IMG/VR virus record: IMGVR_UViG_3300027832_000007
Source: an uncultured virus (IMG/VR IMGVR_UViG_3300027832_000007)
Taxonomy: Duplodnaviria; Heunggongvirae; Uroviricota; Caudoviricetes
Length of the DNA stretch: 61,775 nucleotides
Direction: 5' to 3' (one strand)
Part shown: positions 1-61,775 of the stretch, piece by piece
Layout: each line of letters begins with the position of its first letter
Position numbering within the stretch: position 1 is the first letter of the stretch
Program-made: the position numbers and the translations under genes
The notes under the pieces: model-generated
Seen by the model: only the letters and a program-made list of their open reading frames with translations
Databases searched by the model: none
Told to the model about the DNA's origin: nothing

Positions 1-162
1 TTCTTTTGGAGATTCTATGTCTGTTATTGGGTTGGTTTATTATTTATTAGAATATTACGAGGCAGTATATTTTTATATCGACCCAACTATGAACCTAAAT
101 TATGTTTGAACCATGATGAATACTCCAAAATTAAATAACTGGATTTTTAAATTTTAAATATA

Positions 163-645
163 ATGAAATTAATATCACACAGAGGAAATATTGTTGGGCC
201 AAATCCAAGCCGTGAAAACAAACCATCTTACATTGATACAGCAATCTCAGCTGGTTTTGATGTGGAAGTAGACATCATATTCAATGATGGTAAATTCTAT
301 CTCGGTCATGACACACCAGACTATGAGGTCACAGAAAAATGGATATCACTTAGAAAATATAAGTTATGGTTACACTGTAAAAATTTGGAAGCTGCAACTA
401 GGTTGTGTGAATTAGGGGACTCCCACCAATTTTTCTGTCATTCTTCAGATTCTTATGTCTTATGTAGTAATGGTAAAACATGGGTTCATGATTTAAAACT
501 TAATGTTTCTAAAACAACAACAATAATACCTCTTCTGAGTGATAACGATATCATTAACTATAATGGGGCTATACCATATGCTATATGTACTGATTACATA
601 TCACTTGCTGAATATAGTTTAAAACAAAAAGGAATTTATAAATGA
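163..645 (+). CDS. glycerophosphodiester phosphodiesterase-like (PLC/GDPD-fold) protein
   Basis: N-terminal ISHRGN, ENKP, GFDVEVDI, LGHD and WLHCKN motifs typical of small GDPD-like proteins in glycan clusters. Confidence 0.7.
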   Translation: MKLISHRGNIVGPNPSRENKPSYIDTAISAGFDVEVDIIFNDGKFYLGHDTPDYEVTEKWISLRKYKLWLHCKNLEAATRLCELGDSHQFFCHSSDSYVLCSNGKTWVHDLKLNVSKTTTIIPLLSDNDIINYNGAIPYAICTDYISLAEYSLKQKGIYK

Positions 646-2204
646 ATAACAAACCACAATTAATAATACCAATGTCTGGAATCGGTAAAAGATTTATTGA
701 TGCTGGGTATGATACACCAAAACCACTAATAGTTGTTGATGGGAAACCAATAATTGAACACGTCGTAAATCTTTTCGGGAGACCTAATGATGTTATATTC
801 GTTTGTAATGAAATTCACCTTAAAGAAACAAATATGATTGATATACTTAAAAGAATATCACCTAATTGTAAAATTTATTCAGTTCCAAATGAAAATAGAT
901 GTGGACCAGTAGATGCAATTTCACAAATATTTGATAAAATAAATGATGATAGAGAAGTAATTATTAGTTACTGTGATTACGGTACTGTTTGGGATTATGA
1001 ATTATTCATAACAGAAACTAGAAATTCTAAATCTTACGGTGCTATAGCATGTTACACTGGTTTTCACCCTCACATGTTAGGTTCTGACAATTATGCCTTT
1101 GTTAAAGTCGAAGGAAATGTAGCTTCCGATATTCAAGAGAAAAAACCATTCACTGATAATAAAATGAATGAACTTGCTTCTAACGGTACTTATTATTTTA
1201 AAAGCGGTAGTTTAGTTAAAAAGTATTTTAAATTATTAATAGATAACAAAATGGACCTTAACGGTGAATACTATGTTAGTCTAGTTTATAAATTATTATT
1301 AAAAGATAAACTTTTAGTAACAACCTTCTTAATTGATAAGATGTTACAATGGGGAACTCCGTATGATTTAGAAATATATAATGGCTGGTCTAGATATTTT
1401 ACAAATATAAAAACTAAACAAGTAAAGGTAAGTAATCCAAAAGGCACTACGTTAGTATTACCAATGGCTGGCAAGGGTAGTAGGTTTGAATCTGAAGGTT
1501 ATAATCTACCAAAACCGATGTTAAATGTTGACGGGAAACCAATGATAATCCAAGCGGTTAATTGTTTACCCTCATGTGATAATAACACCTTTATATGTTT
1601 AAATGACCACATAGAAAAATTTAAAATAGATGAGACGATAATTAAATCATTTCCTAATGCTAAAATAGTTAGTATTGATAAAACGACTGAAGGTCAAGCT
1701 TGCACTTGTGAAATTGGAATTGAATCTAATAATATAGATTTAGATAACCCAATATTAATATCTGCATGTGATAATGGCGTGTATTATGATTCAAAAAAAT
1801 ATTTAGAAATGGTAAATGATGAGAGTATAGATATCATAGTCTGGTCCTTTAGAAACAATCAAGCTAGTAAGACAAATCCGAATGCATATGCTTGGTTAAA
1901 TGTTGATAAAGATGGTTTTATTAAACACGTTTCATGTAAAAAGTTTATATATAACGACCCATTAACTACCCATGCAATAATTGGTACTATGTTTTTTAGA
2001 CGTGGTAGTTATTTTAAAGATGGATTAAATAAGAATTATATTGAAAACATTAGAACCAACGGTGAATTTTATGTCGATGATGTTTTGAATCAAAATATAA
2101 AGGATGGTTTAAAAATTAAAGTATTTGAGGTTGAGAACTATATCTGTTGGGGGACACCAAACGACTATAAAACTTATAATTATTGGGAAGAATTTTTCAA
2201 ATAA
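642..2204 (+). CDS. two-domain sugar-phosphate nucleotidyltransferase (NTP_transferase x2)
   Basis: Two tandem copies of IPM(S/A)GxGxRF..GY..PKP, GE(Y/F)YV and WGTP.D motifs. Confidence 0.85.
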   Translation: MNNKPQLIIPMSGIGKRFIDAGYDTPKPLIVVDGKPIIEHVVNLFGRPNDVIFVCNEIHLKETNMIDILKRISPNCKIYSVPNENRCGPVDAISQIFDKINDDREVIISYCDYGTVWDYELFITETRNSKSYGAIACYTGFHPHMLGSDNYAFVKVEGNVASDIQEKKPFTDNKMNELASNGTYYFKSGSLVKKYFKLLIDNKMDLNGEYYVSLVYKLLLKDKLLVTTFLIDKMLQWGTPYDLEIYNGWSRYFTNIKTKQVKVSNPKGTTLVLPMAGKGSRFESEGYNLPKPMLNVDGKPMIIQAVNCLPSCDNNTFICLNDHIEKFKIDETIIKSFPNAKIVSIDKTTEGQACTCEIGIESNNIDLDNPILISACDNGVYYDSKKYLEMVNDESIDIIVWSFRNNQASKTNPNAYAWLNVDKDGFIKHVSCKKFIYNDPLTTHAIIGTMFFRRGSYFKDGLNKNYIENIRTNGEFYVDDVLNQNIKDGLKIKVFEVENYICWGTPNDYKTYNYWEEFFK

Positions 2205-2245
2205 AAACGATTTATTAAAACATTAAGATACTTATAATAAAAGTT

Positions 2246-3115
2246 ATGACTAGAAAAGTTTCTCAAGTAAACAAACCATTAACTACTAGAAAACCTAGAG
2301 TTAAAAAGGATGAAAATGAAATTACATTTGAAAAAGGAAGTTCATTAGAACAAATTAAAATTGAGATTAAACATAAAAATGATACTCAAAAAAAATTAAC
2401 TTCATCTATTAAATCAAATGATATAACCATATGTACTGGTCCAGCAGGTACTGGAAAAACGTACATTTCTTGCTTACAAGCACTTTATGATTTAAAAAAT
2501 GATGATGATATTAAAAAGATTGTTTTGGTTAAATCTGTAACAACTTTAAAATCTGAAGAGATTGGTTTTTTAAAAGGAACTATGGAAGAAAAAATGGAAC
2601 CTTTTATGTATTCTTTTACTGGTAATTTTGAAAAAATATTAGGTAAAGAACTATTTGCTAAACTTAAAGCTGAAAACTTTATTGAAATAATGCCAATAGC
2701 CTACCTTAGAGGCGTTAACATAGATAACGCAATAGTTATTATTGATGAAGCACAAAATATCACCATTGACAATATTAGAACGATACTTACTCGTTTAGGT
2801 GAAAAATCTAAAATGGTATTTTTGGGTGATGTTAAACAAATTGACTCTAAAAATAAATACGATAGTGCTTTAAAGTTCTTAGTGGAAAGATTTAATAACA
2901 TACCTAAAATAGGTGTTGTAGAATTCTTTAAAAGTGATATTGTAAGACACCCAATGATTAAAATAATTGAAGAGGTTTTTGATAAATTTGAAGAAGAAAA
3001 TGAAATTAGCAAAAAAACTTCAGAAAAAAAACAATTATTAATAGAGAATAAAAGACCTATTAATCAAGAAAAAGACAAATCAATTATCGGTAGACTTATA
3101 AGGTTTTTTAATTAA
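2246..3115 (+). CDS. phoH: PhoH-family ATPase
   Basis: GPAGTGKT Walker A, IGFLKGTMEEKM, AYLRG, IIDEAQN, LTRLGE, GDVKQID, DIVRHP. Confidence 0.93.
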   Translation: MTRKVSQVNKPLTTRKPRVKKDENEITFEKGSSLEQIKIEIKHKNDTQKKLTSSIKSNDITICTGPAGTGKTYISCLQALYDLKNDDDIKKIVLVKSVTTLKSEEIGFLKGTMEEKMEPFMYSFTGNFEKILGKELFAKLKAENFIEIMPIAYLRGVNIDNAIVIIDEAQNITIDNIRTILTRLGEKSKMVFLGDVKQIDSKNKYDSALKFLVERFNNIPKIGVVEFFKSDIVRHPMIKIIEEVFDKFEEENEISKKTSEKKQLLIENKRPINQEKDKSIIGRLIRFFN

Positions 3116-3321
3116 TTTGTCATCCATGTGATTAGTCGCCTCACTGACTAATTTAATCTTTAATAATTTTCGATACAAAATGTTTGTGATAAATGTAAGC
3201 TATTATCATAAAGTTTCTGACACAATTAAAAAATAATTTTATTTACTATGTACTATTTGCAATAATCAAATATAATTGTTGATATAACACTAAGAATAAA
3301 GAATAAAAAAAAATAAAAATT

Positions 3322-3930
3322 ATGTCTCGTATCGGAATATGTATAAATGAGGTATTAAGAGATTTTATTAGTCAGTTAGCCTACACATATGAAAAGTATG
3401 TCGATAATATCGATATAACTGAAAAAGATGTAACTAACTATAATTTAATCGAATTCTTTAAATTTGATAATATCAACAAATTTAATTCGTTTCTATATTT
3501 AGAGGCACCTCTAGAAATATTTGGTCATGCCGACCAAATGTCGGATGGTTTAATGAACCATTTTAATAACTTTTTAACCAACATCAAAGACGATGAAGAA
3601 CATGAAATTATTCTTACTAGTCTTGAGATTGAAAAAAGTATCCCATCAACACTATTCTTCTTATCTAAAACTGGTTGTAGAGCTGACAATATTAAATTTG
3701 TTAGTAAATATGAACAAGAATGGGATGGTATTGATGTATTAATAAGTGCTAATCCAAGAGCTTTAGAATGTAAACCAAAAGGTAAAATAAGCGTTAAGGT
3801 AAAGGCATCTTACAATAAAGATGTATCTGCGGACTATGAGATAGAATCAATATTGGATTTTATAAATGATGAAGATTTAAGAAATAGAATCTTAAATACC
3901 AAAATAACAACTTACGAAGAAATAAATTAA
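3322..3930 (+). CDS. HAD-fold 5'(3')-deoxyribonucleotidase-like protein, catalytic motif degenerate
   Basis: IGICINEVLRDF resembles IGIDxDxVLxD; ILTS and ASYN motifs; the Asp nucleophile is not evident. Confidence 0.5.
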   Translation: MSRIGICINEVLRDFISQLAYTYEKYVDNIDITEKDVTNYNLIEFFKFDNINKFNSFLYLEAPLEIFGHADQMSDGLMNHFNNFLTNIKDDEEHEIILTSLEIEKSIPSTLFFLSKTGCRADNIKFVSKYEQEWDGIDVLISANPRALECKPKGKISVKVKASYNKDVSADYEIESILDFINDEDLRNRILNTKITTYEEIN

Positions 3931-3931
3931 A

Positions 3932-4294
3932 ATGATAGAATTTGGTGGAAATATTTATTATATAGATATTAGTGCAATTGAAAACATAGTTAAACCATCA
4001 GGGCTTGACCCAAGTGATTTAATTACTGATACAGAAACAAAAACAATATTAGACAGTACCGACATCAAAACTAGTACTGAGATAATTCAAGTTACTAGAG
4101 AAAGAGGTCGTGAAATGGATGCTGCTAAATATGATATCGTAAGATTGATGTTAGACGTATTAATGGATGGTAATAACGAAAACGAAGATGATTCATTGGG
4201 TCTCGATAGAGCATTAGATAAAACATCCTTACCATTCAAAATAGCATTTAACTCATTAATAAAATATGGTATACTAAAAGAAGTAGAAGATTAG
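3932..4294 (+). CDS. hypothetical protein
   Basis: 120-aa ORF in operon context. Confidence 0.7.
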   Translation: MIEFGGNIYYIDISAIENIVKPSGLDPSDLITDTETKTILDSTDIKTSTEIIQVTRERGREMDAAKYDIVRLMLDVLMDGNNENEDDSLGLDRALDKTSLPFKIAFNSLIKYGILKEVED

Positions 4295-4340
4295 ACCCAC
4301 ACTGAAAATAACAAAATAATAAAAATAAAATAAAAATAAA

Positions 4341-5489
4341 ATGGAAGACAAAACAAAAATTCAAGAACAAATTAGTGAGGTAAAATCTATTATCGATAAA
4401 TTAGATAAAAAAGATTTTACAATGTATTTTTTTACATTAGACACAAAGGGTAACCCAAGTGCTGGTATTGCAAATATATATGAACATGTTAAAACATTAA
4501 ATGAATTAGGCTTTAAAGCTGTTATTCTTCATGAAAAAAATGACTATAAATTTGAAATTGACCAAGATGGTCAAGGTCTTTCAGATTGGTTAGGTGCTGA
4601 ATATTCTGCATTACCACACATTTCAATTGAGAGTCAAGAATTAAAGGTTGGGCCATCTGACTTTATTATTATTCCAGAGATTTTCTCAAACATAATGGAC
4701 CAAGTCAAAGGATTTCCTTGTAAGAAAATAGTTTTTTCACAAAACTACGATTATTTACTAGAATTATTAAATCTTGGTAAACGTTGGAATGTTGATTATG
4801 GATTTAATGATGTAATTACGACTAGTATTAAACAAGCGAATTACGTTAAATCATTATTCCCTTCTATCAATACTCATGTAATTCCAGTATCGATACCTTC
4901 TTATTTTGTAGAAAGTGAGAAACCTAAAGTTCCAATTATTTCTATTGTTACTAGAAATCAAGGTGATTCTGCTAAAATTGTGAAATCTTTCTGTTTACAA
5001 TATCCAATTTATAAATGGGTTACTTTTAGAGAATTAAGAGGCTTACCAAGAAAAGAATTTGCCACTGAATTAGGCAAGTCTTGTTTAGCTGTTTGGATTG
5101 ATGACCAATCTGGTTTTGGTACCTTCCCATTAGAAGCTATGGAGTGCAATACACCAATTATCGGTAAAATCCCTAACATGGTACCAGAATGGATGGAATC
5201 AAAAGACGAAGCTGGTAATTCAGTTATTAAAAACAATGGTATTTGGACAAACACAACATTAAATATCCCAGAATTAATCGCAACATATTTAAAAGTATGG
5301 TTCGAAGATTCTTTACCAGAAAATTTATTAACTTCTATGAAAGAAAGTACTGGTAAGTATACTTTAGAAAACCAAAAAACAGTCTTAAGCTCAGTTTACA
5401 CTAACATTCAAGAAAATAGAATTAACGAATTAAAAATAACACTAGAACGTTTAGAAGAATCTTTAATAGAAACAACTAACGCTCAATAA
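4341..5489 (+). CDS. GT-B fold glycosyltransferase (GT4-like)
   Basis: SAGIANIYEH, IIPEI, SGFGTFPLEAMECNTPIIG (GT4 E-x-F-G-x-P-x-E-A-M-like motif). Confidence 0.75.
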   Translation: MEDKTKIQEQISEVKSIIDKLDKKDFTMYFFTLDTKGNPSAGIANIYEHVKTLNELGFKAVILHEKNDYKFEIDQDGQGLSDWLGAEYSALPHISIESQELKVGPSDFIIIPEIFSNIMDQVKGFPCKKIVFSQNYDYLLELLNLGKRWNVDYGFNDVITTSIKQANYVKSLFPSINTHVIPVSIPSYFVESEKPKVPIISIVTRNQGDSAKIVKSFCLQYPIYKWVTFRELRGLPRKEFATELGKSCLAVWIDDQSGFGTFPLEAMECNTPIIGKIPNMVPEWMESKDEAGNSVIKNNGIWTNTTLNIPELIATYLKVWFEDSLPENLLTSMKESTGKYTLENQKTVLSSVYTNIQENRINELKITLERLEESLIETTNAQ

Positions 5490-5501
5490 AAAATAAAAAA
5501 T

Positions 5502-6299
5502 ATGGAAAAGACAAATATATCGGTAATTTTACCAATTCATGAATTGAATGACGAAACTAAAAAATATTTAGATAACGCTATCGAAAGTGTTATTGCTCAA
5601 ACAGCAAGACCAGATGAATTGGTAATTGTTGCACCTAAAGGAAGCGATGTAGTTACATACTTAAAAACTTTAGAATATGGTGATTATAAAAAATCTGTGG
5701 TTATTGCTGAAAATGATGGACTTACAGATTTTGCATCACAGATTAATTATGGTGTTAGCGTTGCTAAAACTGAATGGTTTTCAGTATTGGAGCTAGATGA
5801 TGAATACGCTAGTATTTGGTTTAAAAATGCTATTAAATATAGAGAAGCACATCAAAATGTTGATTTATTTTTACCAATAATCGTAGATGTTGATGCTGAT
5901 GGTCAATTTATTGGATTTAGCAATGAAGCTGTATGGGCACAAAGTTTTTCAGATGAATTAGGTATTTTAGATTTAAATGCATTACTAGCTTATCAAAACT
6001 TTAATATTGATGGAATGGTTATTAAAAAAGAAGTTTTTGAAAGTTTAGGTGGTATTAAAGCTGGTATTAAATTAATGTTTAATTACGAATTCTTATTACG
6101 TATGACGTTTAAAGATGTTAGAGTAATGATTATACCTCGCTTTGGATATAAACATTTAAACCTTCGTGAAGGGTCTTTATTCCACTCATATAAAGAACAG
6201 ATTGACCCAGTTGAGGCAAGATGGTGGCTAGCTCAAGCTAAAAAAGAATATTACCATACAAAAGATAGAGGGATAACATATGACACACTGAATGCATAA
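5502..6299 (+). CDS. family 2 glycosyltransferase
   Basis: ISVILPIH, AIESVIAQT..PDELVIV, INYGV, ELDDEY (DxD-like), YEFLLR. Confidence 0.85.
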   Translation: MEKTNISVILPIHELNDETKKYLDNAIESVIAQTARPDELVIVAPKGSDVVTYLKTLEYGDYKKSVVIAENDGLTDFASQINYGVSVAKTEWFSVLELDDEYASIWFKNAIKYREAHQNVDLFLPIIVDVDADGQFIGFSNEAVWAQSFSDELGILDLNALLAYQNFNIDGMVIKKEVFESLGGIKAGIKLMFNYEFLLRMTFKDVRVMIIPRFGYKHLNLREGSLFHSYKEQIDPVEARWWLAQAKKEYYHTKDRGITYDTLNA

Positions 6300-7256
6300 A
6301 TGGTTATTAAACGAGGACGAAAAAGAAAAAACGACATGTATTTTGGTCCAGACGAAGAAGCTGCCGTTGTTAAATTTTTAGAATTCAGAGAGATACATAT
6401 AATTGATTTTGTTAAGGGTCTACCCTTAACAATAAAACATAATTTAGGTAAAGAAATAAGTATTGATGCATCATATGTTATACCAAACTTAAATGCGTAT
6501 AGTACTGATAATAAATTAATTGAGATATATGTACCCTTAGATATTAAAGATTATAAGGAAAACAGTGTTACTATAACACCAGACGAAACTGTGTCTGGTG
6601 CTACGGTGATAGTTATTGACACCATCAATAGAGATTTAATATTTACTAAATGGTTAAATGCGCCAATAGCTAAAATGATTGAATCGATAATAAGGAAGTA
6701 TAAGTTATATAGAAAAGGTTTTACTTTTGAAGAGTTACATATAGATACCTACTCATTTTTGATGACAAAGGTACATAAATTTGAGCCTGGTAGAAATAAA
6801 AAAGCTTACTCATACTTTGGAACAATATCTAAAAATTATATTTTAGGATTATTAATAAAGGATGATAAATACATTAATCAAACAGCATCTTATGAAGACG
6901 TAGCTTCTAACATTCAAGGAAGGAAAGATTTAACGTATCATATAGACAATTATGATGACACTATGGAAGACTTTATTAAAAAGTTATTAGATGGCATTAA
7001 AGATGAGTTAAATGATGATGATTTACCAGCTAAAAAGAAACTTAATGAAAATGAAAGAAAAATAGGTTACGTTTTACTTGAGATTCTAGAAAATTGGGAA
7101 ACTGCTTTTGAATCCATGAGTGGTGGGTCAAAATATAATAAGAATTCTGTTTTAGAAACAATTAGAAATTATACTAATTTGTCAACTAAAGATATTAGGA
7201 TTGCAATGAAACGTTTTAAATGTCTTTATGATTTACTAAAATTGGATGATTTATAG
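6300..7256 (+). CDS. phage late-transcription sigma factor (gp55-like) with an inserted domain
   Basis: Region-2-like FEPGRNKKAYSYFGTISKNY, KMIESII, FEELHIDTYSFL; C-terminal HTH-like segment; recurrent late-promoter motif in the window. Confidence 0.6.
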   Translation: MVIKRGRKRKNDMYFGPDEEAAVVKFLEFREIHIIDFVKGLPLTIKHNLGKEISIDASYVIPNLNAYSTDNKLIEIYVPLDIKDYKENSVTITPDETVSGATVIVIDTINRDLIFTKWLNAPIAKMIESIIRKYKLYRKGFTFEELHIDTYSFLMTKVHKFEPGRNKKAYSYFGTISKNYILGLLIKDDKYINQTASYEDVASNIQGRKDLTYHIDNYDDTMEDFIKKLLDGIKDELNDDDLPAKKKLNENERKIGYVLLEILENWETAFESMSGGSKYNKNSVLETIRNYTNLSTKDIRIAMKRFKCLYDLLKLDDL

Positions 7257-7507
7257 TGAAAACCTTGACTCAAGGCATTTATGGTAAAACAATATTTATA
7301 CATGCTTACAAATAAGATGTGAAAGTAAACAATATGAAATCATTATAAAAAATATATATTAAATGTAATAAGTACAAAGTGTTTTCAGAGTTTACTAAGA
7401 CTAAAACATGAATCAGTAGTTATATAAATATTTATAAAATATGTAATAATTTGAATAAAACCAGATACTTATAATAAAATAAATAACATAACTTAAACGT
7501 AAATAAA

Positions 7508-7894
7508 ATGCCGAGAAAAAAGAAACAAGAGATAGTGATTAATAACAATGATTCACTGTCTGGTCTTATGCAAGAAACTTATAATGATGCTTGTTTACAA
7601 ATTAATGATGCTCAGAAGACCATCAACGAAATGACTTCAAGCGCCACACCAACGGATATTGATGACATAACTAAGATTGCCAAAGAAAAAGGTAATCTAT
7701 TAAAAGTTAAAGATTCAGCGATTAGAATTAAATTGGAACTTGCTAAACTACAAAGCGATATTATTAAAAATCGTGGTGATGTTGAAACAACAGTTAATGA
7801 GCGAAGTCAAGGTTTAGCATCTTTTGATGATTTTAAAACAATCAGAGAAATGCTTAAAAAGAATGGAGCTGAACCAAATAACGAAACGGAATAA
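7508..7894 (+). CDS. hypothetical coiled-coil protein
   Basis: 128-aa ORF after an ATACTTAT promoter-like motif. Confidence 0.65.
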   Translation: MPRKKKQEIVINNNDSLSGLMQETYNDACLQINDAQKTINEMTSSATPTDIDDITKIAKEKGNLLKVKDSAIRIKLELAKLQSDIIKNRGDVETTVNERSQGLASFDDFKTIREMLKKNGAEPNNETE

Positions 7895-7908
7895 TAAAAC
7901 AAAGTTAT

Positions 7909-9339
7909 ATGTCTATTTTAGACCAAAAGAAACAAGTTTTCGGGAAGATAGCAGCAAACAAAACCTTAACTGAAGGCATGCCGAATCTAAAATTAAATTC
8001 TTCATTCCCTTCAGTTAACAACAAAACTAATAGCATAACCTTTTTAACCGATTTAATCAAATCGTTAATAGGTTATGTTGCTTTGGTTAAAACTGTAGTT
8101 GGTATATTAATACACACTTTAGAAAATATAGAGAAAGAGATTAAATCAGCATTAAAAGTAGAGTTAAAAAGTATTGTTAGTTGTGGTATAGACCCTAGTC
8201 TACCTCCATTTATTAAATCAAGTGGTTCTGGTATTATTATTGAAGTTAAAAAAATAGATTTTTTATCGTTATTAAAAGTTGACCCCAACTCTGCTGGTGG
8301 AAAATTGTTATATAATGATATAACCCCAACATTAACAAATTCAACCGATTTTAATACTTTTTTATACGGTCTAATACAAAATGATGGTGTTACGAGTACA
8401 TGGAAAGGTATATTTGATATTACATTTAATTCTATTGGTGTTGGCACTACACCAAATAATACAATCACAATAAAAGCCAATGCAAGTTACGATTCAAAAA
8501 CTCTTAATGATTTAAATAATAATTTTATTAACTCATTAAAACTATTTAATACTGGAAATATCGTTAGTAAAATTATAGATATTATATTTGGGTCAATATC
8601 GTTTAAACTTTCTAAATCTAGGAAACAATTAGATTCTGAAGAAAAGATTAATACAGTTATTGATAAAATGATTGATGATAACGCTAATGATACCGTTGAT
8701 GAAAGTGTTGATGATAGTTATTTTGAATTTAGTAATTCTGAAATATCCGTAATTGAAAAACGTTCAAACGAAAAACGAAGAGGAGTAATAAAAATTAAAA
8801 CTTCAAAAGATGTTGACAGCTCAATATCTTCTGATACATTAAATGAATTTACTGAAGAAATTAAAAATACAACAACAACGGAGGGTAAAACTAAAACCCT
8901 ATCAGACAATCTAGATAGAATGGCTGACGAAAGTGCTGTAAATGTAGATAATAAAGATAAAGATACTGTTAAACTTAACTTTATTCAGATGATTATAAAC
9001 AATCTACTTAGAGCCATAATAGGTGTTATACTATCACCAAAAGTTGTTATTATATTCTTAGTTAATTATAGAATAATTAATGGTCCAACGGGTGAATACA
9101 CCGATGCTATTGATTTTATAAAAAAGAACAAAGTTTTATTCAATAGAATGATGAAAAAAATAACAGTTATGATTGTTAAAATATTATTAGCTATTGCCAT
9201 GAAAAAAATTGCTAAATTAGTTGCTGAATCACAAATAAAAACACGTATCGAAAAAAATAAAAATAAATTAACTCAGATACTATCACTAGTTGGTATACCT
9301 CAAGAAGTTATCAGTAAAATAAAAAGCTTAACACAATGA
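7909..9339 (+). CDS. hypothetical virion/baseplate-region protein
   Basis: 476-aa ORF co-transcribed with the gp5-like gene. Confidence 0.55.
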   Translation: MSILDQKKQVFGKIAANKTLTEGMPNLKLNSSFPSVNNKTNSITFLTDLIKSLIGYVALVKTVVGILIHTLENIEKEIKSALKVELKSIVSCGIDPSLPPFIKSSGSGIIIEVKKIDFLSLLKVDPNSAGGKLLYNDITPTLTNSTDFNTFLYGLIQNDGVTSTWKGIFDITFNSIGVGTTPNNTITIKANASYDSKTLNDLNNNFINSLKLFNTGNIVSKIIDIIFGSISFKLSKSRKQLDSEEKINTVIDKMIDDNANDTVDESVDDSYFEFSNSEISVIEKRSNEKRRGVIKIKTSKDVDSSISSDTLNEFTEEIKNTTTTEGKTKTLSDNLDRMADESAVNVDNKDKDTVKLNFIQMIINNLLRAIIGVILSPKVVIIFLVNYRIINGPTGEYTDAIDFIKKNKVLFNRMMKKITVMIVKILLAIAMKKIAKLVAESQIKTRIEKNKNKLTQILSLVGIPQEVISKIKSLTQ

Positions 9340-9749
9340 TTTTAACCCCTAGTCTATCATCAATTTCTGGTGTTTTAAGAATGATATTATCTGCTTTTAT
9401 TATTCCAGAAGAACCAATAGCACCACTACCACCACCACTTATACTTGTTGGTGCTAAACTAAGAACTGGTCTTTCAGCGCAAGCAATTGCCGCTAGGATA
9501 ATATCAAGACAATCTGAGTCTGGCAGACAAGTAGGTGATGTATTTTCTGATGGTCCAAATGTTGAACAAACAATGGAACTGATTAGAATTGAGGAAATTG
9601 TAAATGCTTTATTAACTGAAGCAGTTGTTAATGTTGTAATACCGCCTGGTATTTCAGTGCTTACGGTAGGTGTAGGTAATCTTGGTATACCAGTACTATC
9701 ACAAGGTGCTACAACCTCAATGGGTATTGGCGATGGAATAATAAGATAA
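9336..9749 (+). CDS. hypothetical baseplate-region protein
   Basis: 137-aa ORF with ATGA overlap; Gly/Val-rich beta C-terminus. Confidence 0.55.
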   Translation: MILTPSLSSISGVLRMILSAFIIPEEPIAPLPPPLILVGAKLRTGLSAQAIAARIISRQSESGRQVGDVFSDGPNVEQTMELIRIEEIVNALLTEAVVNVVIPPGISVLTVGVGNLGIPVLSQGATTSMGIGDGIIR

Positions 9750-9760
9750 AAAGTTTTAAT

Positions 9761-9952
9761 ATGGGTAACGAATATAAAAAAGAATTAGAGGGTAAATCAA
9801 ATAATGAAATTTTATTTGATATTAAACAATTGGAAGCTGACCACGAATCAGTTAAGATTAATATGCTAAAAGATTATGACCGTTTGATTGAAATTGAGGG
9901 GAAATTTGATGATGCAAATAAAATATTAGTAAAAAGATTAAAAGGTGAGTAA
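9761..9952 (+). CDS. small hypothetical protein
   Basis: 63-aa ORF overlapping the next start. Confidence 0.6.
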   Translation: MGNEYKKELEGKSNNEILFDIKQLEADHESVKINMLKDYDRLIEIEGKFDDANKILVKRLKGE

Positions 9953-10931
9953 CGGAACAAATAAATTAGGTAACATAGCGGATACTTATAAACAAGATAA
10001 TTTTAAATATCTTGTTCACGGTATAGTAGAATCTATTGCCGATGAATTTGGTATGGGTAGGATTAAAGTTAGAATCAAAGGTGCTGAAAGTGTCGGTGGT
10101 GATGATGGAATTGAGAATAAAAATTTACCTTGGTCACATCCGCTTATACCTAAACACATATCTACAATACCTAAAGTAGGTGAAATTGTTTGGGTTTTCA
10201 TAATAAATAATAAAAAGAAACATTCAGATAGGTTATATATTGGACCACTAACATCTCAATTACAATTATTAAATAAAGATAGTGGTTTTATTTCACCTTT
10301 AAGACCATTTACATTTGGGCAACAAGATGGTGACCAAGCAGTTACTGGTGAAAAAATTAGTACAACTATTTTACCAGAATTAATTGGTGTCTTCCCTAAT
10401 CCAGAGGATATATCAATACAAGGTAGATTCAATACAGATATAACACAAAAGCACAATCAAATAGTAATAAGAGCTGGTAAATTTGAAACATCTGAAAATA
10501 ATAAATTTAGAATTAAATTCAATTCAAAAACTCAAGGTTTTATTCAAATTAAAAACAACGTTATAATTTCAGAAAAAGACGTTGAAGCTAAAGAAAGTGG
10601 TACTGTAACGAATATTGTGTCTAATAAAATTAATCTATTAACACATAAAGGAGGTTCACCAAGATTTAATCTAACTGACCAAGAACAATTAATTACTGAT
10701 GAAGAGATGTTAAATATTCTTAATGATGCTCATCAATTACCCTTTGGTGATGTACTGTTAGATTATTTAAAATTGCTTAAGAATGCGATACTTAGTCATG
10801 TTCATAATGGTAACGGTAATCCATCTACAGATTTAACGTCTTCTGGTAATATTCAATCAATAGCTAATTTAAAAGCAAACGCTAAAGATTTAGAAAATAA
10901 AATGTTATCTAAAAACATTCGAATTAATTAA
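9945..10931 (+). CDS. baseplate hub/central spike protein, gp5/VgrG-like OB-fold
   Basis: GIVESIADEFGMGRIKVRI...LPWSHPL..IPKVGEIVWV; IQGRFNTDI; C-terminal HVH metal-binding motif. Confidence 0.7.
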   Translation: MSNGTNKLGNIADTYKQDNFKYLVHGIVESIADEFGMGRIKVRIKGAESVGGDDGIENKNLPWSHPLIPKHISTIPKVGEIVWVFIINNKKKHSDRLYIGPLTSQLQLLNKDSGFISPLRPFTFGQQDGDQAVTGEKISTTILPELIGVFPNPEDISIQGRFNTDITQKHNQIVIRAGKFETSENNKFRIKFNSKTQGFIQIKNNVIISEKDVEAKESGTVTNIVSNKINLLTHKGGSPRFNLTDQEQLITDEEMLNILNDAHQLPFGDVLLDYLKLLKNAILSHVHNGNGNPSTDLTSSGNIQSIANLKANAKDLENKMLSKNIRIN

Positions 10932-10940
10932 GGTTTAGTG

Positions 10941-10948
10941 ATATTTAT
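10941..10948 (+). promoter_or_regulatory. representative putative late promoter ATATTTAT
   Basis: Same sense-strand 8-mer upstream of about 19 genes (listed in findings). Confidence 0.65.
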
Positions 10949-10962
10949 TAATAAAACAAATC

Positions 10963-12363
10963 ATGGTAATACGTACATATTTTGATAAAAACAATACAAT
11001 TGTAAGCAATTCAACTATAAATACTGGGTTAAACCCAGTTACTGAATTATTTTATGGTGGTGGTATTGGTCTAGAACGATACAGTAGATTTTTATTTCAT
11101 TTTGATGAAACTAGATTAAAGGCATTATATACTGGAAACACATACACAGACTTAAGTAAACTTAAACATACTTTAAGGATGACCAATACTGGTAGTTTTG
11201 ATAAAGACTTATTAAACACTATGTTGGGTGCAAAAGATAGAACATCCTCTTTCGACCTTATGCTTTTTAAAATCCAACAACCATGGGATAATGGTGTTGG
11301 ATATGATTTTGAAGCATCTATTTCTAATAATACAGTATACTCAACATTACCATCTAACTGGGCCAGTCCACAAACTGGTATTTCATGGAATGGTGGTACT
11401 GGAGTTTATTCTGGTTCACCTTCTGGTATTACTGTAACAACGCAACATTTTGATAAAGGCAATGAAAATATAGAAATGGACATTAGTGATTATGTAAATG
11501 GTGTACTTACTGGTGACACCAATCATGGCTTAGGTATTGCATTTCCTCGTTCATTTGAACTTTTAAATACCACTAAATTAAAATACGTTGGTTTCTTCAC
11601 AAACAATACTCAAACATTTTACGAACCTTTTATTGAAACTGTTTATAATAACCATATTACTGATGATAGAAATAACTTCTATTTAGACAAGAGTAATAAA
11701 CTTTATCTTTATGTAAACGTAGGTGGTTCTCCAACTAATTTGGATTCATTACCCTCAGTTAACGTATTCGATGCGTCTAACACACTATTTAGTGCTTATA
11801 CTACCTCAGGTGTCAATCACATAACAAAAGGTGTTTATTCAATAGACATAAACGTTCCTACATCACCAACAAATTCTTGCACTATGTATAATGATGTATG
11901 GACTGGTATCACTATTAATGGTATATCTAGACCAAATATTGAGTTATCGTTCGTCATGGTAGATTCAATGGATTATTATGACATTGGTGATAGTGGTTCT
12001 TTGCCTAAAAAAGTAGCTGTAAATGTAACTGGTATTCAAAATAAAGAAAAAATTAAAAGAGGTGATATTCGTAAAGTTTTAGTATCGGCTAGAATACCAT
12101 ATACTGTAGAACAAGCTCAAAATATAAGTGATATTAAGTATAGAATTTATGTTCTAGAGGGAACTTCAGAATTAACAGTCATAGATTTTCAACCAGTCGA
12201 AATTAGTAATAATAATTATTATTTTTTACTAGACACTGAGAGTTTAATTCCTAATACATATTATTTAGATATTTTAGTTACGTCAAACTTAGAGGTAACA
12301 ACACTAAAAAATAGATTAGCGTTCGAAATCATTAATCAAGTAGAATTAAGAAAAGGTCAATAA
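10963..12363 (+). CDS. putative virion structural protein
   Basis: Beta-rich and Thr/Asn/Gly-rich; late-promoter motif at 10941. Confidence 0.55.
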   Translation: MVIRTYFDKNNTIVSNSTINTGLNPVTELFYGGGIGLERYSRFLFHFDETRLKALYTGNTYTDLSKLKHTLRMTNTGSFDKDLLNTMLGAKDRTSSFDLMLFKIQQPWDNGVGYDFEASISNNTVYSTLPSNWASPQTGISWNGGTGVYSGSPSGITVTTQHFDKGNENIEMDISDYVNGVLTGDTNHGLGIAFPRSFELLNTTKLKYVGFFTNNTQTFYEPFIETVYNNHITDDRNNFYLDKSNKLYLYVNVGGSPTNLDSLPSVNVFDASNTLFSAYTTSGVNHITKGVYSIDINVPTSPTNSCTMYNDVWTGITINGISRPNIELSFVMVDSMDYYDIGDSGSLPKKVAVNVTGIQNKEKIKRGDIRKVLVSARIPYTVEQAQNISDIKYRIYVLEGTSELTVIDFQPVEISNNNYYFLLDTESLIPNTYYLDILVTSNLEVTTLKNRLAFEIINQVELRKGQ

Positions 12364-12506
12364 AAACTTGACCTCTTAATAAAATTAACTATATTTATAC
12401 ATGCGTTAACTCCACAGTATTAGTCCCGACCATTAAAACGGTTTAGAGTTGTGTTAAAACAACAAAGGTATTAGTCCAATAATAACAAATATTAGAAAGT
12501 TAAAAT

Positions 12507-13448
12507 ATGATAAAAGAAAACAATTTGGTATCAGTACCATCAGCAAACATTACTGTAAACAAAAGTAGAATAAAATTATATAAGAATACGGGTGATATGC
12601 CAACGTATTATCTACAAAAGGGGCAAGAGTTCCAATTAGAGTTATTTAATCCAACACAAGACGTTATAATGGCTAAGATATACCTTAACGATAAAGTTAT
12701 ATCTCAAGGTGGATTAATTATAAGACAAGGTGAAAGAATTTTCCTAGAGCGATATCTTGATGTAGCTAAAAAATTCTTATTCGATACATATGAAGTGTCA
12801 AGCTCTGAAGAGGTTAAAAAAGCGATTGAAAAAAATGGAGATTTTAAAGTTGAATTCTTTAAAGAGTTAAAATCATTTACTAAAGAAAATTATTTTCAGT
12901 TCAACAAGAGTAATCCGTATTCAACAGACATAACACTGAGTAATAATCTTTCAGCTGGTATTCACCCTAATTCCAATACATCTGGTAATTATTTCCCTAA
13001 TAATCTTACATTCACCAGTGGTGTCAGCTCAGAAAGTTTTAGATATAAATACAATGGAATAACAACAAATAGTAACTTTAACACAACGAGTTTTAATTCT
13101 AATAATAGTAGAACATTTAGTAATCCATTACCTAAAAGTAATGTACTTCGTTCATTAACTAAAATAGCTAAAATAGAAACTGGTAAAGTTGAAGAAGGTT
13201 CCGAATCAGAACAAAAATTAAAAATTGTTTCTATGGATTTTGATTTTATAGCGTTTCATACTATTGAATGTAAAATGTTACCAATATCACAAAAAATAAA
13301 TACCGTAGAAGATATAAAAAAAATAAAACCTACAATGTCAGATATTATAACTATTGTAAATGAAAACCCTAACGATATGATTTTAGGTGAAAAAATTAGA
13401 AGTTATTTTTTAACTAGTTTAATTAATAAATCTAAAGATAAATTATAA
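12507..13448 (+). CDS. hypothetical protein
   Basis: 313-aa ORF with low-complexity S/N/T middle; preceded by a structured-looking leader. Confidence 0.7.
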   Translation: MIKENNLVSVPSANITVNKSRIKLYKNTGDMPTYYLQKGQEFQLELFNPTQDVIMAKIYLNDKVISQGGLIIRQGERIFLERYLDVAKKFLFDTYEVSSSEEVKKAIEKNGDFKVEFFKELKSFTKENYFQFNKSNPYSTDITLSNNLSAGIHPNSNTSGNYFPNNLTFTSGVSSESFRYKYNGITTNSNFNTTSFNSNNSRTFSNPLPKSNVLRSLTKIAKIETGKVEEGSESEQKLKIVSMDFDFIAFHTIECKMLPISQKINTVEDIKKIKPTMSDIITIVNENPNDMILGEKIRSYFLTSLINKSKDKL

Positions 13449-14171
13449 TAATCTTATTTGTTTTATTAATTTTGTATAATAGTTAAATTGACTATTCACT
13501 CTAGCATTATCTTGTAAAACTTCTAATGGGTTAATTAAATTTTTAATCCCCTCAATTGATGTGATTTTGTTATCATAAGAATTAATAAAATTTTTTAAAT
13601 CAGAATAAGTATTATTAGTCATAACATAATTAAATAAATCATCTTTATTAACAGTTTTAATATCAAAATTAGGAACACTAGGGTTATCATCATACGAGTC
13701 ATTTGCACCAAATCGTAGAGTTGTTATAGAGTTAGCGTTTAAAATTTCATCGTTAATATCTTTATAAATAACACCACCATAGGCATATGGTAATTTATTA
13801 CTATCTAAAGGTGTTATCTCCAAAAATAAGTTAGTCACCTCATCGTAAATCCAATAATGTTCGAAATATGTTGTACTATTTAAAAAGGCCCAACCTTTAA
13901 CTGGGTAATATCGCTCAATTCCATTTTTTAAATTAATTTGTATGAATTTAAAAACATTAGTTTCACATTTATTATAATTTGACATACCACATTTTTTCAT
14001 TTCAACACCACCATCATGTGTTAACCTTAATTCAAAATTAGGGTTTTTAAAATTATTTTCTAGAAATTCTTTATTAGGATTTGTTTCATTAAATCTATTG
14101 TAAAACTCTTCGGTTGTTTCTTCTTTTTGTCTTAAATTTTCTCTAAGTAACTTTTTAATTAATGACTTCAT
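13443..14171 (-). CDS. putative internal head protein, possible transglutaminase/papain-like Cys-His-Asp fold
   Basis: MKSLIKKLLRE leader; KCETNV...GWAF...EHYWIYD. Confidence 0.45.
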   Translation of the reverse strand: MKSLIKKLLRENLRQKEETTEEFYNRFNETNPNKEFLENNFKNPNFELRLTHDGGVEMKKCGMSNYNKCETNVFKFIQINLKNGIERYYPVKGWAFLNSTTYFEHYWIYDEVTNLFLEITPLDSNKLPYAYGGVIYKDINDEILNANSITTLRFGANDSYDDNPSVPNFDIKTVNKDDLFNYVMTNNTYSDLKNFINSYDNKITSIEGIKNLINPLEVLQDNARVNSQFNYYTKLIKQIRLL

Positions 14172-14193
14172 GATAATAAATATCTATAAAAAC

Positions 14194-14225
14194 AAAAAAA
14201 GTCTAACCTTTCGATTAGACTTTTT
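14194..14225. terminator. intrinsic terminator after the major capsid gene
   Basis: AAAAAAAGTCTAA-cctttcga-TTAGACTTTTT inverted repeat with flanking A/T tracts. Confidence 0.8.
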
Positions 14226-14244
14226 ATTATTTTAAGTAGTTAGA

Positions 14245-16080
14245 TTATCTTAACTCATTAGGATTAAAAGTAACAACACCATCAACTCTCACGTGACCGT
14301 AGAATCTGTTGTTTACAATTTTCTTAGCGTAACGAGTCATGATTCCTTTCACTGGTGCGAAATTGAACGGGTTATACATTGTTGGTGTCAATTGTAAAGG
14401 TACGTATGGTGCATAAATGTACCCAGTATCTAACAATGATTTACCTTTATGTCCAATGATTACTGAGTAAGCTGGAGCGTAAGGGTCACGGTACACTTGG
14501 TAACGTCCACTTAAAGAACCAATTCTTTCAATACCCATGTTATAAGAATCTTGCTCTGGGTTAGCATCACTTACGTGGAAGTATTCTAAATCATCAAAGA
14601 TAGCTGAGATTTCAGAAGATACAACGATGAAGTTAGCACCACCTCTAAGAGTTGATTTATGTATTTGTGCGGAAACTTGGTTTAATTTAGTAATTAAAGT
14701 TTGGTTCCACTCTTTTTGAGTATAAGGACTTGCAGAAGTCGAAGCTTTTCTCCATCCATTATAATCCCAACGTAATTGCCATGCAGCAGCTTTACGAATA
14801 TCTCTTAAGATTTCTCTATCGATTTCAGCAGCAACTTGTTCAGACAACATAGCTGTTAATTCAGCTTCAGCATCGATGTTATGGAATGCAGAAACATCTT
14901 GTGCTAACTCTGGAGACCATGTAGCTCTTAATTTTCTTTCTTCAACAGCAACAACAACTTCATCCAATGTGAAAGATACTTCTCCCATTTCAGTTTCTAG
15001 TTCTAATGATGCGTATTCACCCCATGCAGCAGTAAATGTAAATGCAGATACTGTAGTAGCAGATGCACCAACATAACCATCGTATGTAGATGTTCCAGCG
15101 TTAGCAGCTCCCGTAGCAGTTACACCAACTGGGTGACGTAAATCTAATTCAATGTATAAGTTACCAGTACTATCAGTCAATGAAGAATAATCTACGATAC
15201 CTTTACCGTATTGTTGTGTTACTAATCTAAAAGGAATTTCCTTGTTAGCAGCGATAATAACGTTATTATCTTGGTCATTAATTGCAGCAGAAGGTACAAC
15301 GTGTAATGAAGCTAAGAAAGACTCAGTATCCATTTGGTTCCCATTAGCACCAGTCATGACTGCTTTGTTTGAGTTATTTGGAGAAAATCCAGAGATAGCT
15401 AAAATAATACTTCTTACAGAACCATCAGTAGCTGTAGCTAAAGTTGAAGCTGGAGCACTAATAGTGTAAGCACCGTTTGAATCCATAGACAAAGTCTGCG
15501 GTCCAGCGTGAGTACGAATAGTTAAAGCACCTTTAGAGTTATCGAATAAACCATCATTGTAAAATAAATCATAAAGATTTTTTGCTAAGAATGGTGTAAC
15601 TACACATGTTCCATTAGCTGGTAACACACATGAAGGAACACCTTCAGCACCCATACCAGTATGTGCGGAGAATGTTGTTCCGTATACATCAGATGCAGCG
15701 GTAGATGAGTAATTATTACCAGCAACACCATTCTGGTCAACACGACTAGATGTTTGTGGTACGAAATAGAATAATTTACCAATTGGCATATTCATAGCTT
15801 GTACTGATACGATATCATTAGCTAACAATTTAGAGAATACTCTACGTACAATAGGGAATACAACTGTCTCGAAAGAACCAGAAGAATTACTTGATGTAGA
15901 CTCAGTTAATAATGTAGACGCTTGGTTTTCATATAATTGAGCGATATTTTCTTTAACGTGACCTTTAAGACCTTCTAAGAATCCTAATGACTCCCATTTT
16001 GATTGAGTTTCTAAACGGATAGCCTTCATGTGGTTTAATCCGATGTTCCCAACTTGTCCAGATGTTAATAAATGTGACAT
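14245..16080 (-). CDS. gp23: major capsid protein (T4 gp23-like)
   Basis: FPIVRRVF, DIVSVQAMNMPIG, RKLRATWSPELAQD, DAEAELTAMLSEQVAAEIDREI, YAPYVPL, KGIMTRY. Confidence 0.97.
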   Translation of the reverse strand: MSHLLTSGQVGNIGLNHMKAIRLETQSKWESLGFLEGLKGHVKENIAQLYENQASTLLTESTSSNSSGSFETVVFPIVRRVFSKLLANDIVSVQAMNMPIGKLFYFVPQTSSRVDQNGVAGNNYSSTAASDVYGTTFSAHTGMGAEGVPSCVLPANGTCVVTPFLAKNLYDLFYNDGLFDNSKGALTIRTHAGPQTLSMDSNGAYTISAPASTLATATDGSVRSIILAISGFSPNNSNKAVMTGANGNQMDTESFLASLHVVPSAAINDQDNNVIIAANKEIPFRLVTQQYGKGIVDYSSLTDSTGNLYIELDLRHPVGVTATGAANAGTSTYDGYVGASATTVSAFTFTAAWGEYASLELETEMGEVSFTLDEVVVAVEERKLRATWSPELAQDVSAFHNIDAEAELTAMLSEQVAAEIDREILRDIRKAAAWQLRWDYNGWRKASTSASPYTQKEWNQTLITKLNQVSAQIHKSTLRGGANFIVVSSEISAIFDDLEYFHVSDANPEQDSYNMGIERIGSLSGRYQVYRDPYAPAYSVIIGHKGKSLLDTGYIYAPYVPLQLTPTMYNPFNFAPVKGIMTRYAKKIVNNRFYGHVRVDGVVTFNPNELR

Positions 16081-16127
16081 AATTTGTTTTGTTTTTTTTT
16101 GTTTGTTTTTGTTATAGTTTATTTTTA

Positions 16128-17423
16128 TTATCTTTTTTCTACTCTATTAATCAAATCCATGATTCTTTTCGTAGATGGGTCAACATAAGCGTTACTTTCA
16201 TTTAAATTTCTTGACACACTTGTTGTTGATTCCTTAATAATTTTGCTCTCAACTGATTCAGAAATTGATTTTCTTGATTCCAATTCACCTTCAATAGTTT
16301 TAGCTAATTTTTTTGATTCTTTAATACTTGTTGCATTATCAAATCTTTTTAATATACTTTCTTTTTCAGTTTTTGTAGTAGAATGCTCTGTAAACAAACT
16401 AGTAACACTTGCAAGATTAGTATTCCAAACCACAGTTTCAATTAACTTAGTTCTAAATTCTTTTAATGCGCCTCTAAATTGTTCGTTTTCACTTTTTAAT
16501 TTAGTAGCTTCTTTCAATAAAGTGTTATACTTCTTAGCTGTTTCATAAACTAATTTTTTTGATTTTAATAAAGCTTCTTCTTGAAGTTTAGCGTTAGTAT
16601 GTGCTGTTGCAACATACTTTACCTTACCACCAACATATCTAGTTTCATCTAATACTTCTTCTTCTTCAGATTCTTCTTCTTCAGATTCTTCTTCTTCAGA
16701 TTCTTCTTCTTCAGATTCTTCTTCTTCAGATTCTTCTTCTCCACCGACAGTTGGTAACCCACCTTCAGCATCCATCTCAATATCGTATTCTACATCATAT
16801 TCAGATTCATCTTCCATATCAGAATCCATGTCTAATTCTTCCATATCAGAACCCATATTAGAATCCATGTCTAAGTCTTCCATATCAGAACCCATATTAG
16901 AACCCATGTCTAAGTCTTCCATATCAGAACCCATATCCATTTCTTCTTTACCTTTTAATGAATCTAACTTTACGATATATTCCCCTGGCTCTTGAACGTT
17001 TAAACGAAGTTCATCACCAACAATTTCGATTTCATCCTCGCCACTCATTTTTTTATAAATTGCGATTACGTCATCATCAGATGCTCCTGTCATATCCATG
17101 TCCTCTATATCTAACGCATCAACGTCCATTCCCATTTCTGGTTCCATTCCCATTTCTGGTTCAGCACCCATTTCTTCAGAGTCACCCATGTCATCTAGTC
17201 CACCTTCTAATTCTTCAGAGTCATCACCTAATGTGATATCGCCTAATTCTTCCTCCTCATAAAGGTCATTCTTTTCCATTGTTAAAAGAGATTCTTTTAC
17301 AACACTATCAATTTCTTCTTTAGCGACGCTACGAAGTATTTCTTTTGTGTTAGCATTAAGAGCATTTTGAATATTTTTAATATCCAACATTGCTTCTTCG
17401 ATTATTGATTTCTTTTCTGCCAT
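16128..17423 (-). CDS. prohead scaffolding/core protein (gp22-like)
   Basis: Very acidic, many L-x-E sites, coiled-coil C-terminus; lies between the protease and MCP genes. Confidence 0.75.
   Translation of the reverse strand: MAEKKSIIEEAMLDIKNIQNALNANTKEILRSVAKEEIDSVVKESLLTMEKNDLYEEEELGDITLGDDSEELEGGLDDMGDSEEMGAEPEMGMEPEMGMDVDALDIEDMDMTGASDDDVIAIYKKMSGEDEIEIVGDELRLNVQEPGEYIVKLDSLKGKEEMDMGSDMEDLDMGSNMGSDMEDLDMDSNMGSDMEELDMDSDMEDESEYDVEYDIEMDAEGGLPTVGGEEESEEEESEEEESEEEESEEEESEEEEVLDETRYVGGKVKYVATAHTNAKLQEEALLKSKKLVYETAKKYNTLLKEATKLKSENEQFRGALKEFRTKLIETVVWNTNLASVTSLFTEHSTTKTEKESILKRFDNATSIKESKKLAKTIEGELESRKSISESVESKIIKESTTSVSRNLNESNAYVDPSTKRIMDLINRVEKR
16655..16940 (-). repeat. coding tandem repeats in the scaffold gene (15-bp EEEES units; 39-bp DMEDLDM(G/D)SNMGS units)
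   Basis: ttcttcttcagattc repeated about 5 times; ccatgtctaagtcttccatatcagaaccc repeated about 3 times. Confidence 0.85.
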
Positions 17424-17546
17424 CTTATTTTAAAATTGTTAATTTATTTTATTAGATAAAATATTAAGGTCTAACCCCATTTGGTAATAAATATATATTA
17501 TTTCACTAAAATTCATTTTTTATGTAAAAAAATGTAAAATAAAAAC

Positions 17547-19412
17547 TTAATCAGATAAAAATTTATCTAAATCGTCTAAAAGATTTTCATTAAGTAATGG
17601 TTTTTTAATATTTAAGCTCTCTACGTAAGGTTTTAATTCTTCATGATTTCTACCAATCCAAGCATCTGGGGTAGATGGTGCAGTAACTACATCCCAACAA
17701 ATTATCTCGTAATCATCTTGAACTATTTGTTGACCATCTTTACTCTCTTTAAGTGAACCAACACCTCTTGATGATACTCCAATTTTAATTCTATTTCTTA
17801 ATAGGTTGGCAACATCATCACCTTTACAAGATATGATACCTAAGTTTACAAAACCTGGACTCATGATAACTTCCATCTTACCCATAAGTGTATGACCTTC
17901 CCACCACGTTTCAACAATATTATGTGAAATCCTATCACCAGCAATAATAGATGAGTTTCCATTCCAACAAGTTTTACCATTATCTCTAACATAGAACACA
18001 TGATTAGGTACATCTACACAATAAACATTATCGTTATATTCAACTAATTCAGTTTTTAATGTTCTTTTATCTAAATAAATACCTTTTGTTGTTGAAATAT
18101 GTAATCTATTCATTGGTTTTGAATGACCTTTTTTAATTACTCTATTGTCAAACATTCTATCATAATTTCGTTCCTCAATTCTTAAATTAGATGAGTACCC
18201 AATTTTTAATATAATTTCTTGTAAATCATTTATTAATTTTTTAGAAGTACTAAAAACTTCTCGATATTTACCACCTCTAACTCGACCATCCCCCAAAACG
18301 AACCAATCTATAAAATCAGATAATAAATTATCACTTAATCCTTTTAATTCAGTTGGTATAAATTTATCTTGTGATTTACCAAATTGTTTTAAATAATTAT
18401 GTAATCTAGCATCATTTATTTTAAAATCTACTTTGCCATCTGAATATATTATTTCTTTAAAACTTAATGGTAATGATTCTAATAATTCTCTTATCAGTAT
18501 TTTACCATTTTCTTTTTTCTGTGTTATTTTACAAACATAACCACTATCAGATGATTCAAAACCATATTCTTTTTCACCATTTTCAGTTACTCTAGATATT
18601 CTTTTTTTTGTTTTACTAACCACAACACAACCATCGGCTAAATAAATTCCCATAAATTTGACCCATAAATCCATTGGTATCTCAATATCACTCATCAATT
18701 CTAATTTTTTACTGTATGAGGTATTAAAAGCTATTTCGTTTTCATCTAACCCTTTAATTGTAAAAAATTTTTTATCGTCACCAATCCACTTACCAACTTT
18801 AGGTATATACATTTTATCAATACCTTTAATCTTGTGTTCGTGTATGTCTGTAGCGGTAATAAAACTTCCATTACCGTTTCTATCTATAACCCAAAATTTA
18901 TGGTTAGGTGTGACCATTAAGTCAATTGACCTACCTTTTATTGAAATCATACTACCGTTGTAATGTTTAACTATTTTTTTTGTTATAGTCTTTAGTTCTA
19001 TTTGGTTTGAAATTGGGTTTAAAGTGTATACTTCTTCATTTGAAGAAACATCTTTAATATATTTCCAACCATCTTTTGTTAAAATTTCAGCACTTTGTCG
19101 GTGACATTCTGGATGGTCTAGTTCACCCACAGCTCTACGTTCCCTAATGACCTCTTGGTAAAGTCTATCTTGGCTTCTAAGAATAGACTCTGGATATATA
19201 CGACCATTTCGGTTAAGTATTCCAAACTTCTGCAATACTACATACACCAACAATGGTTCCGCTATAACCAACTTACCACTTTCAAGTTTTTTCATCTCAT
19301 TGATGAAAGGTAAATTTCTTGGTTCATCTGGAGATATGTAACCAGCATCATGCTCTATTAAGTAGCCATAACCACTTTCCCCACGTTTTAACGTTTTTAT
19401 ATCTTTATCCAT
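17547..19412 (-). CDS. gp21: prohead protease (T4 gp21-like) with one intein
   Basis: NRNGRIYP, AVGELDHPE, ISHNI, IGVSSRGVGS, WDVVTAPSTPDA; about 237 aa after splicing. Confidence 0.93.
   Translation of the reverse strand: MDKDIKTLKRGESGYGYLIEHDAGYISPDEPRNLPFINEMKKLESGKLVIAEPLLVYVVLQKFGILNRNGRIYPESILRSQDRLYQEVIRERRAVGELDHPECHRQSAEILTKDGWKYIKDVSSNEEVYTLNPISNQIELKTITKKIVKHYNGSMISIKGRSIDLMVTPNHKFWVIDRNGNGSFITATDIHEHKIKGIDKMYIPKVGKWIGDDKKFFTIKGLDENEIAFNTSYSKKLELMSDIEIPMDLWVKFMGIYLADGCVVVSKTKKRISRVTENGEKEYGFESSDSGYVCKITQKKENGKILIRELLESLPLSFKEIIYSDGKVDFKINDARLHNYLKQFGKSQDKFIPTELKGLSDNLLSDFIDWFVLGDGRVRGGKYREVFSTSKKLINDLQEIILKIGYSSNLRIEERNYDRMFDNRVIKKGHSKPMNRLHISTTKGIYLDKRTLKTELVEYNDNVYCVDVPNHVFYVRDNGKTCWNGNSSIIAGDRISHNIVETWWEGHTLMGKMEVIMSPGFVNLGIISCKGDDVANLLRNRIKIGVSSRGVGSLKESKDGQQIVQDDYEIICWDVVTAPSTPDAWIGRNHEELKPYVESLNIKKPLLNENLLDDLDKFLSD
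17955..19106 (-). mobile_element. intein (384 aa) with LAGLIDADG endonuclease in the prohead protease
   Basis: HPE/CHRQSAEILT ... VTPNHKF ... GIYLADG ... VLGDG ... VYCVDVPNHVFYV...CWNGN/S. Confidence 0.92.
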
Positions 19413-19448
19413 ACTATATTATTATAGTTATAAATATATGCGTAAAAT

Positions 19449-19473
19449 AAAAAAGGCCCAAACGGGCCTTTAT
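19449..19473. terminator. intrinsic terminator
   Basis: AAAAAAGGCCC-aaac-GGGCCTTT. Confidence 0.8.
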
Positions 19474-19492
19474 TAATTTTTATTATTTATTT

Positions 19493-19936
19493 TTATTTTT
19501 TTTTCTTATGGAAATTAAATGTTTTATTACTATCAAATACTGTCTTTATTAAAGTATCTGATATTAAAACCAACCCATCAATCATCACTTCGGATGTCAA
19601 CGGAATTTCATTGCTTAGGAATAAAGTTATTTCACAATTCATAAAACTTCTTTTACCTAATTTTATTCCAGATTCACGTATATCTAAATCAACTATCGTT
19701 TTATCGTTCTTGAACATAGTCTCATAATGTGAATTTATATGTCCGAATAATGATTGTCTTATTTTTTTATTTAAATCTCTAATTGAACGACTGTAATTAA
19801 ATTCACTATCCTCAGTTGGCTCTACCCATGCTGACAGATTAATATATATTGCTTTAGGTTTCTTATTATTTACACTACCAAATATAACATTATAATTTTT
19901 GTGTCTATTAGTTTTAATTTCTTTACCAGTTTTCAT
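19493..19936 (-). CDS. hypothetical protein (probable start MKTGKEIK)
   Basis: ORF 19493..19978; the downstream Met follows an A-rich leader. Confidence 0.65.
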   Translation of the reverse strand: MKTGKEIKTNRHKNYNVIFGSVNNKKPKAIYINLSAWVEPTEDSEFNYSRSIRDLNKKIRQSLFGHINSHYETMFKNDKTIVDLDIRESGIKLGKRSFMNCEITLFLSNEIPLTSEVMIDGLVLISDTLIKTVFDSNKTFNFHKKKK

Positions 19937-19983
19937 ATTTTTTATTACAAGTATAATAAAAATAATTGGTATAGTCAACCCCC

Positions 19984-20316
19984 TTAAAATTTACCCCATA
20001 AAGCTGCTACCAAAGCTATAACAATTTGTGTGAATGAAATAATCGCTATGGCAGCAACCCATCTATTTTTTTGTTTATATAGTTCATCTTTAGCTTCCTT
20101 CATTTGTGTTGGACTCCAAATCTCACTTACTTTATCAATCCAAACATCATGTACTTGAACTTTAGCTTCAATATTTTTAACTTCAGTCAATTTTTGATTT
20201 AGCTCATTAAAACGAGCATCCATATCTTTACGCATATCCACATAGTTATCGTTTAAACGTTCTAATTCTTTTAAAACCAATTTACTGTAATCGTCCCACG
20301 TTTCTTTATCTGCCAT
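19984..20316 (-). CDS. coiled-coil protein with C-terminal transmembrane helix
   Basis: WVAAIAIISFTQIVIALVAALW hydrophobic tail. Confidence 0.6.
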   Translation of the reverse strand: MADKETWDDYSKLVLKELERLNDNYVDMRKDMDARFNELNQKLTEVKNIEAKVQVHDVWIDKVSEIWSPTQMKEAKDELYKQKNRWVAAIAIISFTQIVIALVAALWGKF

Positions 20317-20322
20317 TTTATA

Positions 20323-20550
20323 TTATAGTTTTACATTTCCTAATAAGTTCATTACTCTAAAACACATATTTTCGTAACATTTAATTTTACCTTTTTCACC
20401 AGTAACATTATCAATTTCATCTTTACCGCTATCAACAATACATTTTAACTCTATTAAAATATCTTTGTATGAACTATCTTGTTGTTGTGTTTCACACAAC
20501 TTTTCTCTTAGTTCTTTTAATTTTTTTAAATTTTCACTAAGCTCTCCCAT
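20323..20550 (-). CDS. small hypothetical protein (probable start MGELSE)
   Basis: ORF 20323..20580. Confidence 0.55.
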   Translation of the reverse strand: MGELSENLKKLKELREKLCETQQQDSSYKDILIELKCIVDSGKDEIDNVTGEKGKIKCYENMCFRVMNLLGNVKL

Positions 20551-20554
20551 AATC

Positions 20555-21355
20555 TTAAGATAATGAACTTTTAAGTTCAACTAATTTTGATATATTTTTA
20601 ATGAAATCTTCATTTATATCTTTTTTATCGTTTAATAATTTACACTTAACAGTTAATAATTTTACCTTCGTATCAGTATCAGATTCTTTAATTTTAACAT
20701 CTATCAAGTCAATACATTCCCTTAGAGTGTTAGCGTAAACCTCTAATCTTTTAATATCATCTTCATCCATTAAAACCTTGACTAATGCTTTTTCAGATTC
20801 AGTTAAATTAGAATATTTTTCGTTATATTTTTCAACCATTATACTACTTAACATACTATTAGGTAAATCTATTGATTCTGATATTACTTTAACAGTATTA
20901 CCTTTTAAATACTCAGATATATTATGTCTTGCTTCAACTATTATTGCGATTGTATCAGACTTCTTATTAGTCATAATAAGAAAGTGTATATTTTCATATA
21001 AACTTTTTTTAACTTCATCAATATTTTCTTTTTTAAATGTAATTTGACGCATTAATGCTAAATTAGCTGCATCAATATCTTTCTTTGAAAACTTACTCAT
21101 CAAATCAATTGATTCTTGAATATATTGAATGGCCTTAAAACTATCAGTCTCAACCATATTCTCTATACTATTATAGATTAGAAATTGCGTTCTAAGAATT
21201 TCATTTTCACTAATCATCTTAAAATATGACTTAAATAGTTTCTTATTGTCTTCATCCTTATTACCAATGTTTTCAGCAAGTATATTATTATAAACATCTT
21301 TTATTGCACCGAAATTGGCAACTGGAATTTTAGTTATTTTAATTTCTTTAGACAT
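20555..21355 (-). CDS. hypothetical head-module protein
   Basis: 266-aa helical ORF directly after the portal gene; late promoter at 21371. Confidence 0.65.
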   Translation of the reverse strand: MSKEIKITKIPVANFGAIKDVYNNILAENIGNKDEDNKKLFKSYFKMISENEILRTQFLIYNSIENMVETDSFKAIQYIQESIDLMSKFSKKDIDAANLALMRQITFKKENIDEVKKSLYENIHFLIMTNKKSDTIAIIVEARHNISEYLKGNTVKVISESIDLPNSMLSSIMVEKYNEKYSNLTESEKALVKVLMDEDDIKRLEVYANTLRECIDLIDVKIKESDTDTKVKLLTVKCKLLNDKKDINEDFIKNISKLVELKSSLS

Positions 21356-21401
21356 ATTCTACCTTTTATTATAAATATCTTTATTTTTTTAAAAATACCA
21401 T

Positions 21402-24400
21402 TTACTCTAACATTTTATCAATATCATCAATCATATTATCAATATCATTATTAATTTTAATGTTTTTATCATAAACTTTAGTTTTCTCACCTTTATCTTT
21501 GTTGCTTGGCTTTACAGCCTCAATTAAGATATCAATAAATTTACTTTCGTATTTTTTGGTTCGTTTATTTAATTTAGCAGTTAAATTATTTTTCCTTTCA
21601 GTTAATTGTTTATCAATTCTTTTAATATTTTCAGATAATGTTGAACCGAAATCTAAGTCTTCACCACCAGATTCTGCGCCAGTACCACCAGCTTCTCCAC
21701 CTAATCCACCATCAGCACCCTCATCAGCACCCTCATCAGCAACCTCATCAGCACCCCCATCTTCAGCATCACCGAAATCTAAGTCTTCACCACCAGTACC
21801 ACCGCCACCAAATCCGCCACCAAATCCACCACCTAATCCGCCACCACCAGTTTCTCCACCACCACCAGCTTCTACACCACCAGCTTCCCCACCAGCACCA
21901 CCTTCTAAAGCAGCTTGGTAATCACCGTAAATTCTATCAACCGTATCAAACATACCAGTATGTTTAATTACATTAGCCGTATTAGCTAATTCAGCAGCAG
22001 CAGCTTTCTCCATTCTTTGTTCAAGTAAATCTTGTTTAATTTCATCATCAGACCAACCTAATATCTCTCTATGAGCACGAGTCCATGACATAGTACTAAA
22101 TCCAGTTCCAATATCGGATGTTGCATCTTTAAGTAATGAAACTTTAAGTTGTAAGTTTTCAATTTTAAGCATTTCAGCTTGTGTTGATGGATTATTTAAT
22201 GTAAGTGTGAAATTATCTAAATCATCCTCAAACCCTAAAATATATAAATGTATAATAGCAATCTTGTTAAGTTCTTGTAGCATAGATTGCTGTATTCTAT
22301 TTATTGTTCTAGAAAAACGAACGTCTTGTATCGCTAAATTTTTACCATCACCAGATGTCTCATCAAAACCTAAGAAAGGTTTAGGTACACGCAAAGCTGT
22401 AAATAAATTACTTCTTAAATATTCAATATCAGCAATTTGGTCTAAATTACTGTTTTTCAAGTAGTTACCAGCTTCTGTTGCAAATGTATGATAATTATGG
22501 TATAATTCATCACCATCTACGGTAATTGTACCAGTATCTTCTTTAACCTTTAACCATTCAATATTAACTATTTTATGATTATAGTTGGCTTCTTCAACAG
22601 ATTTATTAGACTTTTCAATATAATATCTCCAAGCTATTACGTTCTTATAACCTAACTCTTCAGCTGTTACTTTACACCAGTCTCTGTAATTCTTAAACCC
22701 ACGTTCTTTAATCATCTTATCTAGATGATTACGTGTAAATTCATTTAGGTTTGTTAGTGAGCTTCTAATGTCTTTATTTGAATCCGTAAACTCAGTCATG
22801 AAATCTTCATTTGAATTTAGTTCAACCAATGTCAAATCAGCTTTACCACAAAGTTTAAACATTTCAAAGAACATATTATAAAGTTTGTCACTAAATGTGA
22901 TTGTTTGTTTCTTACTAAATACTTTACGTCTGTATTCGTCAGATTCCCAGTTTTCTTTGGCTATCTTAGAAAAACTTTCTTTAAATTCATCAGTTGATTT
23001 AGCTTTACTAATGGCTTCACCTCTTAACTTAATAATCCCATATTTATTAAGATTATTATTAAATGTTTCATTAGATTTAATTCTAGAATTAATTGAATTT
23101 AATTTAGATTGTTCACCTCTAATTGATTTCTCATCTTCTGTTTGATTAGAGATGAACTTATTAATACCTTTAGTTATTTTACGTATGTTTTCTTTAGCCT
23201 TATCTGGAGTAGACCATAACTCATGCCTATGGTATTGATAATGGTCTCTTGAATTCATTAACGTTAAATTTTTAGGTACATTATTAAATCTATCGTTATC
23301 AACATGGTGAATAGTTTTCATCTTAGTTTTATAATAATCACCTTCAAATGTAAAATAATTTTCTTTATTTTTATCTTTCATAAAACTATTAACCATTCTA
23401 TGTGTGAACACCCATTCTTGTTTTAACGAATCCCATACTCTTTCATATTTTTTAGAATATTTCTTTTTTAGTATATATTCCTCATCTCTATAGAAAGGCA
23501 TTAACGAATCACCAATAACTAAATCTTGAGCTTCAACGAACCCTTTGGTTCTATGCACCCATTTATGGTCTGGTGTAGTTGTAATCGACTCACCATTATC
23601 CAATGTTATTTTCATAACCTCAGTATTTTTTCTAGTTTCACCAGCCCAAGTAATAACACCTGGTGCAAGTGCACCAGAAATTGGGTCACATGAATAAACC
23701 CAAAGGTTTCTATTACCATTATTCCATTCAGTTATTATTTCATTTAACTCTAATGTTCTACCATCTAATAATGGTATACGAGTATCTAATGCGATACAAG
23801 CACCAGGTAATGTATCGATAGGGTTAGGAGCATCTTCAGTTCTAACTGGAATGAAAAAATCTTGGTCGTTCGATAATTGGTTATAACGCAAATCAATTTG
23901 ACCAGTTTGTGGGTCAGTAATTGGCATACGTTTAAATCTATCAGCAATAGTATTAACATACTGTTCAACATCTGCATCATCAATATTTCCAACATAAATT
24001 TTATATACACGTCTCTCTGGTGCCCTAGTAACACGATATACAAGCATTGAATCCTCAGATAAAATAAGTTGTTTCCAAATACGTCTAGCTTTCTCTAATA
24101 CAGAATTATGGACAACGATACCATTTGCATAAAAATTATGATTATCATTTTCAACATATATATCGTATGTTTCGTGTTCACCACTTTCCTCAATTGATTT
24201 AATCGGTTCTAAAATAAAATCGTTAGTTAACCTATTACCAATTAAATCATATTTATTTTTTTGCCTTATTATTGGAACATTAACATTATTTAGATTAATT
24301 TTATCAACAACCAATAAATCACCTACTTTAAAATCTAGCGTATTTTTATAATCGAATTTATTTAATTCGGTATTATAATACATTATCTTATGTTCTTTAG

Positions 24401-25316
24401 ATGCGTCTATAAAATTATGTTTGGTACTAAGTTTATAAGTTTTTTTATTACCAGAATTAATAGTATCCAATACTTTCGACAATACTTTAACTTGATTTAT
24501 CTCATCAAATGAATAAACCATATCACCAATAACAATATCTTTTATCTCCTTATACCCCTCACTTGTCTCAACTCTAGAATTATATTTTAAACACGTACCA
24601 TAAGGTAAACGTCTATCATCACCTAATAAACGGAAATGAGCAATTTGCCAAGAATTAAATTCAACATCACGACCTCTCCAAAAGAATTTAACTTTACCAC
24701 TATCAGAACCTTCATCTATAGTAGTTTCTCGACCAGAAATCATATCAAATAATCCAAATTCTCTACGTTCCATCTCATAATTAGGCATCTGTTTACCACC
24801 TAATACACCTTGTGATTCATCTATATTTAAATATAAAAAATTATCACCATATTTACAAGTATTTCTTGTCCACATAGGTAAAGACGTGTGTAAATCTAAT
24901 CTATTGAAGAATAAATCCTCCAATATAGTTTTAACACGTTTACTATCAGAATAAATATTAATCATTCTACCACTATCATTAACTGTGGTTGATTCTTCCA
25001 TCATAACATCTAAAGCAGCCGCTATAATAGGATAAAATTCCATAGCCTCAAAATCAACATAAGAACCAATTCTAGTCGTTTCATAGTTAATAGATTGTTG
25101 GAATAAACCACTCTCTACCTTTTTCCATGTTTGACCTAAATATTTTTTTTGTTGTGCTTGTAATTTAGCAGTATCATACTCTTGTTTACTATTTGTTTTA
25201 AGTAATTCATTATCTCCTATGTTATATCTTTGAGACTGTTGTTTTTGAACTTTAATACCTTCTGGACTTACAACTTGTCCTAATCTTTGAAATAATGTTG
25301 AATTTTTATTTGACAT
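21402..25316 (-). CDS. gp20: portal protein (T4 gp20-like) with two inteins
   Basis: CKYGDNF, WQIAHFRL, YRVTRAPERRVYKIYVGNI, DFFIPVR, IDTLPG, ALRVPK, DVRFSRTINRIQ; about 692 aa after splicing. Confidence 0.95.
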   Translation of the reverse strand: MSNKNSTLFQRLGQVVSPEGIKVQKQQSQRYNIGDNELLKTNSKQEYDTAKLQAQQKKYLGQTWKKVESGLFQQSINYETTRIGSYVDFEAMEFYPIIAAALDVMMEESTTVNDSGRMINIYSDSKRVKTILEDLFFNRLDLHTSLPMWTRNTCKYGDNFLYLNIDESQGVLGGKQMPNYEMERREFGLFDMISGRETTIDEGSDSGKVKFFWRGRDVEFNSWQIAHFRLLGDDRRLPYGTCLKYNSRVETSEGYKEIKDIVIGDMVYSFDEINQVKVLSKVLDTINSGNKKTYKLSTKHNFIDASKEHKIMYYNTELNKFDYKNTLDFKVGDLLVVDKINLNNVNVPIIRQKNKYDLIGNRLTNDFILEPIKSIEESGEHETYDIYVENDNHNFYANGIVVHNSVLEKARRIWKQLILSEDSMLVYRVTRAPERRVYKIYVGNIDDADVEQYVNTIADRFKRMPITDPQTGQIDLRYNQLSNDQDFFIPVRTEDAPNPIDTLPGACIALDTRIPLLDGRTLELNEIITEWNNGNRNLWVYSCDPISGALAPGVITWAGETRKNTEVMKITLDNGESITTTPDHKWVHRTKGFVEAQDLVIGDSLMPFYRDEEYILKKKYSKKYERVWDSLKQEWVFTHRMVNSFMKDKNKENYFTFEGDYYKTKMKTIHHVDNDRFNNVPKNLTLMNSRDHYQYHRHELWSTPDKAKENIRKITKGINKFISNQTEDEKSIRGEQSKLNSINSRIKSNETFNNNLNKYGIIKLRGEAISKAKSTDEFKESFSKIAKENWESDEYRRKVFSKKQTITFSDKLYNMFFEMFKLCGKADLTLVELNSNEDFMTEFTDSNKDIRSSLTNLNEFTRNHLDKMIKERGFKNYRDWCKVTAEELGYKNVIAWRYYIEKSNKSVEEANYNHKIVNIEWLKVKEDTGTITVDGDELYHNYHTFATEAGNYLKNSNLDQIADIEYLRSNLFTALRVPKPFLGFDETSGDGKNLAIQDVRFSRTINRIQQSMLQELNKIAIIHLYILGFEDDLDNFTLTLNNPSTQAEMLKIENLQLKVSLLKDATSDIGTGFSTMSWTRAHREILGWSDDEIKQDLLEQRMEKAAAAELANTANVIKHTGMFDTVDRIYGDYQAALEGGAGGEAGGVEAGGGGETGGGGLGGGFGGGFGGGGTGGEDLDFGDAEDGGADEVADEGADEGADGGLGGEAGGTGAESGGEDLDFGSTLSENIKRIDKQLTERKNNLTAKLNKRTKKYESKFIDILIEAVKPSNKDKGEKTKVYDKNIKINNDIDNMIDDIDKMLE
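22452..23798 (-). mobile_element. intein (449 aa) with HNH endonuclease in the portal
   Basis: LPGA/CIALDTRIPLLDG, TTPDHKW, IHHVDNDRFNNVPKNL (HNH), ends YHTFATEAGNYLKN/S. Confidence 0.9.
24105..24593 (-). mobile_element. mini-intein (163 aa, no endonuclease) in the portal
   Basis: PYGT/CLKYNSRV ... TYDIYVENDNHNFYANGIVVHN/SVLE. Confidence 0.93.
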
Positions 25317-25362
25317 AATATATTTTTATTTAATTATAGTTAAAATTTATTAAAAATAAATG

Positions 25363-25623
25363 TTATAATACATAACCGCATTCAACATAAGCTGATTGCT
25401 CTTTTTGACCATTCACAACTTTAATATCGTACACATAAGTTACATACCAATCTTGTCCTTGAGAATAAGGTACTGCATTACAAAATCTAGATTCTCCACC
25501 ACCAGAATTGTTACTGTTAGCATTTGTATACTTATTGTTATATGAATTTACAGGTCGGCACCACGAATATAAACCATTTACAGAACTTTTCTGTGCAAAT
25601 ATTTTTTTACAATTTTTTGACAT
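25363..25623 (-). CDS. small Cys-containing hypothetical protein (probable start MSKNCKK)
   Basis: ORF between the terminase and portal genes. Confidence 0.55.
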   Translation of the reverse strand: MSKNCKKIFAQKSSVNGLYSWCRPVNSYNNKYTNANSNNSGGGESRFCNAVPYSQGQDWYVTYVYDIKVVNGQKEQSAYVECGYVL

Positions 25624-25634
25624 TTTAAATATAT

Positions 25635-28600
25635 TTATTTTCTTCTTCCAAATAACCAAGCATACTCACCTTTTGGGTCTTGTATATTTTTATATGCCAA
25701 ATGATTTGGATTTATTTTAACTTCAGATTTATTAGTCTCTTTATTATAACTATTAGTAGTTGATGAAATTTGATTACCAGTAGCCCAACTATTTAATATT
25801 GCTTTGTTTTGTTTTTCTAATCTTTCCAAATTCTTAAATGAATGTTCCATTACCCAAAGACCCATACCCAATGACATAAGTAAATCATCGTGATATCCAT
25901 CCATATGGTCTGGTCTACCATTTTTAAATATAAATGTTTTCATTTCTGAAATCATTCTAGTTGAACGAATCTTAATACCATTTGTTCTTATTTGATATTC
26001 TAGATTTGAAATCATTGGTACACGAACATTTGTTGCGTGAAAACCTGGTATTTTACTACCTTTATCATAAGACGTTAACTCTCTTTGTCTAGCAGAAAGT
26101 ATTTTACCGTTATTACTATCATAATGTAAATATTTATAATCGAATTCTAATAATTTAAGTACCGTAGAAACACCCATACCACCAGTAACATCGACTACTG
26201 TATACGCTTTATATAGATTACCATACTCTTCAACAATTTGAGCTAATAAATCTGGTTGTATTTTACCTTGATACTCTAAAACTTCCTCCATTGTGGTGAA
26301 ATCTATAATAACGATAGTTGATGAATCCTCACTATCACCCCTAGATACATCACAATTATGGGTTGTTATATGGTGACACATAAAAGTATTAGTATCACAT
26401 TCAAAATTATATACATTCCCAGTGAACTTATTCTTATTTATTTTTTTAACTCTAAAATAAATATAATCTTTATTATCATCAAAATGACAAGAACTAATGA
26501 TTCGTTTATTCTTGGTATTAAAATCACCAATATCAAATTTATTTAACTTAATATCATCAGTTTTATAAATTAATTTTATTAAATCCAAACTGTCATGATT
26601 ACCTAAAGTTAAATTGTAGGTCTCGCTTTGTTGACATTCACGACCACAAATTATTGTAATTTTAGCATCTCGTAACTTATCTAAACATGAAACAACTCCC
26701 AATGAAAAAATAATATCTTGTACCGACTCCAATAATTCTAAATTGGTACTAACAAAACTTACCTTAGAATATTTCTTCCCGTTTTTCTGAGTTTTAACCC
26801 AACACCCATCACTATCAAAATACCCTCTAATTAATTCTTTTTTATTTTCATCAGATATAAACTTAACCCATTCTGATATTTTTTTACCATGTGAGTATTG
26901 TCCGAAATTTTCTAATATGAAATAATATAAAAATTTAGAATTAAACACTAGTTCAAAAGTACTACCTTTATCGATAAATGATGGTGAACTTTTAAATAAT
27001 CGTTTTATTATATCTTTACATTTCTCAATATAACCTTCATGTTTTTTATCAAAACATAACGATATTGCATATGAGTGTTTATTTTTATCTAATCCCCCAT
27101 CACCTAACCACATACCCATAAACCACCAAAAATCGTTCTCAAACAATGGTGACTCAAATTCAAATTCACATCTGACAGCATTATCTATCTTCCATTTATT
27201 ATTATAGCCACTTTTAATTGACTCTTTATAAATATTCGGCACCTTGACCCAATCCCCAATCTCAACCTCTTCTACCCTAGTATAATTAAAATCAAAATCC
27301 CAATACCTATCATTAAATTTATATTCATCATTATTTTTATCATAATTTCGTTTTAAATTAGATTTACTAATTAAAATTGGGTGTTCCTTAGTAAATGTTG
27401 TTGTTCTAAATGTATTATCCATTTGCATTTCAAACACATCTTCATCAACCACTTGGTAAATTTGTTTATTAATTATATTTACATAATTACCATCTTCACT
27501 TATTAACCTATCATTAATATCAACATCTTCAATATTTACCAATCCTTTATCGGTTAAGACTTTTTCATTCGGTGGTAAACATCCTAAAATATATTGGTGA
27601 CCCTCAATAGGTTCTTCCCATATCCAAGTCTCTTGCTCTAGACCATGCATATACTTAGGTTCTCTTACATTATTTTTATCTTGATATTCAATATACTCTT
27701 CATTAATAACGTTACCACCAGAACCAATAAATGACACATCTAATTCTTGTGCAATCATTTTTGAATCATTATTCATACCTAAACACATCTCTTCATACCA
27801 ACTCGATGTAGGTTTCCACCCATCACTTATTCGTTCTGAATATGTTTTAAATGTAAACTCAACCTCTTTCTCCAAAAGGTCCCCTTTAATCCATCTAAGG
27901 TCTTTATTATAACGTAAATCTTCAAACCATCTCATCTCAACAATGTTGAAATTATTCTTTTTATTTTTAGCTTGGTCATAAGTCTTATAATATAAAGAAT
28001 CCATACCATTAGGTGTTTGATGACCTAATATACCATTATAAATAACGGAATGACACCAAAAATCATTAGTTTCGGGTAATGAAACATCATATGTTTTATT
28101 TTTAAGTTTTTCTAATTTAGTTATTGGAACCCATTTTGAATCTTTAAAATTAATTTTATCAATTGAATATCTGGATAAATCAAGATTTAAAACATTAATA
28201 AAATAATCTATAAATTCATTAAAAATATTTACTGATAAATTAGCTGTTTTGTTTTTATTAGAAATTCTAATTTTATTAACTAGTAAACCAGTGTTAGATA
28301 ATTTTTTAACTAATTTATGTTCGTCTATAATATTTCTAATTATATTTTTACCGTTTGGTATTATTCTATATCCATTATTATATGATACTAATTTATTTTG
28401 GTCTCTTTTTATTTGTTTCCTATTAAATCTAAAACCAATGGTATCGTAATATTTATCCGCATCAATAGATGTCGATGAAAGTCTATAATATTGACTACTA
28501 ACTTTAACTTTTTTAGTTGGTGGTGTTATTTCTTCTGAATAATCAGTTAATATACCAAGATTTAAAAATAAAAACCTTATTTGTTGAATTAATTTTTTAG

Positions 28601-31301
28601 AGGATAAATTTATACCTACCCTACCTCTAATATTATCAGAATAACCATCACCATCCATAATACCTTGTAACATAGCAATAATATTTTCACGCCCCATTTC
28701 AAGTAAACGTCTAGGTATTAATTTATTTGGTGCTTTTAAGGTTAAATCAAAACCCAAATACTCTAACAAACTACCTAAATATTTAGATGAAATTTTATAG
28801 TGTAAATTATCGTGTGATGAATAATCAAACCCAGCATTAGATATGTATGTACCAACATCATCACCACATGATATCGTAATATCACAACCAACAATAATAC
28901 CATCAATATTTTTTGGTTTATAACAAGACCCTTCTGATAAATATAAACCAATTAGATAAGCTAAATCAGTATTTATTTTATCATAAATTATTTTTGGTTT
29001 ATTTTCTCTATTTGAAAACTCATAGGCAAAATCAATAGTATCGTTATTACCGAAAATATTAAACGAATGTTGTACGTTAACATAATCACCAATTTCTAAT
29101 TCACTAACCGTAAACCAATCATATTTGTTTTTTTTATTTGAATAAGACCACAATTTATGTGTTTCAGTCGACTCAAGTTCTGAATTAGTAGTTGTTAATT
29201 TTATAGTTTCTTGAAAACCATTATTAACAATTAAATTTGATTTCCTAGATATATTATTTCCTCTAATATTATATTCTTTAACATAATAACCTAAATTAGG
29301 TATATCTGGTTCATCATAATTAATAATGTCTTTCATTTGTTGTAAACCAGTATCAGTAAAAATAAAAGTATCTTCAGTAACACAGGATATAAGTGTTGCT
29401 CGACCCCCAGTATTATGACTTATAATACCGTTTGAAATAAATGAATTTGTTTCTGGTACATGTAAATCATAAGTATAATCTTCTGACTCAGTTATAGAAA
29501 TAATTTCATCAATATAAAATAATTCTTGTCTTTTTAATTGTTCAGTTAATGATAATAAAAAAGCATTATTTGGTAACAAGGATAATAAACGGTTTAATGA
29601 TTCGACACTTAATCTATTTAAGTCTGATTTCCAAAATCTTTCTAAAAATCTAACTTTAGTTTTAACTATATTATTTATTTGTAAAACTTCTAAAATTTCT
29701 TTATTACTTACATTAACAAATCTTGAGTTTTGTTTCTTATTTAATAAAAATTGTTTATTATTTTGTTTTCTATCTAATCTAAAACCAATTTCGTCATAAA
29801 ATTTAATTGCATAATTTGAATATATTTTTAAGTTGTAAATTTTACAAATATGTTTTTTATTTTTTAATATTGATGATTTAGATGTTTTTTGTTCTTCATA
29901 TTTAACATGTGATATAATACCAAAATTAAACAATAAAGTTTGTAGAGTTTGAATTAGTTTTTTAGATGTACTTGAATATTTAATATCTTTTATAGTACTC
30001 ATACCATCACCATCGAACATACCTTGTAAAAATGCTTTAATAACATCTTTAGGCATCTTTAATAACGCTAAAGGTATTTCTTTATCCCTAGCGTTATGTT
30101 TATCCAATCCAAACATTTTAAACCATTCAATTAATTCGGTTGAGTGAAATTGATAATGGAAGTCATCAACTTTTTTAAATGCGTTACCTAAACAAGCTTT
30201 ATCTGTTAATAGAAAATTTGTTATATAATCGTCAATATTTGTGATGGTAATACCTCTTGAATTAAAATTACCCTCAGCTACGAATAAACCTAATAAATAA
30301 GAAAAATCTAAATTGTCACCAAGCTTTTTAGGTATTGTGATGTTTTTATTATTTTTGGTTTTATTGAAAACAAAATTTACTTCACTATTATCACTAAAAT
30401 AATTTTGACCATATTGAATTATTGGTTTGTCACCAATTTTTAATTCGTTCATACGAACCCAATTTTCAGTTCCATTCCTATCAATTAAGATAGGATGTTT
30501 CCAACTCCCCTCTAATTCAACACCTAATTTAGTTTTTATTTTAAATGTTTGACCATATTCACTAACAAAAGTTTGAGTTGCATTAACAATATCACCATCT
30601 TTATTACAAACTTTATGTGGTAACTCCAAATCAGTGAAACCTATTTTATCTTTTTCAGAAACTAATTCATCAAGTTGAATTAAACCATTTTCAGTTAAAA
30701 TTAACGAATCTTTTGTTAAGCATCCTAAAGCTGTAAGTGCGGCACCAAAAACTTCAGCACCATTATCAATATATGCAGCCTCATCCATGATAAGAAATGT
30801 AGGTGTAAAACCCCTCAAAGCATCTTTAGATGTAGCAACCGCTTTAACACGACTACCATTAGGTAATTTTATTTCTTTTTTTGAATCTGTAATAAAAATT
30901 GATTTGGCGTCCTTTTTAGCATCACCACAATACTCACTTCCCCATACCCATCTAGGTAATTGACCAAGAAAATCTTTAATCTTAGCTAAGAATTCAAATG
31001 CAAGTTCTTGTTTATTGGCAATAATAAGTATATTCTCTGGGTTATCCCTATCACCAAAACCTACTTTGATTGACATATATGCAGCGGTTGTTGTTGATAC
31101 ACCAGCTTGACGTGGTTTTGTTACAATATTAAATCTATGTTTATCATATGCTTTAATTATTTCTTTTTGTCTAGGAAATAATTTAAAAGGTACGAAACCT
31201 TCTTGCGTTTTATCGAACGTTTCTAAATATGTCTCAATAGCATGAACAGAATCAGTAAGACAATGAGCATACTCTTGAAATATTTCTTGTGTTGTTAACA
31301 T
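25635..31301 (-). CDS. gp17: terminase large subunit (gp17-like) with three inteins
   Basis: LFPRQ, KPRQAGVST, RGFTPTFLIMDEAA, ISTPNG after splicing, GCDVSRGD, HDDLLMS; about 586 aa mature. Confidence 0.95.
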   Translation of the reverse strand: MLTTQEIFQEYAHCLTDSVHAIETYLETFDKTQEGFVPFKLFPRQKEIIKAYDKHRFNIVTKPRQAGVSTTTAAYMSIKVGFGDRDNPENILIIANKQELAFEFLAKIKDFLGQLPRWVWGSEYCGDAKKDAKSIFITDSKKEIKLPNGSRVKAVATSKDALRGFTPTFLIMDEAAYIDNGAEVFGAALTALGCLTKDSLILTENGLIQLDELVSEKDKIGFTDLELPHKVCNKDGDIVNATQTFVSEYGQTFKIKTKLGVELEGSWKHPILIDRNGTENWVRMNELKIGDKPIIQYGQNYFSDNSEVNFVFNKTKNNKNITIPKKLGDNLDFSYLLGLFVAEGNFNSRGITITNIDDYITNFLLTDKACLGNAFKKVDDFHYQFHSTELIEWFKMFGLDKHNARDKEIPLALLKMPKDVIKAFLQGMFDGDGMSTIKDIKYSSTSKKLIQTLQTLLFNFGIISHVKYEEQKTSKSSILKNKKHICKIYNLKIYSNYAIKFYDEIGFRLDRKQNNKQFLLNKKQNSRFVNVSNKEILEVLQINNIVKTKVRFLERFWKSDLNRLSVESLNRLLSLLPNNAFLLSLTEQLKRQELFYIDEIISITESEDYTYDLHVPETNSFISNGIISHNTGGRATLISCVTEDTFIFTDTGLQQMKDIINYDEPDIPNLGYYVKEYNIRGNNISRKSNLIVNNGFQETIKLTTTNSELESTETHKLWSYSNKKNKYDWFTVSELEIGDYVNVQHSFNIFGNNDTIDFAYEFSNRENKPKIIYDKINTDLAYLIGLYLSEGSCYKPKNIDGIIVGCDITISCGDDVGTYISNAGFDYSSHDNLHYKISSKYLGSLLEYLGFDLTLKAPNKLIPRRLLEMGRENIIAMLQGIMDGDGYSDNIRGRVGINLSSKKLIQQIRFLFLNLGILTDYSEEITPPTKKVKVSSQYYRLSSTSIDADKYYDTIGFRFNRKQIKRDQNKLVSYNNGYRIIPNGKNIIRNIIDEHKLVKKLSNTGLLVNKIRISNKNKTANLSVNIFNEFIDYFINVLNLDLSRYSIDKINFKDSKWVPITKLEKLKNKTYDVSLPETNDFWCHSVIYNGILGHQTPNGMDSLYYKTYDQAKNKKNNFNIVEMRWFEDLRYNKDLRWIKGDLLEKEVEFTFKTYSERISDGWKPTSSWYEEMCLGMNNDSKMIAQELDVSFIGSGGNVINEEYIEYQDKNNVREPKYMHGLEQETWIWEEPIEGHQYILGCLPPNEKVLTDKGLVNIEDVDINDRLISEDGNYVNIINKQIYQVVDEDVFEMQMDNTFRTTTFTKEHPILISKSNLKRNYDKNNDEYKFNDRYWDFDFNYTRVEEVEIGDWVKVPNIYKESIKSGYNNKWKIDNAVRCEFEFESPLFENDFWWFMGMWLGDGGLDKNKHSYAISLCFDKKHEGYIEKCKDIIKRLFKSSPSFIDKGSTFELVFNSKFLYYFILENFGQYSHGKKISEWVKFISDENKKELIRGYFDSDGCWVKTQKNGKKYSKVSFVSTNLELLESVQDIIFSLGVVSCLDKLRDAKITIICGRECQQSETYNLTLGNHDSLDLIKLIYKTDDIKLNKFDIGDFNTKNKRIISSCHFDDNKDYIYFRVKKINKNKFTGNVYNFECDTNTFMCHHITTHNCDVSRGDSEDSSTIVIIDFTTMEEVLEYQGKIQPDLLAQIVEEYGNLYKAYTVVDVTGGMGVSTVLKLLEFDYKYLHYDSNNGKILSARQRELTSYDKGSKIPGFHATNVRVPMISNLEYQIRTNGIKIRSTRMISEMKTFIFKNGRPDHMDGYHDDLLMSLGMGLWVMEHSFKNLERLEKQNKAILNSWATGNQISSTTNSYNKETNKSEVKINPNHLAYKNIQDPKGEYAWLFGRRK
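26355..27581 (-). mobile_element. terminase intein 3 (409 aa), LAGLIDADG
   Basis: ILG/CLPPNEKV ... GMWLGDG ... IRGYFDSDG ... HITTHN/CDVS. Confidence 0.93.
28017..29384 (-). mobile_element. terminase intein 2 (456 aa), LAGLIDADG, C-terminal Gln
   Basis: LIS/CVTEDTFI ... LIGLYLSEG ... LQGIMDGDG ... NGILGHQ/TPNG. Confidence 0.92.
29412..30722 (-). mobile_element. terminase intein 1 (437 aa), LAGLIDADG
   Basis: ALG/CLTKDSLIL ... LLGLFVAEG ... FLQGMFDGDG ... NGIISHN/T. Confidence 0.93.
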
Positions 31302-31350
31302 ATCTTTTTAGATATAAATATCTATAACAACAGAAAACAACTATTCTAAA

Positions 31351-31379
31351 ATAAAAAAGGGTCATATAGACCCTTTTTA
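31351..31379. terminator. intrinsic terminator
   Basis: AAAAAAGGGTC-atata-GACCCTTTTT. Confidence 0.8.
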
Positions 31380-31398
31380 ATGTGTTTCATTACATATA

Positions 31399-32712
31399 CT
31401 AAAATAAGTCGTCTATATCATATGTATCTTCATCTTCATCTTCATCATCAATACTATCGTCATTAGATGAAATATTTGAACCATTTAATAAATCATCTAA
31501 TCTAAATGTTTCTTCATAATCATTTTCTAGTTCATCATTTTCGTAATCTAAAACATGAGTTAATTCATCTTCATTTAAACCTTGATTTATTTCTTCAACA
31601 ATAGTTTTAATAATTTTTTTACCTTCTTTCGTACCAGCTAAAATCTCTTTCATTTTAATATTAAATTCATCAGCTTCTAATATTGCTAACTCATTGTATA
31701 TGTGATGTTTTAATTTAAAATCATCTGGCTCTATAGTATCAGTAAATTTTGACCACAAAGCTGGTCCTAATCTCATATCCCATGGTTCAGCAGATAAAAA
31801 ATCTGCTTTATCGATAACATACTTAGCTATTTTTTTATTTTTAGGTAAACCTTTTGCTGATAATATTTCCATAACACCCTTCACTAATTCATGAATAAGA
31901 ACTGGGAATACCATTGCTTCAGCATCTATAATAACTTTTGGGTTCTTTTTTGTTGGAAACGTAACCCTAACCACACCAGCATTAACACCATTCTCCATTT
32001 TAGGTATAACATAATACATATAATCAGCAGCTGACATCATCTTAGTATAGTTATTCGCTAATCTAGGTTCAATATTTGTTAACTCATCATCAACCATATG
32101 AAACATGTGATTACATTTTTTAGCAGCACCTTGAATCATAGCATTTAAAAATCTACGTTTATAAACTTCTTTATTTGCTTTAGCTATTTCACCATGATTA
32201 GAAAATTCAACCTCACTAACAACTGGTGTTGGATTTTTTTTAGTACCCTCAATAGATATATCACTTGTTAAAGTTGCATTTATCTCAACAACATCTTCAC
32301 CCATATCATATTCTTCACGAACCATTTTTATTGCTAAATTTTCCAATTCCTTAGTGTGCATAACCTCTAGTCTCATACACTCACGAACCAATGGCCCCAT
32401 ATTTTGTGTTAATTCTCTATTATCTATAGAATCACAATCAAACGCTCTTTTGTAACGTTTAGCGACTTCATTAAAACGTTCACCCATTATCTTCTCTTCG
32501 AATAAGGATTCATCATCTTCTGGAAATGCTGGGTGTTTACCCAATGAGTGTTTTCTATCTTTAATATCTTGCTCCAATTTAGGATGCATTCTTTCACTAA
32601 GATTTTCTGGGTAAAGAACACTTTCATTAATAGGTTTACTAACACTAGTAGATACAGTACTTAGTTTAGCTTTTTTTAATGCTTCCTCAGCTATTTTTTT
32701 ATATTTACTCAT
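31399..32712 (-). CDS. conserved hypothetical head-region protein
   Basis: 437 aa; PVLIHELVKG motif; acidic tail; just upstream of the terminase. Confidence 0.65.
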   Translation of the reverse strand: MSKYKKIAEEALKKAKLSTVSTSVSKPINESVLYPENLSERMHPKLEQDIKDRKHSLGKHPAFPEDDESLFEEKIMGERFNEVAKRYKRAFDCDSIDNRELTQNMGPLVRECMRLEVMHTKELENLAIKMVREEYDMGEDVVEINATLTSDISIEGTKKNPTPVVSEVEFSNHGEIAKANKEVYKRRFLNAMIQGAAKKCNHMFHMVDDELTNIEPRLANNYTKMMSAADYMYYVIPKMENGVNAGVVRVTFPTKKNPKVIIDAEAMVFPVLIHELVKGVMEILSAKGLPKNKKIAKYVIDKADFLSAEPWDMRLGPALWSKFTDTIEPDDFKLKHHIYNELAILEADEFNIKMKEILAGTKEGKKIIKTIVEEINQGLNEDELTHVLDYENDELENDYEETFRLDDLLNGSNISSNDDSIDDEDEDEDTYDIDDLF

Positions 32713-33761
32713 TTCTTTAAATCTTTTATTTTAATTGTTTTTATAACATTTCTTTTTGACTCTTTAATTCCAGATGTAACATCTGTGGTACCATCTGTGG
32801 TACCATCTGTGGGAACACTTGGTGTAACATTATTTCCACTACTATTAGCAGTATCTTTAAATTTGCTAACCAATGCTGATAACATTGTTGTATCAATTTT
32901 AAGTAATTCAGCGATTTTAGATAAAAATGTTGCTTTTTCAATATCTTTATCTAATTTAGCAAAGACATTACCAAATTTACTTATCATTCCACGAACTAAT
33001 TTTCCTACATCACTAGTTAGCTTATCAGTATTAATAACACTCTCATCTAAACCATGTGTTGATAATTGTTCTTTAATTTTACTAGAGAATCTAATAGCTT
33101 TTAATTGTCTCCTATTAACTAACATCTCGTTATCACCTAACTTAATACCAGAAGTAGCCAATTCTTTAACATCTCTAAACCTAGCAATAACTTTACCAGT
33201 TCCTTTTTCAATAAAAAATAACCTACACTTACCTAAGTCATCTAAATTAAAGTGACCCATCAAATCCTCACTATTATTATCCATTGGTTTTTGAATACCA
33301 TCTCTATCCATAATTGGTTTTATTACTGATTCTTCAAAGTACTCAACTAAATGTATAATATTATTACCATCTTTATTCAATTCGTCAAAACAATAAACAC
33401 CAAGAACAACACCCTTAGTTGGGTGTTGACCTCTAACCATCTTATATTTTTTATTATCGATAGTGAAAGGTTTAGATACCTCACCACTTTCTTTATCTAT
33501 AACATTTGATAAATATTTTATTGTTGCTTGGTCTTGTGGTTCAATAATAGATTCTTCCTCAGATATACTCAACATTGAAGTACTATCAGAACCACCTTCC
33601 TCATCGTAAACTAATTTAACACCTTCTGGATTTGCTTTTTGAATGTCACTTAATTCTTTAGTTTTAACAACATCTTTTAAGACTTTAGGCGTTACAAGAA
33701 GAGCAATTTTACCATCTTTACCATCTTCATCATCTTCATTAATTTTATTTTTCTTTTCCAT
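32709..33761 (-). CDS. putative internal head protein
   Basis: 350 aa, several I/L-x-E sites, overlaps both neighbours. Confidence 0.55.
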   Translation of the reverse strand: MEKKNKINEDDEDGKDGKIALLVTPKVLKDVVKTKELSDIQKANPEGVKLVYDEEGGSDSTSMLSISEEESIIEPQDQATIKYLSNVIDKESGEVSKPFTIDNKKYKMVRGQHPTKGVVLGVYCFDELNKDGNNIIHLVEYFEESVIKPIMDRDGIQKPMDNNSEDLMGHFNLDDLGKCRLFFIEKGTGKVIARFRDVKELATSGIKLGDNEMLVNRRQLKAIRFSSKIKEQLSTHGLDESVINTDKLTSDVGKLVRGMISKFGNVFAKLDKDIEKATFLSKIAELLKIDTTMLSALVSKFKDTANSSGNNVTPSVPTDGTTDGTTDVTSGIKESKRNVIKTIKIKDLKK

Positions 33762-34158
33762 GGTTAATTTTATTATATTCTAATATTAGGTCTTTTTCGT
33801 ACAATTTAGCTTCAACATCTTTAATAGTATCACCAAATTTAAAGCAAAGTCTATTCTCTGGGTAAGTATCGTAATTGTTTATATTCTCCCATGACAAAGC
33901 AATAACTCCGTCAACAGCATCCCATACAGCAAAGGTATCACTTTCTTGAATAACATCCAAAATTAAGTCAGACTGTAAACGTCCAACTTTCTTAATTAAA
34001 TGTTCATGAGGTGGTTCTGGTCTACCAGAAGCTGGAAATGTGTCCCACTCTTCACCATCTATGTTTGAAATAGTATCAGAAAATATGAACTCATATAAAA
34101 ATTCACCTCTATAATCTTTACCTACCTTATTAACATATATTAAAAAAAGTTCTTTCAT
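33745..34158 (-). CDS. hypothetical protein
   Basis: 137-aa ORF, translationally coupled. Confidence 0.7.
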   Translation of the reverse strand: MKELFLIYVNKVGKDYRGEFLYEFIFSDTISNIDGEEWDTFPASGRPEPPHEHLIKKVGRLQSDLILDVIQESDTFAVWDAVDGVIALSWENINNYDTYPENRLCFKFGDTIKDVEAKLYEKDLILEYNKINHGKEK

Positions 34159-35627
34159 TATTTTTCAGCTTTAGGGTCCGTTTGAGGTATTGTATCTGGC
34201 TCAATCGTAAATGGTTTATTTTTTCTACTAGGTGCAAAAGGTTTAGTTGTTCTTTTAGGTTCTATAACTGGCATTGGTGCTGGCTCTACAAACGGTTCTA
34301 AATCGTCATTAAATGTCTCTCTTAATCTCATAGTTAAATCTTTTTTCCCAAAGATACTATTTCCACCACTAACAATCAAGTTTTCACCGACTATTTTAGA
34401 AACTGGGGTTGATGACCACATTTTACATGACCAATATTTTGGTGTTGTTTTATCTTTAGCTTCAGAACATTTATGTCTAGCTCTAAATGCTTTTTTTCTT
34501 TTTGGGTCATCTCTTTTAATTTCCATATTAGGGTCACCAAAATTAACCTTTATAACATTACCTTTTTTATTTTTTACAAATACTTTGAATTTTTTTACGT
34601 CACCACTAGTTGGTTTATTTAATTTTTTATCATCATATTTACCTTCATAAAGTTCAACATTTTCAACCGTACCATACTCATCTTCATAACCACACTCTGT
34701 CTCACCATCATAATCCATTGAACTGGAATCAACATTAGTGTCAAAGAAATGATATACTTCTTCAATATCATCTGCCGAAGTAGAAATGTGGTCAACAGCC
34801 CATGCGTGACCATTTGCACACATTTCATCTATTTTATCTTTATCCATTCCTAACAATTCACTAGAAGCATGATTTAAGGTTTTAAGGTTTTGCCAAAACG
34901 TATAATTATTTGATTCTCTACCCTCAACACCTTCATTAACTGGTACACAATTAGGTACTTGTTTACCATTCTTCTCCTTCATTCCAATTTGTTGATAATT
35001 TTTCCAACATGGGTCAGAATCAACTGCCTCATCTAAATCATTTTCTGGAATGTGTTCTTTACTATATTTTGGTGCAAATATACTTACTTTTGGGACCTTT
35101 TCTTTATCCAATAAGTATTTACCCTCTTGTAAATCTTCATCACCATCATTTTCACCGTTATTACTATTATCATCAAACCCAGCATTGTCATTATCGCTAC
35201 CGTTATCTTCCGTATTGTCGGAATCTTCTGATTCATTTCCAGATGTATTAACTTTCTTAATTATATCGTTTTTATCCTCTTCATCCATTTGAGAAGTATG
35301 TGTTGCCGATAATAAAGAATTAATCGCAAATTTTTCTAATTCATAATCTGGTTGTCCTTGGTCTTTAGAATACTGTCTTAAAGACTGACCCAATTTACCA
35401 GTCAATTGTTGGATGTATTTTTTGGGGTCAGAATCTTCATTTGCTTCTACTCCAGCATCAAATGGTTCATCATCGAAAGGTTTATCATCTACTGGTAATT
35501 CCTCACCAGAATCCATAGATGGCTCTTCACTACTAGAACCATCAAAACCACCAAAACCAGCTTCATCAGCTGGTTCGGCAATAGGTTCGGCTGAAACTTT
35601 TGGCTCTAGAGCATCAAGTTTCAACAT
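34158..35627 (-). CDS. modular acidic putative head protein; probably the C-terminal part of a -1 frameshift fusion with 35642..36424
   Basis: Small modules DPCWKNY...VPNCVP and KKFKVFVK...VNFGD...FRARHKC...YWSCKMW separated by L-x-E linkers; its frame stays open upstream into the A10 run. Confidence 0.7.
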   Translation of the reverse strand: MLKLDALEPKVSAEPIAEPADEAGFGGFDGSSSEEPSMDSGEELPVDDKPFDDEPFDAGVEANEDSDPKKYIQQLTGKLGQSLRQYSKDQGQPDYELEKFAINSLLSATHTSQMDEEDKNDIIKKVNTSGNESEDSDNTEDNGSDNDNAGFDDNSNNGENDGDEDLQEGKYLLDKEKVPKVSIFAPKYSKEHIPENDLDEAVDSDPCWKNYQQIGMKEKNGKQVPNCVPVNEGVEGRESNNYTFWQNLKTLNHASSELLGMDKDKIDEMCANGHAWAVDHISTSADDIEEVYHFFDTNVDSSSMDYDGETECGYEDEYGTVENVELYEGKYDDKKLNKPTSGDVKKFKVFVKNKKGNVIKVNFGDPNMEIKRDDPKRKKAFRARHKCSEAKDKTTPKYWSCKMWSSTPVSKIVGENLIVSGGNSIFGKKDLTMRLRETFNDDLEPFVEPAPMPVIEPKRTTKPFAPSRKNKPFTIEPDTIPQTDPKAEK

Positions 35628-35641
35628 ATATTTAGTTTCGT

Positions 35642-36424
35642 TTAAACTTTTTTTTTTAAATAAGCAGCTGCCGCTTCTTCACTTACAGTTCCACCTTTAC
35701 GAAACAATGAAGCTATACTAATATTATTAGGATTAATTTCTCTACCTTTTTCAGTTAGTTCAGCAATAATACTTTCTATTTTTTCGCTATTTTCGCTATT
35801 TTCAGATGGAACTTCAAGCATCTCAGTTAATCTATCAATTGACTCCTCCATAGATTCTTCTTTTACGTCTCCAGTTCCGCAGTCTTTTTCAGTTAACATA
35901 GCTTCGATAATAGCTTCTTCCTCAGTCATTTCAATTTCTTCTTCAATTTCTCCCTCTTCTTCATATAACACAGTATTACCTGCTAAATTTCCAGCACCAG
36001 AAAAACCATTTCCACCATAATTAGAGAAACCAGCAATACCAGATTCAGATAATAAATTATCATCTTTCAATACGTTTATAGTAAGTTCTTTATCGAAAGC
36101 TTCAGCCAATGAATTAAACCTTAAATTTAAATGTTTAGTTGCTTTAGCATATGAAGGATAAGATTCAGATTTTTTATTTTGTAAACCACCAATATATTTA
36201 AAATCTTCAGCTAATATGTTTGAAGTTTTATCGCTAATTTTAATATAATATTCATGATTTTCTCTAACAATAGCGTAAGCTTTATTATCTGGACCAATCT
36301 TAGTTAACTCAATAACATATGATGTTTTATTTTCGTTGATTGTTTTAATACCCATTAAATGACGCATACGTTCATTTATTTCTTCACCCTTAAGACCTAA
36401 TGGCATTATTTTATTATTTTTCAT
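35642..36424 (-). CDS. putative head protein ending at a slippery A10 run
   Basis: YAIVRENHEYYIK, FKYIGGLQN; ends YLKKKV*. Confidence 0.7.
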   Translation of the reverse strand: MKNNKIMPLGLKGEEINERMRHLMGIKTINENKTSYVIELTKIGPDNKAYAIVRENHEYYIKISDKTSNILAEDFKYIGGLQNKKSESYPSYAKATKHLNLRFNSLAEAFDKELTINVLKDDNLLSESGIAGFSNYGGNGFSGAGNLAGNTVLYEEEGEIEEEIEMTEEEAIIEAMLTEKDCGTGDVKEESMEESIDRLTEMLEVPSENSENSEKIESIIAELTEKGREINPNNISIASLFRKGGTVSEEAAAAYLKKKV

Positions 36425-36446
36425 ATTTATTTTATATTATTTATTT

Positions 36447-36692
36447 TTATTGTAAATTATTACTTCCTTGGAATACATCTTTGTTTTCACCTAATAAAAA
36501 ACAACCATCACCACCACTTATTGTCCTTACCCAAACATAGATACTAGAAGAAGCACCAATAGATACACCAACACCGTTAAGTGTTATTGTGCAACCAGCA
36601 GAACCACCATATATCTCAGTATATGTATGTGCGGTTAAATTAGGGGATGATGCTGGAACTATAATGCTATGTATATCATTTATTTTTGCCAT
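36447..36692 (-). CDS. small beta-rich putative capsid decoration protein
   Basis: 81 aa; late promoter at 36709. Confidence 0.5.
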   Translation of the reverse strand: MAKINDIHSIIVPASSPNLTAHTYTEIYGGSAGCTITLNGVGVSIGASSSIYVWVRTISGGDGCFLLGENKDVFQGSNNLQ

Positions 36693-36757
36693 AATCTATT
36701 TCTTTCTTATAAATATTAACAAAAACAAAAAAAACTACTTAATGTAGCTTTTATTTA

Positions 36758-37555
36758 TTAATTCGATAAAGGAGCTTTTATCGTTGGATGTGATTCGTAC
36801 CCAGTAAATTTAAATTGGTCAATGTTATAGTCTGATATGTCAGAACCAATAGGTTCACCATGTATCTCCAATCTAGGTAAGTCAAATGAATCTCTTCTCA
36901 ACTGTTCTTTAGCCTGTTCTATATGATTAGAATATAAATGTACATTGGTTAAATCACCTATTAAAAAACTAGGAACCATATTAACCTCCTTAGCTAACAT
37001 TTCTAATAACAAACCATAAGATGCTATATTAAATGGTAAACCTAAAAATGTGTCAACACTTCTTTGATGCCATTTAAGATTAAGTTTTCTTTTTGGTATG
37101 TTTCTTTCATCACAAGATTTAATTTGTTGAATTGTTAGTGCTGGATATTTTACTTGGATAGTACCGCCAGCCAATTTAACCCTTTCCTCGTCACTTAATT
37201 CTTCAGTATAACACTCAAATGCCCAATGACAAGGCGGTAAAACCATCTTGTCAATCTCACCAACATTCCAAGCTGAGACAATCAATCGTCTTGAGTCTGG
37301 GTCATTTTTTAAACTGTGTATTAACTCTTTAATTTGGTCTAAAATTGGTTGCCTATCAAAATGTGTAACACTACCATGACAGTAAGAAGAAGGTACTAGT
37401 TTATACCCACCCCACGCTCTCCATTGTTTTCCATATACTGGACCTAAATCACCCCATTTTTTAGCAAATTTAATATCAGTTTTAATTCTATCAGTAAATT
37501 CTTCTTGTGTATAAGGTCTACCACTTTCATGTAAATCATTTCTATTTGCTTTCAT
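36758..37555 (-). CDS. thyA: thymidylate synthase, C-terminal (catalytic) fragment
   Basis: DLGPVYGKQWR, PDSRRLIVSAWN, LPPCH, QRSVDTFLGLPFNIASY, HLYSNH, IKAPLSN. Confidence 0.95.
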   Translation of the reverse strand: MKANRNDLHESGRPYTQEEFTDRIKTDIKFAKKWGDLGPVYGKQWRAWGGYKLVPSSYCHGSVTHFDRQPILDQIKELIHSLKNDPDSRRLIVSAWNVGEIDKMVLPPCHWAFECYTEELSDEERVKLAGGTIQVKYPALTIQQIKSCDERNIPKRKLNLKWHQRSVDTFLGLPFNIASYGLLLEMLAKEVNMVPSFLIGDLTNVHLYSNHIEQAKEQLRRDSFDLPRLEIHGEPIGSDISDYNIDQFKFTGYESHPTIKAPLSN

Positions 37556-38258
37556 CTTCTATATTTTTATATTTCCATTTATAACCACCAGCGGTTTTAT
37601 TCCTACCTCTTAAACAATGTCCAATCCCCCCAACATTTATGTTTAACACATTAGCGGCATCTACAGCTGAACTAAACACATCAATAACTTCACCATCTAA
37701 ATTAAGTTGATAAATAGGTTTTTTACTCTGTTCATGTACTTTATTTAGGAATGAATAATCTGTTTTCCTGTTTTTTATTGATTCTCTCCAACTATCCCAA
37801 TCAGTATTTTTCTTTGCTTTATCAGCTCTTTTCTTAAAATCAACTTTTTCGATTCGTTCTCTAAGTATTTTTTTTATTTCATCATCACTAACATTCTTCA
37901 ACCAATCATTCAAGTGTTTACTATTTTCTGGATTGTGAAATGTTGGGTTTGAATAATCTATAAATTTAGATGTATCTCCACCGTCACCTATTTCTTCTCT
38001 CAAATTAGCCCATTCTTTTGACTTAACAACATCGTACAATAAACTCAATTCAAGTCCTTTTTCAATTAACTTGTCAATATCGGTTGTTTCAAAAACAATC
38101 TCGGTCTTAATATCACCAATCGTCAAATTATGTTTTTTAATATGACGCTTCCAAATTTTACCACTACCTAAATATATAAACGGGTCTTTTGTTGTTTTAC
38201 CTAGATACCTTAACCCTATTGGGCTCGTCTTAATGTATAAATAATATTTTTTTTCCAT
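37542..38258 (-). mobile_element. free-standing GIY-YIG (Seg-like) homing endonuclease with C-terminal NUMOD1-like HTH
   Basis: YYLYIKTSPIGLRYLGKT, YLGSGKIW, WANL..GDGGD; KPIYQLNLDG...TAGGYKWKY; inserted inside thyA. Confidence 0.85.
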
Positions 38259-38300
38259 ATTTTAGTTTATATATAAATATGGTGATGGGTATAAGAACTA

Positions 38301-38618
38301 CTAATTATTGTTATCTTTTTTTAATTTTTCACATTCTTTTAAGTAAAAATTATAACTATCCCCATTCCAAATATTACAACCATTATCCACGAGATATTTT
38401 ATATTTGTATCTCCTTTAAGAAACCATAATAATTCAGTTATAATTCCTTTGGTAAACATTTTTTTTGTTGTTAACAAAGGGAATCCAGTTGACATATCAT
38501 GTTTTATTTGATGAGAGAACAATGAAAGAGTACCAGTACCAGTTCTATCCTCCTTTTTAATACCAAAATCTATTATATCCCTAAGTATATTTTGATAATC
38601 TTTATCTAATTTATTCAT
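38301..38618 (-). CDS. thyA: thymidylate synthase, N-terminal fragment (probable start MNKLDKDYQ)
   Basis: YQNILRDI, DRTGTGTLSLF, GFPLLTTKK, ELLWFLKGDTNIKYL, IWNGD. Confidence 0.95.
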   Translation of the reverse strand: MNKLDKDYQNILRDIIDFGIKKEDRTGTGTLSLFSHQIKHDMSTGFPLLTTKKMFTKGIITELLWFLKGDTNIKYLVDNGCNIWNGDSYNFYLKECEKLKKDNNN

Positions 38619-38625
38619 TATATGT

Positions 38626-39084
38626 TTAAACAATAGTTACGTTATTTGTAGTTATTTTTTCTAAATTACTAATATTATCTTTTAAACCTTTTAACGATGC
38701 TTTCGTAACATTACCATTCTTAAAGTAATTAGCAATAATAGTACTCATAGCTTCTAATAATTCTTTTGTTCTAGATTCTGGTGTCGATGTATCTCCAACC
38801 AACTCTAATTCTTTTATTTCTTTAATCATCTCAGTAACATCAATACCACCTAACTTTTCACTAGAGTATTTTTTTATATGACTACTCAATATTGAACCTT
38901 GACTATCAGCAAGTTCAAAACGTGTATAATCTGTTTTTGAAACACCTTTATATAGGTATTGACCACCATACGTAAAAATCAACGTTAAATCGTTTGTTAA
39001 GTTGTTATACGTTGATGCACAAATGTTAGACGATGAATAAATAGCTTTAACTACACCTTCTTGTTCTTTTCTTTTTAAAATCAT
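38626..39084 (-). CDS. KTSC-domain protein
   Basis: SSNICASTY...LTLIF..GGQYLYKGV....Y..F..ADSQG. Confidence 0.75.
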   Translation of the reverse strand: MILKRKEQEGVVKAIYSSSNICASTYNNLTNDLTLIFTYGGQYLYKGVSKTDYTRFELADSQGSILSSHIKKYSSEKLGGIDVTEMIKEIKELELVGDTSTPESRTKELLEAMSTIIANYFKNGNVTKASLKGLKDNISNLEKITTNNVTIV

Positions 39085-39100
39085 TTTTTTTTTTGTTTTT

Positions 39101-39339
39101 TTACTTTATTATTTTTGTTGTTTGATATGATGATATTTCAGATAATTTAAAAATTTTATTATTATATGTATAGGTATCATTATTTTCTTTCGAACCAAAT
39201 TCTGAACTGTTGTAATTATCATAAAATCAGCTTGAAAATTTACTTCACAATTAATAAATTCTAATTTAACCGTACTGCCAAATACCGTATCATTTATTTT
39301 TAATATTAATTCAATTCTTGTATAACTCACGCTCATCAT
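39101..39339 (-). CDS. small hypothetical protein, possibly frameshifted
   Basis: TAnnTTTG promoter upstream; the alternative frame gives a more protein-like C-terminus. Confidence 0.4.
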
Positions 39340-39404
39340 TTACTTTTATACAAATATACGAATATTTAATTGTAAATCAAGTTGGTTTATTAAATAAATA
39401 TTAG

Positions 39405-39412
39405 TACATTTG
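39405..39412 (+). promoter_or_regulatory. Bacteroidota-type -7 promoter element upstream of clpC
   Basis: TACATTTG matches TAnnTTTG; a divergent copy TATATTTG is on the minus strand at 39351-39358. Confidence 0.6.
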
Positions 39413-39438
39413 CTGAAACAAATTAATAAAAAAAAAAT

Positions 39439-40239
39439 ATGAATAGAGAAATTTATCCTAAAGTTAAGATTATAATGAATAACTCAATTAAAGAAGCTAA
39501 AGCTTTTGATGATGTTAAAGTTAAACCAGAGCATATACTCTTATCGATATTATCTGATAATGATAATACATGTGTAAATATATTAAAAAAATTAAAAGTA
39601 GAACCTTCAGATTTATATGATTTAATTTATACATTTGTTAGAGTGAATGATTTAATACCTAGAGTAAGTAAAAATAGACGCTCACTTCCTTTTTCTGACG
39701 AAAGTAAGGCTATTATAAATTCTTTAGATAAAGAGTGTGATAAATTAGGTGATATTATGATTGACACTACTCACATCATGTTGGCTATGTTAAATTCTAA
39801 GTATCCAATATCTAAATTTTTAATCGATATGGGAATTACTTATGACATATTTTTAATATCAATGGTTGGTGAAGATTATAAACCAGAACAAATTAAAAGT
39901 GCATTGGAAGAATCTAGTGATGAGCTAGATTCTTTTAATGGGAAATCAAAACAAGGTGAACCTAAAAGTAAAACACCAGTATTAGATAATTTCTGTAGAG
40001 ATATATCTAAAGCCGTTGAAAGAGGTGAATTAGACCCAGTTGTTGGTAGAGCCCCAGAAATTAAGAGGATATCTCAGATATTATCTAGGAGAAAGAAAAA
40101 TAACCCAGTGTTGATTGGTGAGCCAGGAGTTGGTAAGTGTATTTGTCCTGATACTGAGGTAGTTATGAGAAATGATTTAACTGGAGAAGTGTTTAAAACA
40201 ACAATAACTAATTTATTAAATACGTTTACCAACAGCTAA
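39439..40239 (+). CDS. clpC: ClpC AAA+ chaperone N-terminal part fused to a 33-aa split-intein N-fragment
   Basis: Clp N repeats ([17 protein letters not shown]), [41 protein letters not shown], then /CICPDTEV...*. Confidence 0.93.
40138..40236 (+). mobile_element. split intein N-fragment (IntN, 33 aa)
   Basis: Block [12 protein letters not shown] right after the Walker A Lys, followed by a stop. Confidence 0.88.
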
Positions 40240-40307
40240 TTAACTTTTTTTCACTTCATTATTTACTTTTCTTACTATTGAATATGTTTATAATAAAAGT
40301 AAATGTA

Positions 40308-40661
40308 TGAAAATTAAATATAAAAAGAATGGTAATTTTGAAGTTGAGTTTAACGAATATTTTAAAAACGTTGATAACTTGAAGGGTTTTATAAAATAAA
40401 AAAACAAATTTATTAATGTGGAAACTTTAGAAAATTAAATACAATTGATTTATAATGATTTAGTTTTATTAGACCACTCGATTAAATCTAGTTTATTAGA
40501 TTGGTTTATTGTTGGTAGGTTTAATTTTAAATATAAAATACCTAACAACCTTAATTTTTGGTTAGAAAGGGTTTGATGTAATGGTAGTTTGGGATTCGGA
40601 ATATAGATGGGGAAATAGAGAAGAAATAATAAATAAATGCATTAAATTTTTAAATAAATAA
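40308..40661 (+). pseudogene. decayed Vsr-like homing endonuclease remnant between the split-intein halves
   Basis: MKIKYKKNG...* fragment, NFWLER, then in another frame KGFDVMVVWDSEY...IINKCIKFLNK* (Vsr-type C-terminus); stops and frameshifts. Confidence 0.65.
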
Positions 40662-40663
40662 AA

Positions 40664-41035
40664 ATGGAAGAATTAAAAAAAATAACCAAATCATTTGATA
40701 TGTCTGGTTTTAGTATCTTAACTGATAGTGGTTTTGTGAAACTTGCGAAACTACATGAAACAATACCTTATCAAGTATATCAGCTTAACTTAAATGATGG
40801 GAAAAAACTTAAATGTGCGGATAACCATATCGTATTCTATAAAGATGATATGGAAGAGGTCTTTATTAAAAATTTATTGATTGGTGACAAAATCTGTGTT
40901 AATGGTGATGATAGTTTATCTGAAGTTGAGGTTATTGGTATAACCAATTTAGGTTACGAAGAGATTATGTATGATTTTCAATTAACTGAGGGTTCAAATA
41001 GAAGATATTATACTAACGGAATATTATCACATAAT
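40664..41035 (+). mobile_element. split intein C-fragment (IntC, 124 aa)
   Basis: ILTDSGF, LKCADNH (block B), MYDFQL, YYTNGILSHN/T. Confidence 0.88.
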
Positions 41036-43870
41036 ACTGCAATAGTAGAAGGGTTAGCACAATTAATAATGGATGGTAACGCACCTAGAACCCTAATCAA
41101 TAAAAGAATTTTTAGTCTAGATTTAGCATCGATAGTTGCTGGTACTAAATACCGTGGCCAATTTGAGGAAAGAATGAAAGCTGTTCTAGAAGAATGTAAA
41201 GCAAATCCAAATGTTATTTTATTCATAGATGAACTACACACTATTGTAGGTGCTGGTAATGCTTCTGGTTCTCTAGATGCGTCAAATATATTTAAACCAG
41301 CATTAGCTAGGGGTGAACTTCAAGTAATTGGTGCAACTACACTGGATGAATATCGTGAAAATATCGAAAAAGATGGAGCCCTCGTAAGAAGATTTCAACA
41401 AATTCTTGTGGAAGAACCAACGCTAGATGAAACAATAGTTATTCTTAACAATATTAAAGAAAAATATGAAAAACACCATAATGTTAAGTATACCGATGAA
41501 GCCATTGAGGAATGTGTTAAACTTTCAGCTAGATACATTATGGATAGAGCAATGCCAGATAAAGCCATAGATGTTTTAGATGAAGCTGGTGCGGCAACAA
41601 ATGTTGGTATTGAAAAACCAAACGCTATTAAATTGCTAGAAAATAAGCGAAATGAGGTTAATGAACAGAAAAAAGAGGTTATAATCAAACAAAAATACGA
41701 GGAAGCTGCTAAACTTAGAGATGAGGATAGAAAAATAAGTCAAGAATTAGATAAGGCTATGAAAGTATGGCAAGAAAGTCTAGATAAAGATGTTACTGAA
41801 GTTGGTGTAGAATTAATTTCTGATGTCGTATCTATGATGACTGGAATACCATTAACTAAAATATCAACTGGTGAAAGTAAACGTCTAATGCTTTTAGATA
41901 AAGAACTAATGGGTAAAGTAATCGGTCAAGATGACGCAGTTACCAAAGTTGTTAAAGCAATTAAACGTAATCGTATTGGTATTAAAGATAAAAGTAAGCC
42001 AGTGGGGTCATTTATCTTTCTGGGACCCACTGGAGTCGGTAAGTGTTTTTGTTCTGATACTAAGATAGTTATAAGAAATAAAACTACTGGTTTAGTTGAG
42101 GAAATTGATATTAATGAATTAAAAATGAATAAAAGAATTAAAGAACTACTAGAAAAAGGTGAAAAACTTCACCAAAAACATGATGAATTACGGGATGAGG
42201 TTTTAAAATCAAATTGGTCTGATGATTTTAAAACTAAATTTAAAGAATTAAATGTGTATATGGATGATTCAACTAAAAATGAGGTGTTAGAATATACCCT
42301 ATGTGATAATCTAAATGGTGGTATAGCAAAACCAGAATATAAATTTACTGTTCTAATCAAAACGTTAAATTTTGAAAATAAAAATGGTGATGAAATTAAA
42401 TTAATTACTGATGATGTTGAGTTATTATTAAACCATGAACATTGCTATGTAACTATGTTTGCTATAGGTAAATTAAATGGTGAGGTATTTTCTGTTAATG
42501 AAACTGATGATAGTTTTGATATTTTAGAAAAACATTTATCTAATGGTCACCATATAGTAATATATTCGGCTAGTATTAGTGATGGCAGGGTTATTTATAG
42601 ATATTCATTATTTGAAACGAATGGGTTTATTAAACCATTAAATAGGGTAGAAGAAATTGAAAAAAGAGTTGGTGATAATGTTTTATTATTTAATAAACAT
42701 GAATTTGAGTCACTTAAAAAAATAACAAAAACTACAAAAGTAAGTGATTACGAAGTATTAACTGATGATGGTTTTGTTGATATAGAAGCGTTACATGAAA
42801 CAATTCCATATGAAGTATATAAACTTAAGCTAAGTGATGGTAAAGAGCTTAAATGTGCCGATAACCATATTGTATTTAATGAAGAAATGAAAGAAGTTTT
42901 CGTTAAAAATCTATCTATTGGTGATAAGGTAAAAGTTGATGTTAATTGTGTGTTATCCGAATCTGAAGTAGTTGAATTAACTAATTTAGGTTATGAGGAA
43001 ATAATGTATGACCTTGAATTAAAAGAAGGTTCAAATAGAAGATATTACACCAACGGTATTTTATCGCATAATACATTGTTAGCTAAATTTTTAGCTGAAA
43101 ACGTTTACGGTGACTCAGAAGCTTTGATTAGAATGGATATGTCTGAGTACATGGAAAAACATTCTGTATCTAGACTAATAGGTCCACCACCAGGGTATGT
43201 TGGATACGACCAAGGAGGTCAATTAACTGAGAAAGTTAGACGAAAACCACATTGTGTTATTCTTTTCGATGAGATTGAAAAAGCACATGACGATGTATTC
43301 AACCTTTTATTACAACTATTGGATGAAGGGCAATTAACAGATGGTTTAGGTCGTAAAGTTAATTTTAAAAATGCACTTATTATTCTTACATCAAATATCG
43401 GTGTTAAAGAAGTTTTATCATTCGGTAAAAATATGGGATTTGATACTGGTTCAACTATCTTAGATGAGGAAAATAAGAGTCGTGCTATTATAGAGAAAGC
43501 TTTAAAGCAGAAATTCAAACCAGAATTCCTTAATCGTATTGATGATGCGATTATCTTTAGAGGATTAACACAAGAAGATATTCATAAGATTATTTTCTTA
43601 GAAGTTGAAAAATTAAGAAAACGTGTAATTGAGATGGGTTATAATCTAACGATATCTAAAGATGCTATTGAATTTCTAGGTGTTAAAGGTTATGATGAGG
43701 CTTATGGTGCTAGACCTTTATCTAGAGCAATTCAACATTATGTTGAAGATGCAGTAGCTGATGAAATTCTAAATGATAAAATTAAAGAAGGTGATATCAT
43801 TCAAGTAGGTTTAGATAAAGTAAAACAATTGATTACACTTAAAGGCGTGAAGCCTAAGAAAATAAAATAA
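40664..43870 (+). CDS. clpC: split-intein C-fragment plus the rest of ClpC (AAA1, UVR middle domain, AAA2 with a second intein)
   Basis: SHN/TAIVEGLA, GTKYRGQFEER, FIDELHT, GATTLDEY, PDKAIDVLDEAG, GPTGVGK, RMDMSEY, LFDEIEKAH, MGF ClpP-docking loop, YGARPL. Confidence 0.93.
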   Translation: MEELKKITKSFDMSGFSILTDSGFVKLAKLHETIPYQVYQLNLNDGKKLKCADNHIVFYKDDMEEVFIKNLLIGDKICVNGDDSLSEVEVIGITNLGYEEIMYDFQLTEGSNRRYYTNGILSHNTAIVEGLAQLIMDGNAPRTLINKRIFSLDLASIVAGTKYRGQFEERMKAVLEECKANPNVILFIDELHTIVGAGNASGSLDASNIFKPALARGELQVIGATTLDEYRENIEKDGALVRRFQQILVEEPTLDETIVILNNIKEKYEKHHNVKYTDEAIEECVKLSARYIMDRAMPDKAIDVLDEAGAATNVGIEKPNAIKLLENKRNEVNEQKKEVIIKQKYEEAAKLRDEDRKISQELDKAMKVWQESLDKDVTEVGVELISDVVSMMTGIPLTKISTGESKRLMLLDKELMGKVIGQDDAVTKVVKAIKRNRIGIKDKSKPVGSFIFLGPTGVGKCFCSDTKIVIRNKTTGLVEEIDINELKMNKRIKELLEKGEKLHQKHDELRDEVLKSNWSDDFKTKFKELNVYMDDSTKNEVLEYTLCDNLNGGIAKPEYKFTVLIKTLNFENKNGDEIKLITDDVELLLNHEHCYVTMFAIGKLNGEVFSVNETDDSFDILEKHLSNGHHIVIYSASISDGRVIYRYSLFETNGFIKPLNRVEEIEKRVGDNVLLFNKHEFESLKKITKTTKVSDYEVLTDDGFVDIEALHETIPYEVYKLKLSDGKELKCADNHIVFNEEMKEVFVKNLSIGDKVKVDVNCVLSESEVVELTNLGYEEIMYDLELKEGSNRRYYTNGILSHNTLLAKFLAENVYGDSEALIRMDMSEYMEKHSVSRLIGPPPGYVGYDQGGQLTEKVRRKPHCVILFDEIEKAHDDVFNLLLQLLDEGQLTDGLGRKVNFKNALIILTSNIGVKEVLSFGKNMGFDTGSTILDEENKSRAIIEKALKQKFKPEFLNRIDDAIIFRGLTQEDIHKIIFLEVEKLRKRVIEMGYNLTISKDAIEFLGVKGYDEAYGARPLSRAIQHYVEDAVADEILNDKIKEGDIIQVGLDKVKQLITLKGVKPKKIK
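42044..43072 (+). mobile_element. contiguous intein (343 aa) in the ClpC AAA2 Walker A, with an about 196-aa unknown insert
   Basis: GVGK/CFCSDTKIVIRN ... LKKITK ... LKCADNH ... YYTNGILSHN/TLLAK. Confidence 0.9.
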
Positions 43871-43875
43871 TAATT

Positions 43876-43902
43876 AAAAGGAGATTTTTTCTCCTTTTTT
43901 TT
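43876..43902 (+). terminator. intrinsic terminator after clpC
   Basis: AAAAGGAG-atttttt-CTCCTTTTTTTT. Confidence 0.8.
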
Positions 43903-43914
43903 ATATTTATTATT

Positions 43915-44316
43915 ATGAAATCAATAATAAAACAATTACTTAGAGAAAGACTTATAACACAAGATGAGTTAGACATTAGACAAGTTACGGATTTTATTAA
44001 CTTTTCAAAAGAATATTTAGATATTTCTGATGATATCAAAATTGCGTTGGCGTTTAAAAGAACTGATGATTTAACAACAACCGCATATTATAAATTAACT
44101 GGTTTTATAAAAGTATATGTTAAAAATAGAGCAATTATTGATGTGTGTCGCTCAATTGCACACGAATTAGTCCATCACAAACAAAATTTAGAAGGAAGAT
44201 TAGTTAATGCAGTTAAAGATGGTTCAGATGGTAGTCCAATAGAAAATGAAGCTAATTCAATCGCTGGAGTTTTAATAAGAAAATGGGGGAAAATACACCC
44301 AGAGATATATTTATAG
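43915..44316 (+). CDS. zincin-like metallopeptidase with LLRE leader
   Basis: RSIAHELVHHKQ (HExxH) ... IENEAN; MKSIIKQLLRE. Confidence 0.75.
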   Translation: MKSIIKQLLRERLITQDELDIRQVTDFINFSKEYLDISDDIKIALAFKRTDDLTTTAYYKLTGFIKVYVKNRAIIDVCRSIAHELVHHKQNLEGRLVNAVKDGSDGSPIENEANSIAGVLIRKWGKIHPEIYL

Positions 44317-45343
44317 ATTATGAAATCAATTAAAAACACTAAAGTTACTATAACCCCTTACGCTAGAGTAGAAAAATTATCTGAATCTAAAATAAAAATT
44401 ACAAACATTTTAAGAGAGGAATTATTTATTTATAACGGTAAAAATAAGTTATCTGAGGAATCATTATTTTTGGTTAATAATTCACATTATATCGAAAATG
44501 TTTTAGGTATAAAAAAAGGGTTAAATGAAAATTATTCATTAAGTTTAAGAAAACAAATAATAACCGAACAATTAATTTTTGAAAACTTGTTAGGCTCTAT
44601 CAATAAATATATTGGAAATGTTGTTGGCAAGGGAAAAGAAAAAGCAATGGAGGTGGTTGATAGTATAGCAAATCTAAAGGATGTCGCTAAATTATTTAAA
44701 GACCTTTTATTAGACTCAGAATTAATGGTTAATGCTATTCTATCTATTAAAAAATTATTGTTAGAGACAATTAATAAAATAAAACAAGATGTTATAAAAA
44801 TTGTAGCGCTTATTAATGATAAAATTTCTGGATTTGCCGATAAATTTGAAAAATTGATGTTACATATTGAAAAAGTAGCAATATCAGTTTCAACAGAAAT
44901 TGGATGGAAAGGGTTTTTAATGATATTGGGTTTTTTGACTTTACTATCGTACCTTCAAGAAACCGTTTTTGGTAAAATAATAAGTGGTGGTTTAAACTTC
45001 ATTCAACAAAATACAAACATAATTGCTGGTATTTCTGGTGTTTTTAATACGTTTAAAGAATTAAAAGAATTAGCTTTATCAACTTTTGAAATAGGACCTA
45101 TTTTAACATGGTTTACTGGAGTTGTCGCTTCAGCAACAAAAGAAATTTTCGATTCAGCATTAATTGGTTTTCAGTTAATTAATATTATTGGCGTTATTTT
45201 AACACCAGTTATTAAATCAGTTTCTTTATCCAAAAAACTTAGAAAAACTTAATCTTGGTAAAACAACACAATTAACTAATATAGTTACAATAATAAGAAA
45301 ATGGGGGAAAATACACCCAGAGATATATTTATAAATTATGAAA
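44273..45343 (+). repeat. about 53-bp direct repeat (44273-44325 / 45291-45343) flanking the 310-aa gene
   Basis: taataagaaaatgggggaaaatacacccagagatatatttata(g/a)attatgaaa occurs twice. Confidence 0.9.
44320..45252 (+). CDS. putative membrane-associated internal head protein
   Basis: Leader shared with 46085; hydrophobic helices GFLMILGFLTLLSYL and LIGFQLINIIGVILT. Confidence 0.55.
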   Translation: MKSIKNTKVTITPYARVEKLSESKIKITNILREELFIYNGKNKLSEESLFLVNNSHYIENVLGIKKGLNENYSLSLRKQIITEQLIFENLLGSINKYIGNVVGKGKEKAMEVVDSIANLKDVAKLFKDLLLDSELMVNAILSIKKLLLETINKIKQDVIKIVALINDKISGFADKFEKLMLHIEKVAISVSTEIGWKGFLMILGFLTLLSYLQETVFGKIISGGLNFIQQNTNIIAGISGVFNTFKELKELALSTFEIGPILTWFTGVVASATKEIFDSALIGFQLINIIGVILTPVIKSVSLSKKLRKT

Positions 45344-45457
45344 AAAAAATCTGAATCTAAAACTAAAATTAAAAATATATTAAGGGAAGTAATTACTCCA
45401 AGTGAAAGAGTTAAGTTAGCTGCTGTTACGCAAATTGGTACGGTTAATTTAATATAA
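45338..45457 (+). CDS. 39-aa chimeric mini-ORF (LRE leader plus one PSExVxxAAVTQ repeat)
   Basis: Manual translation MKKKSESKTKIKNILREVITPSERVKLAAVTQIGTVNLI*; late promoter at 45325. Confidence 0.5.
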   Translation: MKKKSESKTKIKNILREVITPSERVKLAAVTQIGTVNLI

Positions 45458-45508
45458 AACTTGACTAATTGGAAAATAATTATTATATTTGATAAAATAA
45501 TATAAATT

Positions 45509-45853
45509 ATGGATGATGAATTAAACATGGTAAACAAAAATGATAAACATAACCACGCCAACGATGAGTTATTTATTAATAGCGATAATGTGTTTTTAAC
45601 TTATGCTAATGTTGTTAAACTTAAAGGTAATGTTTATTGTGTAGATGGAGATGATGGTAGTTTAAAGATTGAATATGATAAATTATGTAAACATATCCAA
45701 TTTGGTGATGATATTATTATAAACTTAAATTATAAAAATTACATAATTGCTGTTGTGATACCTAAGAGTTTAGAAACTAAATTACAAAACGCTATTGATA
45801 ATGAAGATTATGAATTAGCTAAAATAATAAACGATAAAATTAAAAACATATAA
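45509..45853 (+). CDS. UvrB/UvrC (UVR) motif protein
   Basis: C-terminal LETKLQNAIDNEDYELAKIINDKIK; TATATTTG promoter at 45484. Confidence 0.7.
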   Translation: MDDELNMVNKNDKHNHANDELFINSDNVFLTYANVVKLKGNVYCVDGDDGSLKIEYDKLCKHIQFGDDIIINLNYKNYIIAVVIPKSLETKLQNAIDNEDYELAKIINDKIKNI

Positions 45854-45854
45854 A

Positions 45855-46016
45855 ATGGAAAATTTAACAATTAAACTAGTAATCACCGATGGTGAAAAAG
45901 AAATTAAAGCATCAAATATTAATGTTGGGGATTATCAAAAAGCTAAAGATTTACATGGAGTTTCTTTAGTTGATGAAATTATTGAACAAACTATACTAAC
46001 ATTCGAAGCACAATAG
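45855..46016 (+). CDS. 53-aa hypothetical protein (not in the ORF track)
   Basis: MENLTIKLVITDGEKEIKAS...TFEAQ*, immediately after the preceding stop. Confidence 0.55.
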   Translation: MENLTIKLVITDGEKEIKASNINVGDYQKAKDLHGVSLVDEIIEQTILTFEAQ

Positions 46017-46084
46017 TAGTATTGATTATAACATTAATAAGTTCGTCTATTAAACAATAATAAATAATAATAACACATAAAAAT

Positions 46085-46684
46085 ATGAAATCAATTAAAA
46101 ACACTAAGGTTACTATGACCCCTTACGCTAGAGTAGAAAAATTAGAAGAAGGATTAAAACAATTTTTAGTTAAAGAAAAATTATCTGAATCTAAAATTAA
46201 AATTAAAAACATTTTAAGAGAAAGTTCAGAATCTCCATCTAGAGATGAACAAATGAGAACTTATTTTAAAGATAGAAATCTTAACTTTGATAATTACCAT
46301 ATAATTATTAATGATAATGACGGTATAGTGGAAGGTATTATACCTGATTCTTTTATAGAAAAATATAAAAGTATTAAAAGTGCATTAGCTAAAGCAATTG
46401 TTATGTGTACATTTGCTGCTGGTGCACTAACATCATGTACAAAAGAACCGACTTTTGTTTATGAATATTCTTACCGAACTGAAGGTTCTATTGCGAGTGA
46501 CTTAAAAAGAGCACCAGATGGTAGTTATGTATCAAAAGGTAAGTGGTTCCTAAAAACTAGTGAACTTTTATCAGCTGATGATTTGGCGGCTAAAGAAAAA
46601 GAATGTTACTATAAAACTACTACACCAGATAACCCAGTAGTATCTGATACTATTGTGTTAATTAATGATAAAGCTTGGAAATAA
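46085..46684 (+). CDS. LRE-leader protein with an internal lipoprotein-like signal
   Basis: Leader shared with 44320; internal KAIVMCTFAAGALTSCTKE. Confidence 0.55.
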   Translation: MKSIKNTKVTMTPYARVEKLEEGLKQFLVKEKLSESKIKIKNILRESSESPSRDEQMRTYFKDRNLNFDNYHIIINDNDGIVEGIIPDSFIEKYKSIKSALAKAIVMCTFAAGALTSCTKEPTFVYEYSYRTEGSIASDLKRAPDGSYVSKGKWFLKTSELLSADDLAAKEKECYYKTTTPDNPVVSDTIVLINDKAWK

Positions 46685-46701
46685 AATTACATAAAGGAGG
46701 A

Positions 46702-47193
46702 TTAACCCTCCTTTATTACTTCACCTAGATATTCATAACTAAAACAAATTCGTTTGTTATCTACATAATGATTCTTAAACAAGTTCTCATGTGTAACATC
46801 AGTTCTTAATTTTCTATTTTTACTAGTTGCCCTCCATAGTCTTGAATTTTGCATGTACATACCCATTCTTGGATGTGCTGTTCTTGAAAAAAACCTATGA
46901 CCTTCATCTAAATGAATTTGAGCGATAGCGTTAATAAATCTAACACCAATTCCTAATCCTTGGAAATCTGGGAGTATAACTACCCTATGTCCTCGCCATG
47001 CATTCTTAAGTGAACCACTAGGCATTGTCATTGTTGCACAGAAACCAATTACTTGTCCTTCCCAAACAGCAACATAACATCTAGATGCTTTACTAATTGT
47101 TCCACTTAAATAGTGATGGTCCTTAAAAGTTCCCCAACTATCATTTGTTGTGCGATATATCTTGATATTGATTTCTGGTCGGACAAAAAAAAA
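46702..47193 (-). CDS. Mom-like GNAT acetyltransferase domain, reached by a -1 frameshift from the ABC ATPase
   Basis: Frame open from the T9 run: VRPEINIKIY...FKDHHYL...VIGFCA...HRVVILPDFQGLGIG (acetyl-CoA motif)...RTAHP. Confidence 0.8.
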   Translation of the reverse strand, partial: FFFVRPEINIKIYRTTNDSWGTFKDHHYLSGTISKASRCYVAVWEGQVIGFCATMTMPSGSLKNAWRGHRVVILPDFQGLGIGVRFINAIAQIHLDEGHRFFSRTAHPRMGMYMQNSRLWRATSKNRKLRTDVTHENLFKNHYVDNKRICFSYEYLGEVIKEG

Positions 47194-47795
47194 CCGTCTA
47201 GCAGTTCACCTGTATCCGTATTTAAAACCCAATCTGGCTCAAGCCAATCCACAATATCACTATGACAAGTGGAGATTACTATATTCTCTAAGTTATTCTT
47301 CCTAACATACCTAGACATTGACACAGAGGCAGCCTTAGCGACATTTCTATCGACTACTGAAGTAAACTCATCTATTACACTATTTGATTTGATTCTACGA
47401 GCTAAATCAGCTCTAAATTTTTCCCCATTAGATAATACATCATATGGTTTGTACCAAGAAGGTACAGTATTCAATCCAACTGAACCTAATTTATTTATTG
47501 CTTCATCTGGATTTTCGAAATGTGAAACTATTGATTTGTTTGCTTCCCATATTAATTTCTCTTCAGTACCAAAATGTTTTAACATTGTTGATTTACCACT
47601 TCCAGAAGAACCAACTATTACACCGATACTAAATTTAGATGGTATGTTTTTTGGTAGTTTCCAAGGATAAAATTTTGATGTACCATCAAAAATACAGTCA
47701 AATGCTTTTTCACTAGCTGTAATAAATTCGTCTCTATCTACTGATGAAATTAAAGGTTTTTCTTCTTTTTCTAATTTTTCAATAACTTTATTCAT
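47106..47795 (-). CDS. stand-alone ABC-type ATPase (probable start MNKVIEK)
   Basis: GSSGSGKST Walker A, LSNGEKFR signature, IDEFTSVVDR, TCHSDI..WLEPDW; late promoter at 47812. Confidence 0.88.
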   Translation of the reverse strand: MNKVIEKLEKEEKPLISSVDRDEFITASEKAFDCIFDGTSKFYPWKLPKNIPSKFSIGVIVGSSGSGKSTMLKHFGTEEKLIWEANKSIVSHFENPDEAINKLGSVGLNTVPSWYKPYDVLSNGEKFRADLARRIKSNSVIDEFTSVVDRNVAKAASVSMSRYVRKNNLENIVISTCHSDIVDWLEPDWVLNTDTGELLDGFFLSDQKSISRYIAQQMIVGELLRTITI

Positions 47796-47848
47796 AATAT
47801 AAAACTTTATTATAAATATATTATTAATACGAGAAGTTATGAAAATAA

Positions 47849-47881
47849 AATGACTAATGTACTTAAAGCACATTAGTCATT
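47849..47881. terminator. 12-bp perfect hairpin, likely a terminator
   Basis: AATGACTAATGT-acttaaagc-ACATTAGTCATT. Confidence 0.6.
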
Positions 47882-47896
47882 AATATTTTAAAGTTA

Positions 47897-48127
47897 TTAT
47901 TTTTTACCTTCAGTTAACAATTTAAATTTAGCCTCTAAAGCATTAATTTTACGTTCTAATATTGAAGTTTTTCCAGCCTCAATTTTTTTATTTTCATTAA
48001 TCCACTCTTGTTTCTTTACAGCTACTGCTTCAGTAACAATATTATCGATTAAATCAACTAAATCGGTTTCTTTTATACCAATTCTTTTTGTAACTTGTTT
48101 TTTAGCAACTTGTTTAGTGTTTGACAT
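47897..48127 (-). CDS. small putative internal head protein
   Basis: IKETDLVDLIDNIVTE leader-like segment; late promoter at 48162. Confidence 0.55.
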   Translation of the reverse strand: MSNTKQVAKKQVTKRIGIKETDLVDLIDNIVTEAVAVKKQEWINENKKIEAGKTSILERKINALEAKFKLLTEGKK

Positions 48128-48220
48128 ATTTTAAATGTTTTAAATTAAATTTTATTTATATATAAATATAGTTAAATACATTAAAAGTTTATAAATAGTT
48201 AAAATAAATTTATATTATAG

Positions 48221-48373
48221 CTATTCAATCTCTTCAACATCAAAAATATCCAATAGTTGTTCAATTGTTAATTGTTTTCTTATTGCAAATTTACTTTGAG
48301 CTTCTTCTAATGAATTAGCATTAATTAATGTGATATTTTCACCATCTTTTGTTTGTAATTTAAATTTACTCAT
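48221..48373 (-). CDS. 50-aa hypothetical protein (not in the ORF track)
   Basis: MSKFKLQTKDGENITLINANSLEEAQSKFAIRKQL...IE*. Confidence 0.55.
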   Translation of the reverse strand: MSKFKLQTKDGENITLINANSLEEAQSKFAIRKQLTIEQLLDIFDVEEIE

Positions 48374-48422
48374 AATATTATTTTATTGTAAATATACTAA
48401 TAATTAGTTGAAATAACAATAT

Positions 48423-48929
48423 TTAACATTTTTTATCAGCAATAGTTGATGCAGCATAAGCATCTGGCTTAACCTTAAACTCATAACCCATACCTAAAAT
48501 ATATCCAACAGTTTGTTGTAGAGCTTTATTTGACTCATGAACTGGGTCTTTATTTATGTCAGCATGAATTTCCAACGGTAATTCATATAAATCTAATAGT
48601 GGTGCTATATCATACGCAACTTCTATAGATTTGCTTACTTCATAAACCATTCTCTCATTAACTAACTCTTTATCTGTTTTCTTGAACGTATTAAAATATG
48701 TCGAAGATATTACCAAACCACCACGACCAACAATTACGCCACCTAAATCTTGTGTCGTTGTAATAAGTATAACAGTAGCAAACTTATATGTAAATTTACT
48801 AACTTTTTGTGAATCTGTACCTACACACACTTTTAATTTATATCCTTTGTTTAATTCTTCCTCAAATATGTTTTCTAAATATTCTTCTAAAGTACCATTA
48901 ATTCTTTTTTCTTTTCTTTTCCAAATCAT
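48423..48929 (-). CDS. RNase H-like YkuK family protein
   Basis: VCVGTDSQ, FATVI, RMVYEVSKS, EIHADIN, KPDAYAASTIAD. Confidence 0.85.
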   Translation of the reverse strand: MIWKRKEKRINGTLEEYLENIFEEELNKGYKLKVCVGTDSQKVSKFTYKFATVILITTTQDLGGVIVGRGGLVISSTYFNTFKKTDKELVNERMVYEVSKSIEVAYDIAPLLDLYELPLEIHADINKDPVHESNKALQQTVGYILGMGYEFKVKPDAYAASTIADKKC

Positions 48930-48994
48930 TTATTTTTATGTTAAAAACCTGTTATATTAAAAAGGCCCCTAATTAGGAGCCTCTATTATTTTTA

Positions 48995-50392
48995 TTAAAA
49001 TTGCGTTTGTGGTAACAGTTCTTTTAATCTTTTATAATTTTCACCACCTATTTGTTCTTCTTTGATACCTAATCTAAGTAGTGAACCACCATTGCTCTTA
49101 TCTAAATATTTAATTTCTTCTGGAAAATACAAAATTGGGTTATCTGAAAGGTTTAAGAAAATAAGTTTTTGCAGTTTACCAATCTCTTTTGGTATTTGTT
49201 TTATTTTATTATTACTCAAAACCAACATCTCCAAATTAATTAAATCACCAATTGATTCATGAAGTTCAACCATATTAGCCGAACATATGATTAGTTGGTC
49301 CAAATTATTAAATTTACTTATGTTTGGTAATTTTGGAATCTCTCTATTCATAAATCTTATCGTTGGTGTTTCAATATCAATCATATCAAATAAACTATCC
49401 GCAAAACCAAATTTAACTAAATAATCTAAATAAAGATTCTGTTCAATACCTTTTTTGTTAGCCTTTGCATTTACCATTAATGTTTCATGAAAATAATTAT
49501 GAATACCTTCACTCTCAAGTAAAACATTTTCAAATATACTAACATTACTACCATTTTTTCTATCTTTTAATTGATTACTCTCAAAATGTACTTGATATAA
49601 TTCATCAGACTTTCCATCAAAAAATAAATTATTTATTATTATGTAAATATCAGATTTATCACCATTTGGTTTTCTATATTCAGTATATCTTTTAAACATT
49701 CCATTTCCACTCTTAGCCGTACACCAGTTAGTAAATTTATCAAAGGCAATACTAGCATCGACAGATTTAGGTATAAATAAAGTATATTTTCTATCCTTTA
49801 CTGGAATTTCAGCCTCACCAGATTCAACAAATTTATTTAAAACTCTCTCTAAACTTGAGGGTTCCTTTTCAATAAAAGGGTCAACAACATCAAATAATTG
49901 AGATAATGATTTATATTGGTTAATATCAGTAGGGTCTTCAATGTGTTTTAAAGCGTAACTAGCTTTACATAAATTTTTAAATTTTTTCTTTCGCTTATTA
50001 CTTTCAAATAAAATTAAATAAGAATTAGCTTGAGGTAAATCCTCCAATACTAAACGAATCGCTATAGGTATTGTTTCTGAATCCTTACATAAACGAGAGA
50101 ATAGATTTAACATCCACTGAACATAAATTTTATTATTTGTAGGGTCAGCTATTATCATATCAGTAAAAACAAATGAACAAACACTAACCTTTAAAGATAA
50201 TTTACCTTTTTTATTTAAAATCTTAGATACAATACCTAAAACCTCACCATCTCTAACAATTAACTCAGATAACCAACCCTCTGCTGCTAACTCACTCATT
50301 TTATCGGTAACTCCATCAAGTGAACCATCACATTCAAAAACGTCAAATTTTTCAGTCAAAAACGTTATTCTATCTTTAATTATATCCTTCAT
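48995..50392 (-). CDS. leucine-rich-repeat protein with an N-terminal T-x-W-C domain
   Basis: TNWCTA, YQVHFESNQLKD; C-terminal LxxLxLxxNxIxxIPxEIGxL repeats. Confidence 0.75.
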   Translation of the reverse strand: MKDIIKDRITFLTEKFDVFECDGSLDGVTDKMSELAAEGWLSELIVRDGEVLGIVSKILNKKGKLSLKVSVCSFVFTDMIIADPTNNKIYVQWMLNLFSRLCKDSETIPIAIRLVLEDLPQANSYLILFESNKRKKKFKNLCKASYALKHIEDPTDINQYKSLSQLFDVVDPFIEKEPSSLERVLNKFVESGEAEIPVKDRKYTLFIPKSVDASIAFDKFTNWCTAKSGNGMFKRYTEYRKPNGDKSDIYIIINNLFFDGKSDELYQVHFESNQLKDRKNGSNVSIFENVLLESEGIHNYFHETLMVNAKANKKGIEQNLYLDYLVKFGFADSLFDMIDIETPTIRFMNREIPKLPNISKFNNLDQLIICSANMVELHESIGDLINLEMLVLSNNKIKQIPKEIGKLQKLIFLNLSDNPILYFPEEIKYLDKSNGGSLLRLGIKEEQIGGENYKRLKELLPQTQF

Positions 50393-50430
50393 GTTGCAAA
50401 CATACCATTAATAAAAATACAAATCAACAT

Positions 50431-50778
50431 CTAAACTAAAAATCGATTAAAATAATCTTCCTCAATATATTCCTCAATTCGTTTCTTTAGAAACCAAAAA
50501 ACACCACTTAAATTATCCTTCTCTCTTTGTATAAAGTCTAAAATTATTTCCGATGGGTCTTCACCATCGGTTAATCTATATTTCAATTCTTCAATGTAAT
50601 CAACATCGACATAAACATCTTCCGTTAATATCTCAATAACAACATTATATGTTTCCCATCTACCCTCTTGTTCCTCATCGTAGGTTCTTATAATTTCATT
50701 AATATGCTTAGTATATTCCTTGTCCAAAGTTGTTCTATTACCTTTAGCGGCCCTAAATATTAAATTTTTAGTGTCCAT
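50431..50778 (-). CDS. hypothetical protein (paralog of 50937..51257)
   Basis: Shared W.TYN.VI.E...EL.YRLT...DP motif. Confidence 0.7.
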   Translation of the reverse strand: MDTKNLIFRAAKGNRTTLDKEYTKHINEIIRTYDEEQEGRWETYNVVIEILTEDVYVDVDYIEELKYRLTDGEDPSEIILDFIQREKDNLSGVFWFLKKRIEEYIEEDYFNRFLV

Positions 50779-50936
50779 CTAGTTATATTTAAATTAAATG
50801 TTATCTAACTATAAATATCTATATTTAATGAATAATATCAAAAATATATAATTAAAATTAAATAATATTAGACTATATCTATACTGTATTTTTATGATAA
50901 CTATTTTATTATCAGTATATTAAATTAATATTAAGT

Positions 50937-51257
50937 TTAAAGATTACGTATTTTATCGTATAAACGATTTAACTCTTCGGTACGTATTTCTAATTCTTCT
51001 ATTAGGTTAATACATACTTTATTAGGGTCAATATCTTCAGTTAATCTGTATTGTAATTCACTAACTTTTAAATTATCTTTTAGATTATTTTTTAACTCTA
51101 AAATGACTTGATTATAAGTCATCCAAGCCTTATTATTATTAATATCACCAATTAATAATTCGTTAATTAATTTAGATTCATATTCTATCTCCAAATTAGT
51201 TTCGAAAGAACCATAATGGTCTCTTAATACAAAACTTATTTTAGATTTTAAATCCAT
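50937..51257 (-). CDS. hypothetical protein (paralog of 50431..50778)
   Basis: WMTYNQVILE...ELQYRLTEDIDP. Confidence 0.7.
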   Translation of the reverse strand: MDLKSKISFVLRDHYGSFETNLEIEYESKLINELLIGDINNNKAWMTYNQVILELKNNLKDNLKVSELQYRLTEDIDPNKVCINLIEELEIRTEELNRLYDKIRNL

Positions 51258-51258
51258 T

Positions 51259-51603
51259 TTAATTTATTGATACATTTACACTTAAACTATAATCATTTGT
51301 AATCTTCCCATCTACCCAATCTCTAATGACTTGTTTTATGAATGGCTCACCAACAGTATGAAACTTGTAGTTAACGTACTCATATAAGCTCTTAGGTGAT
51401 ATTAACTCTTCATCAACAGTTACCTCAAACATAGTTTCAGTAAAATATTCACCACCTTTGCGTACAAAGTTATCACTAGGGCTATAATTAGCGTCTAGAA
51501 AGTTTTTTATCTCTTTTACAAGATTACTATGTTTCGTAGATTCTACAAGTAAATTTTCTATTCTACCATATTGTGTCTCTGTAATAATTAATTTCTTTTT
51601 CAT
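51259..51603 (-). CDS. putative internal head protein
   Basis: MKKKLIITETQY...LLVE leader; late promoter at 51608. Confidence 0.55.
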   Translation of the reverse strand: MKKKLIITETQYGRIENLLVESTKHSNLVKEIKNFLDANYSPSDNFVRKGGEYFTETMFEVTVDEELISPKSLYEYVNYKFHTVGEPFIKQVIRDWVDGKITNDYSLSVNVSIN

Positions 51604-51669
51604 ATCTATAAATATAATAATAATGATAATGATAATAATAAAAAAGGTTAATTTATTAACCCATTTTAA

Positions 51670-51990
51670 TTAAGATAATAAATTATCTATTATCGTTTTT
51701 AATTCTTTTTTTGTTTTGTTACCAACTATCTTTTTAATGACATCACCATTCTTAAAAAATAATATACTTGGTATATTTCTAATACCATAATTTGTTGCTA
51801 ATTTGCTATTAGCATCAACATTTACCTTTCCAATAGTAATATCTTTATCAATATATTCTTCATATAAATCATCAATTATTGGTGTAATTAATTTACATGG
51901 TACACACCATGGGGCCCAAAAGTCTACCATAGTTAAATTTTTTTCGATTAAAACAGCATCGAAATTTTCGTTTGTTAATTCTAAAGCCAT
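51670..51990 (-). CDS. trxA: thioredoxin
   Basis: VDFWAPWCVPCK, KVNVD, YGIRNIPSILFFKNG. Confidence 0.93.
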   Translation of the reverse strand: MALELTNENFDAVLIEKNLTMVDFWAPWCVPCKLITPIIDDLYEEYIDKDITIGKVNVDANSKLATNYGIRNIPSILFFKNGDVIKKIVGNKTKKELKTIIDNLLS

Positions 51991-52047
51991 TGTTTTATTT
52001 TTAATTTAAATTGTTATATATATATATATAAATATAAATCAACATCA

Positions 52048-52311
52048 ATGAACGACTCGAATATTATATGGAAAATTTTAGTTAGGCAGTTTAATAATGA
52101 CCACCCAATTATATCCTTATATTTAAGTACCAGTGAACATGGTCAGTTTAAATCTAAAAAAGGTTGTATTGATAAAATGATGAGGTTTATATCTGAAATA
52201 GTTTCACCATTTATAGAAGACCATATCTCTAGAGAAATGGTAATTTACTTCTTAGAAATCAAAAGAAAAGAATATAATAAAGGATTATTTAAAATAAAAT
52301 CAATCTACTGA
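52048..52311 (+). CDS. hypothetical protein
   Basis: 87-aa ORF. Confidence 0.5.
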   Translation: MNDSNIIWKILVRQFNNDHPIISLYLSTSEHGQFKSKKGCIDKMMRFISEIVSPFIEDHISREMVIYFLEIKRKEYNKGLFKIKSIY

Positions 52312-52653
52312 ATTTATAAAGAAATTATTATCTATAATCAATATTTTATAATATTGTACAATATGGTCAATATCCATTCCAACAAAATTACGAAGATATT
52401 TAATTGATGTCTCATCGTTAAGAAAATATATTAACTTTAATTTATCAATTACGTCACTAATAGTGATTGAATCATTTATAGATATGGTTTTAGTTTTAGA
52501 ATCTAAAAGTGAGTGAAATAAATTTCTACAAAATGGTGGGAAAGTATTAAAATAGCCGTTTTTAAAACTATTAAATAAAGATTCACATATAGTTAAGTAA
52601 ATATATTTTTCATATTTAATTAAATCTTCATGTTTTAATTGATTGTTATACAT
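52300..52653 (-). CDS. hypothetical protein
   Basis: 117-aa ORF. Confidence 0.45.
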   Translation of the reverse strand: MYNNQLKHEDLIKYEKYIYLTICESLFNSFKNGYFNTFPPFCRNLFHSLLDSKTKTISINDSITISDVIDKLKLIYFLNDETSIKYLRNFVGMDIDHIVQYYKILIIDNNFFINSVD

Positions 52654-52753
52654 ATTTATAATTATAAAATATTTATGTTATGGAAAAAGATGAAAAAGAT
52701 GAGATTATCCAAGATGAGTGGGACAACCATATTGGTGATATAATATCATTTTA

Positions 52754-52996
52754 ATGGTAAATTTTGAACGATATTTAATTACTAAATTCCTTGAAAGAAA
52801 CTATCCAGTATCAAGGGTTAAAGAAAATATGCGTTTCAAAAGAGCAATAGTTTTAGACGATGGTATTTATTTCTTAAATGATAAAAATAACCTAAATAGT
52901 CTAATCTATAGATTTGAACAAATTCTTAAAATAGTGTTCTGCTTTGATGAAAATCTTAGTAGAACCGTTTTAAAAGAATTCCTAAACATACCCTAA
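52754..52996 (+). CDS. hypothetical protein
   Basis: 80-aa ORF. Confidence 0.55.
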   Translation: MVNFERYLITKFLERNYPVSRVKENMRFKRAIVLDDGIYFLNDKNNLNSLIYRFEQILKIVFCFDENLSRTVLKEFLNIP

Positions 52997-53581
52997 TCAC
53001 CATTCCTCTACTTTTTTTAATGTTAATTGTGTCCAATATCTACAATTATATCCATTTATGCTACTTTGAGTCTCTTGAATCCTAATACTAACTAACTTAT
53101 TTTTATAGTTTAGTATATTACCACTATAAGGTCTAGCTGAACCACCCATCAACTGCTCTTCTATTCCATGTATTGGGTCCTCAATTATTGATTTATAAGG
53201 ACCTTTAAAATGAAACCTATAATGCTTACTCTTATCATCATTTAAAACGAATACACCATCACCATTTTCAATTAATGGTCTATAAAAAGACCAAGTAGTT
53301 ACATTCTTACTTATATCTTCAATGTCAAAATAACTACCACCCCATCTCATACTAGAAATAACCTTCACATCATCAAAATGATTAAAAACGTATTTACCCC
53401 CAGTTTCATGGTTTTCAATATACATAACAGCATCAACAACTAAAAATTTACCCCATTGAGTTATCCTTTGTTGTTCATCATCAGTGGCTGCAACATAATA
53501 ATCATCTGTAGGATATGGATATTCTTTCTGACAAGATAAAATACTAAACAATAATAATAGATATATTAATAACTTTTTCAT
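52997..53581 (-). CDS. Bacteroidota-type lipoprotein
   Basis: MKKLLIYLLLLFSILS/CQKE lipobox; TACCTTTG promoter at 53605-53612 on the minus strand. Confidence 0.75.
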   Translation of the reverse strand: MKKLLIYLLLLFSILSCQKEYPYPTDDYYVAATDDEQQRITQWGKFLVVDAVMYIENHETGGKYVFNHFDDVKVISSMRWGGSYFDIEDISKNVTTWSFYRPLIENGDGVFVLNDDKSKHYRFHFKGPYKSIIEDPIHGIEEQLMGGSARPYSGNILNYKNKLVSIRIQETQSSINGYNCRYWTQLTLKKVEEW

Positions 53582-53683
53582 AATTTACATACACTTAATT
53601 AATTCAAAGGTATAAAACTTATTTATAATTTACAAACATAATTGACTTTATTATTAATTTTATTTAGATTTGATTAAAAATAT

Positions 53684-54136
53684 ATGGCGAATTATAGTTT
53701 CAGACCAGATTTGGTCTTAGGTAATGAAGGTGAAAATATCATAAAAGAATATCTAATTAGTAAAGGGTTAAAATTTGTTTCAGCAAACAATGATAACAAA
53801 TATGATTTAATTATGGATAAAAATGGTTCTGAAGTTTCATACGAGATTAAAACCGATGTCCTATGTACACCATCTAAAGATACTGGAAATATGTTTGTTG
53901 AATTTAAATGTAGAAATAAACCATCTGGCGTTGAAACATCAATAGCCGACTGGTTTGTAACTTATTTTAAACATTTAGGTGAGATATGGTTCATTAAAAC
54001 ATCAGACTTGAAAACATTGGTAAATAATAATCATTTTAAAATAATAACCAACGGTGGTGATAAAGGTTCCAATACTCATGGATATTTAATTAATAAGAAG
54101 TTGAATAAAGAACACTTTAAAGTTTATGAAATCTAA
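53684..54136 (+). CDS. PD-(D/E)XK nuclease-like protein
   Basis: GNEGE, YDLI, YEIKTD, TGNMFVE, PSGVETSIADW. Confidence 0.7.
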   Translation: MANYSFRPDLVLGNEGENIIKEYLISKGLKFVSANNDNKYDLIMDKNGSEVSYEIKTDVLCTPSKDTGNMFVEFKCRNKPSGVETSIADWFVTYFKHLGEIWFIKTSDLKTLVNNNHFKIITNGGDKGSNTHGYLINKKLNKEHFKVYEI

Positions 54137-54758
54137 AAAACAATTACTAGTAGAATTAATACCCAAAACTTGTCACTATTCAAATGTTAGAACAACAGTT
54201 AAACCATCTGAATGGGATAAGATTAGACGAATATCATATGATAATGCAGATAATAAATGTGAAATATGTACAGAATCTGGTAAGAATCAAGGATATAAAC
54301 ATAACGTTGAATGTCACGAAATTTGGGAATATGACGACATTAACCACATCCAAAAACTTATTGGTCTTATATCACTATGTCCAAACTGTCACCTAACAAA
54401 ACATATTGGCCGTGCAATCGCAATGGGTAGAGAACAAATTTGTTATGTTCAAATGAGTAAAGTGAATAAATGGACGCAGAAACAAATAGATAATCACATT
54501 ATAACATCATTTGAGCTCCATAAAGAGCGTTCAAAACATGAATGGTCATTAGATATAACACTACTAGAAAAAGACCCTTACAACATAACTTTAGAAAAAC
54601 TTAAAGAAAGAGTTTTTGAGGTTAAAAAATATAAAAAGAAACGTAAAAATAAAAAAGTAGATGGAGCACCAAAGAAAATACATCCAAGAGCTAAAATTTC
54701 TAATCTACTAAAAGGTAAAACTCAGACAAGTGGTAATAAAAGACCACCTAAAGAGTAG
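54126..54758 (+). CDS. HNH-like zinc-finger endonuclease
   Basis: CEIC, VECHEIWEY, LCPNCHLTKHIG. Confidence 0.75.
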   Translation: MKSKKQLLVELIPKTCHYSNVRTTVKPSEWDKIRRISYDNADNKCEICTESGKNQGYKHNVECHEIWEYDDINHIQKLIGLISLCPNCHLTKHIGRAIAMGREQICYVQMSKVNKWTQKQIDNHIITSFELHKERSKHEWSLDITLLEKDPYNITLEKLKERVFEVKKYKKKRKNKKVDGAPKKIHPRAKISNLLKGKTQTSGNKRPPKE

Positions 54759-54841
54759 AATCTTTATTCTCATTTTTAAGTTTTTTAATCAAATATACGT
54801 AATTTATAGGTTATGTTAAATATTTATATAGAAATAATAAT

Positions 54842-56860
54842 ATGAAATTATATATTAATAAAATAATTATAGAAAACTACTCAGTACCAACAACACAATC
54901 TATCGATGAGATAGATGATATTGCTAATAGTATTCAAGATAATATTAAAAAAGAAATTAAAATACCGTCTGACGTTATTAATAGCTTTGCAATAAACGAA
55001 ACTCTAAACCAAAGTATTTGGGATGGTGATAAACTTAAACCAATTGTTAGAAGAAAACTAATTACAATAGCCAATGATTTTTTTAAAACACTAGACCTAC
55101 CACAAGAAGTTAAAATGAAAGATATTATATTTACTGGTTCACTAGCAAATTATAATTGGTCAAAATTTTCAGATGTTGATTTACATATAGTATTAGATTT
55201 CTCTGAATTAAAAGGTGATAAAGAATTTAAAGAAAATTTCTTCTATGCACATAAAACAATTTGGAATCAAGAACACGATATAACTATATATGATTTCCCA
55301 GTAGAACTATACGCACAAGATATAAAAGCTAAATTGGTGGCATCAGCAGTATACTCAATCAAAAATGATAAATGGGTGTTAAAACCAACTAGAGAAAATT
55401 TTAAAATCAATAAAAATATAATAAAAGATAAAGCCGAAAAGTTTATAGCAAAACTTAGAAGTATAAAACAAGATTATAATGATGATAACTATAAATCAGT
55501 TGTTGCTAAAGTTACATCTCTAAAACATAAAATTAAAAACTATAGAACTGGTGGACTTGAAAAAGGTGGTGAGTTTTCTCTAGAGAACTTAGTATTCAAA
55601 GTACTTAGAAGAACACCATTCATGGATATACTAGATAGCTATAAAGGCAAAGCATATGATAAAATGATGTCAGTAGGTTATTCACTTAATAAAAGTGAAT
55701 TTTCAAATAATGTTTCTCTCTCATTCAAAGAAGAATTTGAAGATGAATATACAATCGAAGCAACATATGAAGATGATATAATTGGAAAATCATTTTTTAA
55801 AATATTATATGACCCATACTCAGATTTTGAAGCCGATTTTACTGAAGACCAAATAGAAGAAATATTTGGTGATGAACCAACAATGGTTATAGAATGGGTA
55901 GAAGTTACTAATGAATACTATCGAAAGTCTGGTGTGGGTAGAGCCATAATGACTAAAACAATTGATAAATGTAAGTCCATGGGTTTCAATAATATTTATT
56001 TAAACGCATCTCCAATAGCTGGTAAAGATTCATTAACACTAGATGAACTTGTTAAATGGTATGAGACCTTTGGTTTTACTTCAATACTAAACCAAAAAAG
56101 GAATACATTAATGATTAAAAAAGGAATTATGAAAGAATATTATAAACATAAATTAAGAGAAGCGTTAAATAAAATTACAGAAGCTAAAAATTACTCATCT
56201 AACAGCGACTACAACTCAACACTATCCAAAATAAAGAAAGCAAATGAACTATACGGTAACGACCCATATTTTAGAAATGTGTCAGAAGGTGAATGGGTTG
56301 GTGAAGCCGTAGTCAATATACACGGAGATATTAAAATAAAAAGGATAAATCAAAACCAAAGAGATGTTAAAGGTAATTCCCTAGGTGGTAGAAGTCAAAG
56401 TGCATTCTATAAAACATTTGAAGTTAACGCCTATGGTAATACTGAAAACCCAAAAGATAGACAAAATAATAGTATTCCAGCAAAAACTAGTTCCTCAGCA
56501 TCCGATGCGGCAATTAAAATACTAATTAACTATGGTCAAGTAATATTAGATTTTATACAAATAAATTTACCAGATTATGACGGTTATATATCAACTGGTG
56601 ATGCAAAAGACTTATCAGCGAAAGCAATGTCTGCTGACCCTAAACTTGAAAAACATAAATTACGTAAAGATTTCGAAATGAAAATAGGTAGACATGCAAC
56701 AGATACAGAATTTCAAGAATTTATTAAGACTGGTGAAACACCAAAAGCACCTCAAAAAACACTTATATCTCCATATACAGAAACTGGTGCCGAAAGAAAA
56801 GCTAGAACGGATGCCGAACGCCTTGAAAAAAGTGAAAGACTTAGAAAGAAAAGAGGATAA
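54842..56860 (+). CDS. Pol-beta-superfamily nucleotidyltransferase fused to a GNAT acetyltransferase and a C-terminal unknown domain
   Basis: FTGSLANYNWSKFSDVDLH (GS-DxD), VELYAQ; YRKSGVGRAIM...IYLNASP...LVKWYETFGF (GNAT). Confidence 0.8.
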   Translation: MKLYINKIIIENYSVPTTQSIDEIDDIANSIQDNIKKEIKIPSDVINSFAINETLNQSIWDGDKLKPIVRRKLITIANDFFKTLDLPQEVKMKDIIFTGSLANYNWSKFSDVDLHIVLDFSELKGDKEFKENFFYAHKTIWNQEHDITIYDFPVELYAQDIKAKLVASAVYSIKNDKWVLKPTRENFKINKNIIKDKAEKFIAKLRSIKQDYNDDNYKSVVAKVTSLKHKIKNYRTGGLEKGGEFSLENLVFKVLRRTPFMDILDSYKGKAYDKMMSVGYSLNKSEFSNNVSLSFKEEFEDEYTIEATYEDDIIGKSFFKILYDPYSDFEADFTEDQIEEIFGDEPTMVIEWVEVTNEYYRKSGVGRAIMTKTIDKCKSMGFNNIYLNASPIAGKDSLTLDELVKWYETFGFTSILNQKRNTLMIKKGIMKEYYKHKLREALNKITEAKNYSSNSDYNSTLSKIKKANELYGNDPYFRNVSEGEWVGEAVVNIHGDIKIKRINQNQRDVKGNSLGGRSQSAFYKTFEVNAYGNTENPKDRQNNSIPAKTSSSASDAAIKILINYGQVILDFIQINLPDYDGYISTGDAKDLSAKAMSADPKLEKHKLRKDFEMKIGRHATDTEFQEFIKTGETPKAPQKTLISPYTETGAERKARTDAERLEKSERLRKKRG

Positions 56861-56873
56861 TAATAATAATAAT

Positions 56874-56898
56874 AAAAAGGACCAATTAGGTCCTTTTT
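56874..56898. terminator. bidirectional terminator between convergent genes
   Basis: AAAAAGGACC-aatta-GGTCCTTTT. Confidence 0.8.
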
Positions 56899-57673
56899 AC
56901 ATTTTTGACATTTCTTTACCTAATAAGTTTTCACGGGCCATCCTATCACGCATTAACCTCTTCCACTTAAACTTATCATCATCACTAAACCCATTAAATA
57001 ATGAGGATAATGATGGTGATAAACTTAACATATCATTAAAAGTTAAATTATCCCATATAGATTCATTTTCTCTTTTTAATTGAACAACATTATGTATTAA
57101 TGCTTGAATCTCCATAGGTTGAACATACCTTGAACGACCCTTACTATCAGTAGTGCTCTGTCTACGAATACTTTTTTTTATTTCTTTTTCAATATGCTTA
57201 TTATGTAACGTATCATCGACCCAATGAGTTAACTCATGATGAATACTTCCCTTTAACCTACTAGCATCAAATTCTTTAGTAAGTCTTTTATAATCTTCAT
57301 TATTATTATTTTTTAAAAAGTTAATGCTTGCATCTAAACTATTTTTATTGTCTTTGATAAAATTAATAGCTGCAAAATTTGAAGATAAAGAAATACTTTT
57401 ATCAATTGGATTGTAATAATTACCACCATCATAATTTATTCTTATAATACATGGATTAATAGCATTCGCCTCAATAGCTAAAGGTGACGTTAAAGAAGAT
57501 GTTGATAATACATGACGTTCAAACATCTCATCAGTAATAAATCGATTATTTATAATTTCTTCACAATCAGATTTAAAATAAATAGAATATAAATTATCAA
57601 CATCTATTGATAAATCCATTAAAGCTTCACTCAATAAACCCTCCCTTAATAAATTTTTTATTAAATTATTCAT
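56897..57673 (-). CDS. zincin-like metallopeptidase with LLRE leader
   Basis: IHHELTHWVD (HExxH) ... PMEIQA; MNNLIKNLLRE. Confidence 0.7.
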   Translation of the reverse strand: MNNLIKNLLREGLLSEALMDLSIDVDNLYSIYFKSDCEEIINNRFITDEMFERHVLSTSSLTSPLAIEANAINPCIIRINYDGGNYYNPIDKSISLSSNFAAINFIKDNKNSLDASINFLKNNNNEDYKRLTKEFDASRLKGSIHHELTHWVDDTLHNKHIEKEIKKSIRRQSTTDSKGRSRYVQPMEIQALIHNVVQLKRENESIWDNLTFNDMLSLSPSLSSLFNGFSDDDKFKWKRLMRDRMARENLLGKEMSKM

Positions 57674-57682
57674 ATATTTTAA

Positions 57683-58657
57683 TTACTTTTTCCTATTTAA
57701 ATAAATAAACTGGTCATTAGTCAATGGGTGCCCTCTACCAATATAACTTTTTTTATACTCAAAACTTAATTGTTTAAACCAATTTAAATCACTATTACTG
57801 TTTCCTAATAATTTGTCCTCCGCTATTTCAGCAGCTGTCTTAGGTCTATTAATCATTTTATCAACTTCCACTCCATTGTCAATTAAATAAGTAATATAAC
57901 CATCCACATTTTCACCATACTCAGATATAGTTCCAGTTTCATTGTTAGCATCTGTTAAAGTAACACTATTTGCTCCCACATCAAAAACAACTATGTGTAA
58001 TGGGTCATCTAAATTTACACCACCACCAGAAGATTTCTTAATTCTAGTTTTATCAATAATATAATAAAATGTTGAAGTGTTAGTATTCCTATAACTCTGA
58101 TACATAGAATTACCAAACTGCCCAATACAAAAAGGATAATTCTGTCCAGTCAAACCACCTTGAGTGTATTGAATACATTTTTCAACACTATTTCCATCAT
58201 AAATATCAAATTTTTCATTACTCCAGAATTTTTTAACCTCACTAGTAAACTCTTCAGAACTTGTGTTTTTAGGTTTATCACTATATAAAGTTAACTCACC
58301 ATCAATAAATTCAGATAATGAAATATAATCACTAAATTTATCATCACCAACAACTATCTGATTATTAACTATCTGCATAGGCTTAAGTTTGTCACCTAAT
58401 TTAACAAACTTATTAAAAGTAAGTAAGATGTCATCAATAGTGGTAAAATCCTCAGGATTAGCATCAACATTAGCATAAATTAAAGCCATAAATGGTATAT
58501 GTTTTTTAGTAGGTGTTTCATCACCATTAACAAATTTGTCTTTTATCTCTTCTGGATTATCAATTCCTGCTTTTTTTAATATATTTAAAGCTTGAGTTTC
58601 TGAAGCTGTTGATTCTAATAAAAGATTATATGTTTCTAAAAGGTTCATTTTTTTCAT
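57683..58657 (-). CDS. hypothetical putative head-packaged protein
   Basis: MKKMNLLE leader; CIQY, YPFCIG, MYQSYR, TFYYI; late promoter at 58680. Confidence 0.6.
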   Translation of the reverse strand: MKKMNLLETYNLLLESTASETQALNILKKAGIDNPEEIKDKFVNGDETPTKKHIPFMALIYANVDANPEDFTTIDDILLTFNKFVKLGDKLKPMQIVNNQIVVGDDKFSDYISLSEFIDGELTLYSDKPKNTSSEEFTSEVKKFWSNEKFDIYDGNSVEKCIQYTQGGLTGQNYPFCIGQFGNSMYQSYRNTNTSTFYYIIDKTRIKKSSGGGVNLDDPLHIVVFDVGANSVTLTDANNETGTISEYGENVDGYITYLIDNGVEVDKMINRPKTAAEIAEDKLLGNSNSDLNWFKQLSFEYKKSYIGRGHPLTNDQFIYLNRKK

Positions 58658-58706
58658 TATTATTATTATTATTCTTTATATAAATATAAACCAAAATAGA
58701 TAAATT

Positions 58707-59288
58707 TTATTTATTTTTATTTGCAATCATCTTAACTTGTTCACTTGGGGTAATTCCATAATCTAGTATATATTTTAACGCATCACTATATCCTTTAACT
58801 GCAGCTATCTGAACATCTTCACTTGGGTCAATGCCATTATCTAGTATATACTCTATCGCATCACCATCTTGTGTAACTGCTGCTATTTGAACAGCTTCAC
58901 TTGGGGTAATGTCATATTCTAGGATATATTTTATCGCAAGACCATTTTGTGAAACAGTACCTAACTGAGTTGCCTCACTTGGTGTAACCCCGTTTTCTAA
59001 AATATATTTTATCACAAGACCATTTTTTGATACAGCAGCAATCTGAACAGCCTCACTTGGGTTAACCATACCTTTTATCACATAACTATTCTGTGTAACA
59101 ACTGAAATCTGAATCTCTTCTGGTAATTCACCATAATAATATTTAACATAATTAGCATCTTGTTTAATCCTAATTGCTATTCTTCTTAAATATGTTTTCT
59201 TTTCATTTGAGCTCAACATATCATATTGTTGTTTGGGTATTCCCATCCCAGTATTTATATACCGATTAATTAAATATTTATTATCCAT
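58707..59288 (-). CDS. DUF4116-like tandem-repeat protein (about 5 x 26-aa units)
   Basis: PSEAVQIAAVxxNGxxIxYILxxGxT repeats. Confidence 0.75.
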   Translation of the reverse strand: MDNKYLINRYINTGMGIPKQQYDMLSSNEKKTYLRRIAIRIKQDANYVKYYYGELPEEIQISVVTQNSYVIKGMVNPSEAVQIAAVSKNGLVIKYILENGVTPSEATQLGTVSQNGLAIKYILEYDITPSEAVQIAAVTQDGDAIEYILDNGIDPSEDVQIAAVKGYSDALKYILDYGITPSEQVKMIANKNK

Positions 59289-59297
59289 AATTTATTT

Positions 59298-60032
59298 TTA
59301 TTTATTTTGATTCGATATCATCTTAACTCTTTCACTTGGATTATTAATATATTGTATAGCATGACCAGTTTTTGTAACAGCTACTATCTGAACAGCTTCA
59401 CTTGGTGTAATGCCTTTTTTTATAATATATTGTATTGCATCACCACTTTGTTTAACAGCTGCTATCTGAACATGTTCACTTGGGATAATGCCTTTTTTTA
59501 GTATATATTGTATTGCATAAGCATCTTTTGTAACAGCTGCTATCTGAACAGCTTCACTTGGGGTTATCCCTTTATTTAGAATATGCGCTATTGCATAACC
59601 TTTTTGTGTAACAGCTGCCAACTGAACAGCTTCACTTGGGGTTATGCCGTTAGCTAGAATAAAAGATATCGCACCACTTTTTGATACAGCTTCTAACTGA
59701 ACCCTTTCACTTGGGATAATACCTTTTGCTATAATATAATCTATAACATCAACATCTTGTGTAACAGCAGCTAACTGAACTGCCTCACTTGGGGTTATAC
59801 CTTTTTCTAGTATATATTGTATTAACATACCAGTTTGTGTAACAGCAGCTATCTGAATATCTTCTGTTAATTCACCATAATAATATTTAATATAATTAGC
59901 ATCTTGTTTAACCCTAATTTCCATTATTCTTAAATATGTTTTCTTATTATTTCCACTTAACATATCATATTGTTCTTTGGGTATACCCATTCCAGTATTT
60001 ATATACTGATTAATTAAATCTTTATTATCCAT
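59298..60032 (-). CDS. DUF4116-like tandem-repeat protein (about 7 units)
   Basis: Same repeats and near-identical N-terminus. Confidence 0.75.
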   Translation of the reverse strand: MDNKDLINQYINTGMGIPKEQYDMLSGNNKKTYLRIMEIRVKQDANYIKYYYGELTEDIQIAAVTQTGMLIQYILEKGITPSEAVQLAAVTQDVDVIDYIIAKGIIPSERVQLEAVSKSGAISFILANGITPSEAVQLAAVTQKGYAIAHILNKGITPSEAVQIAAVTKDAYAIQYILKKGIIPSEHVQIAAVKQSGDAIQYIIKKGITPSEAVQIVAVTKTGHAIQYINNPSERVKMISNQNK

Positions 60033-60034
60033 AA

Positions 60035-60865
60035 TTAATTTCTATTTTTATTTGCAATCATTTTAACTTGTTCACTTGGGATAATTCCTTTTTCTAGTAT
60101 ATAATATATCACAGTACTATTTTGTGTAACAGCGGCAACTTGAACCCTTTCACTTGGGGTTATGTCTTTATCTAGTATATGTTTTATCAGATAACCATAT
60201 TGTTTAACAGCTGCAATTTGAACTTGTTCACTTGGTGTAATACCGTTATTTAGAATATGCTCTATTGTATCACCATTTTGTGTAACTGCGGCAACTTGAA
60301 CCCTTTCACTTGGGGTAATACCATAATCTAGAATATATTTTATCACATAACCATTTTGTTTAACAGCTGCAATTTGAACTTGTTCACTTGGTGTAATACC
60401 TTTATCTAGAATATGCTCTATTGCATAAGCATCTTTTGTAACAGCTGCTAATTGAACAGCTTCACTTGGTGTAATACCTTTATCTAGGATATACTCTATT
60501 GCATAATTATCTTTTGTAACAGCTGCAATTTGAACCCTTTCACTCGGAGTTACACCTTTATCTAGTATATGTTTTATCACATAAGAATCTTCTGTAATAG
60601 CTGCAATTTGAACTTCTTCACTTGGGGTTATGCCTTTTTCTATAATATATTCTATTATATCACCATTTTGTGTAACTGCTTCTAATTGAACATCTTCTGT
60701 TAATTCACCATAATAATATTTAATATAATTACCATCTTGTTTAATCCGAATTAACATTTTTCTTAAATATGTTTTCTTTTCATTTGAACTTAACATATTA
60801 TATTGTTCTCTAGGAATTCCCATCCCAGTATTTATGTACTGATTAATTAAATCTTTATTATCCAT
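60035..60865 (-). CDS. DUF4116-like tandem-repeat protein (about 8 units)
   Basis: Same repeats and near-identical N-terminus. Confidence 0.75.
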   Translation of the reverse strand: MDNKDLINQYINTGMGIPREQYNMLSSNEKKTYLRKMLIRIKQDGNYIKYYYGELTEDVQLEAVTQNGDIIEYIIEKGITPSEEVQIAAITEDSYVIKHILDKGVTPSERVQIAAVTKDNYAIEYILDKGITPSEAVQLAAVTKDAYAIEHILDKGITPSEQVQIAAVKQNGYVIKYILDYGITPSERVQVAAVTQNGDTIEHILNNGITPSEQVQIAAVKQYGYLIKHILDKDITPSERVQVAAVTQNSTVIYYILEKGIIPSEQVKMIANKNRN

Positions 60866-60868
60866 ATT

Positions 60869-61381
60869 TTATTTTTCTTTAGGTATATTAATAAATGGTT
60901 TATTCATCTTATCATCTTTAGAAAATTTCATCTTAATAATCTTATTAGCAGCATCGTAAATATCTGACCATAATTCTTCAGCAACTAAAACATATCCACC
61001 ATCTTCTTTATCCATATGTTTAACACCCATTTTCTTAGCTTCTTTATTATGAGTGAATGCAATACCCTTACTAGGTTTCATCATATTAAGCATCCCATTT
61101 CTTAATTTTTCATATAACCCAATGTTTTTATATTTATCCATTAAGTCATTAATACACCTATCAAAATCACTCGAATCATCTTTACTGTTAAAAGTTGTAT
61201 CATCAGAAAGACATTGACCCAAAAAGTTTATAGCAACGGGTGCTAATATAAATGAAAAATAATATTCCTTATCATTAACTATCTTTTTCATAATCCCTAA
61301 AATTATCATCTCTATCATGTCTTTAGGATAATGGTGTGAAGAACCCTTTAATAATCCCTCGTATAATTTAATGTTCCGCAT
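60869..61381 (-). CDS. hypothetical protein, possible degenerate HEPN-like domain
   Basis: MRNIKLYE leader; LYEKLRNGMLN resembles R-x4-H with His replaced. Confidence 0.45.
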   Translation of the reverse strand: MRNIKLYEGLLKGSSHHYPKDMIEMIILGIMKKIVNDKEYYFSFILAPVAINFLGQCLSDDTTFNSKDDSSDFDRCINDLMDKYKNIGLYEKLRNGMLNMMKPSKGIAFTHNKEAKKMGVKHMDKEDGGYVLVAEELWSDIYDAANKIIKMKFSKDDKMNKPFINIPKEK

Positions 61382-61454
61382 ATAATGTTTTTAATATAAA
61401 TATTCTAAAATTAACATTAAACAAAATTAATTAAAAATCTTTTAAAAACACCAC

Positions 61455-61735
61455 CATCTCTAAAAATGAAGTCAAAAAAAAATCTGGAAAAAAATTTTGG
61501 AAATAGAGGGGGGCTAAAAATGAAGTCGAAATTATAATGGCAGTATATAATGGTAGTATATAATGGGAGTATATGAGGGAGTATATTTAAAATGGTGAAA
61601 AAATCTGTAAAAAAAATTTTGGAAATAGAGGGGGCTAAAAATGAAGTCAAAAAAAATCTGTAAAAAAAATTTTGTGAATATCCCATCTCTAAAAATGAAG
61701 TCAAAAAAAAATCTGGAAAAAAATTTTGTGAACAT
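61455..61735. repeat. non-coding direct-repeat cluster
   Basis: CTAAAAATGAAGTC at 61460, 61514, 61635 and 61689 within longer A-tract repeats; 13-bp TATAATGGnAGTA tandem x3 at about 61533-61571. Confidence 0.85.
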
Positions 61736-61775
61736 CATCATACCCCATCTATCTCTGCAACGGGGGGGTATTAAC

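Follow-up and report, generated by a model that had tools for sequence, protein, structure and literature searches.

The reading frames at the locus

The window, that is, the whole stretch of DNA analysed here (61,775 nucleotides of an uncultured virus of the Caudoviricetes, IMG/VR record IMGVR_UViG_3300027832_000007), carries two reading frames, ORF A and ORF B, that meet at a run of ten A's. The locus lies three genes upstream of the large terminase; thymidylate synthase is its upstream neighbour, and the genes for terminase, portal, protease and major head protein follow downstream. Its features are as follows.

35642..36424, minus strand: ORF A, the zero-frame short product of 260 aa, ending in YLKKKV-stop
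35648..35657, minus strand: A10 run (T10 on the plus strand), the putative slip site, read from the sequence
35642..35644, minus strand: zero-frame TAA stop, 3 nt past the A10 run, read from the sequence
35645..35678, minus strand: the sole interval in which moving to -1 can connect the two frames, beginning where the -1 frame opens and closing at the zero-frame stop
34158..35648, minus strand: portion of the long product read in the -1 frame; its 496 aa begin with the AGT (Ser) codon at 35648, the stop is at 34158-34160, and the listed ORF B (34158..35627) lies within it
35554..35576, minus strand: terminator-like hairpin with a U-rich tail, 72 nt downstream of the run and inside the B frame

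On the minus strand, the 3' end of ORF A reads GCT TAT TTA AAA AAA AAA GTT TAA. In the -1 frame, a TGA stands at 35681-35679; the frame is open from 35678, from where it continues as ..FKKKSLNETKYM and runs on into ORF B (34158..35627, 489 aa). The frame overlap, stop included, amounts to 37 nt in the window and to 13-64 nt in relatives, in which the zero-frame stop stands 2-24 nt past the run. One extra A, or a -1 shift within the run, joins 259 residues to 496 and gives a product of 755 residues (locus L002, identical in DNA to the window). The layout described in the original prediction, namely ORF A ending in YLKKKV*, A10 at 35648-35657 and ORF B in the -1 frame, was thus confirmed in the sequence. 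As the window has a G+C content of 28.5%, about two runs of at least ten are expected per strand, so the A10 run alone lies within chance; the excess over chance is found not in the run by itself, but in the conservation of the run and of the frame relation in relatives.

ORF A begins with a conserved N-terminal domain (about 125 aa), to which a variable acidic region and then KKK are joined, and a single residue follows the KKK. In an alignment of 36 relatives, the core ..RENHEYYIK.. and the KKK are both invariant, and an AlphaFold2 model of A is confident only for residues ~36-110. The joined A-B protein is modular and acidic, and is encoded in the head-gene module.

Other homopolymers of the window deserve mention. 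A T9 run in an ATPase-acetyltransferase gene (47185-47193) is a second such site, and the window has at least two conserved sites (A10 and T9). An A9 run at 19496-19504, just before the stop of the ORF at 19493..19978, was rejected as a recoding site, since stops in every frame and a terminator hairpin come after it.

Conservation of the run and the case for two products

Among 110 non-duplicate loci from viral and metagenome sequences, which are not phylogenetically independent of one another, 108 have B at -1 behind a run of A9-A11 (A10 in 88, A9 in 17 and A11 in 2, plus L194, also with A10), the exceptions being L102, whose run is one A short, and L160, a natural fusion. None of the 108 -1 junctions has a run shorter than nine A's, and neither seven nor eight occurs. 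In addition, B lies in the -1 frame at all 80 loci carrying both parts, and run lengths in 65 non-duplicate junctions are distributed as A10 in 54, A9 in nine and A11 in two. Related sequences extend over 747 clusters at E <= 0.001; among the best 150 representative clusters, 105 end in KKK plus at most 12 residues and 25 are in-frame A-B proteins. It is the more distant relatives that encode A and B as one in-frame protein, and L160 is likewise a single ORF, with the same downstream neighbour gene.

The nucleotides of the run appear to be under selection beyond the amino acids that they encode. Lysine is specified by AAA in 82% of codons, yet a pure A9 is found in only 2 of the 47 KKK tripeptides elsewhere in the same ORFs, the remaining 45 being broken by AAG, as against 64/64 at the junction. 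Moreover, A is the last base of the codon preceding KKK in 51/64 junctions versus a background of 38%, and the amino acid at this position varies; this, together with the KKK codon contrast, argues for selection on the nucleotides of the run. The short product seems to be maintained as well: within the 15-nt overlap, 561 synonymous and 535 non-synonymous differences are counted in the zero frame versus 119 and 977 in the -1 frame, which indicates purifying selection on the tail of the short form.

The B frame has no conserved start of its own. Directly past the run begin a conserved [LIVM]-x-E and then a K-Y-K-L-K motif, the former being present between the run and the latter in all 63 junctions. 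Up to K-Y-K-L-K, no ATG, GTG or TTG occurs in the B frame in 21 of the 63 junctions, and an ATG occurs in only 15; the Leu codon of the motif is itself variable (TTG 28, CTG 13, TTA 8, CTA 7 and CTT 4). Taken together, the conserved run and -1 relation, the missing B start, the in-frame fusions, the KKK codon bias and the selected short tail indicate that short and long products are both made from the ORF A/ORF B locus. The core of the original prediction, a programmed -1 shift in the A run, ribosomal or transcriptional, giving a short form and a 755-aa form, is therefore supported by 108/110 loci, by the lack of a conserved B start and by natural fusions. The same 108/110 loci show that related phages keep the A run and the -1 frame, a point it had proposed to check, and homologues existing as independent genes with no slippery run, an outcome that would have spoken against it, were not encountered.

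Polymerase or ribosome, and explanations without recoding

Standard decoding would yield the 260-aa form, consisting of the N-terminal domain, the variable acidic region, KKK, Val and the TAA stop. In a fraction of expression events the frame would move to -1 inside the A10 run, and the resulting 755-aa form would share the N-terminal 259 residues and continue through S-L-N-E-T-K-Y.. into the entire modular B part. Slippage of RNA polymerase on the T10 template would be the likeliest route, with part of the mRNAs acquiring an extra A and then being translated normally. Given the run-length signature, the in-phase heptamers tolerated elsewhere and the lack of a conserved stimulatory fold, RNA-polymerase slippage is favoured, at somewhat better than even probability, over ribosomal -1 slippage; that it is the polymerase and not the ribosome that slips, as well as the ratio of the two forms, is what we infer from sequence. 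A search for RNA sequencing runs containing the stretch found none.

Transcriptional slippage requires a homopolymer, of A or of T, about nine or more bases long where two frames join, and such a run is what the loci display, along with a downstream frame that lacks its own start and a layout kept in relatives. In PMC5009743, bacterial RNA polymerase is described as slipping efficiently at runs of nine A or T, with an RNA-DNA hybrid of 9-10 bp, and A_AAA_AAG as far more liable to shifting than A_AAA_AAA on E. coli ribosomes.

The same two products could also arise if the ribosome shifts, through tandem tRNA-Lys slippage on A_AAA_AAA with no stimulator or through length-dependent sliding on poly-A, and this route is given a substantial minority share of the probability. 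As every run has at least nine A's, an in-phase A_AAA_AAA, the slippery heptamer expected of ribosomal frameshifting, is contained in each of them, so ribosomal slippage or sliding would give the same protein. Tailed phages are known to frameshift at low efficiency with no stimulator, and there are reports of sliding on A runs (PMC5009743). Furthermore, at the second site, the relative L257 carries the classic heptamer A_AAT_TTT in the right phase in place of T9, which indicates that at least one phage of the group uses ribosomal frameshifting. However, if a heptamer sufficed, shorter runs or other heptamers would be expected, and 0/108 junctions have a run of seven or eight A's or use A_AAA_AAG or any other heptamer. 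The A preceding KKK in 51/64 junctions, a synonymous base, lengthens the run past what the heptamer needs. The same genes also tolerate 90 in-phase heptamers elsewhere (A_AAA_AAA 72 and A_AAA_AAG 18, in 51,684 codons), and in these 51,684 codons no run of A10 or longer exists outside the junction. As the counts of A6 to A10 outside the junction (392, 132, 31, 7 and 0) follow a roughly geometric decay, it is only the KKK codon test that demonstrates a depletion of long runs.

A conserved structure, which would be expected 5-9 nt downstream as the stimulator of a -1 ribosomal frameshift, was not found in 65 loci: over these loci, folding z averages -0.35 in the 60 nt past the run and -0.48 in the 60 nt before it, and no Rfam match was obtained at the site. 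In the window itself, the 60 nt past the run do fold well (z = -3.3), a property not common to relatives. As for the terminator-like hairpin, its 7-bp stem is unchanged in 12/12 distinct sequences of the sub-clade defined by the EPADDAGFG motif, in which neighbouring synonymous sites vary; no covariation was found in the stem, and the motif is present in only 23/65 loci.

It is very improbable that the tract acts as a contingency locus at the DNA level, with replication slippage producing mixed A10/A11 genomes and the long form coming from an in-frame sub-population. Length variants do exist, such as L102, in which the run is one A short and B is at +1. In addition, an in-frame joint with KKK is found in 8 of the best 150 representative clusters (all seven that were looked up are singletons), and the fused P0073 is a near-identical sister of the split P0067; the tree of the relatives is a quick one, poorly resolved (65/137 forks open) and rooted at the midpoint only. 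When the DNA of such in-frame KKK relatives was sought in viral and metagenome contigs, P0094 matched only split relatives, and for P0099 no match was found. Against a contingency tract stand the same out-of-frame state in 108/110 non-duplicate assemblies, the selection on the tail of the short form and the comparison of DNA runs across the site. The contigs of 4/4 DNA runs, which cannot show minor variants, have A10 with no indel; one run is possibly the source of the window, and the other three come from other studies, one of them representing a diverged strain with 16 substitutions. The homopolymer length, which the original prediction had singled out for checking, is thus ten A's and not 11, and as all four runs cover the place with no indel, it is not an assembly slip.

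Still less credible is the notion of A and B as separate genes, in which translation of B would initiate at the ATG at 35627, possibly through ribosomes that re-initiate once past the A stop. This ATG lies 14 nt past the A stop in the window, and an ATG is found somewhere in the stretch in 15/63 relatives. Nevertheless, it is not conserved, standing in the place of the second Lys of K-Y-K-L-K, and 21/63 junctions have no common start codon at all. The conserved [LIVM]-x-E of the B frame sits upstream of the ATG position, a promoter-like excess was looked for and not found, and distant relatives are single ORFs. Moreover, one frame relation and one A run in 108/110 loci are not expected of independent genes. 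Least credible of all is that the locus is a decaying pseudogene or owes its form to an error in sequencing or assembly: homopolymers are error-prone and the twin record G001, being the same DNA as the window, provides no independent check, but A10 is agreed on by contigs of three other studies, the -1 relation results whether the run has 9, 10 or 11 A's, in different phases, and protein-level conservation of both halves extends over several hundred clusters.

Known slippage systems and a possible role in the head

In Citrobacter rodentium tssM1, which has 11 A's, extra A's in the mRNA restore the frame and about 20-25% of the product is the long form; the short and full-length forms are both needed, and most homologues elsewhere are single in-frame genes (PMC4256274). 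The likeness to the present locus consists of an A run shortly before a premature stop, two forms and in-frame single-gene homologues. However, tssM1 is a bacterial secretion-system gene whose slippage was shown experimentally, whereas here the gene is a phage gene and slippage is deduced from sequence only; the layout is conserved across more than 100 lineages here versus two species for tssM1 (PMC4256274). Thermus thermophilus dnaX, encoding tau and gamma, resembles the site in having a 9-nt homopolymer at which the polymerase slips, so that two proteins sharing their N-terminal part are made at a set ratio (PMC5009743). There, the long form is in frame and slippage leads to the short one, whereas here the short form is in frame (PMC5009743). 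The clade of relatives with in-frame KKK joints might represent a Thermus-like arrangement.

The lambda G/GT pair is similar in being a morphogenesis-region phage gene with a short and a long form, a shared N-terminal part and no strong stimulator, but there it is the ribosome that shifts, on a heptamer, the location is between tail genes and the protein family is a different one (PMC5009743). Unlike G/GT, the present gene has a run of at least nine A's, is placed upstream of terminase and portal, and has no chaperone similarity; it is not located between tail tube and tape-measure genes, nor does it show the family similarity that would mark a tail-assembly chaperone. A possible functional parallel is retroviral Gag/Gag-Pol, in which a shared N-terminal part carries a minority C-terminal cargo and protease cleavage follows (PMC5009743).

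The position of the gene in the head module makes A-B a candidate head protein, and the module contains a gp21-like protease and a gp23-like head protein. Internal or core proteins of T4-type heads are processed by the gp21 protease at an L/I-x-E consensus, being packaged and cleaved. The [LIVM]-x-E just past the junction is a possible cleavage site for a T4-type prohead protease, and [LI]-x-E is mildly enriched in A (12 against 6.9 +/- 2.3) and in B (8 against 4.2 +/- 1.9). Packaging and cleavage of the A-B protein would fit the gene position and the [LIVM]-x-E motif. As a guess, A-B may be a head-associated modular protein whose shared N-terminal part sets the number of copies with B cargo.

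Searches for known relatives offered few clues to function. For A, no match was found in Pfam or PHROG; for B, the same two returned unnamed PHROGs only; and Pfam searches with 36 A and 35 B relatives gave weak matches only, such as a dockerin/EF-hand-like motif in 3/36. All ESM Atlas scores were under 0.9, and the best hit of a PDB sequence search had an E of 0.08. Foldseek found nothing at E <= 0.001 for the A model against PDB, and for the B model against BFVD only uncharacterised phage proteins sharing small modules (DUF6321-, ChaB- and XkdF-labelled). Among 50,697 GenBank phage records, A was without match and B had only short-module matches. The slip device itself is already known; the protein family using it was not found described, as a literature search, supplements aside, returned no description of this slip site or protein family.

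Gene callers split the gene into two 'hypothetical proteins', the second with a false start, which affects several hundred clusters (747 at E <= 0.001). Once the slip site is recognised, this core late gene can be annotated correctly in a large clade of giant phages that are aquatic and uncultured. In addition, the family constitutes a natural series for relating run length to slippage, with A9, A10, A11, one in-frame clade and one run-less fused clade. Together, the A10 and T9 sites suggest that homopolymer slippage is recurrent in AT-rich phages as a means of obtaining two proteins in a fixed ratio. More speculatively, and with the balance of probability against it as a whole, uncultured T4-like giant phages may employ long-homopolymer slippage as a routine expression device. 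At the A10 site, this device would act in a Gag/Gag-Pol-like manner: the N-terminal domain would enter the prohead, the slip rate would set the number of B-cargo copies, and the prohead protease would cut at [LIVM]-x-E, the cargo thereby being freed in the capsid and delivered with the DNA.

The slip site and its conservation

On the minus strand, the 260-aa ORF A ends in GCT TAT TTA AAA AAA AAA GTT TAA, and four elements define the site:

35642..36424, minus strand: ORF A, the short zero-frame product, 260 aa
35648-35657, minus strand: A10 run in the last codons of ORF A
34158..35627, minus strand: ORF B, in the -1 frame relative to ORF A
35681-35679, minus strand: TGA in the -1 frame, which opens at 35678

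Through the A10 run the -1 frame reads ..FKKKSLNETKYM.., and on into ORF B; a -1 shift, or one added A in the run, gives a product of 259 + 496 = 755 residues. The original prediction had described this ORF end, the A10 run and the -1 join to ORF B, and every detail proved correct on re-reading of the window sequence. With a G+C content of 28.5% in the window, about two A-runs of at least 10 are expected per strand, and the run by itself is therefore within chance.

A search of viral contigs with A returned 80 loci at 39-76% identity, and B is in the -1 frame in all 80 with both parts; L001 and L002 represent the DNA of the window itself, and L019 ends before B. With duplicates removed, 65 junctions remain, of which 54 have A10, nine A9 and two A11. 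The run is separated from the zero-frame stop by 2-24 nt, and in the relatives only 13-64 nt lie between the opening of the -1 frame and that stop. Another 80 loci from viral contigs and 80 from metagenomes brought the number classed to 240, with B at -1 in 223, no B in 15 (short contigs), B at +1 in one and a fusion in one; for the 110 non-duplicates the numbers are 108 at -1, one at +1 and one fused. Run lengths in the 108 are A10 in 88, A9 in 17 and A11 in two, plus L194 (1185-1250), a normal A10 junction with an additional in-frame stop (TAA) 18 codons upstream. L102 (about 2270-2300) has an A9 run, one A fewer than its neighbour L079, which places B at +1. L102 and L194 each reflect either natural variation or misassembly of a short contig. 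In the fused locus, L160, one ORF spans both parts and has no run, and the gene downstream is the same as in the window.

The closest record to the window is G001; the two are 100% identical across 2401 bases, and G001 thus represents the same virus, not an independent check. The stretch, whole or in part, is present in 16 of the 18 DNA runs listed and in no RNA run listed. Contigs from X1 (possibly the window's source) and from X4, X5 and X6, DNA runs of other studies, were compared, the last representing a diverged strain with 16 substitutions per 900 bases. All four runs have contigs crossing the A10 run without an indel, although contigs cannot reveal minor variants and depth at the run in X5 is only 2.1.

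Codon choice bears on the run as well. AAA makes up 82% of 5633 Lys codons; KKK elsewhere in the same ORFs is interrupted by AAG in 45 of 47 cases, and KKK at the junction is pure A9 in 64 of 64. The codon preceding junction KKK encodes eleven different amino acids and ends in A in 51 of 64, compared with 38% for third positions generally, all these KKK and pre-KKK counts being made over related, non-independent sequences. The A10 site is very probably a programmed recoding site, used by polymerase or ribosome. Full-text searches of the published literature found no description of the site or of the A-B protein family.

Two probable products of one gene

Of 65 junctions examined for a start of B, 63 carry the conserved motif, and in all 63 the -1 frame directly 3' of the run encodes [LIVM]-x-E and then (T)-K-Y-K-L-K; the ATG of the window substitutes for the second Lys of K-Y-K-L-K. 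Up to the motif, the B frame lacks any ATG, GTG or TTG in 21 of the 63 and contains ATG in 15, while the motif Leu is encoded by TTG (28), CTG (13), TTA (8), CTA (7) or CTT (4). Promoter-like sites show no excess over shuffled sequence, and the stretch between A and B has none. Judged from these sequences, B has no start of its own.

In 21 distinct sequences with a 15-nt overlap, there are eight zero-frame tails (VYTLK in 10) versus 20 different -1 peptides. Between pairs, the overlap shows 561 synonymous and 535 non-synonymous differences when read in the zero frame but 119 and 977 when read in the -1 frame, which indicates that selection keeps the C-terminus of the short form. The -1 reading of these bases would be a free linker up to the conserved motif, and both products seem to count.

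The family extends much further. Against 1.84 billion representatives, HMMER matched 747 clusters at E <= 0.001, of which 88 reach E <= 1e-30; in the best 150 of the 747, the protein stops no more than 12 residues after KKK in 105, A and B form an in-frame protein in 25, and 20 are fragments or unclear. Fifteen fused proteins were classed as lacking a KKK joint, and 12 of them group in a single clade (quick-tree support 92), where almost nothing separates the N-domain from the K-Y-K-L-K motif. Eight others have KKK at the joint and are nested among split forms in the quick tree, five sharing one well-supported clade of eight; some carry the exact predicted -1 peptide, such as KKK-S-L-S-E-T-K-Y-K-L-K, and the seven looked up are singletons from one contig each. 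In a separate well-supported clade of five clusters (P0098, P0101, P0105, P0106 and P0116), A ends in KKK-(S/I)-L-(N/I/K)-stop, that is, with the beginning of the usual -1 peptide cut short by a stop; this clade has no member among the 240 loci classed.

Polymerase or ribosome

We lean towards slippage of RNA polymerase at the A run, which would fit the junction sequences. No junction has fewer than nine A's and the majority have 10, the run being lengthened by synonymous sites. A_AAA_AAG is never found at the junction, and in-phase heptamers are tolerated off-junction in these genes (A_AAA_AAA 72, A_AAA_AAG 18 over 51,684 codons), where runs of A6 to A9 number 392, 132, 31 and 7 and A10 is absent. 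No conserved fold accompanies the run, with mean z of -0.35 and -0.48 for the 60 nt after and before it in 65 loci, and no Rfam family matched. Published cases also count in favour of the polymerase: its hybrid is 9-10 bp, in bacteria a stretch of nine A's or T's makes the enzyme slip efficiently in vivo, and Thermus dnaX uses a run of nine (PMC5009743); the E. coli enzyme is described as needing at least seven T's, and more still for A's (PMC6260861); and tssM1 has about 20-25% frameshifting at an A11 run ahead of a premature stop, both forms being required (PMC4256274).

A ribosomal -1 shift at the run is possible, if doubtful: every run contains a ribosomal heptamer, and sliding of ribosomes on A runs is among the events documented in PMC5009743. 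At the window's second conserved slip site, one relative has a classic heptamer instead of a run, which also speaks for the ribosome:

47185-47193, minus strand: T9 in the sense strand, in ORF 47106..47873 (region 46702-47873), ABC-ATPase-like, phrog_11143

There, the -1 frame opens four codons ahead of T9, stays open for about 165 codons and encodes a GNAT-like motif. Of 20 related loci with both parts, 17 have T9 and the -1 relation, two distant ones are in frame and lack the run, and in L257, which still has the -1 relation, in-phase A_AAT_TTT takes the place of the run.

Three further features were observed:

35554-35576, minus strand: terminator-like hairpin and U-rich tail, 72 nt past the A10 slip site, within the B frame
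19496-19504, minus strand: A9 run abutting the stop codon of ORF 19493..19978, which ends in ..HKKKK; the protease gene follows downstream in the -1 frame
61474-61723, plus strand, window end: repeated ..GAAGTC A8-9 TCTG.. A7-8 TTTTG.., with A9 runs at 61474 and 61703

All 12 distinct sequences of one sub-clade have the same 7-bp hairpin stem, with variation at nearby synonymous sites, and the stem shows no covariation; the hairpin could be a partial terminator adding to the short-to-long ratio, or a by-product of the conserved EPADDAGFG peptide. The run at 19496-19504 was rejected as a recoding site because of stops in every frame and a GGCCC..GGGCC terminator hairpin after it.

The A-B protein in a late module

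The A-B gene lies in a minus-strand late module, in this order:

36758-38633: thymidylate synthase, with an endonuclease ORF within
81-aa ORF, then A and B
three ORFs without match, 137, 350 and 437 aa
25635-31301: large terminase, 1888 aa
21402-25316: portal, 1304 aa
three small ORFs
17547-19412: T4 gp21-type protease, 621 aa
very acidic ORF, 431 aa
gp23-type major head protein, 611 aa

The head protein is only 36-44% identical to its closest cultured relatives, from Flavobacterium phage immuto and Microcystis phage Mel-JY01, hence a distant T4-like giant phage; the CheckV completeness of 12% for the 40-kb G001 record likewise points to a giant phage. Thymidylate synthase pieces at 38301..38633 and 36758..37555 flank an HNH/intron-type endonuclease ORF (37542..38258), and the gene looks interrupted by an intron with a homing endonuclease. 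Protease, portal and large terminase are unusually long, have internal endonuclease/HNH matches and probably contain inteins. On the plus strand (39439-43870), ORFs of 266 and 1068 aa match consecutive parts of the phrog_4871 (ATP-dependent protease) profile and may be a split or interrupted gene.

The N-terminal domain of A (~125 residues) is conserved, with RENHEYYIK invariant, and is modelled by AlphaFold2 as a three-stranded sheet and a helix (pLDDT ~90, residues 40-110); no fold match was found for the A model. Outside this domain A is acidic and mostly disordered, as is B, and small folded modules are scattered through both. In the model of B (mean pLDDT 61.5), small beta modules accompany helices at 75-135 and 249-305, and B's small modules recur in uncharacterised phage proteins; conservation in B covers a core (residues ~57-135 of 496) and the C-terminal end, which is basic and rich in proline. 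In an alignment of 36 relatives of A, the region between N-domain and run varies greatly in length, so that A ranges from 201 to 569 aa; small cysteine-rich or EF-hand/dockerin-like inserts are gained and lost there between lineages, with a dockerin-type motif in three of the 36. T4 gp21 cleaves after L/I-x-E. Sites of the form [LI]-x-E are mildly enriched in A (12 versus 6.9 +/- 2.3) and B (8 versus 4.2 +/- 1.9).

Gene position and composition suggest that A-B may be a head-associated modular cargo protein. As a recoding site the A10 run is genuine, strongly conserved and of a known kind, and the protein family that hosts it is large.

Follow-up and report, generated by a model that had tools for sequence, protein, structure and literature searches.

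A freshwater T4-like phage clpC gene with two related short-N inteins, one at each Walker A loop, and its probable single product

What does a phage make of an unfoldase gene that is interrupted by an intein in each of its two Walker A loops: one chaperone or several? The question is posed by a ClpC-type gene of a freshwater T4-like phage, for which the earlier note on this DNA had raised the possibility that a free intein N-piece serves both inteins, so that alternative trans-splicing would yield a second chaperone form lacking the first AAA module (AAA1). The answer that is probable, on comparison of the locus with its relatives, is that two related, mobile, short-N inteins occupy the P-loops and that one ordinary ClpC is produced; most likely the inteins rebuild one normal full-length protein rather than alternative isoforms.

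The gene lies on the plus strand of the 61,775-nucleotide stretch of viral DNA that was analysed as a whole (the window) and is divided between two reading frames. ORF A (39439-40239) ends with GEPGVGK, a 33-residue intein N-piece and a stop codon; ORF B (40664-43870) begins with a 124-residue intein C-piece ending in SHN and followed by T, and it contains the second intein. The first of three exteins (39439-40137; 233 residues) comprises the Clp N-domain (Pfam Clp_N, E 1.6e-12) and the beginning of AAA1, as far as the lysine of its Walker A motif (GEPGVGK); it is 40-69% identical to the N-terminal part of ClpC-like genes in more than 60 viral contigs. The middle extein (41036-42043; 336 residues; 62-88% identical across loci) completes AAA1 with its lid, continues through a short middle domain and enters the second module, AAA2, as far as GPTGVGK (Pfam AAA, 1.3e-13; AAA_lid_9, 2.3e-29). 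The C-extein (43073-43870) runs from Thr+1 (TLLAK...) through the remainder of AAA2 and a D2-small domain to the stop codon (Pfam AAA_2, 1.4e-61; ClpB_D2-small, 9.3e-23). This domain order (Clp_N, two AAA modules, D2-small) is the ClpC/Hsp100 class-1 architecture. ClpC is distinguished from ClpB by a ClpP-binding loop and by a middle domain that is short and of UVR type; the UVR match here reaches 12.6 bits against a Pfam cut-off of 21.5, and a possible ClpP-binding loop motif was picked out by eye alone. A promoter scan was uninformative (28 sites, 30.5 expected), and neither an Rfam search of 36500-44000 nor a megablast of the clpC gene against the phage collection returned a match.

Both inteins are inserted at GVGK/T, one in each Walker A loop, as had been noticed earlier: an intein-free relative (L009) runs uninterrupted through the same two points (GEPGVGK/TSIVEGLAQ and GPTGVGK/TLLAKLLAE), and 46 of 69 loci have no intein at either. 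Cysteine follows GVGK at both sites, as it does in 16 of 16 N-parts; CADNH and SHN are invariant in 16 of 16 C-parts, and Thr occupies position +1. Both inteins of the window thus carry Cys1, the block-B His, a terminal HN and Thr+1. TxxH is the usual intein motif, and Asp stands in place of its Thr in these 16 C-parts. The Pfam Intein_splicing model scores 28.8 bits, below its cut-off of 35.8. A profile built from the 16 C-parts matches the solved inteins 6dsl_B (CatC; E 7e-8 over profile positions 12-123) and 6qaz_A (2e-6) and, at E<=1e-3, retrieves 1132 proteins. By our own count the C-part stands at the start of the protein in about 125 of the 150 matches listed, and among 94 hosts scanned there are 35 terminases, 13 DnaB-type helicases, 12 Clp-type AAA+ ATPases and two ABC ATPases. 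On these matches both inteins belong to a large, short-N ("atypically split"), P-loop-targeting family, of which the window holds no further copy (best other tblastn match, E ~0.06).

Among the atypically split inteins known from phage terminases are AceL-TerL and GOS-TerL, with 'Cat' (PDB 6DSL) as their consensus. These short-N inteins share with those of the clpC locus an N-piece of about 30 residues with block A only, a long C-piece with blocks B, F and G, and P-loop insertion before Thr or Ser, terminases being the commonest hosts of the family. Unlike them, the inteins considered here reside in a ClpC-type unfoldase, whose two AAA modules are each interrupted at the corresponding position by one of two related copies; in one of these the chain is unbroken, and a passenger domain lies where the other is split. 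Split inteins with a short N-piece are prized as tools, since chemical synthesis can supply that piece as a peptide. That atypically split inteins exist is documented in the available excerpt of PMC10189870, and the "classic" P-loop insertion, which separates the invariant Lys from the nucleophilic Thr, in that of Kelley et al. (2016; PMC5050341). The ClpC inteins share the GK/T insertion and Thr as +1 nucleophile with the latter, which in the excerpted text are inteins of mycobacteriophage terminases, Clp figuring there only in reference to a ClpP intein. No paper on ClpC inteins came up in a literature search.

Intein 1 is split. IntN1 (40138-40239, including the TAA stop at 40237-40239) begins with Cys1 and has 33 residues; IntC1 (40664-41035) opens ORF B from the ATG at 40664, contains the block-B histidine (CADNHIVF) and ends in SHN after 124 residues. 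It is therefore atypically split, in the sense of an N-piece stopping after about 15-40 residues and a C-piece of more than 100 residues opening a separate ORF, and the site-1 loci are split alike in six of six cases, with N-pieces of 30-42 residues. (The span given in the earlier note leaves out IntN1, 40138-40236, and the gap.) The 424-nucleotide gap between the halves (40240-40663, plus strand) holds the remains of a Vsr-like (DUF559) free-standing homing-endonuclease gene. When the intact ORFs of relatives are compared with it by tblastn, 40307-40603 corresponds to about the first 93 endonuclease codons, with three in-frame stops (60% identity to residues 2-93 of the L003 ORF, E 5e-33), and 40569-40652 to the last 28 (79% identity to the L004/L018 type, E 1e-14); some 355 middle codons are absent. 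Intact ORFs of 406-517 residues with a DUF559/Vsr-like end sit between the intein halves of relatives (L003, L032, L004, L007, L018, L033 and L053). With Pfam DUF559 (cut-off 20.6), the L003 ORF reaches 22.0 bits and the L007 ORF 22.2; ORFs of the L004 type match phrog_22677 and have no Pfam match. The fractured-gene inteins set out by Dassa et al. reportedly have the usual long N-piece. Such genes, with a split intein and an endonuclease gene between its halves, are found mainly in environmental phages according to the available portion of Dassa et al. (2009; PMC2677866), a text in which neither Clp nor P-loop occurs; relatives of the clpC locus with their intact DUF559/Vsr-like ORFs are arranged in the same way, unlike the window itself, where the endonuclease is a remnant at site 1 and is absent from site 2. 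Site 1 would then be a fractured gene, in which ORF A encodes the Clp N-domain with IntN1, ORF B begins with IntC1, and an endonuclease gene once lay between the two and has since decayed. The ORF A and ORF B proteins are predicted to associate and to trans-splice.

Intein 2 (42044-43072, plus strand) is an uninterrupted 343 residues between ...GPTGVGK and TLLAK. Its N-part (42044-42124; 27 residues, beginning with Cys1) is the counterpart of the separate IntN2 of relatives, and its C-part (42641-43072; 144 residues, from NRVEEIEKRV to SHN) that of their IntC2, with 96% DNA identity to the IntC2 of L002. Between them lies a passenger insert of 172 residues (42125-42640), composed of a linker of about 40 residues and some 130 residues corresponding to the C-terminal end of a small phage protein family, at the position that is the split point of intein 1. 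The N-part ends in a stop after 28-32 residues in eight of ten site-2 loci, which are thus atypically split; as one chain, intein 2 of the window is not. The passenger's family also exists as a free-standing gene (L064, ORF at 3671-4402, 79% identical); eight relatives were found in the database, three labelled "hypothetical protein" and five unnamed, and the insert matches nothing in Pfam or PHROGs. Neither insert nor site-1 gap is repeated as DNA elsewhere in the window. Aligned with L067 and L002, the junction is identical, with small indels, to about 42134, beyond which that alignment offers no clear DNA counterpart to the linker. Intein 2 is probably the re-fusion of a formerly split intein; the alternative direction of change at this site is ancestral contiguity. 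The N-part is predicted to read through the linker and the captured passenger into the C-part, allowing splicing in cis. Contigs from an independent lake-water study match this layout with zero differences over 40657-42522 and 40212-40716, so that a single-piece intein 2 and a split intein 1 are not artefacts of one assembly. With trans-splicing at the first site and cis-splicing at the second, the end product would be an ordinary ClpC of 834 residues with two intact GVGKT loops.

How did two such inteins come to share a gene? The earlier note had pointed to a likeness of their C-parts in protein and in DNA, had suggested that one moved or was duplicated from one AAA ring to the other, and had proposed a pairwise alignment and a phylogeny as checks. 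The likeness is borne out by 83 of 124 identical residues between IntC1 and the C-part of intein 2 (67%, E 6e-57) and by 271 of 384 aligned bases (71%), including 42 of 48 in the stretch that it named (40990-41037 against 43027-43074); the N-parts share 12 of 26 residues (E 7e-6). In a tree of 164 C-parts of the family the site-1 and site-2 inteins of ClpC are sister clades (24 rows jointly, SH-aLRT 95), which supports duplication between the rings as an old event. A common ancestral intein would have spread long ago from one ring's P-loop to the other, each lineage homing since then only to its own site. Compared with L002, the inteins are 95-96.5% identical in DNA and the exteins 66.7-76.1%, a disparity suggesting that each lineage is still mobile to its own site.

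The two lineages have nevertheless not been kept wholly apart. Over columns 1-58 of the C-parts, site 1 forms a clade with support of 100/98; over columns 59-116 a site-1 clade is rejected (AU p 0.0005, in a segment test run after the identity pattern was already known). On this comparison the middle of the C-piece is a segment exchanged between the sites. The exchange lends something to a different history, in which the P-loops were invaded independently and the inteins took on the look of sisters by later trading of segments rather than from one founding jump. The family does occupy P-loops of many unrelated ATPases, and a non-Clp host (P0005) is nested within the site-2 clade, with a terminase (P0012) just outside the joint clade. 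In the whole-length tree, however, the unexchanged columns (1-58 and 117-147) of the two sites are nearer to each other than to other members, and separate invasions are unlikely.

It is considerably less likely that one or both inteins are dead for splicing, with clpC itself dead or a mere carrier. The decay of the site-1 endonuclease and the large foreign insert in intein 2 might be read as signs of such a fate, and AlphaFold2 modelling offers little reassurance: the passenger insert gave a mean pLDDT of 47.5 (11-row alignment) and the whole of intein 2 gave 49.5 (14 rows), both too poor for a fold search, so that an intact intein fold around the 172-residue insert is a prediction, not a confident model. 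Against loss of splicing, every splice residue is intact, the 1068 codons of ORF B stay open in DNA of 25-30% G+C, the exteins are conserved in more than 60 phage contigs, and the inteins are 95-96% conserved relative to L002 and unchanged in the independent study.

Whether the two inteins respect each other's boundaries bears directly on the number of products. Strict site specificity is seen in the N-pieces and in residues 1-35 of the C-piece, the stretch that the modelled complex places in contact with the N-piece: IntN position 13, for example, is D in six of six site-1 pieces and K in ten of ten site-2 pieces. The model assigns contacts to 37 of the 123 columns, and these include six of the nine that are diagnostic of site (one-sided Fisher p 0.021, on a contact map from a non-cognate pair model and with diagnostic columns that are adjacent and hence not independent). 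Site-specific contact parts joined to an exchanged middle are read as the mark of two intein pairs, each inferred to be faithful to its own partner: the N-piece and the pairing strand of the C-piece would have been kept site-specific as the middle was swapped. In three relatives (L002, L032 and L067) both inteins are split, and L002 and L032 would assemble one protein from three pieces, much as in engineered tandem trans-splicing (excerpts of PMC12707363 and PMC7090010), a form of assembly that needs two pairs without cross-reaction. Unlike the engineered orthogonal inteins in those excerpts, this would be a natural pair, of close relatives with C-parts that are 67% identical. Sister inteins that have co-evolved as an orthogonal pair, with partner choice set by a few interface residues and the remainder recombining freely, are likelier than a single-ring isoform; the candidate specificity residues would be IntN position 13 (D or K) and IntC columns 11, 12, 17, 18 and 26. 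Selection for partner choice may not be what has kept the ends site-specific; co-conversion with the endonuclease gene could have had the same effect.

There is very little probability, then, of the cross-splicing with which this inquiry opened, in which free IntN1 would pair also with the C-part of intein 2, competing for it within the chain or for an internally started passenger-IntC2-AAA2 fragment (an ATG is present at 42125, the start of the insert), and so furnish a Clp N-domain-AAA2 single-ring unfoldase beside full-length ClpC, in which case one locus would provide the phage with two forms of the chaperone. The inteins are of one family, with the identities already given, and cross-talk occurs mostly among atypical-site split pairs with one short piece, according to the available part of Pinto et al. 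(2020; PMC7090010). A model of IntN1 with the intein 2 C-part also passes the pairing test (score 0.71, against 0.01 for the best of three controls; runs sharing at least 79% of contacts; partner pLDDT at least 71). Of 157 solved complexes 116 attain that mark, as do two of 215 mismatched pairs, but close cousins of a true partner pass as well, and a similar complex has been solved (6DSL), so that the pass speaks for likeness and is not proof of binding. No positive evidence for splicing that skips AAA1 emerged, and neither DNA nor protein evidence was found for its product. Intein 2 is a single chain whose own N-part would be a competitor present locally at very high concentration; site specificity is most marked in the N-pieces and in the modelled contact strand of the C-pieces; and cross-reaction in the three doubly split relatives would circularise or chain the middle fragment, which would presumably be selected against.

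Hardly credible at all, despite the overall DNA likeness, is a recent duplication or gene conversion between the sites within this genome, the form in which the ring-to-ring move does not stand: the same codon is used at 49 of the 83 identical residues against 47.0 expected from the window's codon usage alone, so that the DNA is no more alike than protein and codon usage predict, the synonymous sites are saturated and the divergence is old, and each intein shares 96-97% identity with the L002 intein at its own site but only 67% with its neighbour in the same gene.

If two related inteins with a single ClpC product are what this locus holds, its interest lies mainly with the inteins, and for phage biology it would otherwise be ordinary selfish DNA in a conserved ATPase. 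One gene houses two close relatives, which in some related phages are both fully split pairs, and the concentration of their differences on the modelled contact surface provides the short list of candidate specificity residues. The locus and its relatives would also display stages in the life of an intein whose insertion point is non-canonical: with its endonuclease (the relatives), with the endonuclease decayed and the split retained (site 1), and as a single chain with a passenger that is not a nuclease (site 2). If re-fusion is the right account of the last, a split intein can become contiguous again.

Two joins that would shorten the gene turned up among other contigs and were set aside. 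A contig in X5 joins 40658 to 42607, and one in X7 joins 40136 to 43144 but has no more than 24 letters to one side of the join. The likeness threshold was 92, and G+C-rich sequence marks the loose ends near 40130-40139; both joins are taken to come from other organisms or relatives and do not count as evidence of a shortened gene. As to the ends of the gene proper, a consensus scan alone places a terminator-like hairpin not between ORF A and ORF B but directly 3' of the gene, at 43876-43898 on the plus strand.

The ClpC-type unfoldase gene (39439-43870, + strand) lies in the part-genome of a T4-like phage of low G+C content (25-30%), which also encodes a Gp23-type capsid protein, a Gp20-type portal, a prohead protease, a large terminase and PhoH. 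The gene is divided into two ORFs. ORF A (39439-40239, +) encodes the Clp_N domain and the beginning of AAA1 through GEPGVGK, followed by the 33-residue N-piece of intein 1 (IntN1, beginning with Cys) and a stop codon. After a gap of 424 nt, ORF B (40664-43870, +) opens with the 124-residue C-piece (IntC1, with SHN at its end) and continues with Thr and the rest of AAA1, the AAA1 lid, a short middle domain and the start of AAA2 through GPTGVGK; there the second intein is inserted as an uninterrupted stretch of 343 residues (42044-43072, +), followed by Thr and the remainder of AAA2 with its D2-small domain. Since an intein-free relative is contiguous at exactly these two points (GEPGVGK/TSIVEGLAQ in the AAA1 Walker A loop, site 1, and GPTGVGK/TLLAKLLAE in that of AAA2, site 2), splicing of the products of both ORFs would be expected to yield an ordinary 834-residue ClpC. 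The layout is no artefact of one assembly, because lake-water contigs from an independent study match it without a single difference: one (over 40657-42522) crosses the junction of the N-part of intein 2 with its insert, and another (over 40212-40716) crosses the IntN1 stop, the gap and the IntC1 start.

The ClpC inteins are a known kind of element. A profile made from 16 ClpC intein C-parts, searched against 1.84 billion representatives, finds 1132 proteins at E<=1e-3; by our count the C-part stands at the very start of about 125 of the best 150 of these, and the intein is therefore split. The exteins of the family start with Thr or Ser following HN. A Pfam scan of 94 family proteins assigns terminase as host to 35, a DnaB-type helicase to 13, a Clp-type AAA+ ATPase to 12 and an ABC ATPase to two, with a weak clamp-loader match in one and no extein family in 31. 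The nearest solved structure by sequence is CatC, a consensus atypically split intein (6dsl_B, E 7e-8). Atypically split inteins and the Lys/Thr insertion point in the P-loop are described in PMC10189870 and PMC5050341, respectively; in the literature covered, which lay outside subscription journals, no account of inteins in ClpC-type ATPases was found. What the window adds is a test of the sisterhood of the two copies, evidence of an old split between them with each nevertheless mobile at its own site, a mosaic pattern in which the contact surface is site-specific, and a single-chain form in which the atypical split point holds a passenger domain that is no nuclease.

The likeness of the two C-parts seen in the earlier note is borne out (83 of 124 residues in common, E 6e-57), as is that of their DNA (271/384 identical bases, and 42/48 in the stretch singled out there); the N-parts have 12 of 26 residues in common. 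At the DNA level the likeness matches the prediction from protein conservation and AT-biased codon usage, since the same codon is used at 49 of the 83 identical residues, with 47.0 expected. A tree was computed from the 16 ClpC C-parts together with 148 of the best 150 representatives, two being omitted for incomplete matches, 164 C-parts in all. In it, the six site-1 inteins form a clade with two database Clp-AAA1 cases; adjoining it is a site-2 clade of ten site-2 inteins, three Clp-AAA2 cases and one with another host. Because both clades fall within one supported set (24 rows, SH-aLRT 95), the proposed spread of one intein from ring to ring is supported, but as an event of long ago.

Both lineages nevertheless still move, each to its own site: against L002, the closest relative, identical bases number 95/99 for IntN1, 359/372 for IntC1, 77/81 for IntN2 and 416/432 for IntC2, whereas the exteins are only 66.7-76.1% identical. 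In 46 of 69 loci neither site is occupied; the short-N family occupies site 1 in seven and site 2 in ten (with two further site-2 cases cut by contig ends), and both sites in L002 and L032. Such patchiness is as expected for mobile inteins. Seven loci (L006, L017, L033-L035, L037, L038) carry at the same site-1 P-loop position an unrelated in-frame insert of 1092 nt (364 residues), which does not match the ClpC inteins' family and, in the one copy scanned with Pfam (L006), is a LAGLIDADG intein; in L033-L035 site 2 is at the same time occupied by the short-N family.

The C-pieces are mosaics. Their residues 1-35 are strictly site-specific (identity 0.79 and 0.86 within sites, 0.55 between, with a between-site maximum of 0.63), whereas the variable middle is not (0.39 and 0.36 within, 0.37 between) and finds its nearest neighbours across sites. 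In segment analyses, run after the identity pattern had been seen, site 1 is a clade in columns 1-58 (support 100/98), and its grouping is rejected in columns 59-116 (AU p 0.0005). When IntN1 is modelled together with the intein 2 C-part, IntN residues 8-12 lie against the C-part strand YEVL. Nine columns distinguish the two sites completely, and six of them are among the 37 (of 123) that make contact in the model (one-sided Fisher p 0.021). At IntN position 13 all six site-1 pieces have Asp and all ten site-2 pieces Lys; at C-piece column 26 site 1 has Lys and site 2 Asp. We infer that the two pairs kept distinct recognition surfaces while the rest was exchanged. Alternatively, the site-specific ends could be due to co-conversion with the endonuclease gene next to them.

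The earlier note also raised alternative trans-splicing between the two inteins, skipping AAA1. No positive evidence for it was found, and a functional isoform of that origin is very improbable: the chain that holds the C-part of intein 2 also supplies an N-part, the recognition parts have diverged most and, in relatives in which both inteins are split, cross-reaction would in addition turn the middle fragment into circles or chains. The cross-pair model does pass (score 0.71, best control 0.01, at a mark reached by 116/157 solved complexes and 2/215 mismatched pairs; at least 79% of contacts common between runs, partner pLDDT at least 71), but such modelling also passes close cousins of true partners and a similar complex is already solved, so that the pass speaks for likeness only. 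Cross-talk, mainly between atypically split pairs, is described by Pinto et al. 2020 (PMC7090010).

Related viral contigs have an ORF of 406-517 residues that separates the two halves of the intein, at site 1 in L003 and L032 and at site 2 in L004, L007, L018, L032, L033 and L053; its C-terminal domain matches Pfam DUF559 in L003 and L007 (22.0-22.2 bits, cut-off 20.6). The window's gap retains the first ~93 codons of such ORFs (60% identity, E 5e-33, three in-frame stops) and the last 28 (identity up to 79%). With these stops and the loss of ~355 middle codons, the gap at site 1 is, judged by its sequence, a dead homing-endonuclease gene. The arrangement resembles the 'fractured gene' with a Vsr-like free-standing endonuclease that is described by Dassa et al. 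2009 (PMC2677866). The 3' end of this wreck is of a type met elsewhere at site 2, and in a contig of X5, an independent freshwater run, sequence like the end of the wreck (window 40569-40658) is joined directly to sequence like 42607 onward, just 5' of the intein 2 C-part; its source is probably a relative with a live endonuclease gene ahead of IntC2. Between the site-2 intein halves of L002 (5500-7500) lie a C-5 cytosine DNA methyltransferase gene (Pfam 3.9e-42), a truncated DUF559 endonuclease and small ORFs, so that non-nuclease cargo also accumulates inside a fractured gene.

The site-2 intein is split, as intein 1 is, in eight of ten site-2 relatives (N-piece of 28-32 residues), and only the window and L015 (a 173-residue mini-intein) have it as a single chain. 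In the window a 172-residue insert (42125-42640, +) sits exactly at the split point of the relatives, comprising a linker of ~40 residues and a part that corresponds to the C-terminal ~130 residues of a small family of proteins, which is found elsewhere as a free-standing 244-residue phage gene (L064/L065) and fused ahead of IntC2 in L018 and L067. Neither Pfam nor PHROG gave a match for this family; of its eight database relatives, three are labelled 'hypothetical protein' by their source and five are without a name. Neither the insert nor intein 2 as a whole gave a structure model good enough for use. We read intein 2 as probably a split intein made contiguous again through loss of the stop and spacer. 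The IntC2 ORFs of relatives bear differing N-terminal add-on domains of 60-150 residues (L004 6426-6620; L007 6760-6940; L032 7113-7420; L008 upstream of 769), for which no family match was found, and the long C-piece seems to receive foreign domains at its front.

Elsewhere in the window, a 672-aa protein (54842-56860, +) matches a PHROG of unknown function and has weak nucleotidyltransferase (20.3 bits, just under the 21-bit cut-off) and GNAT acetyltransferase matches. Thymidylate synthase is spread over two ORFs (38301-38618 and 36758-37555, -), and a 238-aa ORF with NUMOD1/I-HmuI-like DNA-binding motifs stands between them (within 36758-38618). The arrangement has the look of an intron or of an inserted free-standing endonuclease gene; Rfam gave no group I intron there at gathering score. 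The T4 td gene is a comparable interrupted case. Three further genes are oversized and have intein-splicing matches: the large terminase (25635-31301, -; 1888 aa) and prohead protease (17547-19412, -; 621 aa), both with LAGLIDADG profiles, and the portal (21402-25316, -; 1304 aa), with a weak HNH profile (16.7 bits, below the 24.8-bit cut-off). There are therefore at least five inteins in 62 kb of this phage, these three being of families other than that of the ClpC pair.

Follow-up and report, generated by a model that had tools for sequence, protein, structure and literature searches.

A conserved frame break at a nine-T run between ABC-type ATPase and GNAT acetyltransferase domains of a phage gene is probably a recoding site

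An uncultured tailed phage from a freshwater metagenome carries a gene in which an ABC-type ATPase and a GNAT acetyltransferase domain are separated by a frame break at a run of nine T residues. The gene resides in a stretch of DNA of 61,775 nucleotides (IMG/VR record IMGVR_UViG_3300027832_000007), hereafter called the window. Comparative data make it likely that the run is a site of programmed recoding. Standard decoding would produce an ABC-type ATPase of 229 amino acids that ends in a conserved tail of 26 residues. A one-base slip at T9 would produce an ATPase–GNAT fusion of ∼362 amino acids that reads ...DGFFFVRPE... across the joint, with a layout identical to that of single-ORF relatives. 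The slip could occur if RNA polymerase adds one U to the U9 stretch, or if the ribosome slips by −1 on U_UUU_UUU. The relevant features are the following.

47849 to 47881, minus strand: terminator-like hairpin, upstream of the ATPase gene and after the preceding 76-amino-acid ORF
47106 to 47795, minus strand: 0-frame ORF for the 229-amino-acid ABC-type ATPase (short product), with ATG at 47795 and stop codon at 47108-47106
47206 to 47208, minus strand: TGA that closes the −1 frame upstream and, with the 0-frame stop at 47108-47106, bounds the shift stretch
47185 to 47193, minus strand: T9 run, the putative slip site, in 0-frame codons 201-204 (GGT TTT TTT TTG)
46702 to 47184, minus strand: complete GNAT acetyltransferase domain in the −1 frame (VRPEINIKIY...HHYL...QGLGIG...), with stop codon at 46704-46702
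47106 to 47184, minus strand: dual-coding overlap, in which the 0-frame tail LSDQKSISRYIAQQMIVGELLRTITI and its stop codon lie over the first 26 GNAT codons
46691 to 46716, minus strand: terminator-like hairpin where the transcription unit ends; it overlaps the stop codon of the GNAT frame

The minus-strand letters at the run are GAC GGT TTT TTT TTG TCC (A9 at 47185-47193 on the plus strand), and on inspection the letters and coordinates of the original prediction are correct. An in-phase heptamer, T_TTT_TTT at 47193-47187, is present in the 0-frame phase at the frame junction. The −1 frame is open from 47205, where it reads FFFVRPEINIKIYRTTNDSWGTFKDHHYLSG..., and continues through an annotated ORF of 109 amino acids to the stop codon at 46704-46702. 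It thus joins the ATPase to the ORF carrying QGLGIG, as had been proposed. The annotated ORF (47031-46702) opens with an ATG at 47031 and contains QGLGIG, but alone it is missing the first 54 residues of the GNAT domain, HHYL included, which bears out the claim that a complete enzyme requires a −1 shift at U9. The last 26 residues of the 0-frame product are encoded in the frame overlapping the GNAT start. The sequence GFFFVRPE of the fused relatives is obtained whether the RNA gains one U or the ribosome slips by −1, and the trans-frame peptide (...DGFFFVRPEINIK) is identical under polymerase slippage and ribosomal shifting.

The window gene belongs to a family of ABC ATPase–GNAT fusions (PHROG phrog_11143, 357 positions), as established by an ordered profile match and by the ABC and GNAT motifs. 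The ATPase part matches the profile at 36-194 (E = 3.2e-61) and the GNAT part at 200-352 (E = 4.2e-40), directly after the ATPase match. This pattern is far beyond chance, since a single profile matches both parts in succession. Among Pfam models, ABC_tran matches the ATPase part with 25.3 bits (cut-off 25), and Acetyltransf_7 (33.5 bits, cut-off 27) and Acetyltransf_1 (32.4 bits) match the GNAT part, both above their cut-offs; NCBIfam gave only weak, sub-threshold matches to ABC and AAC(6') models. The ATPase has a Walker A motif (G62-T70), a signature motif (L121-E125), a Walker B motif (D142-E143), and an H-loop (H178). All 20 relatives compared share residues G62...K68, L121, S122, G124, E125, D142, E143, and H178, which the window protein also has. 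The Q/RxxGxG acyl-CoA motif of the GNAT part is QGLGIG. Structure models of the ATPase and GNAT parts are confident (pLDDT 86.3 and 83.6, respectively). Fold searches with these models returned generic ABC transporter ATPase subunits only (E ∼1e-7) and generic GNAT enzymes only (E = 2e-5); neither search gave a hint of the substrate, and the GNAT matches are not specific to nucleic-acid enzymes.

The family is large, with 7632 proteins at E ≤ 0.001 among 8000 candidates scored. When longer relatives of the GNAT part were sought, 324 proteins were found at E ≤ 0.001, and nearly all of the 120 listed have 340-375 amino acids. The closest fused relatives read ...GELL(D/H)GFFFVRPEI... across the joint, so that a single ORF would result here from T10, and slipping by −1 on T9 or adding one U to the RNA gives the same protein. 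Gene callers in several phages cut the gene in two, naming one piece “ABC transporter” and the other, truncated piece “hypothetical protein” or “GNAT.” The gene of Tenacibaculum phage pT24 is in a single frame with an in-frame TGA inside the GNAT domain where relatives have Gly (L003:1636-1638), and it is annotated as two “ABC transporter” CDSs. One fused relative of 711 amino acids (P0010) carries an intein, with Hint and LAGLIDADG homing endonuclease domains, at residues ∼60-353 in the Walker A region of the ATPase. Another locus has a second, GNAT-only copy ∼100 bases downstream of the fused gene (L082:2667-3158), with 49% identity to residues 204-359 of the fused protein P0003.

Conservation of the break was examined in two sets of contigs: 80 viral contigs gathered with an alignment of fused proteins, and 80 metagenome contigs gathered with only the N-terminal half of the window protein, a query that is blind to the joint. 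Junctions were classified in 164 sequences by using tblastn with a fused relative followed by junction extraction. Eighty-nine are in a single frame, 71 are broken by −1 at the joint, and four are partial; these fused-to-split ratios are not population estimates because the queries were biased (fused proteins for viral contigs, the N-terminal half of the window protein for metagenomes). No +1 break was found at the joint in the 164 sequences. Thirty-seven close relatives (66-94% identity in the N-terminal half) are broken by −1 at the same codon, and their run is T9 in all except one, which has T8 followed by C (L093). Only two close relatives have T10 and a single ORF (L004 and L005). Flanking synonymous sites vary freely among the close T9 loci, and in some relatives a −1 stop codon is located directly before the run. 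The same joint is broken by −1 in 33 distant relatives. Conservation of the broken frame in homologs had been proposed as a check, and it is borne out by the 37 close and 33 distant relatives.

When residues 1-200 were used for a protein search at lengths admitting both forms, the picture was the same: among the best 120 clusters (74-100% identity), 119 are short forms, 114 of them with exactly 229 amino acids, and one is fused. One short-form cluster (among P0123-P0240) ends in ...GFFFCPPRNQN, as expected if the run were T9 plus two T's and the third frame were read. In two further studies (X5 record 4 and X6 record 7; an estuary study from 2022 and a lake study from 2020), contigs span the T9 run with no gaps and no differences, although minority T10 alleles and transcripts are not visible in this comparison, since the four runs compared consist of contigs rather than reads. 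No RNA run was among those listed for this stretch. Contigs of run X8 end at 47193 and restart at 47206, a gap that carries no weight at a depth of 3-5. On a tree, fused or T10 forms are scattered tips beside T9 lineages (P0009 by L105, P0008 by L080/L081, and L004 near the window), and there is one small fused subclade (L005, P0005, P0011). The length of the run changes, and T9 persists. To judge from these sequences, the break is conserved rather than an error.

An intact GNAT frame of 154-161 codons is found in all 27 complete broken loci (26 relatives and the window). Over 351 pairs, the ATPase half has a median dN/dS of 0.125 and the GNAT half one of 0.178; pS is ∼0.63, and synonymous sites are near saturation. 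For the GNAT halves of the window and locus L084, dN is 0.037 and dS is 0.743. These values indicate that the GNAT frame is under purifying selection. The run is uninterrupted in 28 of 28 distinct sequences; elsewhere in the broken-locus genes, TTC accounts for 89 of 437 Phe codons and GGT for 396 of 603 Gly codons.

The overlap itself has a distinctive signature. Among pairs with the same residue, the frequency of synonymous differences is 0.122 in the 27 overlap codons, compared to 0.44-0.46 elsewhere in the gene. This is the lowest value among 311 intervals of equal size, for which the lowest that does not overlap this region is 0.353 and the median is 0.448. Both frames therefore appear to be read. 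The same region in 72 fused relatives is only mildly lower than the rest of the gene (0.47 versus 0.61). The consensus of the short-form tail in 118 clusters is GFFLSDQKSxSKYIAQTMIVGECLKTITI. Part of its conservation is forced, since a one-base offset turns the conserved GNAT motif WGMFKDHHYL into GECLKTITI, but the loss of synonymous change goes beyond this forced part. Synonymous diversity is already reduced in the interval starting six codons upstream of the run. A GGTGA located 12 nt before the run was considered as a Shine–Dalgarno (SD)-like signal and rejected. This element is not counted because it encodes conserved G-E residues and because synonymous diversity is normal at least 12 codons upstream of the run.

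The signals at the joint differ among relatives. Every run of A or T at this position contains an in-phase X_XXX_XXX heptamer. Six classes of signal are seen in the 33 distant relatives: an exact in-phase A7 heptamer is present in 12 loci, A9 from codon position 1 in eight, A9 from codon position 3 in three, T9 from codon position 1 in eight, and G5 and C5 in one locus each. A hairpin begins 7 nt downstream of the heptamer in the A7 class, with stabilities of −23.4 kcal/mol for L141 (z = −3.99) and −18.3 kcal/mol for L159 (z = −3.04). The consensus hairpin has 13 pairs with no compensatory changes. The A7 heptamer and its hairpin are arranged as in classical sites of ribosomal −1 shifting. Hairpins are weak or absent in the A9 groups and in the group with T9 from codon position 1. 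The G5 locus, in phage TR-TP1, is broken by −1 without a full heptamer. Three temperate phages (Streptococcus 315.4, Lactococcus P335, and Streptococcus MismyG) have a common −1 break, CAG GTT TTT CRA TWY CCC CAC, at which no full slippery heptamer is present; their genes have a ParB_N gene upstream and ASCH and terminase genes downstream.

The window has two of the features expected of a −1 frameshift site, namely the heptamer and a conserved break followed by purifying selection downstream. The third feature, a stimulatory structure 5-9 nt downstream, was not found: the T9 clade has an alifold energy of −5.5 kcal/mol and no covarying pairs after the run, and the fold of the window's own sequence after T9 has z = +0.59. 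A ribosomal shift in the T9 clade would thus proceed without the usual stimulator, because no conserved downstream structure is present. The feature expected for transcriptional slippage, an uninterrupted run of about nine A or T residues at the junction, is present as T9, and nine-base runs recur in four further classes of phase and letter. Slippage of bacterial RNA polymerase is efficient on nine A's or T's, and U_UUU_UUU is a weak −1 shift site in Escherichia coli (PMC5009743). We therefore lean slightly to transcriptional slippage in the window, because nine-base runs recur in any phase and because U_UUU_UUU is a poor shift site. On these sequence features, polymerase slippage has about an even chance of being the mechanism, and ribosomal −1 frameshifting a chance a little below that; both may contribute.

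Several other explanations for the broken frame have been weighed against programmed recoding. Homopolymers are error-prone, and a sequencing or assembly error could have turned a true T10 run, and with it an ordinary single ORF, into the T9 of the window. Close relatives L004 and L005 and some clusters (P0003-P0011) are of the T10 type or fused, and the fused protein P0009 is nearly identical to the T9 locus L105. However, T9 occurs in 36 loci from many samples, the short form is found in 119 of the best 120 clusters across four data sources, and contigs of two independent studies reproduce T9 for the window's own sequence. Suppression of synonymous change precisely over the overlap is also not expected from an error, and we regard this explanation as extremely improbable. 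Phase variation at the DNA level, with T9 as the OFF state and T10 as the ON state, would restrict the GNAT domain to a T10 subpopulation that arises by replication slippage. At a phase-variable locus, the ON and OFF run lengths should both be common, but fused forms account for one of 120 clusters and two of 39 close loci, and the consensus is T9 nearly everywhere. It is true that fused or T10 forms are scattered tips among T9 lineages, that runs of 8, 9, or 10 residues are all found, and that the tail of one cluster suggests 11. Nevertheless, a GNAT frame that is as constrained as the ATPase would be hard to keep if it were expressed only rarely, selection also acts on the 0-frame tail, and the relatives with A7 and a hairpin point to recoding rather than mutation. 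Phase variation is unlikely for these reasons.

Decay of the gene, by a frameshift mutation that killed the fusion and left only a working ATPase remnant, conflicts with the absence of any stop codon or indel in 27 complete GNAT frames despite saturated synonymous divergence, and with a dN/dS of 0.18. The two ORFs called by annotators in several phages and the in-frame TGA inside the GNAT domain of phage pT24 would be in keeping with decay, to which we nevertheless give almost no weight. Lastly, the two domains could be separate proteins, with GNAT translated alone from an internal start such as the ATG at 47031 that opens the annotated 109-amino-acid ORF. This start would cut 54 residues, HHYL among them, from the front of the fold, yet the stretch from the run to this ATG is conserved as protein. 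Furthermore, the −1 frame holds no ATG, GTG, or TTG from its upstream stop codon to the run, and some relatives have a −1 stop directly before the run. Independent translation of the GNAT domain is very unlikely.

Programmed recoding, which we favor, raises the question of what the two products do. The acetyltransferase had originally been described as Mom-like. This description stands for the GNAT superfamily fold, which is common to both proteins, but not for membership in the Mom family. The Pfam Mom model (PF25680) gave no match to the window protein at E values up to 1; as a control, it matched the Mom protein of phage Mu at 2.4e-75 (253 bits). BLASTP versus Mu Mom aligned 11 residues only (E = 0.12), and hhalign gave a probability of 0.6%. 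None of these three comparisons shows a sequence relationship, and the GNAT domain is not assigned to the Mom family. Mu Mom and the window gene are alike in encoding GNAT-superfamily proteins of phages whose expression is, or in the window gene would be, tightly limited. They differ in that Mom has no ATPase domain and is controlled by Com rather than by recoding.

The pairing of ABC and GNAT domains has been predicted to form a DNA-base acylation system (PMC7824862, section 3.4.7, which cites Iyer et al. 2013, NAR 41:7635, for the prediction). This predicted system is the same protein family as the window gene, and the accession given in that section (QAX98348.1) is a fused homolog in Aeromonas phage AsFcp_2. 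The passage on the ABC–GNAT system mentions neither a frame break nor two products. DNA-base acylation is thus a predicted activity of the family. The enzyme may acylate a nucleic-acid base or another macromolecule, with ATP used to engage the substrate.

A possible arrangement of the two products was suggested by a model of their complex with ATP and Mg, in which the relative P0003 served as the long form, the window protein served as the short form, and no alignment was used. The model scored 0.85 and the best of three controls scored 0.00; the pass mark is reached by 51 of 78 solved complexes and by 2 of 108 mismatched pairs, and because ABC dimers have already been solved, resemblance to known structures may account for part of the pass. 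Contact agreement among runs is at least 92%, and the partner pLDDT is at least 87. The modeled interface is the usual sandwich of Walker A against the signature motif. Tail residues 218-229 are placed against residues 208-217 of the partner GNAT domain and neighboring parts, and from this model we put forward the tail–GNAT contact as a hypothesis. The short and long products would pair as an ATP-sandwich ABC dimer, the short-form tail would rest against the single GNAT domain in the dimer, and the slip frequency would set the stoichiometry of the two forms. The original suggestion of a shift that controls how much ATPase is made relative to fusion fits both the dual-coding signal and the modeled complex.

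Fused relatives carry a different candidate signal at the joint. The site in prfB, which encodes RF2, promotes a +1 shift and consists of an SD-like element, a 3-nt spacer, and CUU before a slowly read codon. An SD-like hexamer, a 3-nt spacer (one codon), and CTT or GTT are present in frame at the joint in 52 of 81 distinct single-frame loci. The hexamer is AGGGGG in 32 of these 52 loci; CTT is used in 47 and GTT in five. The codon that follows is mostly CGG (17) or AGG (12). Elsewhere in the fused genes, AGG accounts for 16% of Arg codons and CTT for 18% of Leu codons. In 79 of 80 fused loci, the 21 codons preceding HHYL are open in the +1 frame, as are 34% of positions elsewhere in the same genes. 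By analogy, this cassette looks like an RF2-type +1 signal, with an SD-like element, three nucleotides, and then CTT at the joint. The relatives differ from prfB in that the next codon is CGG or AGG rather than a stop, and in that a shift would truncate the protein instead of completing it. A +1 shift in the fused relatives would yield a short form whose tail comes from the same alternative frame. The cassette is absent from the window itself.

These patterns can be combined into a broader proposal, which we advance tentatively and rate as somewhat less than an even bet. The ABC–GNAT family could be an obligate two-product system, with a long ATPase–GNAT protein and a short ATPase, its tail encoded by the alternative frame of the first GNAT codons, in every lineage. 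Only the default product would differ between lineages: split genes would use a −1 event (at T9, A9, or A7 with a hairpin) to make the long form, and fused genes would use an RF2-like +1 shift at the same joint to make the short form. The products would form an asymmetric ABC dimer with a single GNAT domain and a docked short-form tail, and the slip frequency would set the dose of a nucleic-acid-acylating enzyme.

The window has a G+C content of 28.5% and encodes a major head protein, a portal, a large terminase, PhoH, and a Lon-like protease. Relatives reside on contigs of up to 372 kb, which makes this a jumbo phage. A megablast comparison of the region with phage records gave no match. The region contains four terminator-like hairpins, compared to 0.4 expected, and the gene is flanked by them on both sides. 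A scan of the region for sigma-70-like promoters was at chance level (12 found, 13.5 expected). The four temperate phages examined have a ParB_N gene directly upstream of the ABC–GNAT gene and terminase genes following it, whereas the gene in the window has no such neighbors. No ParB_N match was found in the nearest record (G001), a 40-kb fragment judged to be 12% complete, so that this negative does not extend to the whole phage.

Several other ORFs in the window are unusual. Upstream of the ATPase gene on the same strand, positions 48995-50392 (minus strand) encode a 465-amino-acid phage protein with C-terminal leucine-rich repeats, and beside it positions 48423-48929 (minus strand) encode a 168-amino-acid RNaseH_like protein (PF04308). 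The large terminase ORF (25635-31301, minus strand) has 1888 amino acids; its two ends match terminases, and residues 1394-1587 match an endonuclease family. The portal ORF (21402-25316, minus strand) has 1304 amino acids. Insertions, in the form of inteins or homing endonucleases, seem to be present in both. Over their first 20-30 residues (MKSIKNTKVT.TPYARVEKL...SESKIKI.NILRE), two plus-strand ORFs, 44320-45252 and 46085-46684, are near-identical; the remainder diverges, as in paralogs with a common N-terminal module.

To our knowledge, programmed recoding in phages beyond the tail-assembly chaperones is known from few genes only. The putative recoding described here involves an enzyme family with thousands of members, and because gene callers annotate the gene in pieces, a candidate nucleic-acid-modifying enzyme escapes notice. 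Should the two products indeed pair as a defined mixed dimer, this would provide a direct handle on the action of a predicted DNA-modification enzyme. Because the same domain joint appears to be recoded by at least three kinds of signal, the family would also be a natural system in which to compare RNA polymerase slippage with −1 and +1 shifting. Literature searches, including the relevant parts of PMC5009743 and PMC10885494, gave no description of ABC–GNAT recoding.

Two known systems are particularly close to the proposed arrangement. For mxiE of Shigella, transcriptional slippage leads to an extended product (PMC5009743), and the slip there extends the protein into an overlapping frame, as it would in the window gene. 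The two cases differ in that mxiE encodes a regulator in a bacterial secretion system, without a second enzymatic domain or a family-wide alternation of signals. The slip run of mxiE, like that of the window, consists of nine T's. The E. coli dnaX recoding site consists of a heptamer and a hairpin. The tau and gamma products of dnaX arise in E. coli by a −1 ribosomal shift at A_AAA_AAG and in Thermus thermophilus by RNA polymerase slippage at a nine-base run (PMC5009743). The dnaX and ABC–GNAT gene families are unrelated. In the window gene, unlike dnaX, the short product would be the default and the slip would add a whole catalytic domain; the out-of-frame tail of the short form has 26 residues and appears to be under selection. 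Nevertheless, both genes would give long and short ATPase-containing products with a common N-terminus, and both have, at the same place in the gene, a structureless nine-base run of A or T in some lineages and a heptamer with a hairpin in others.
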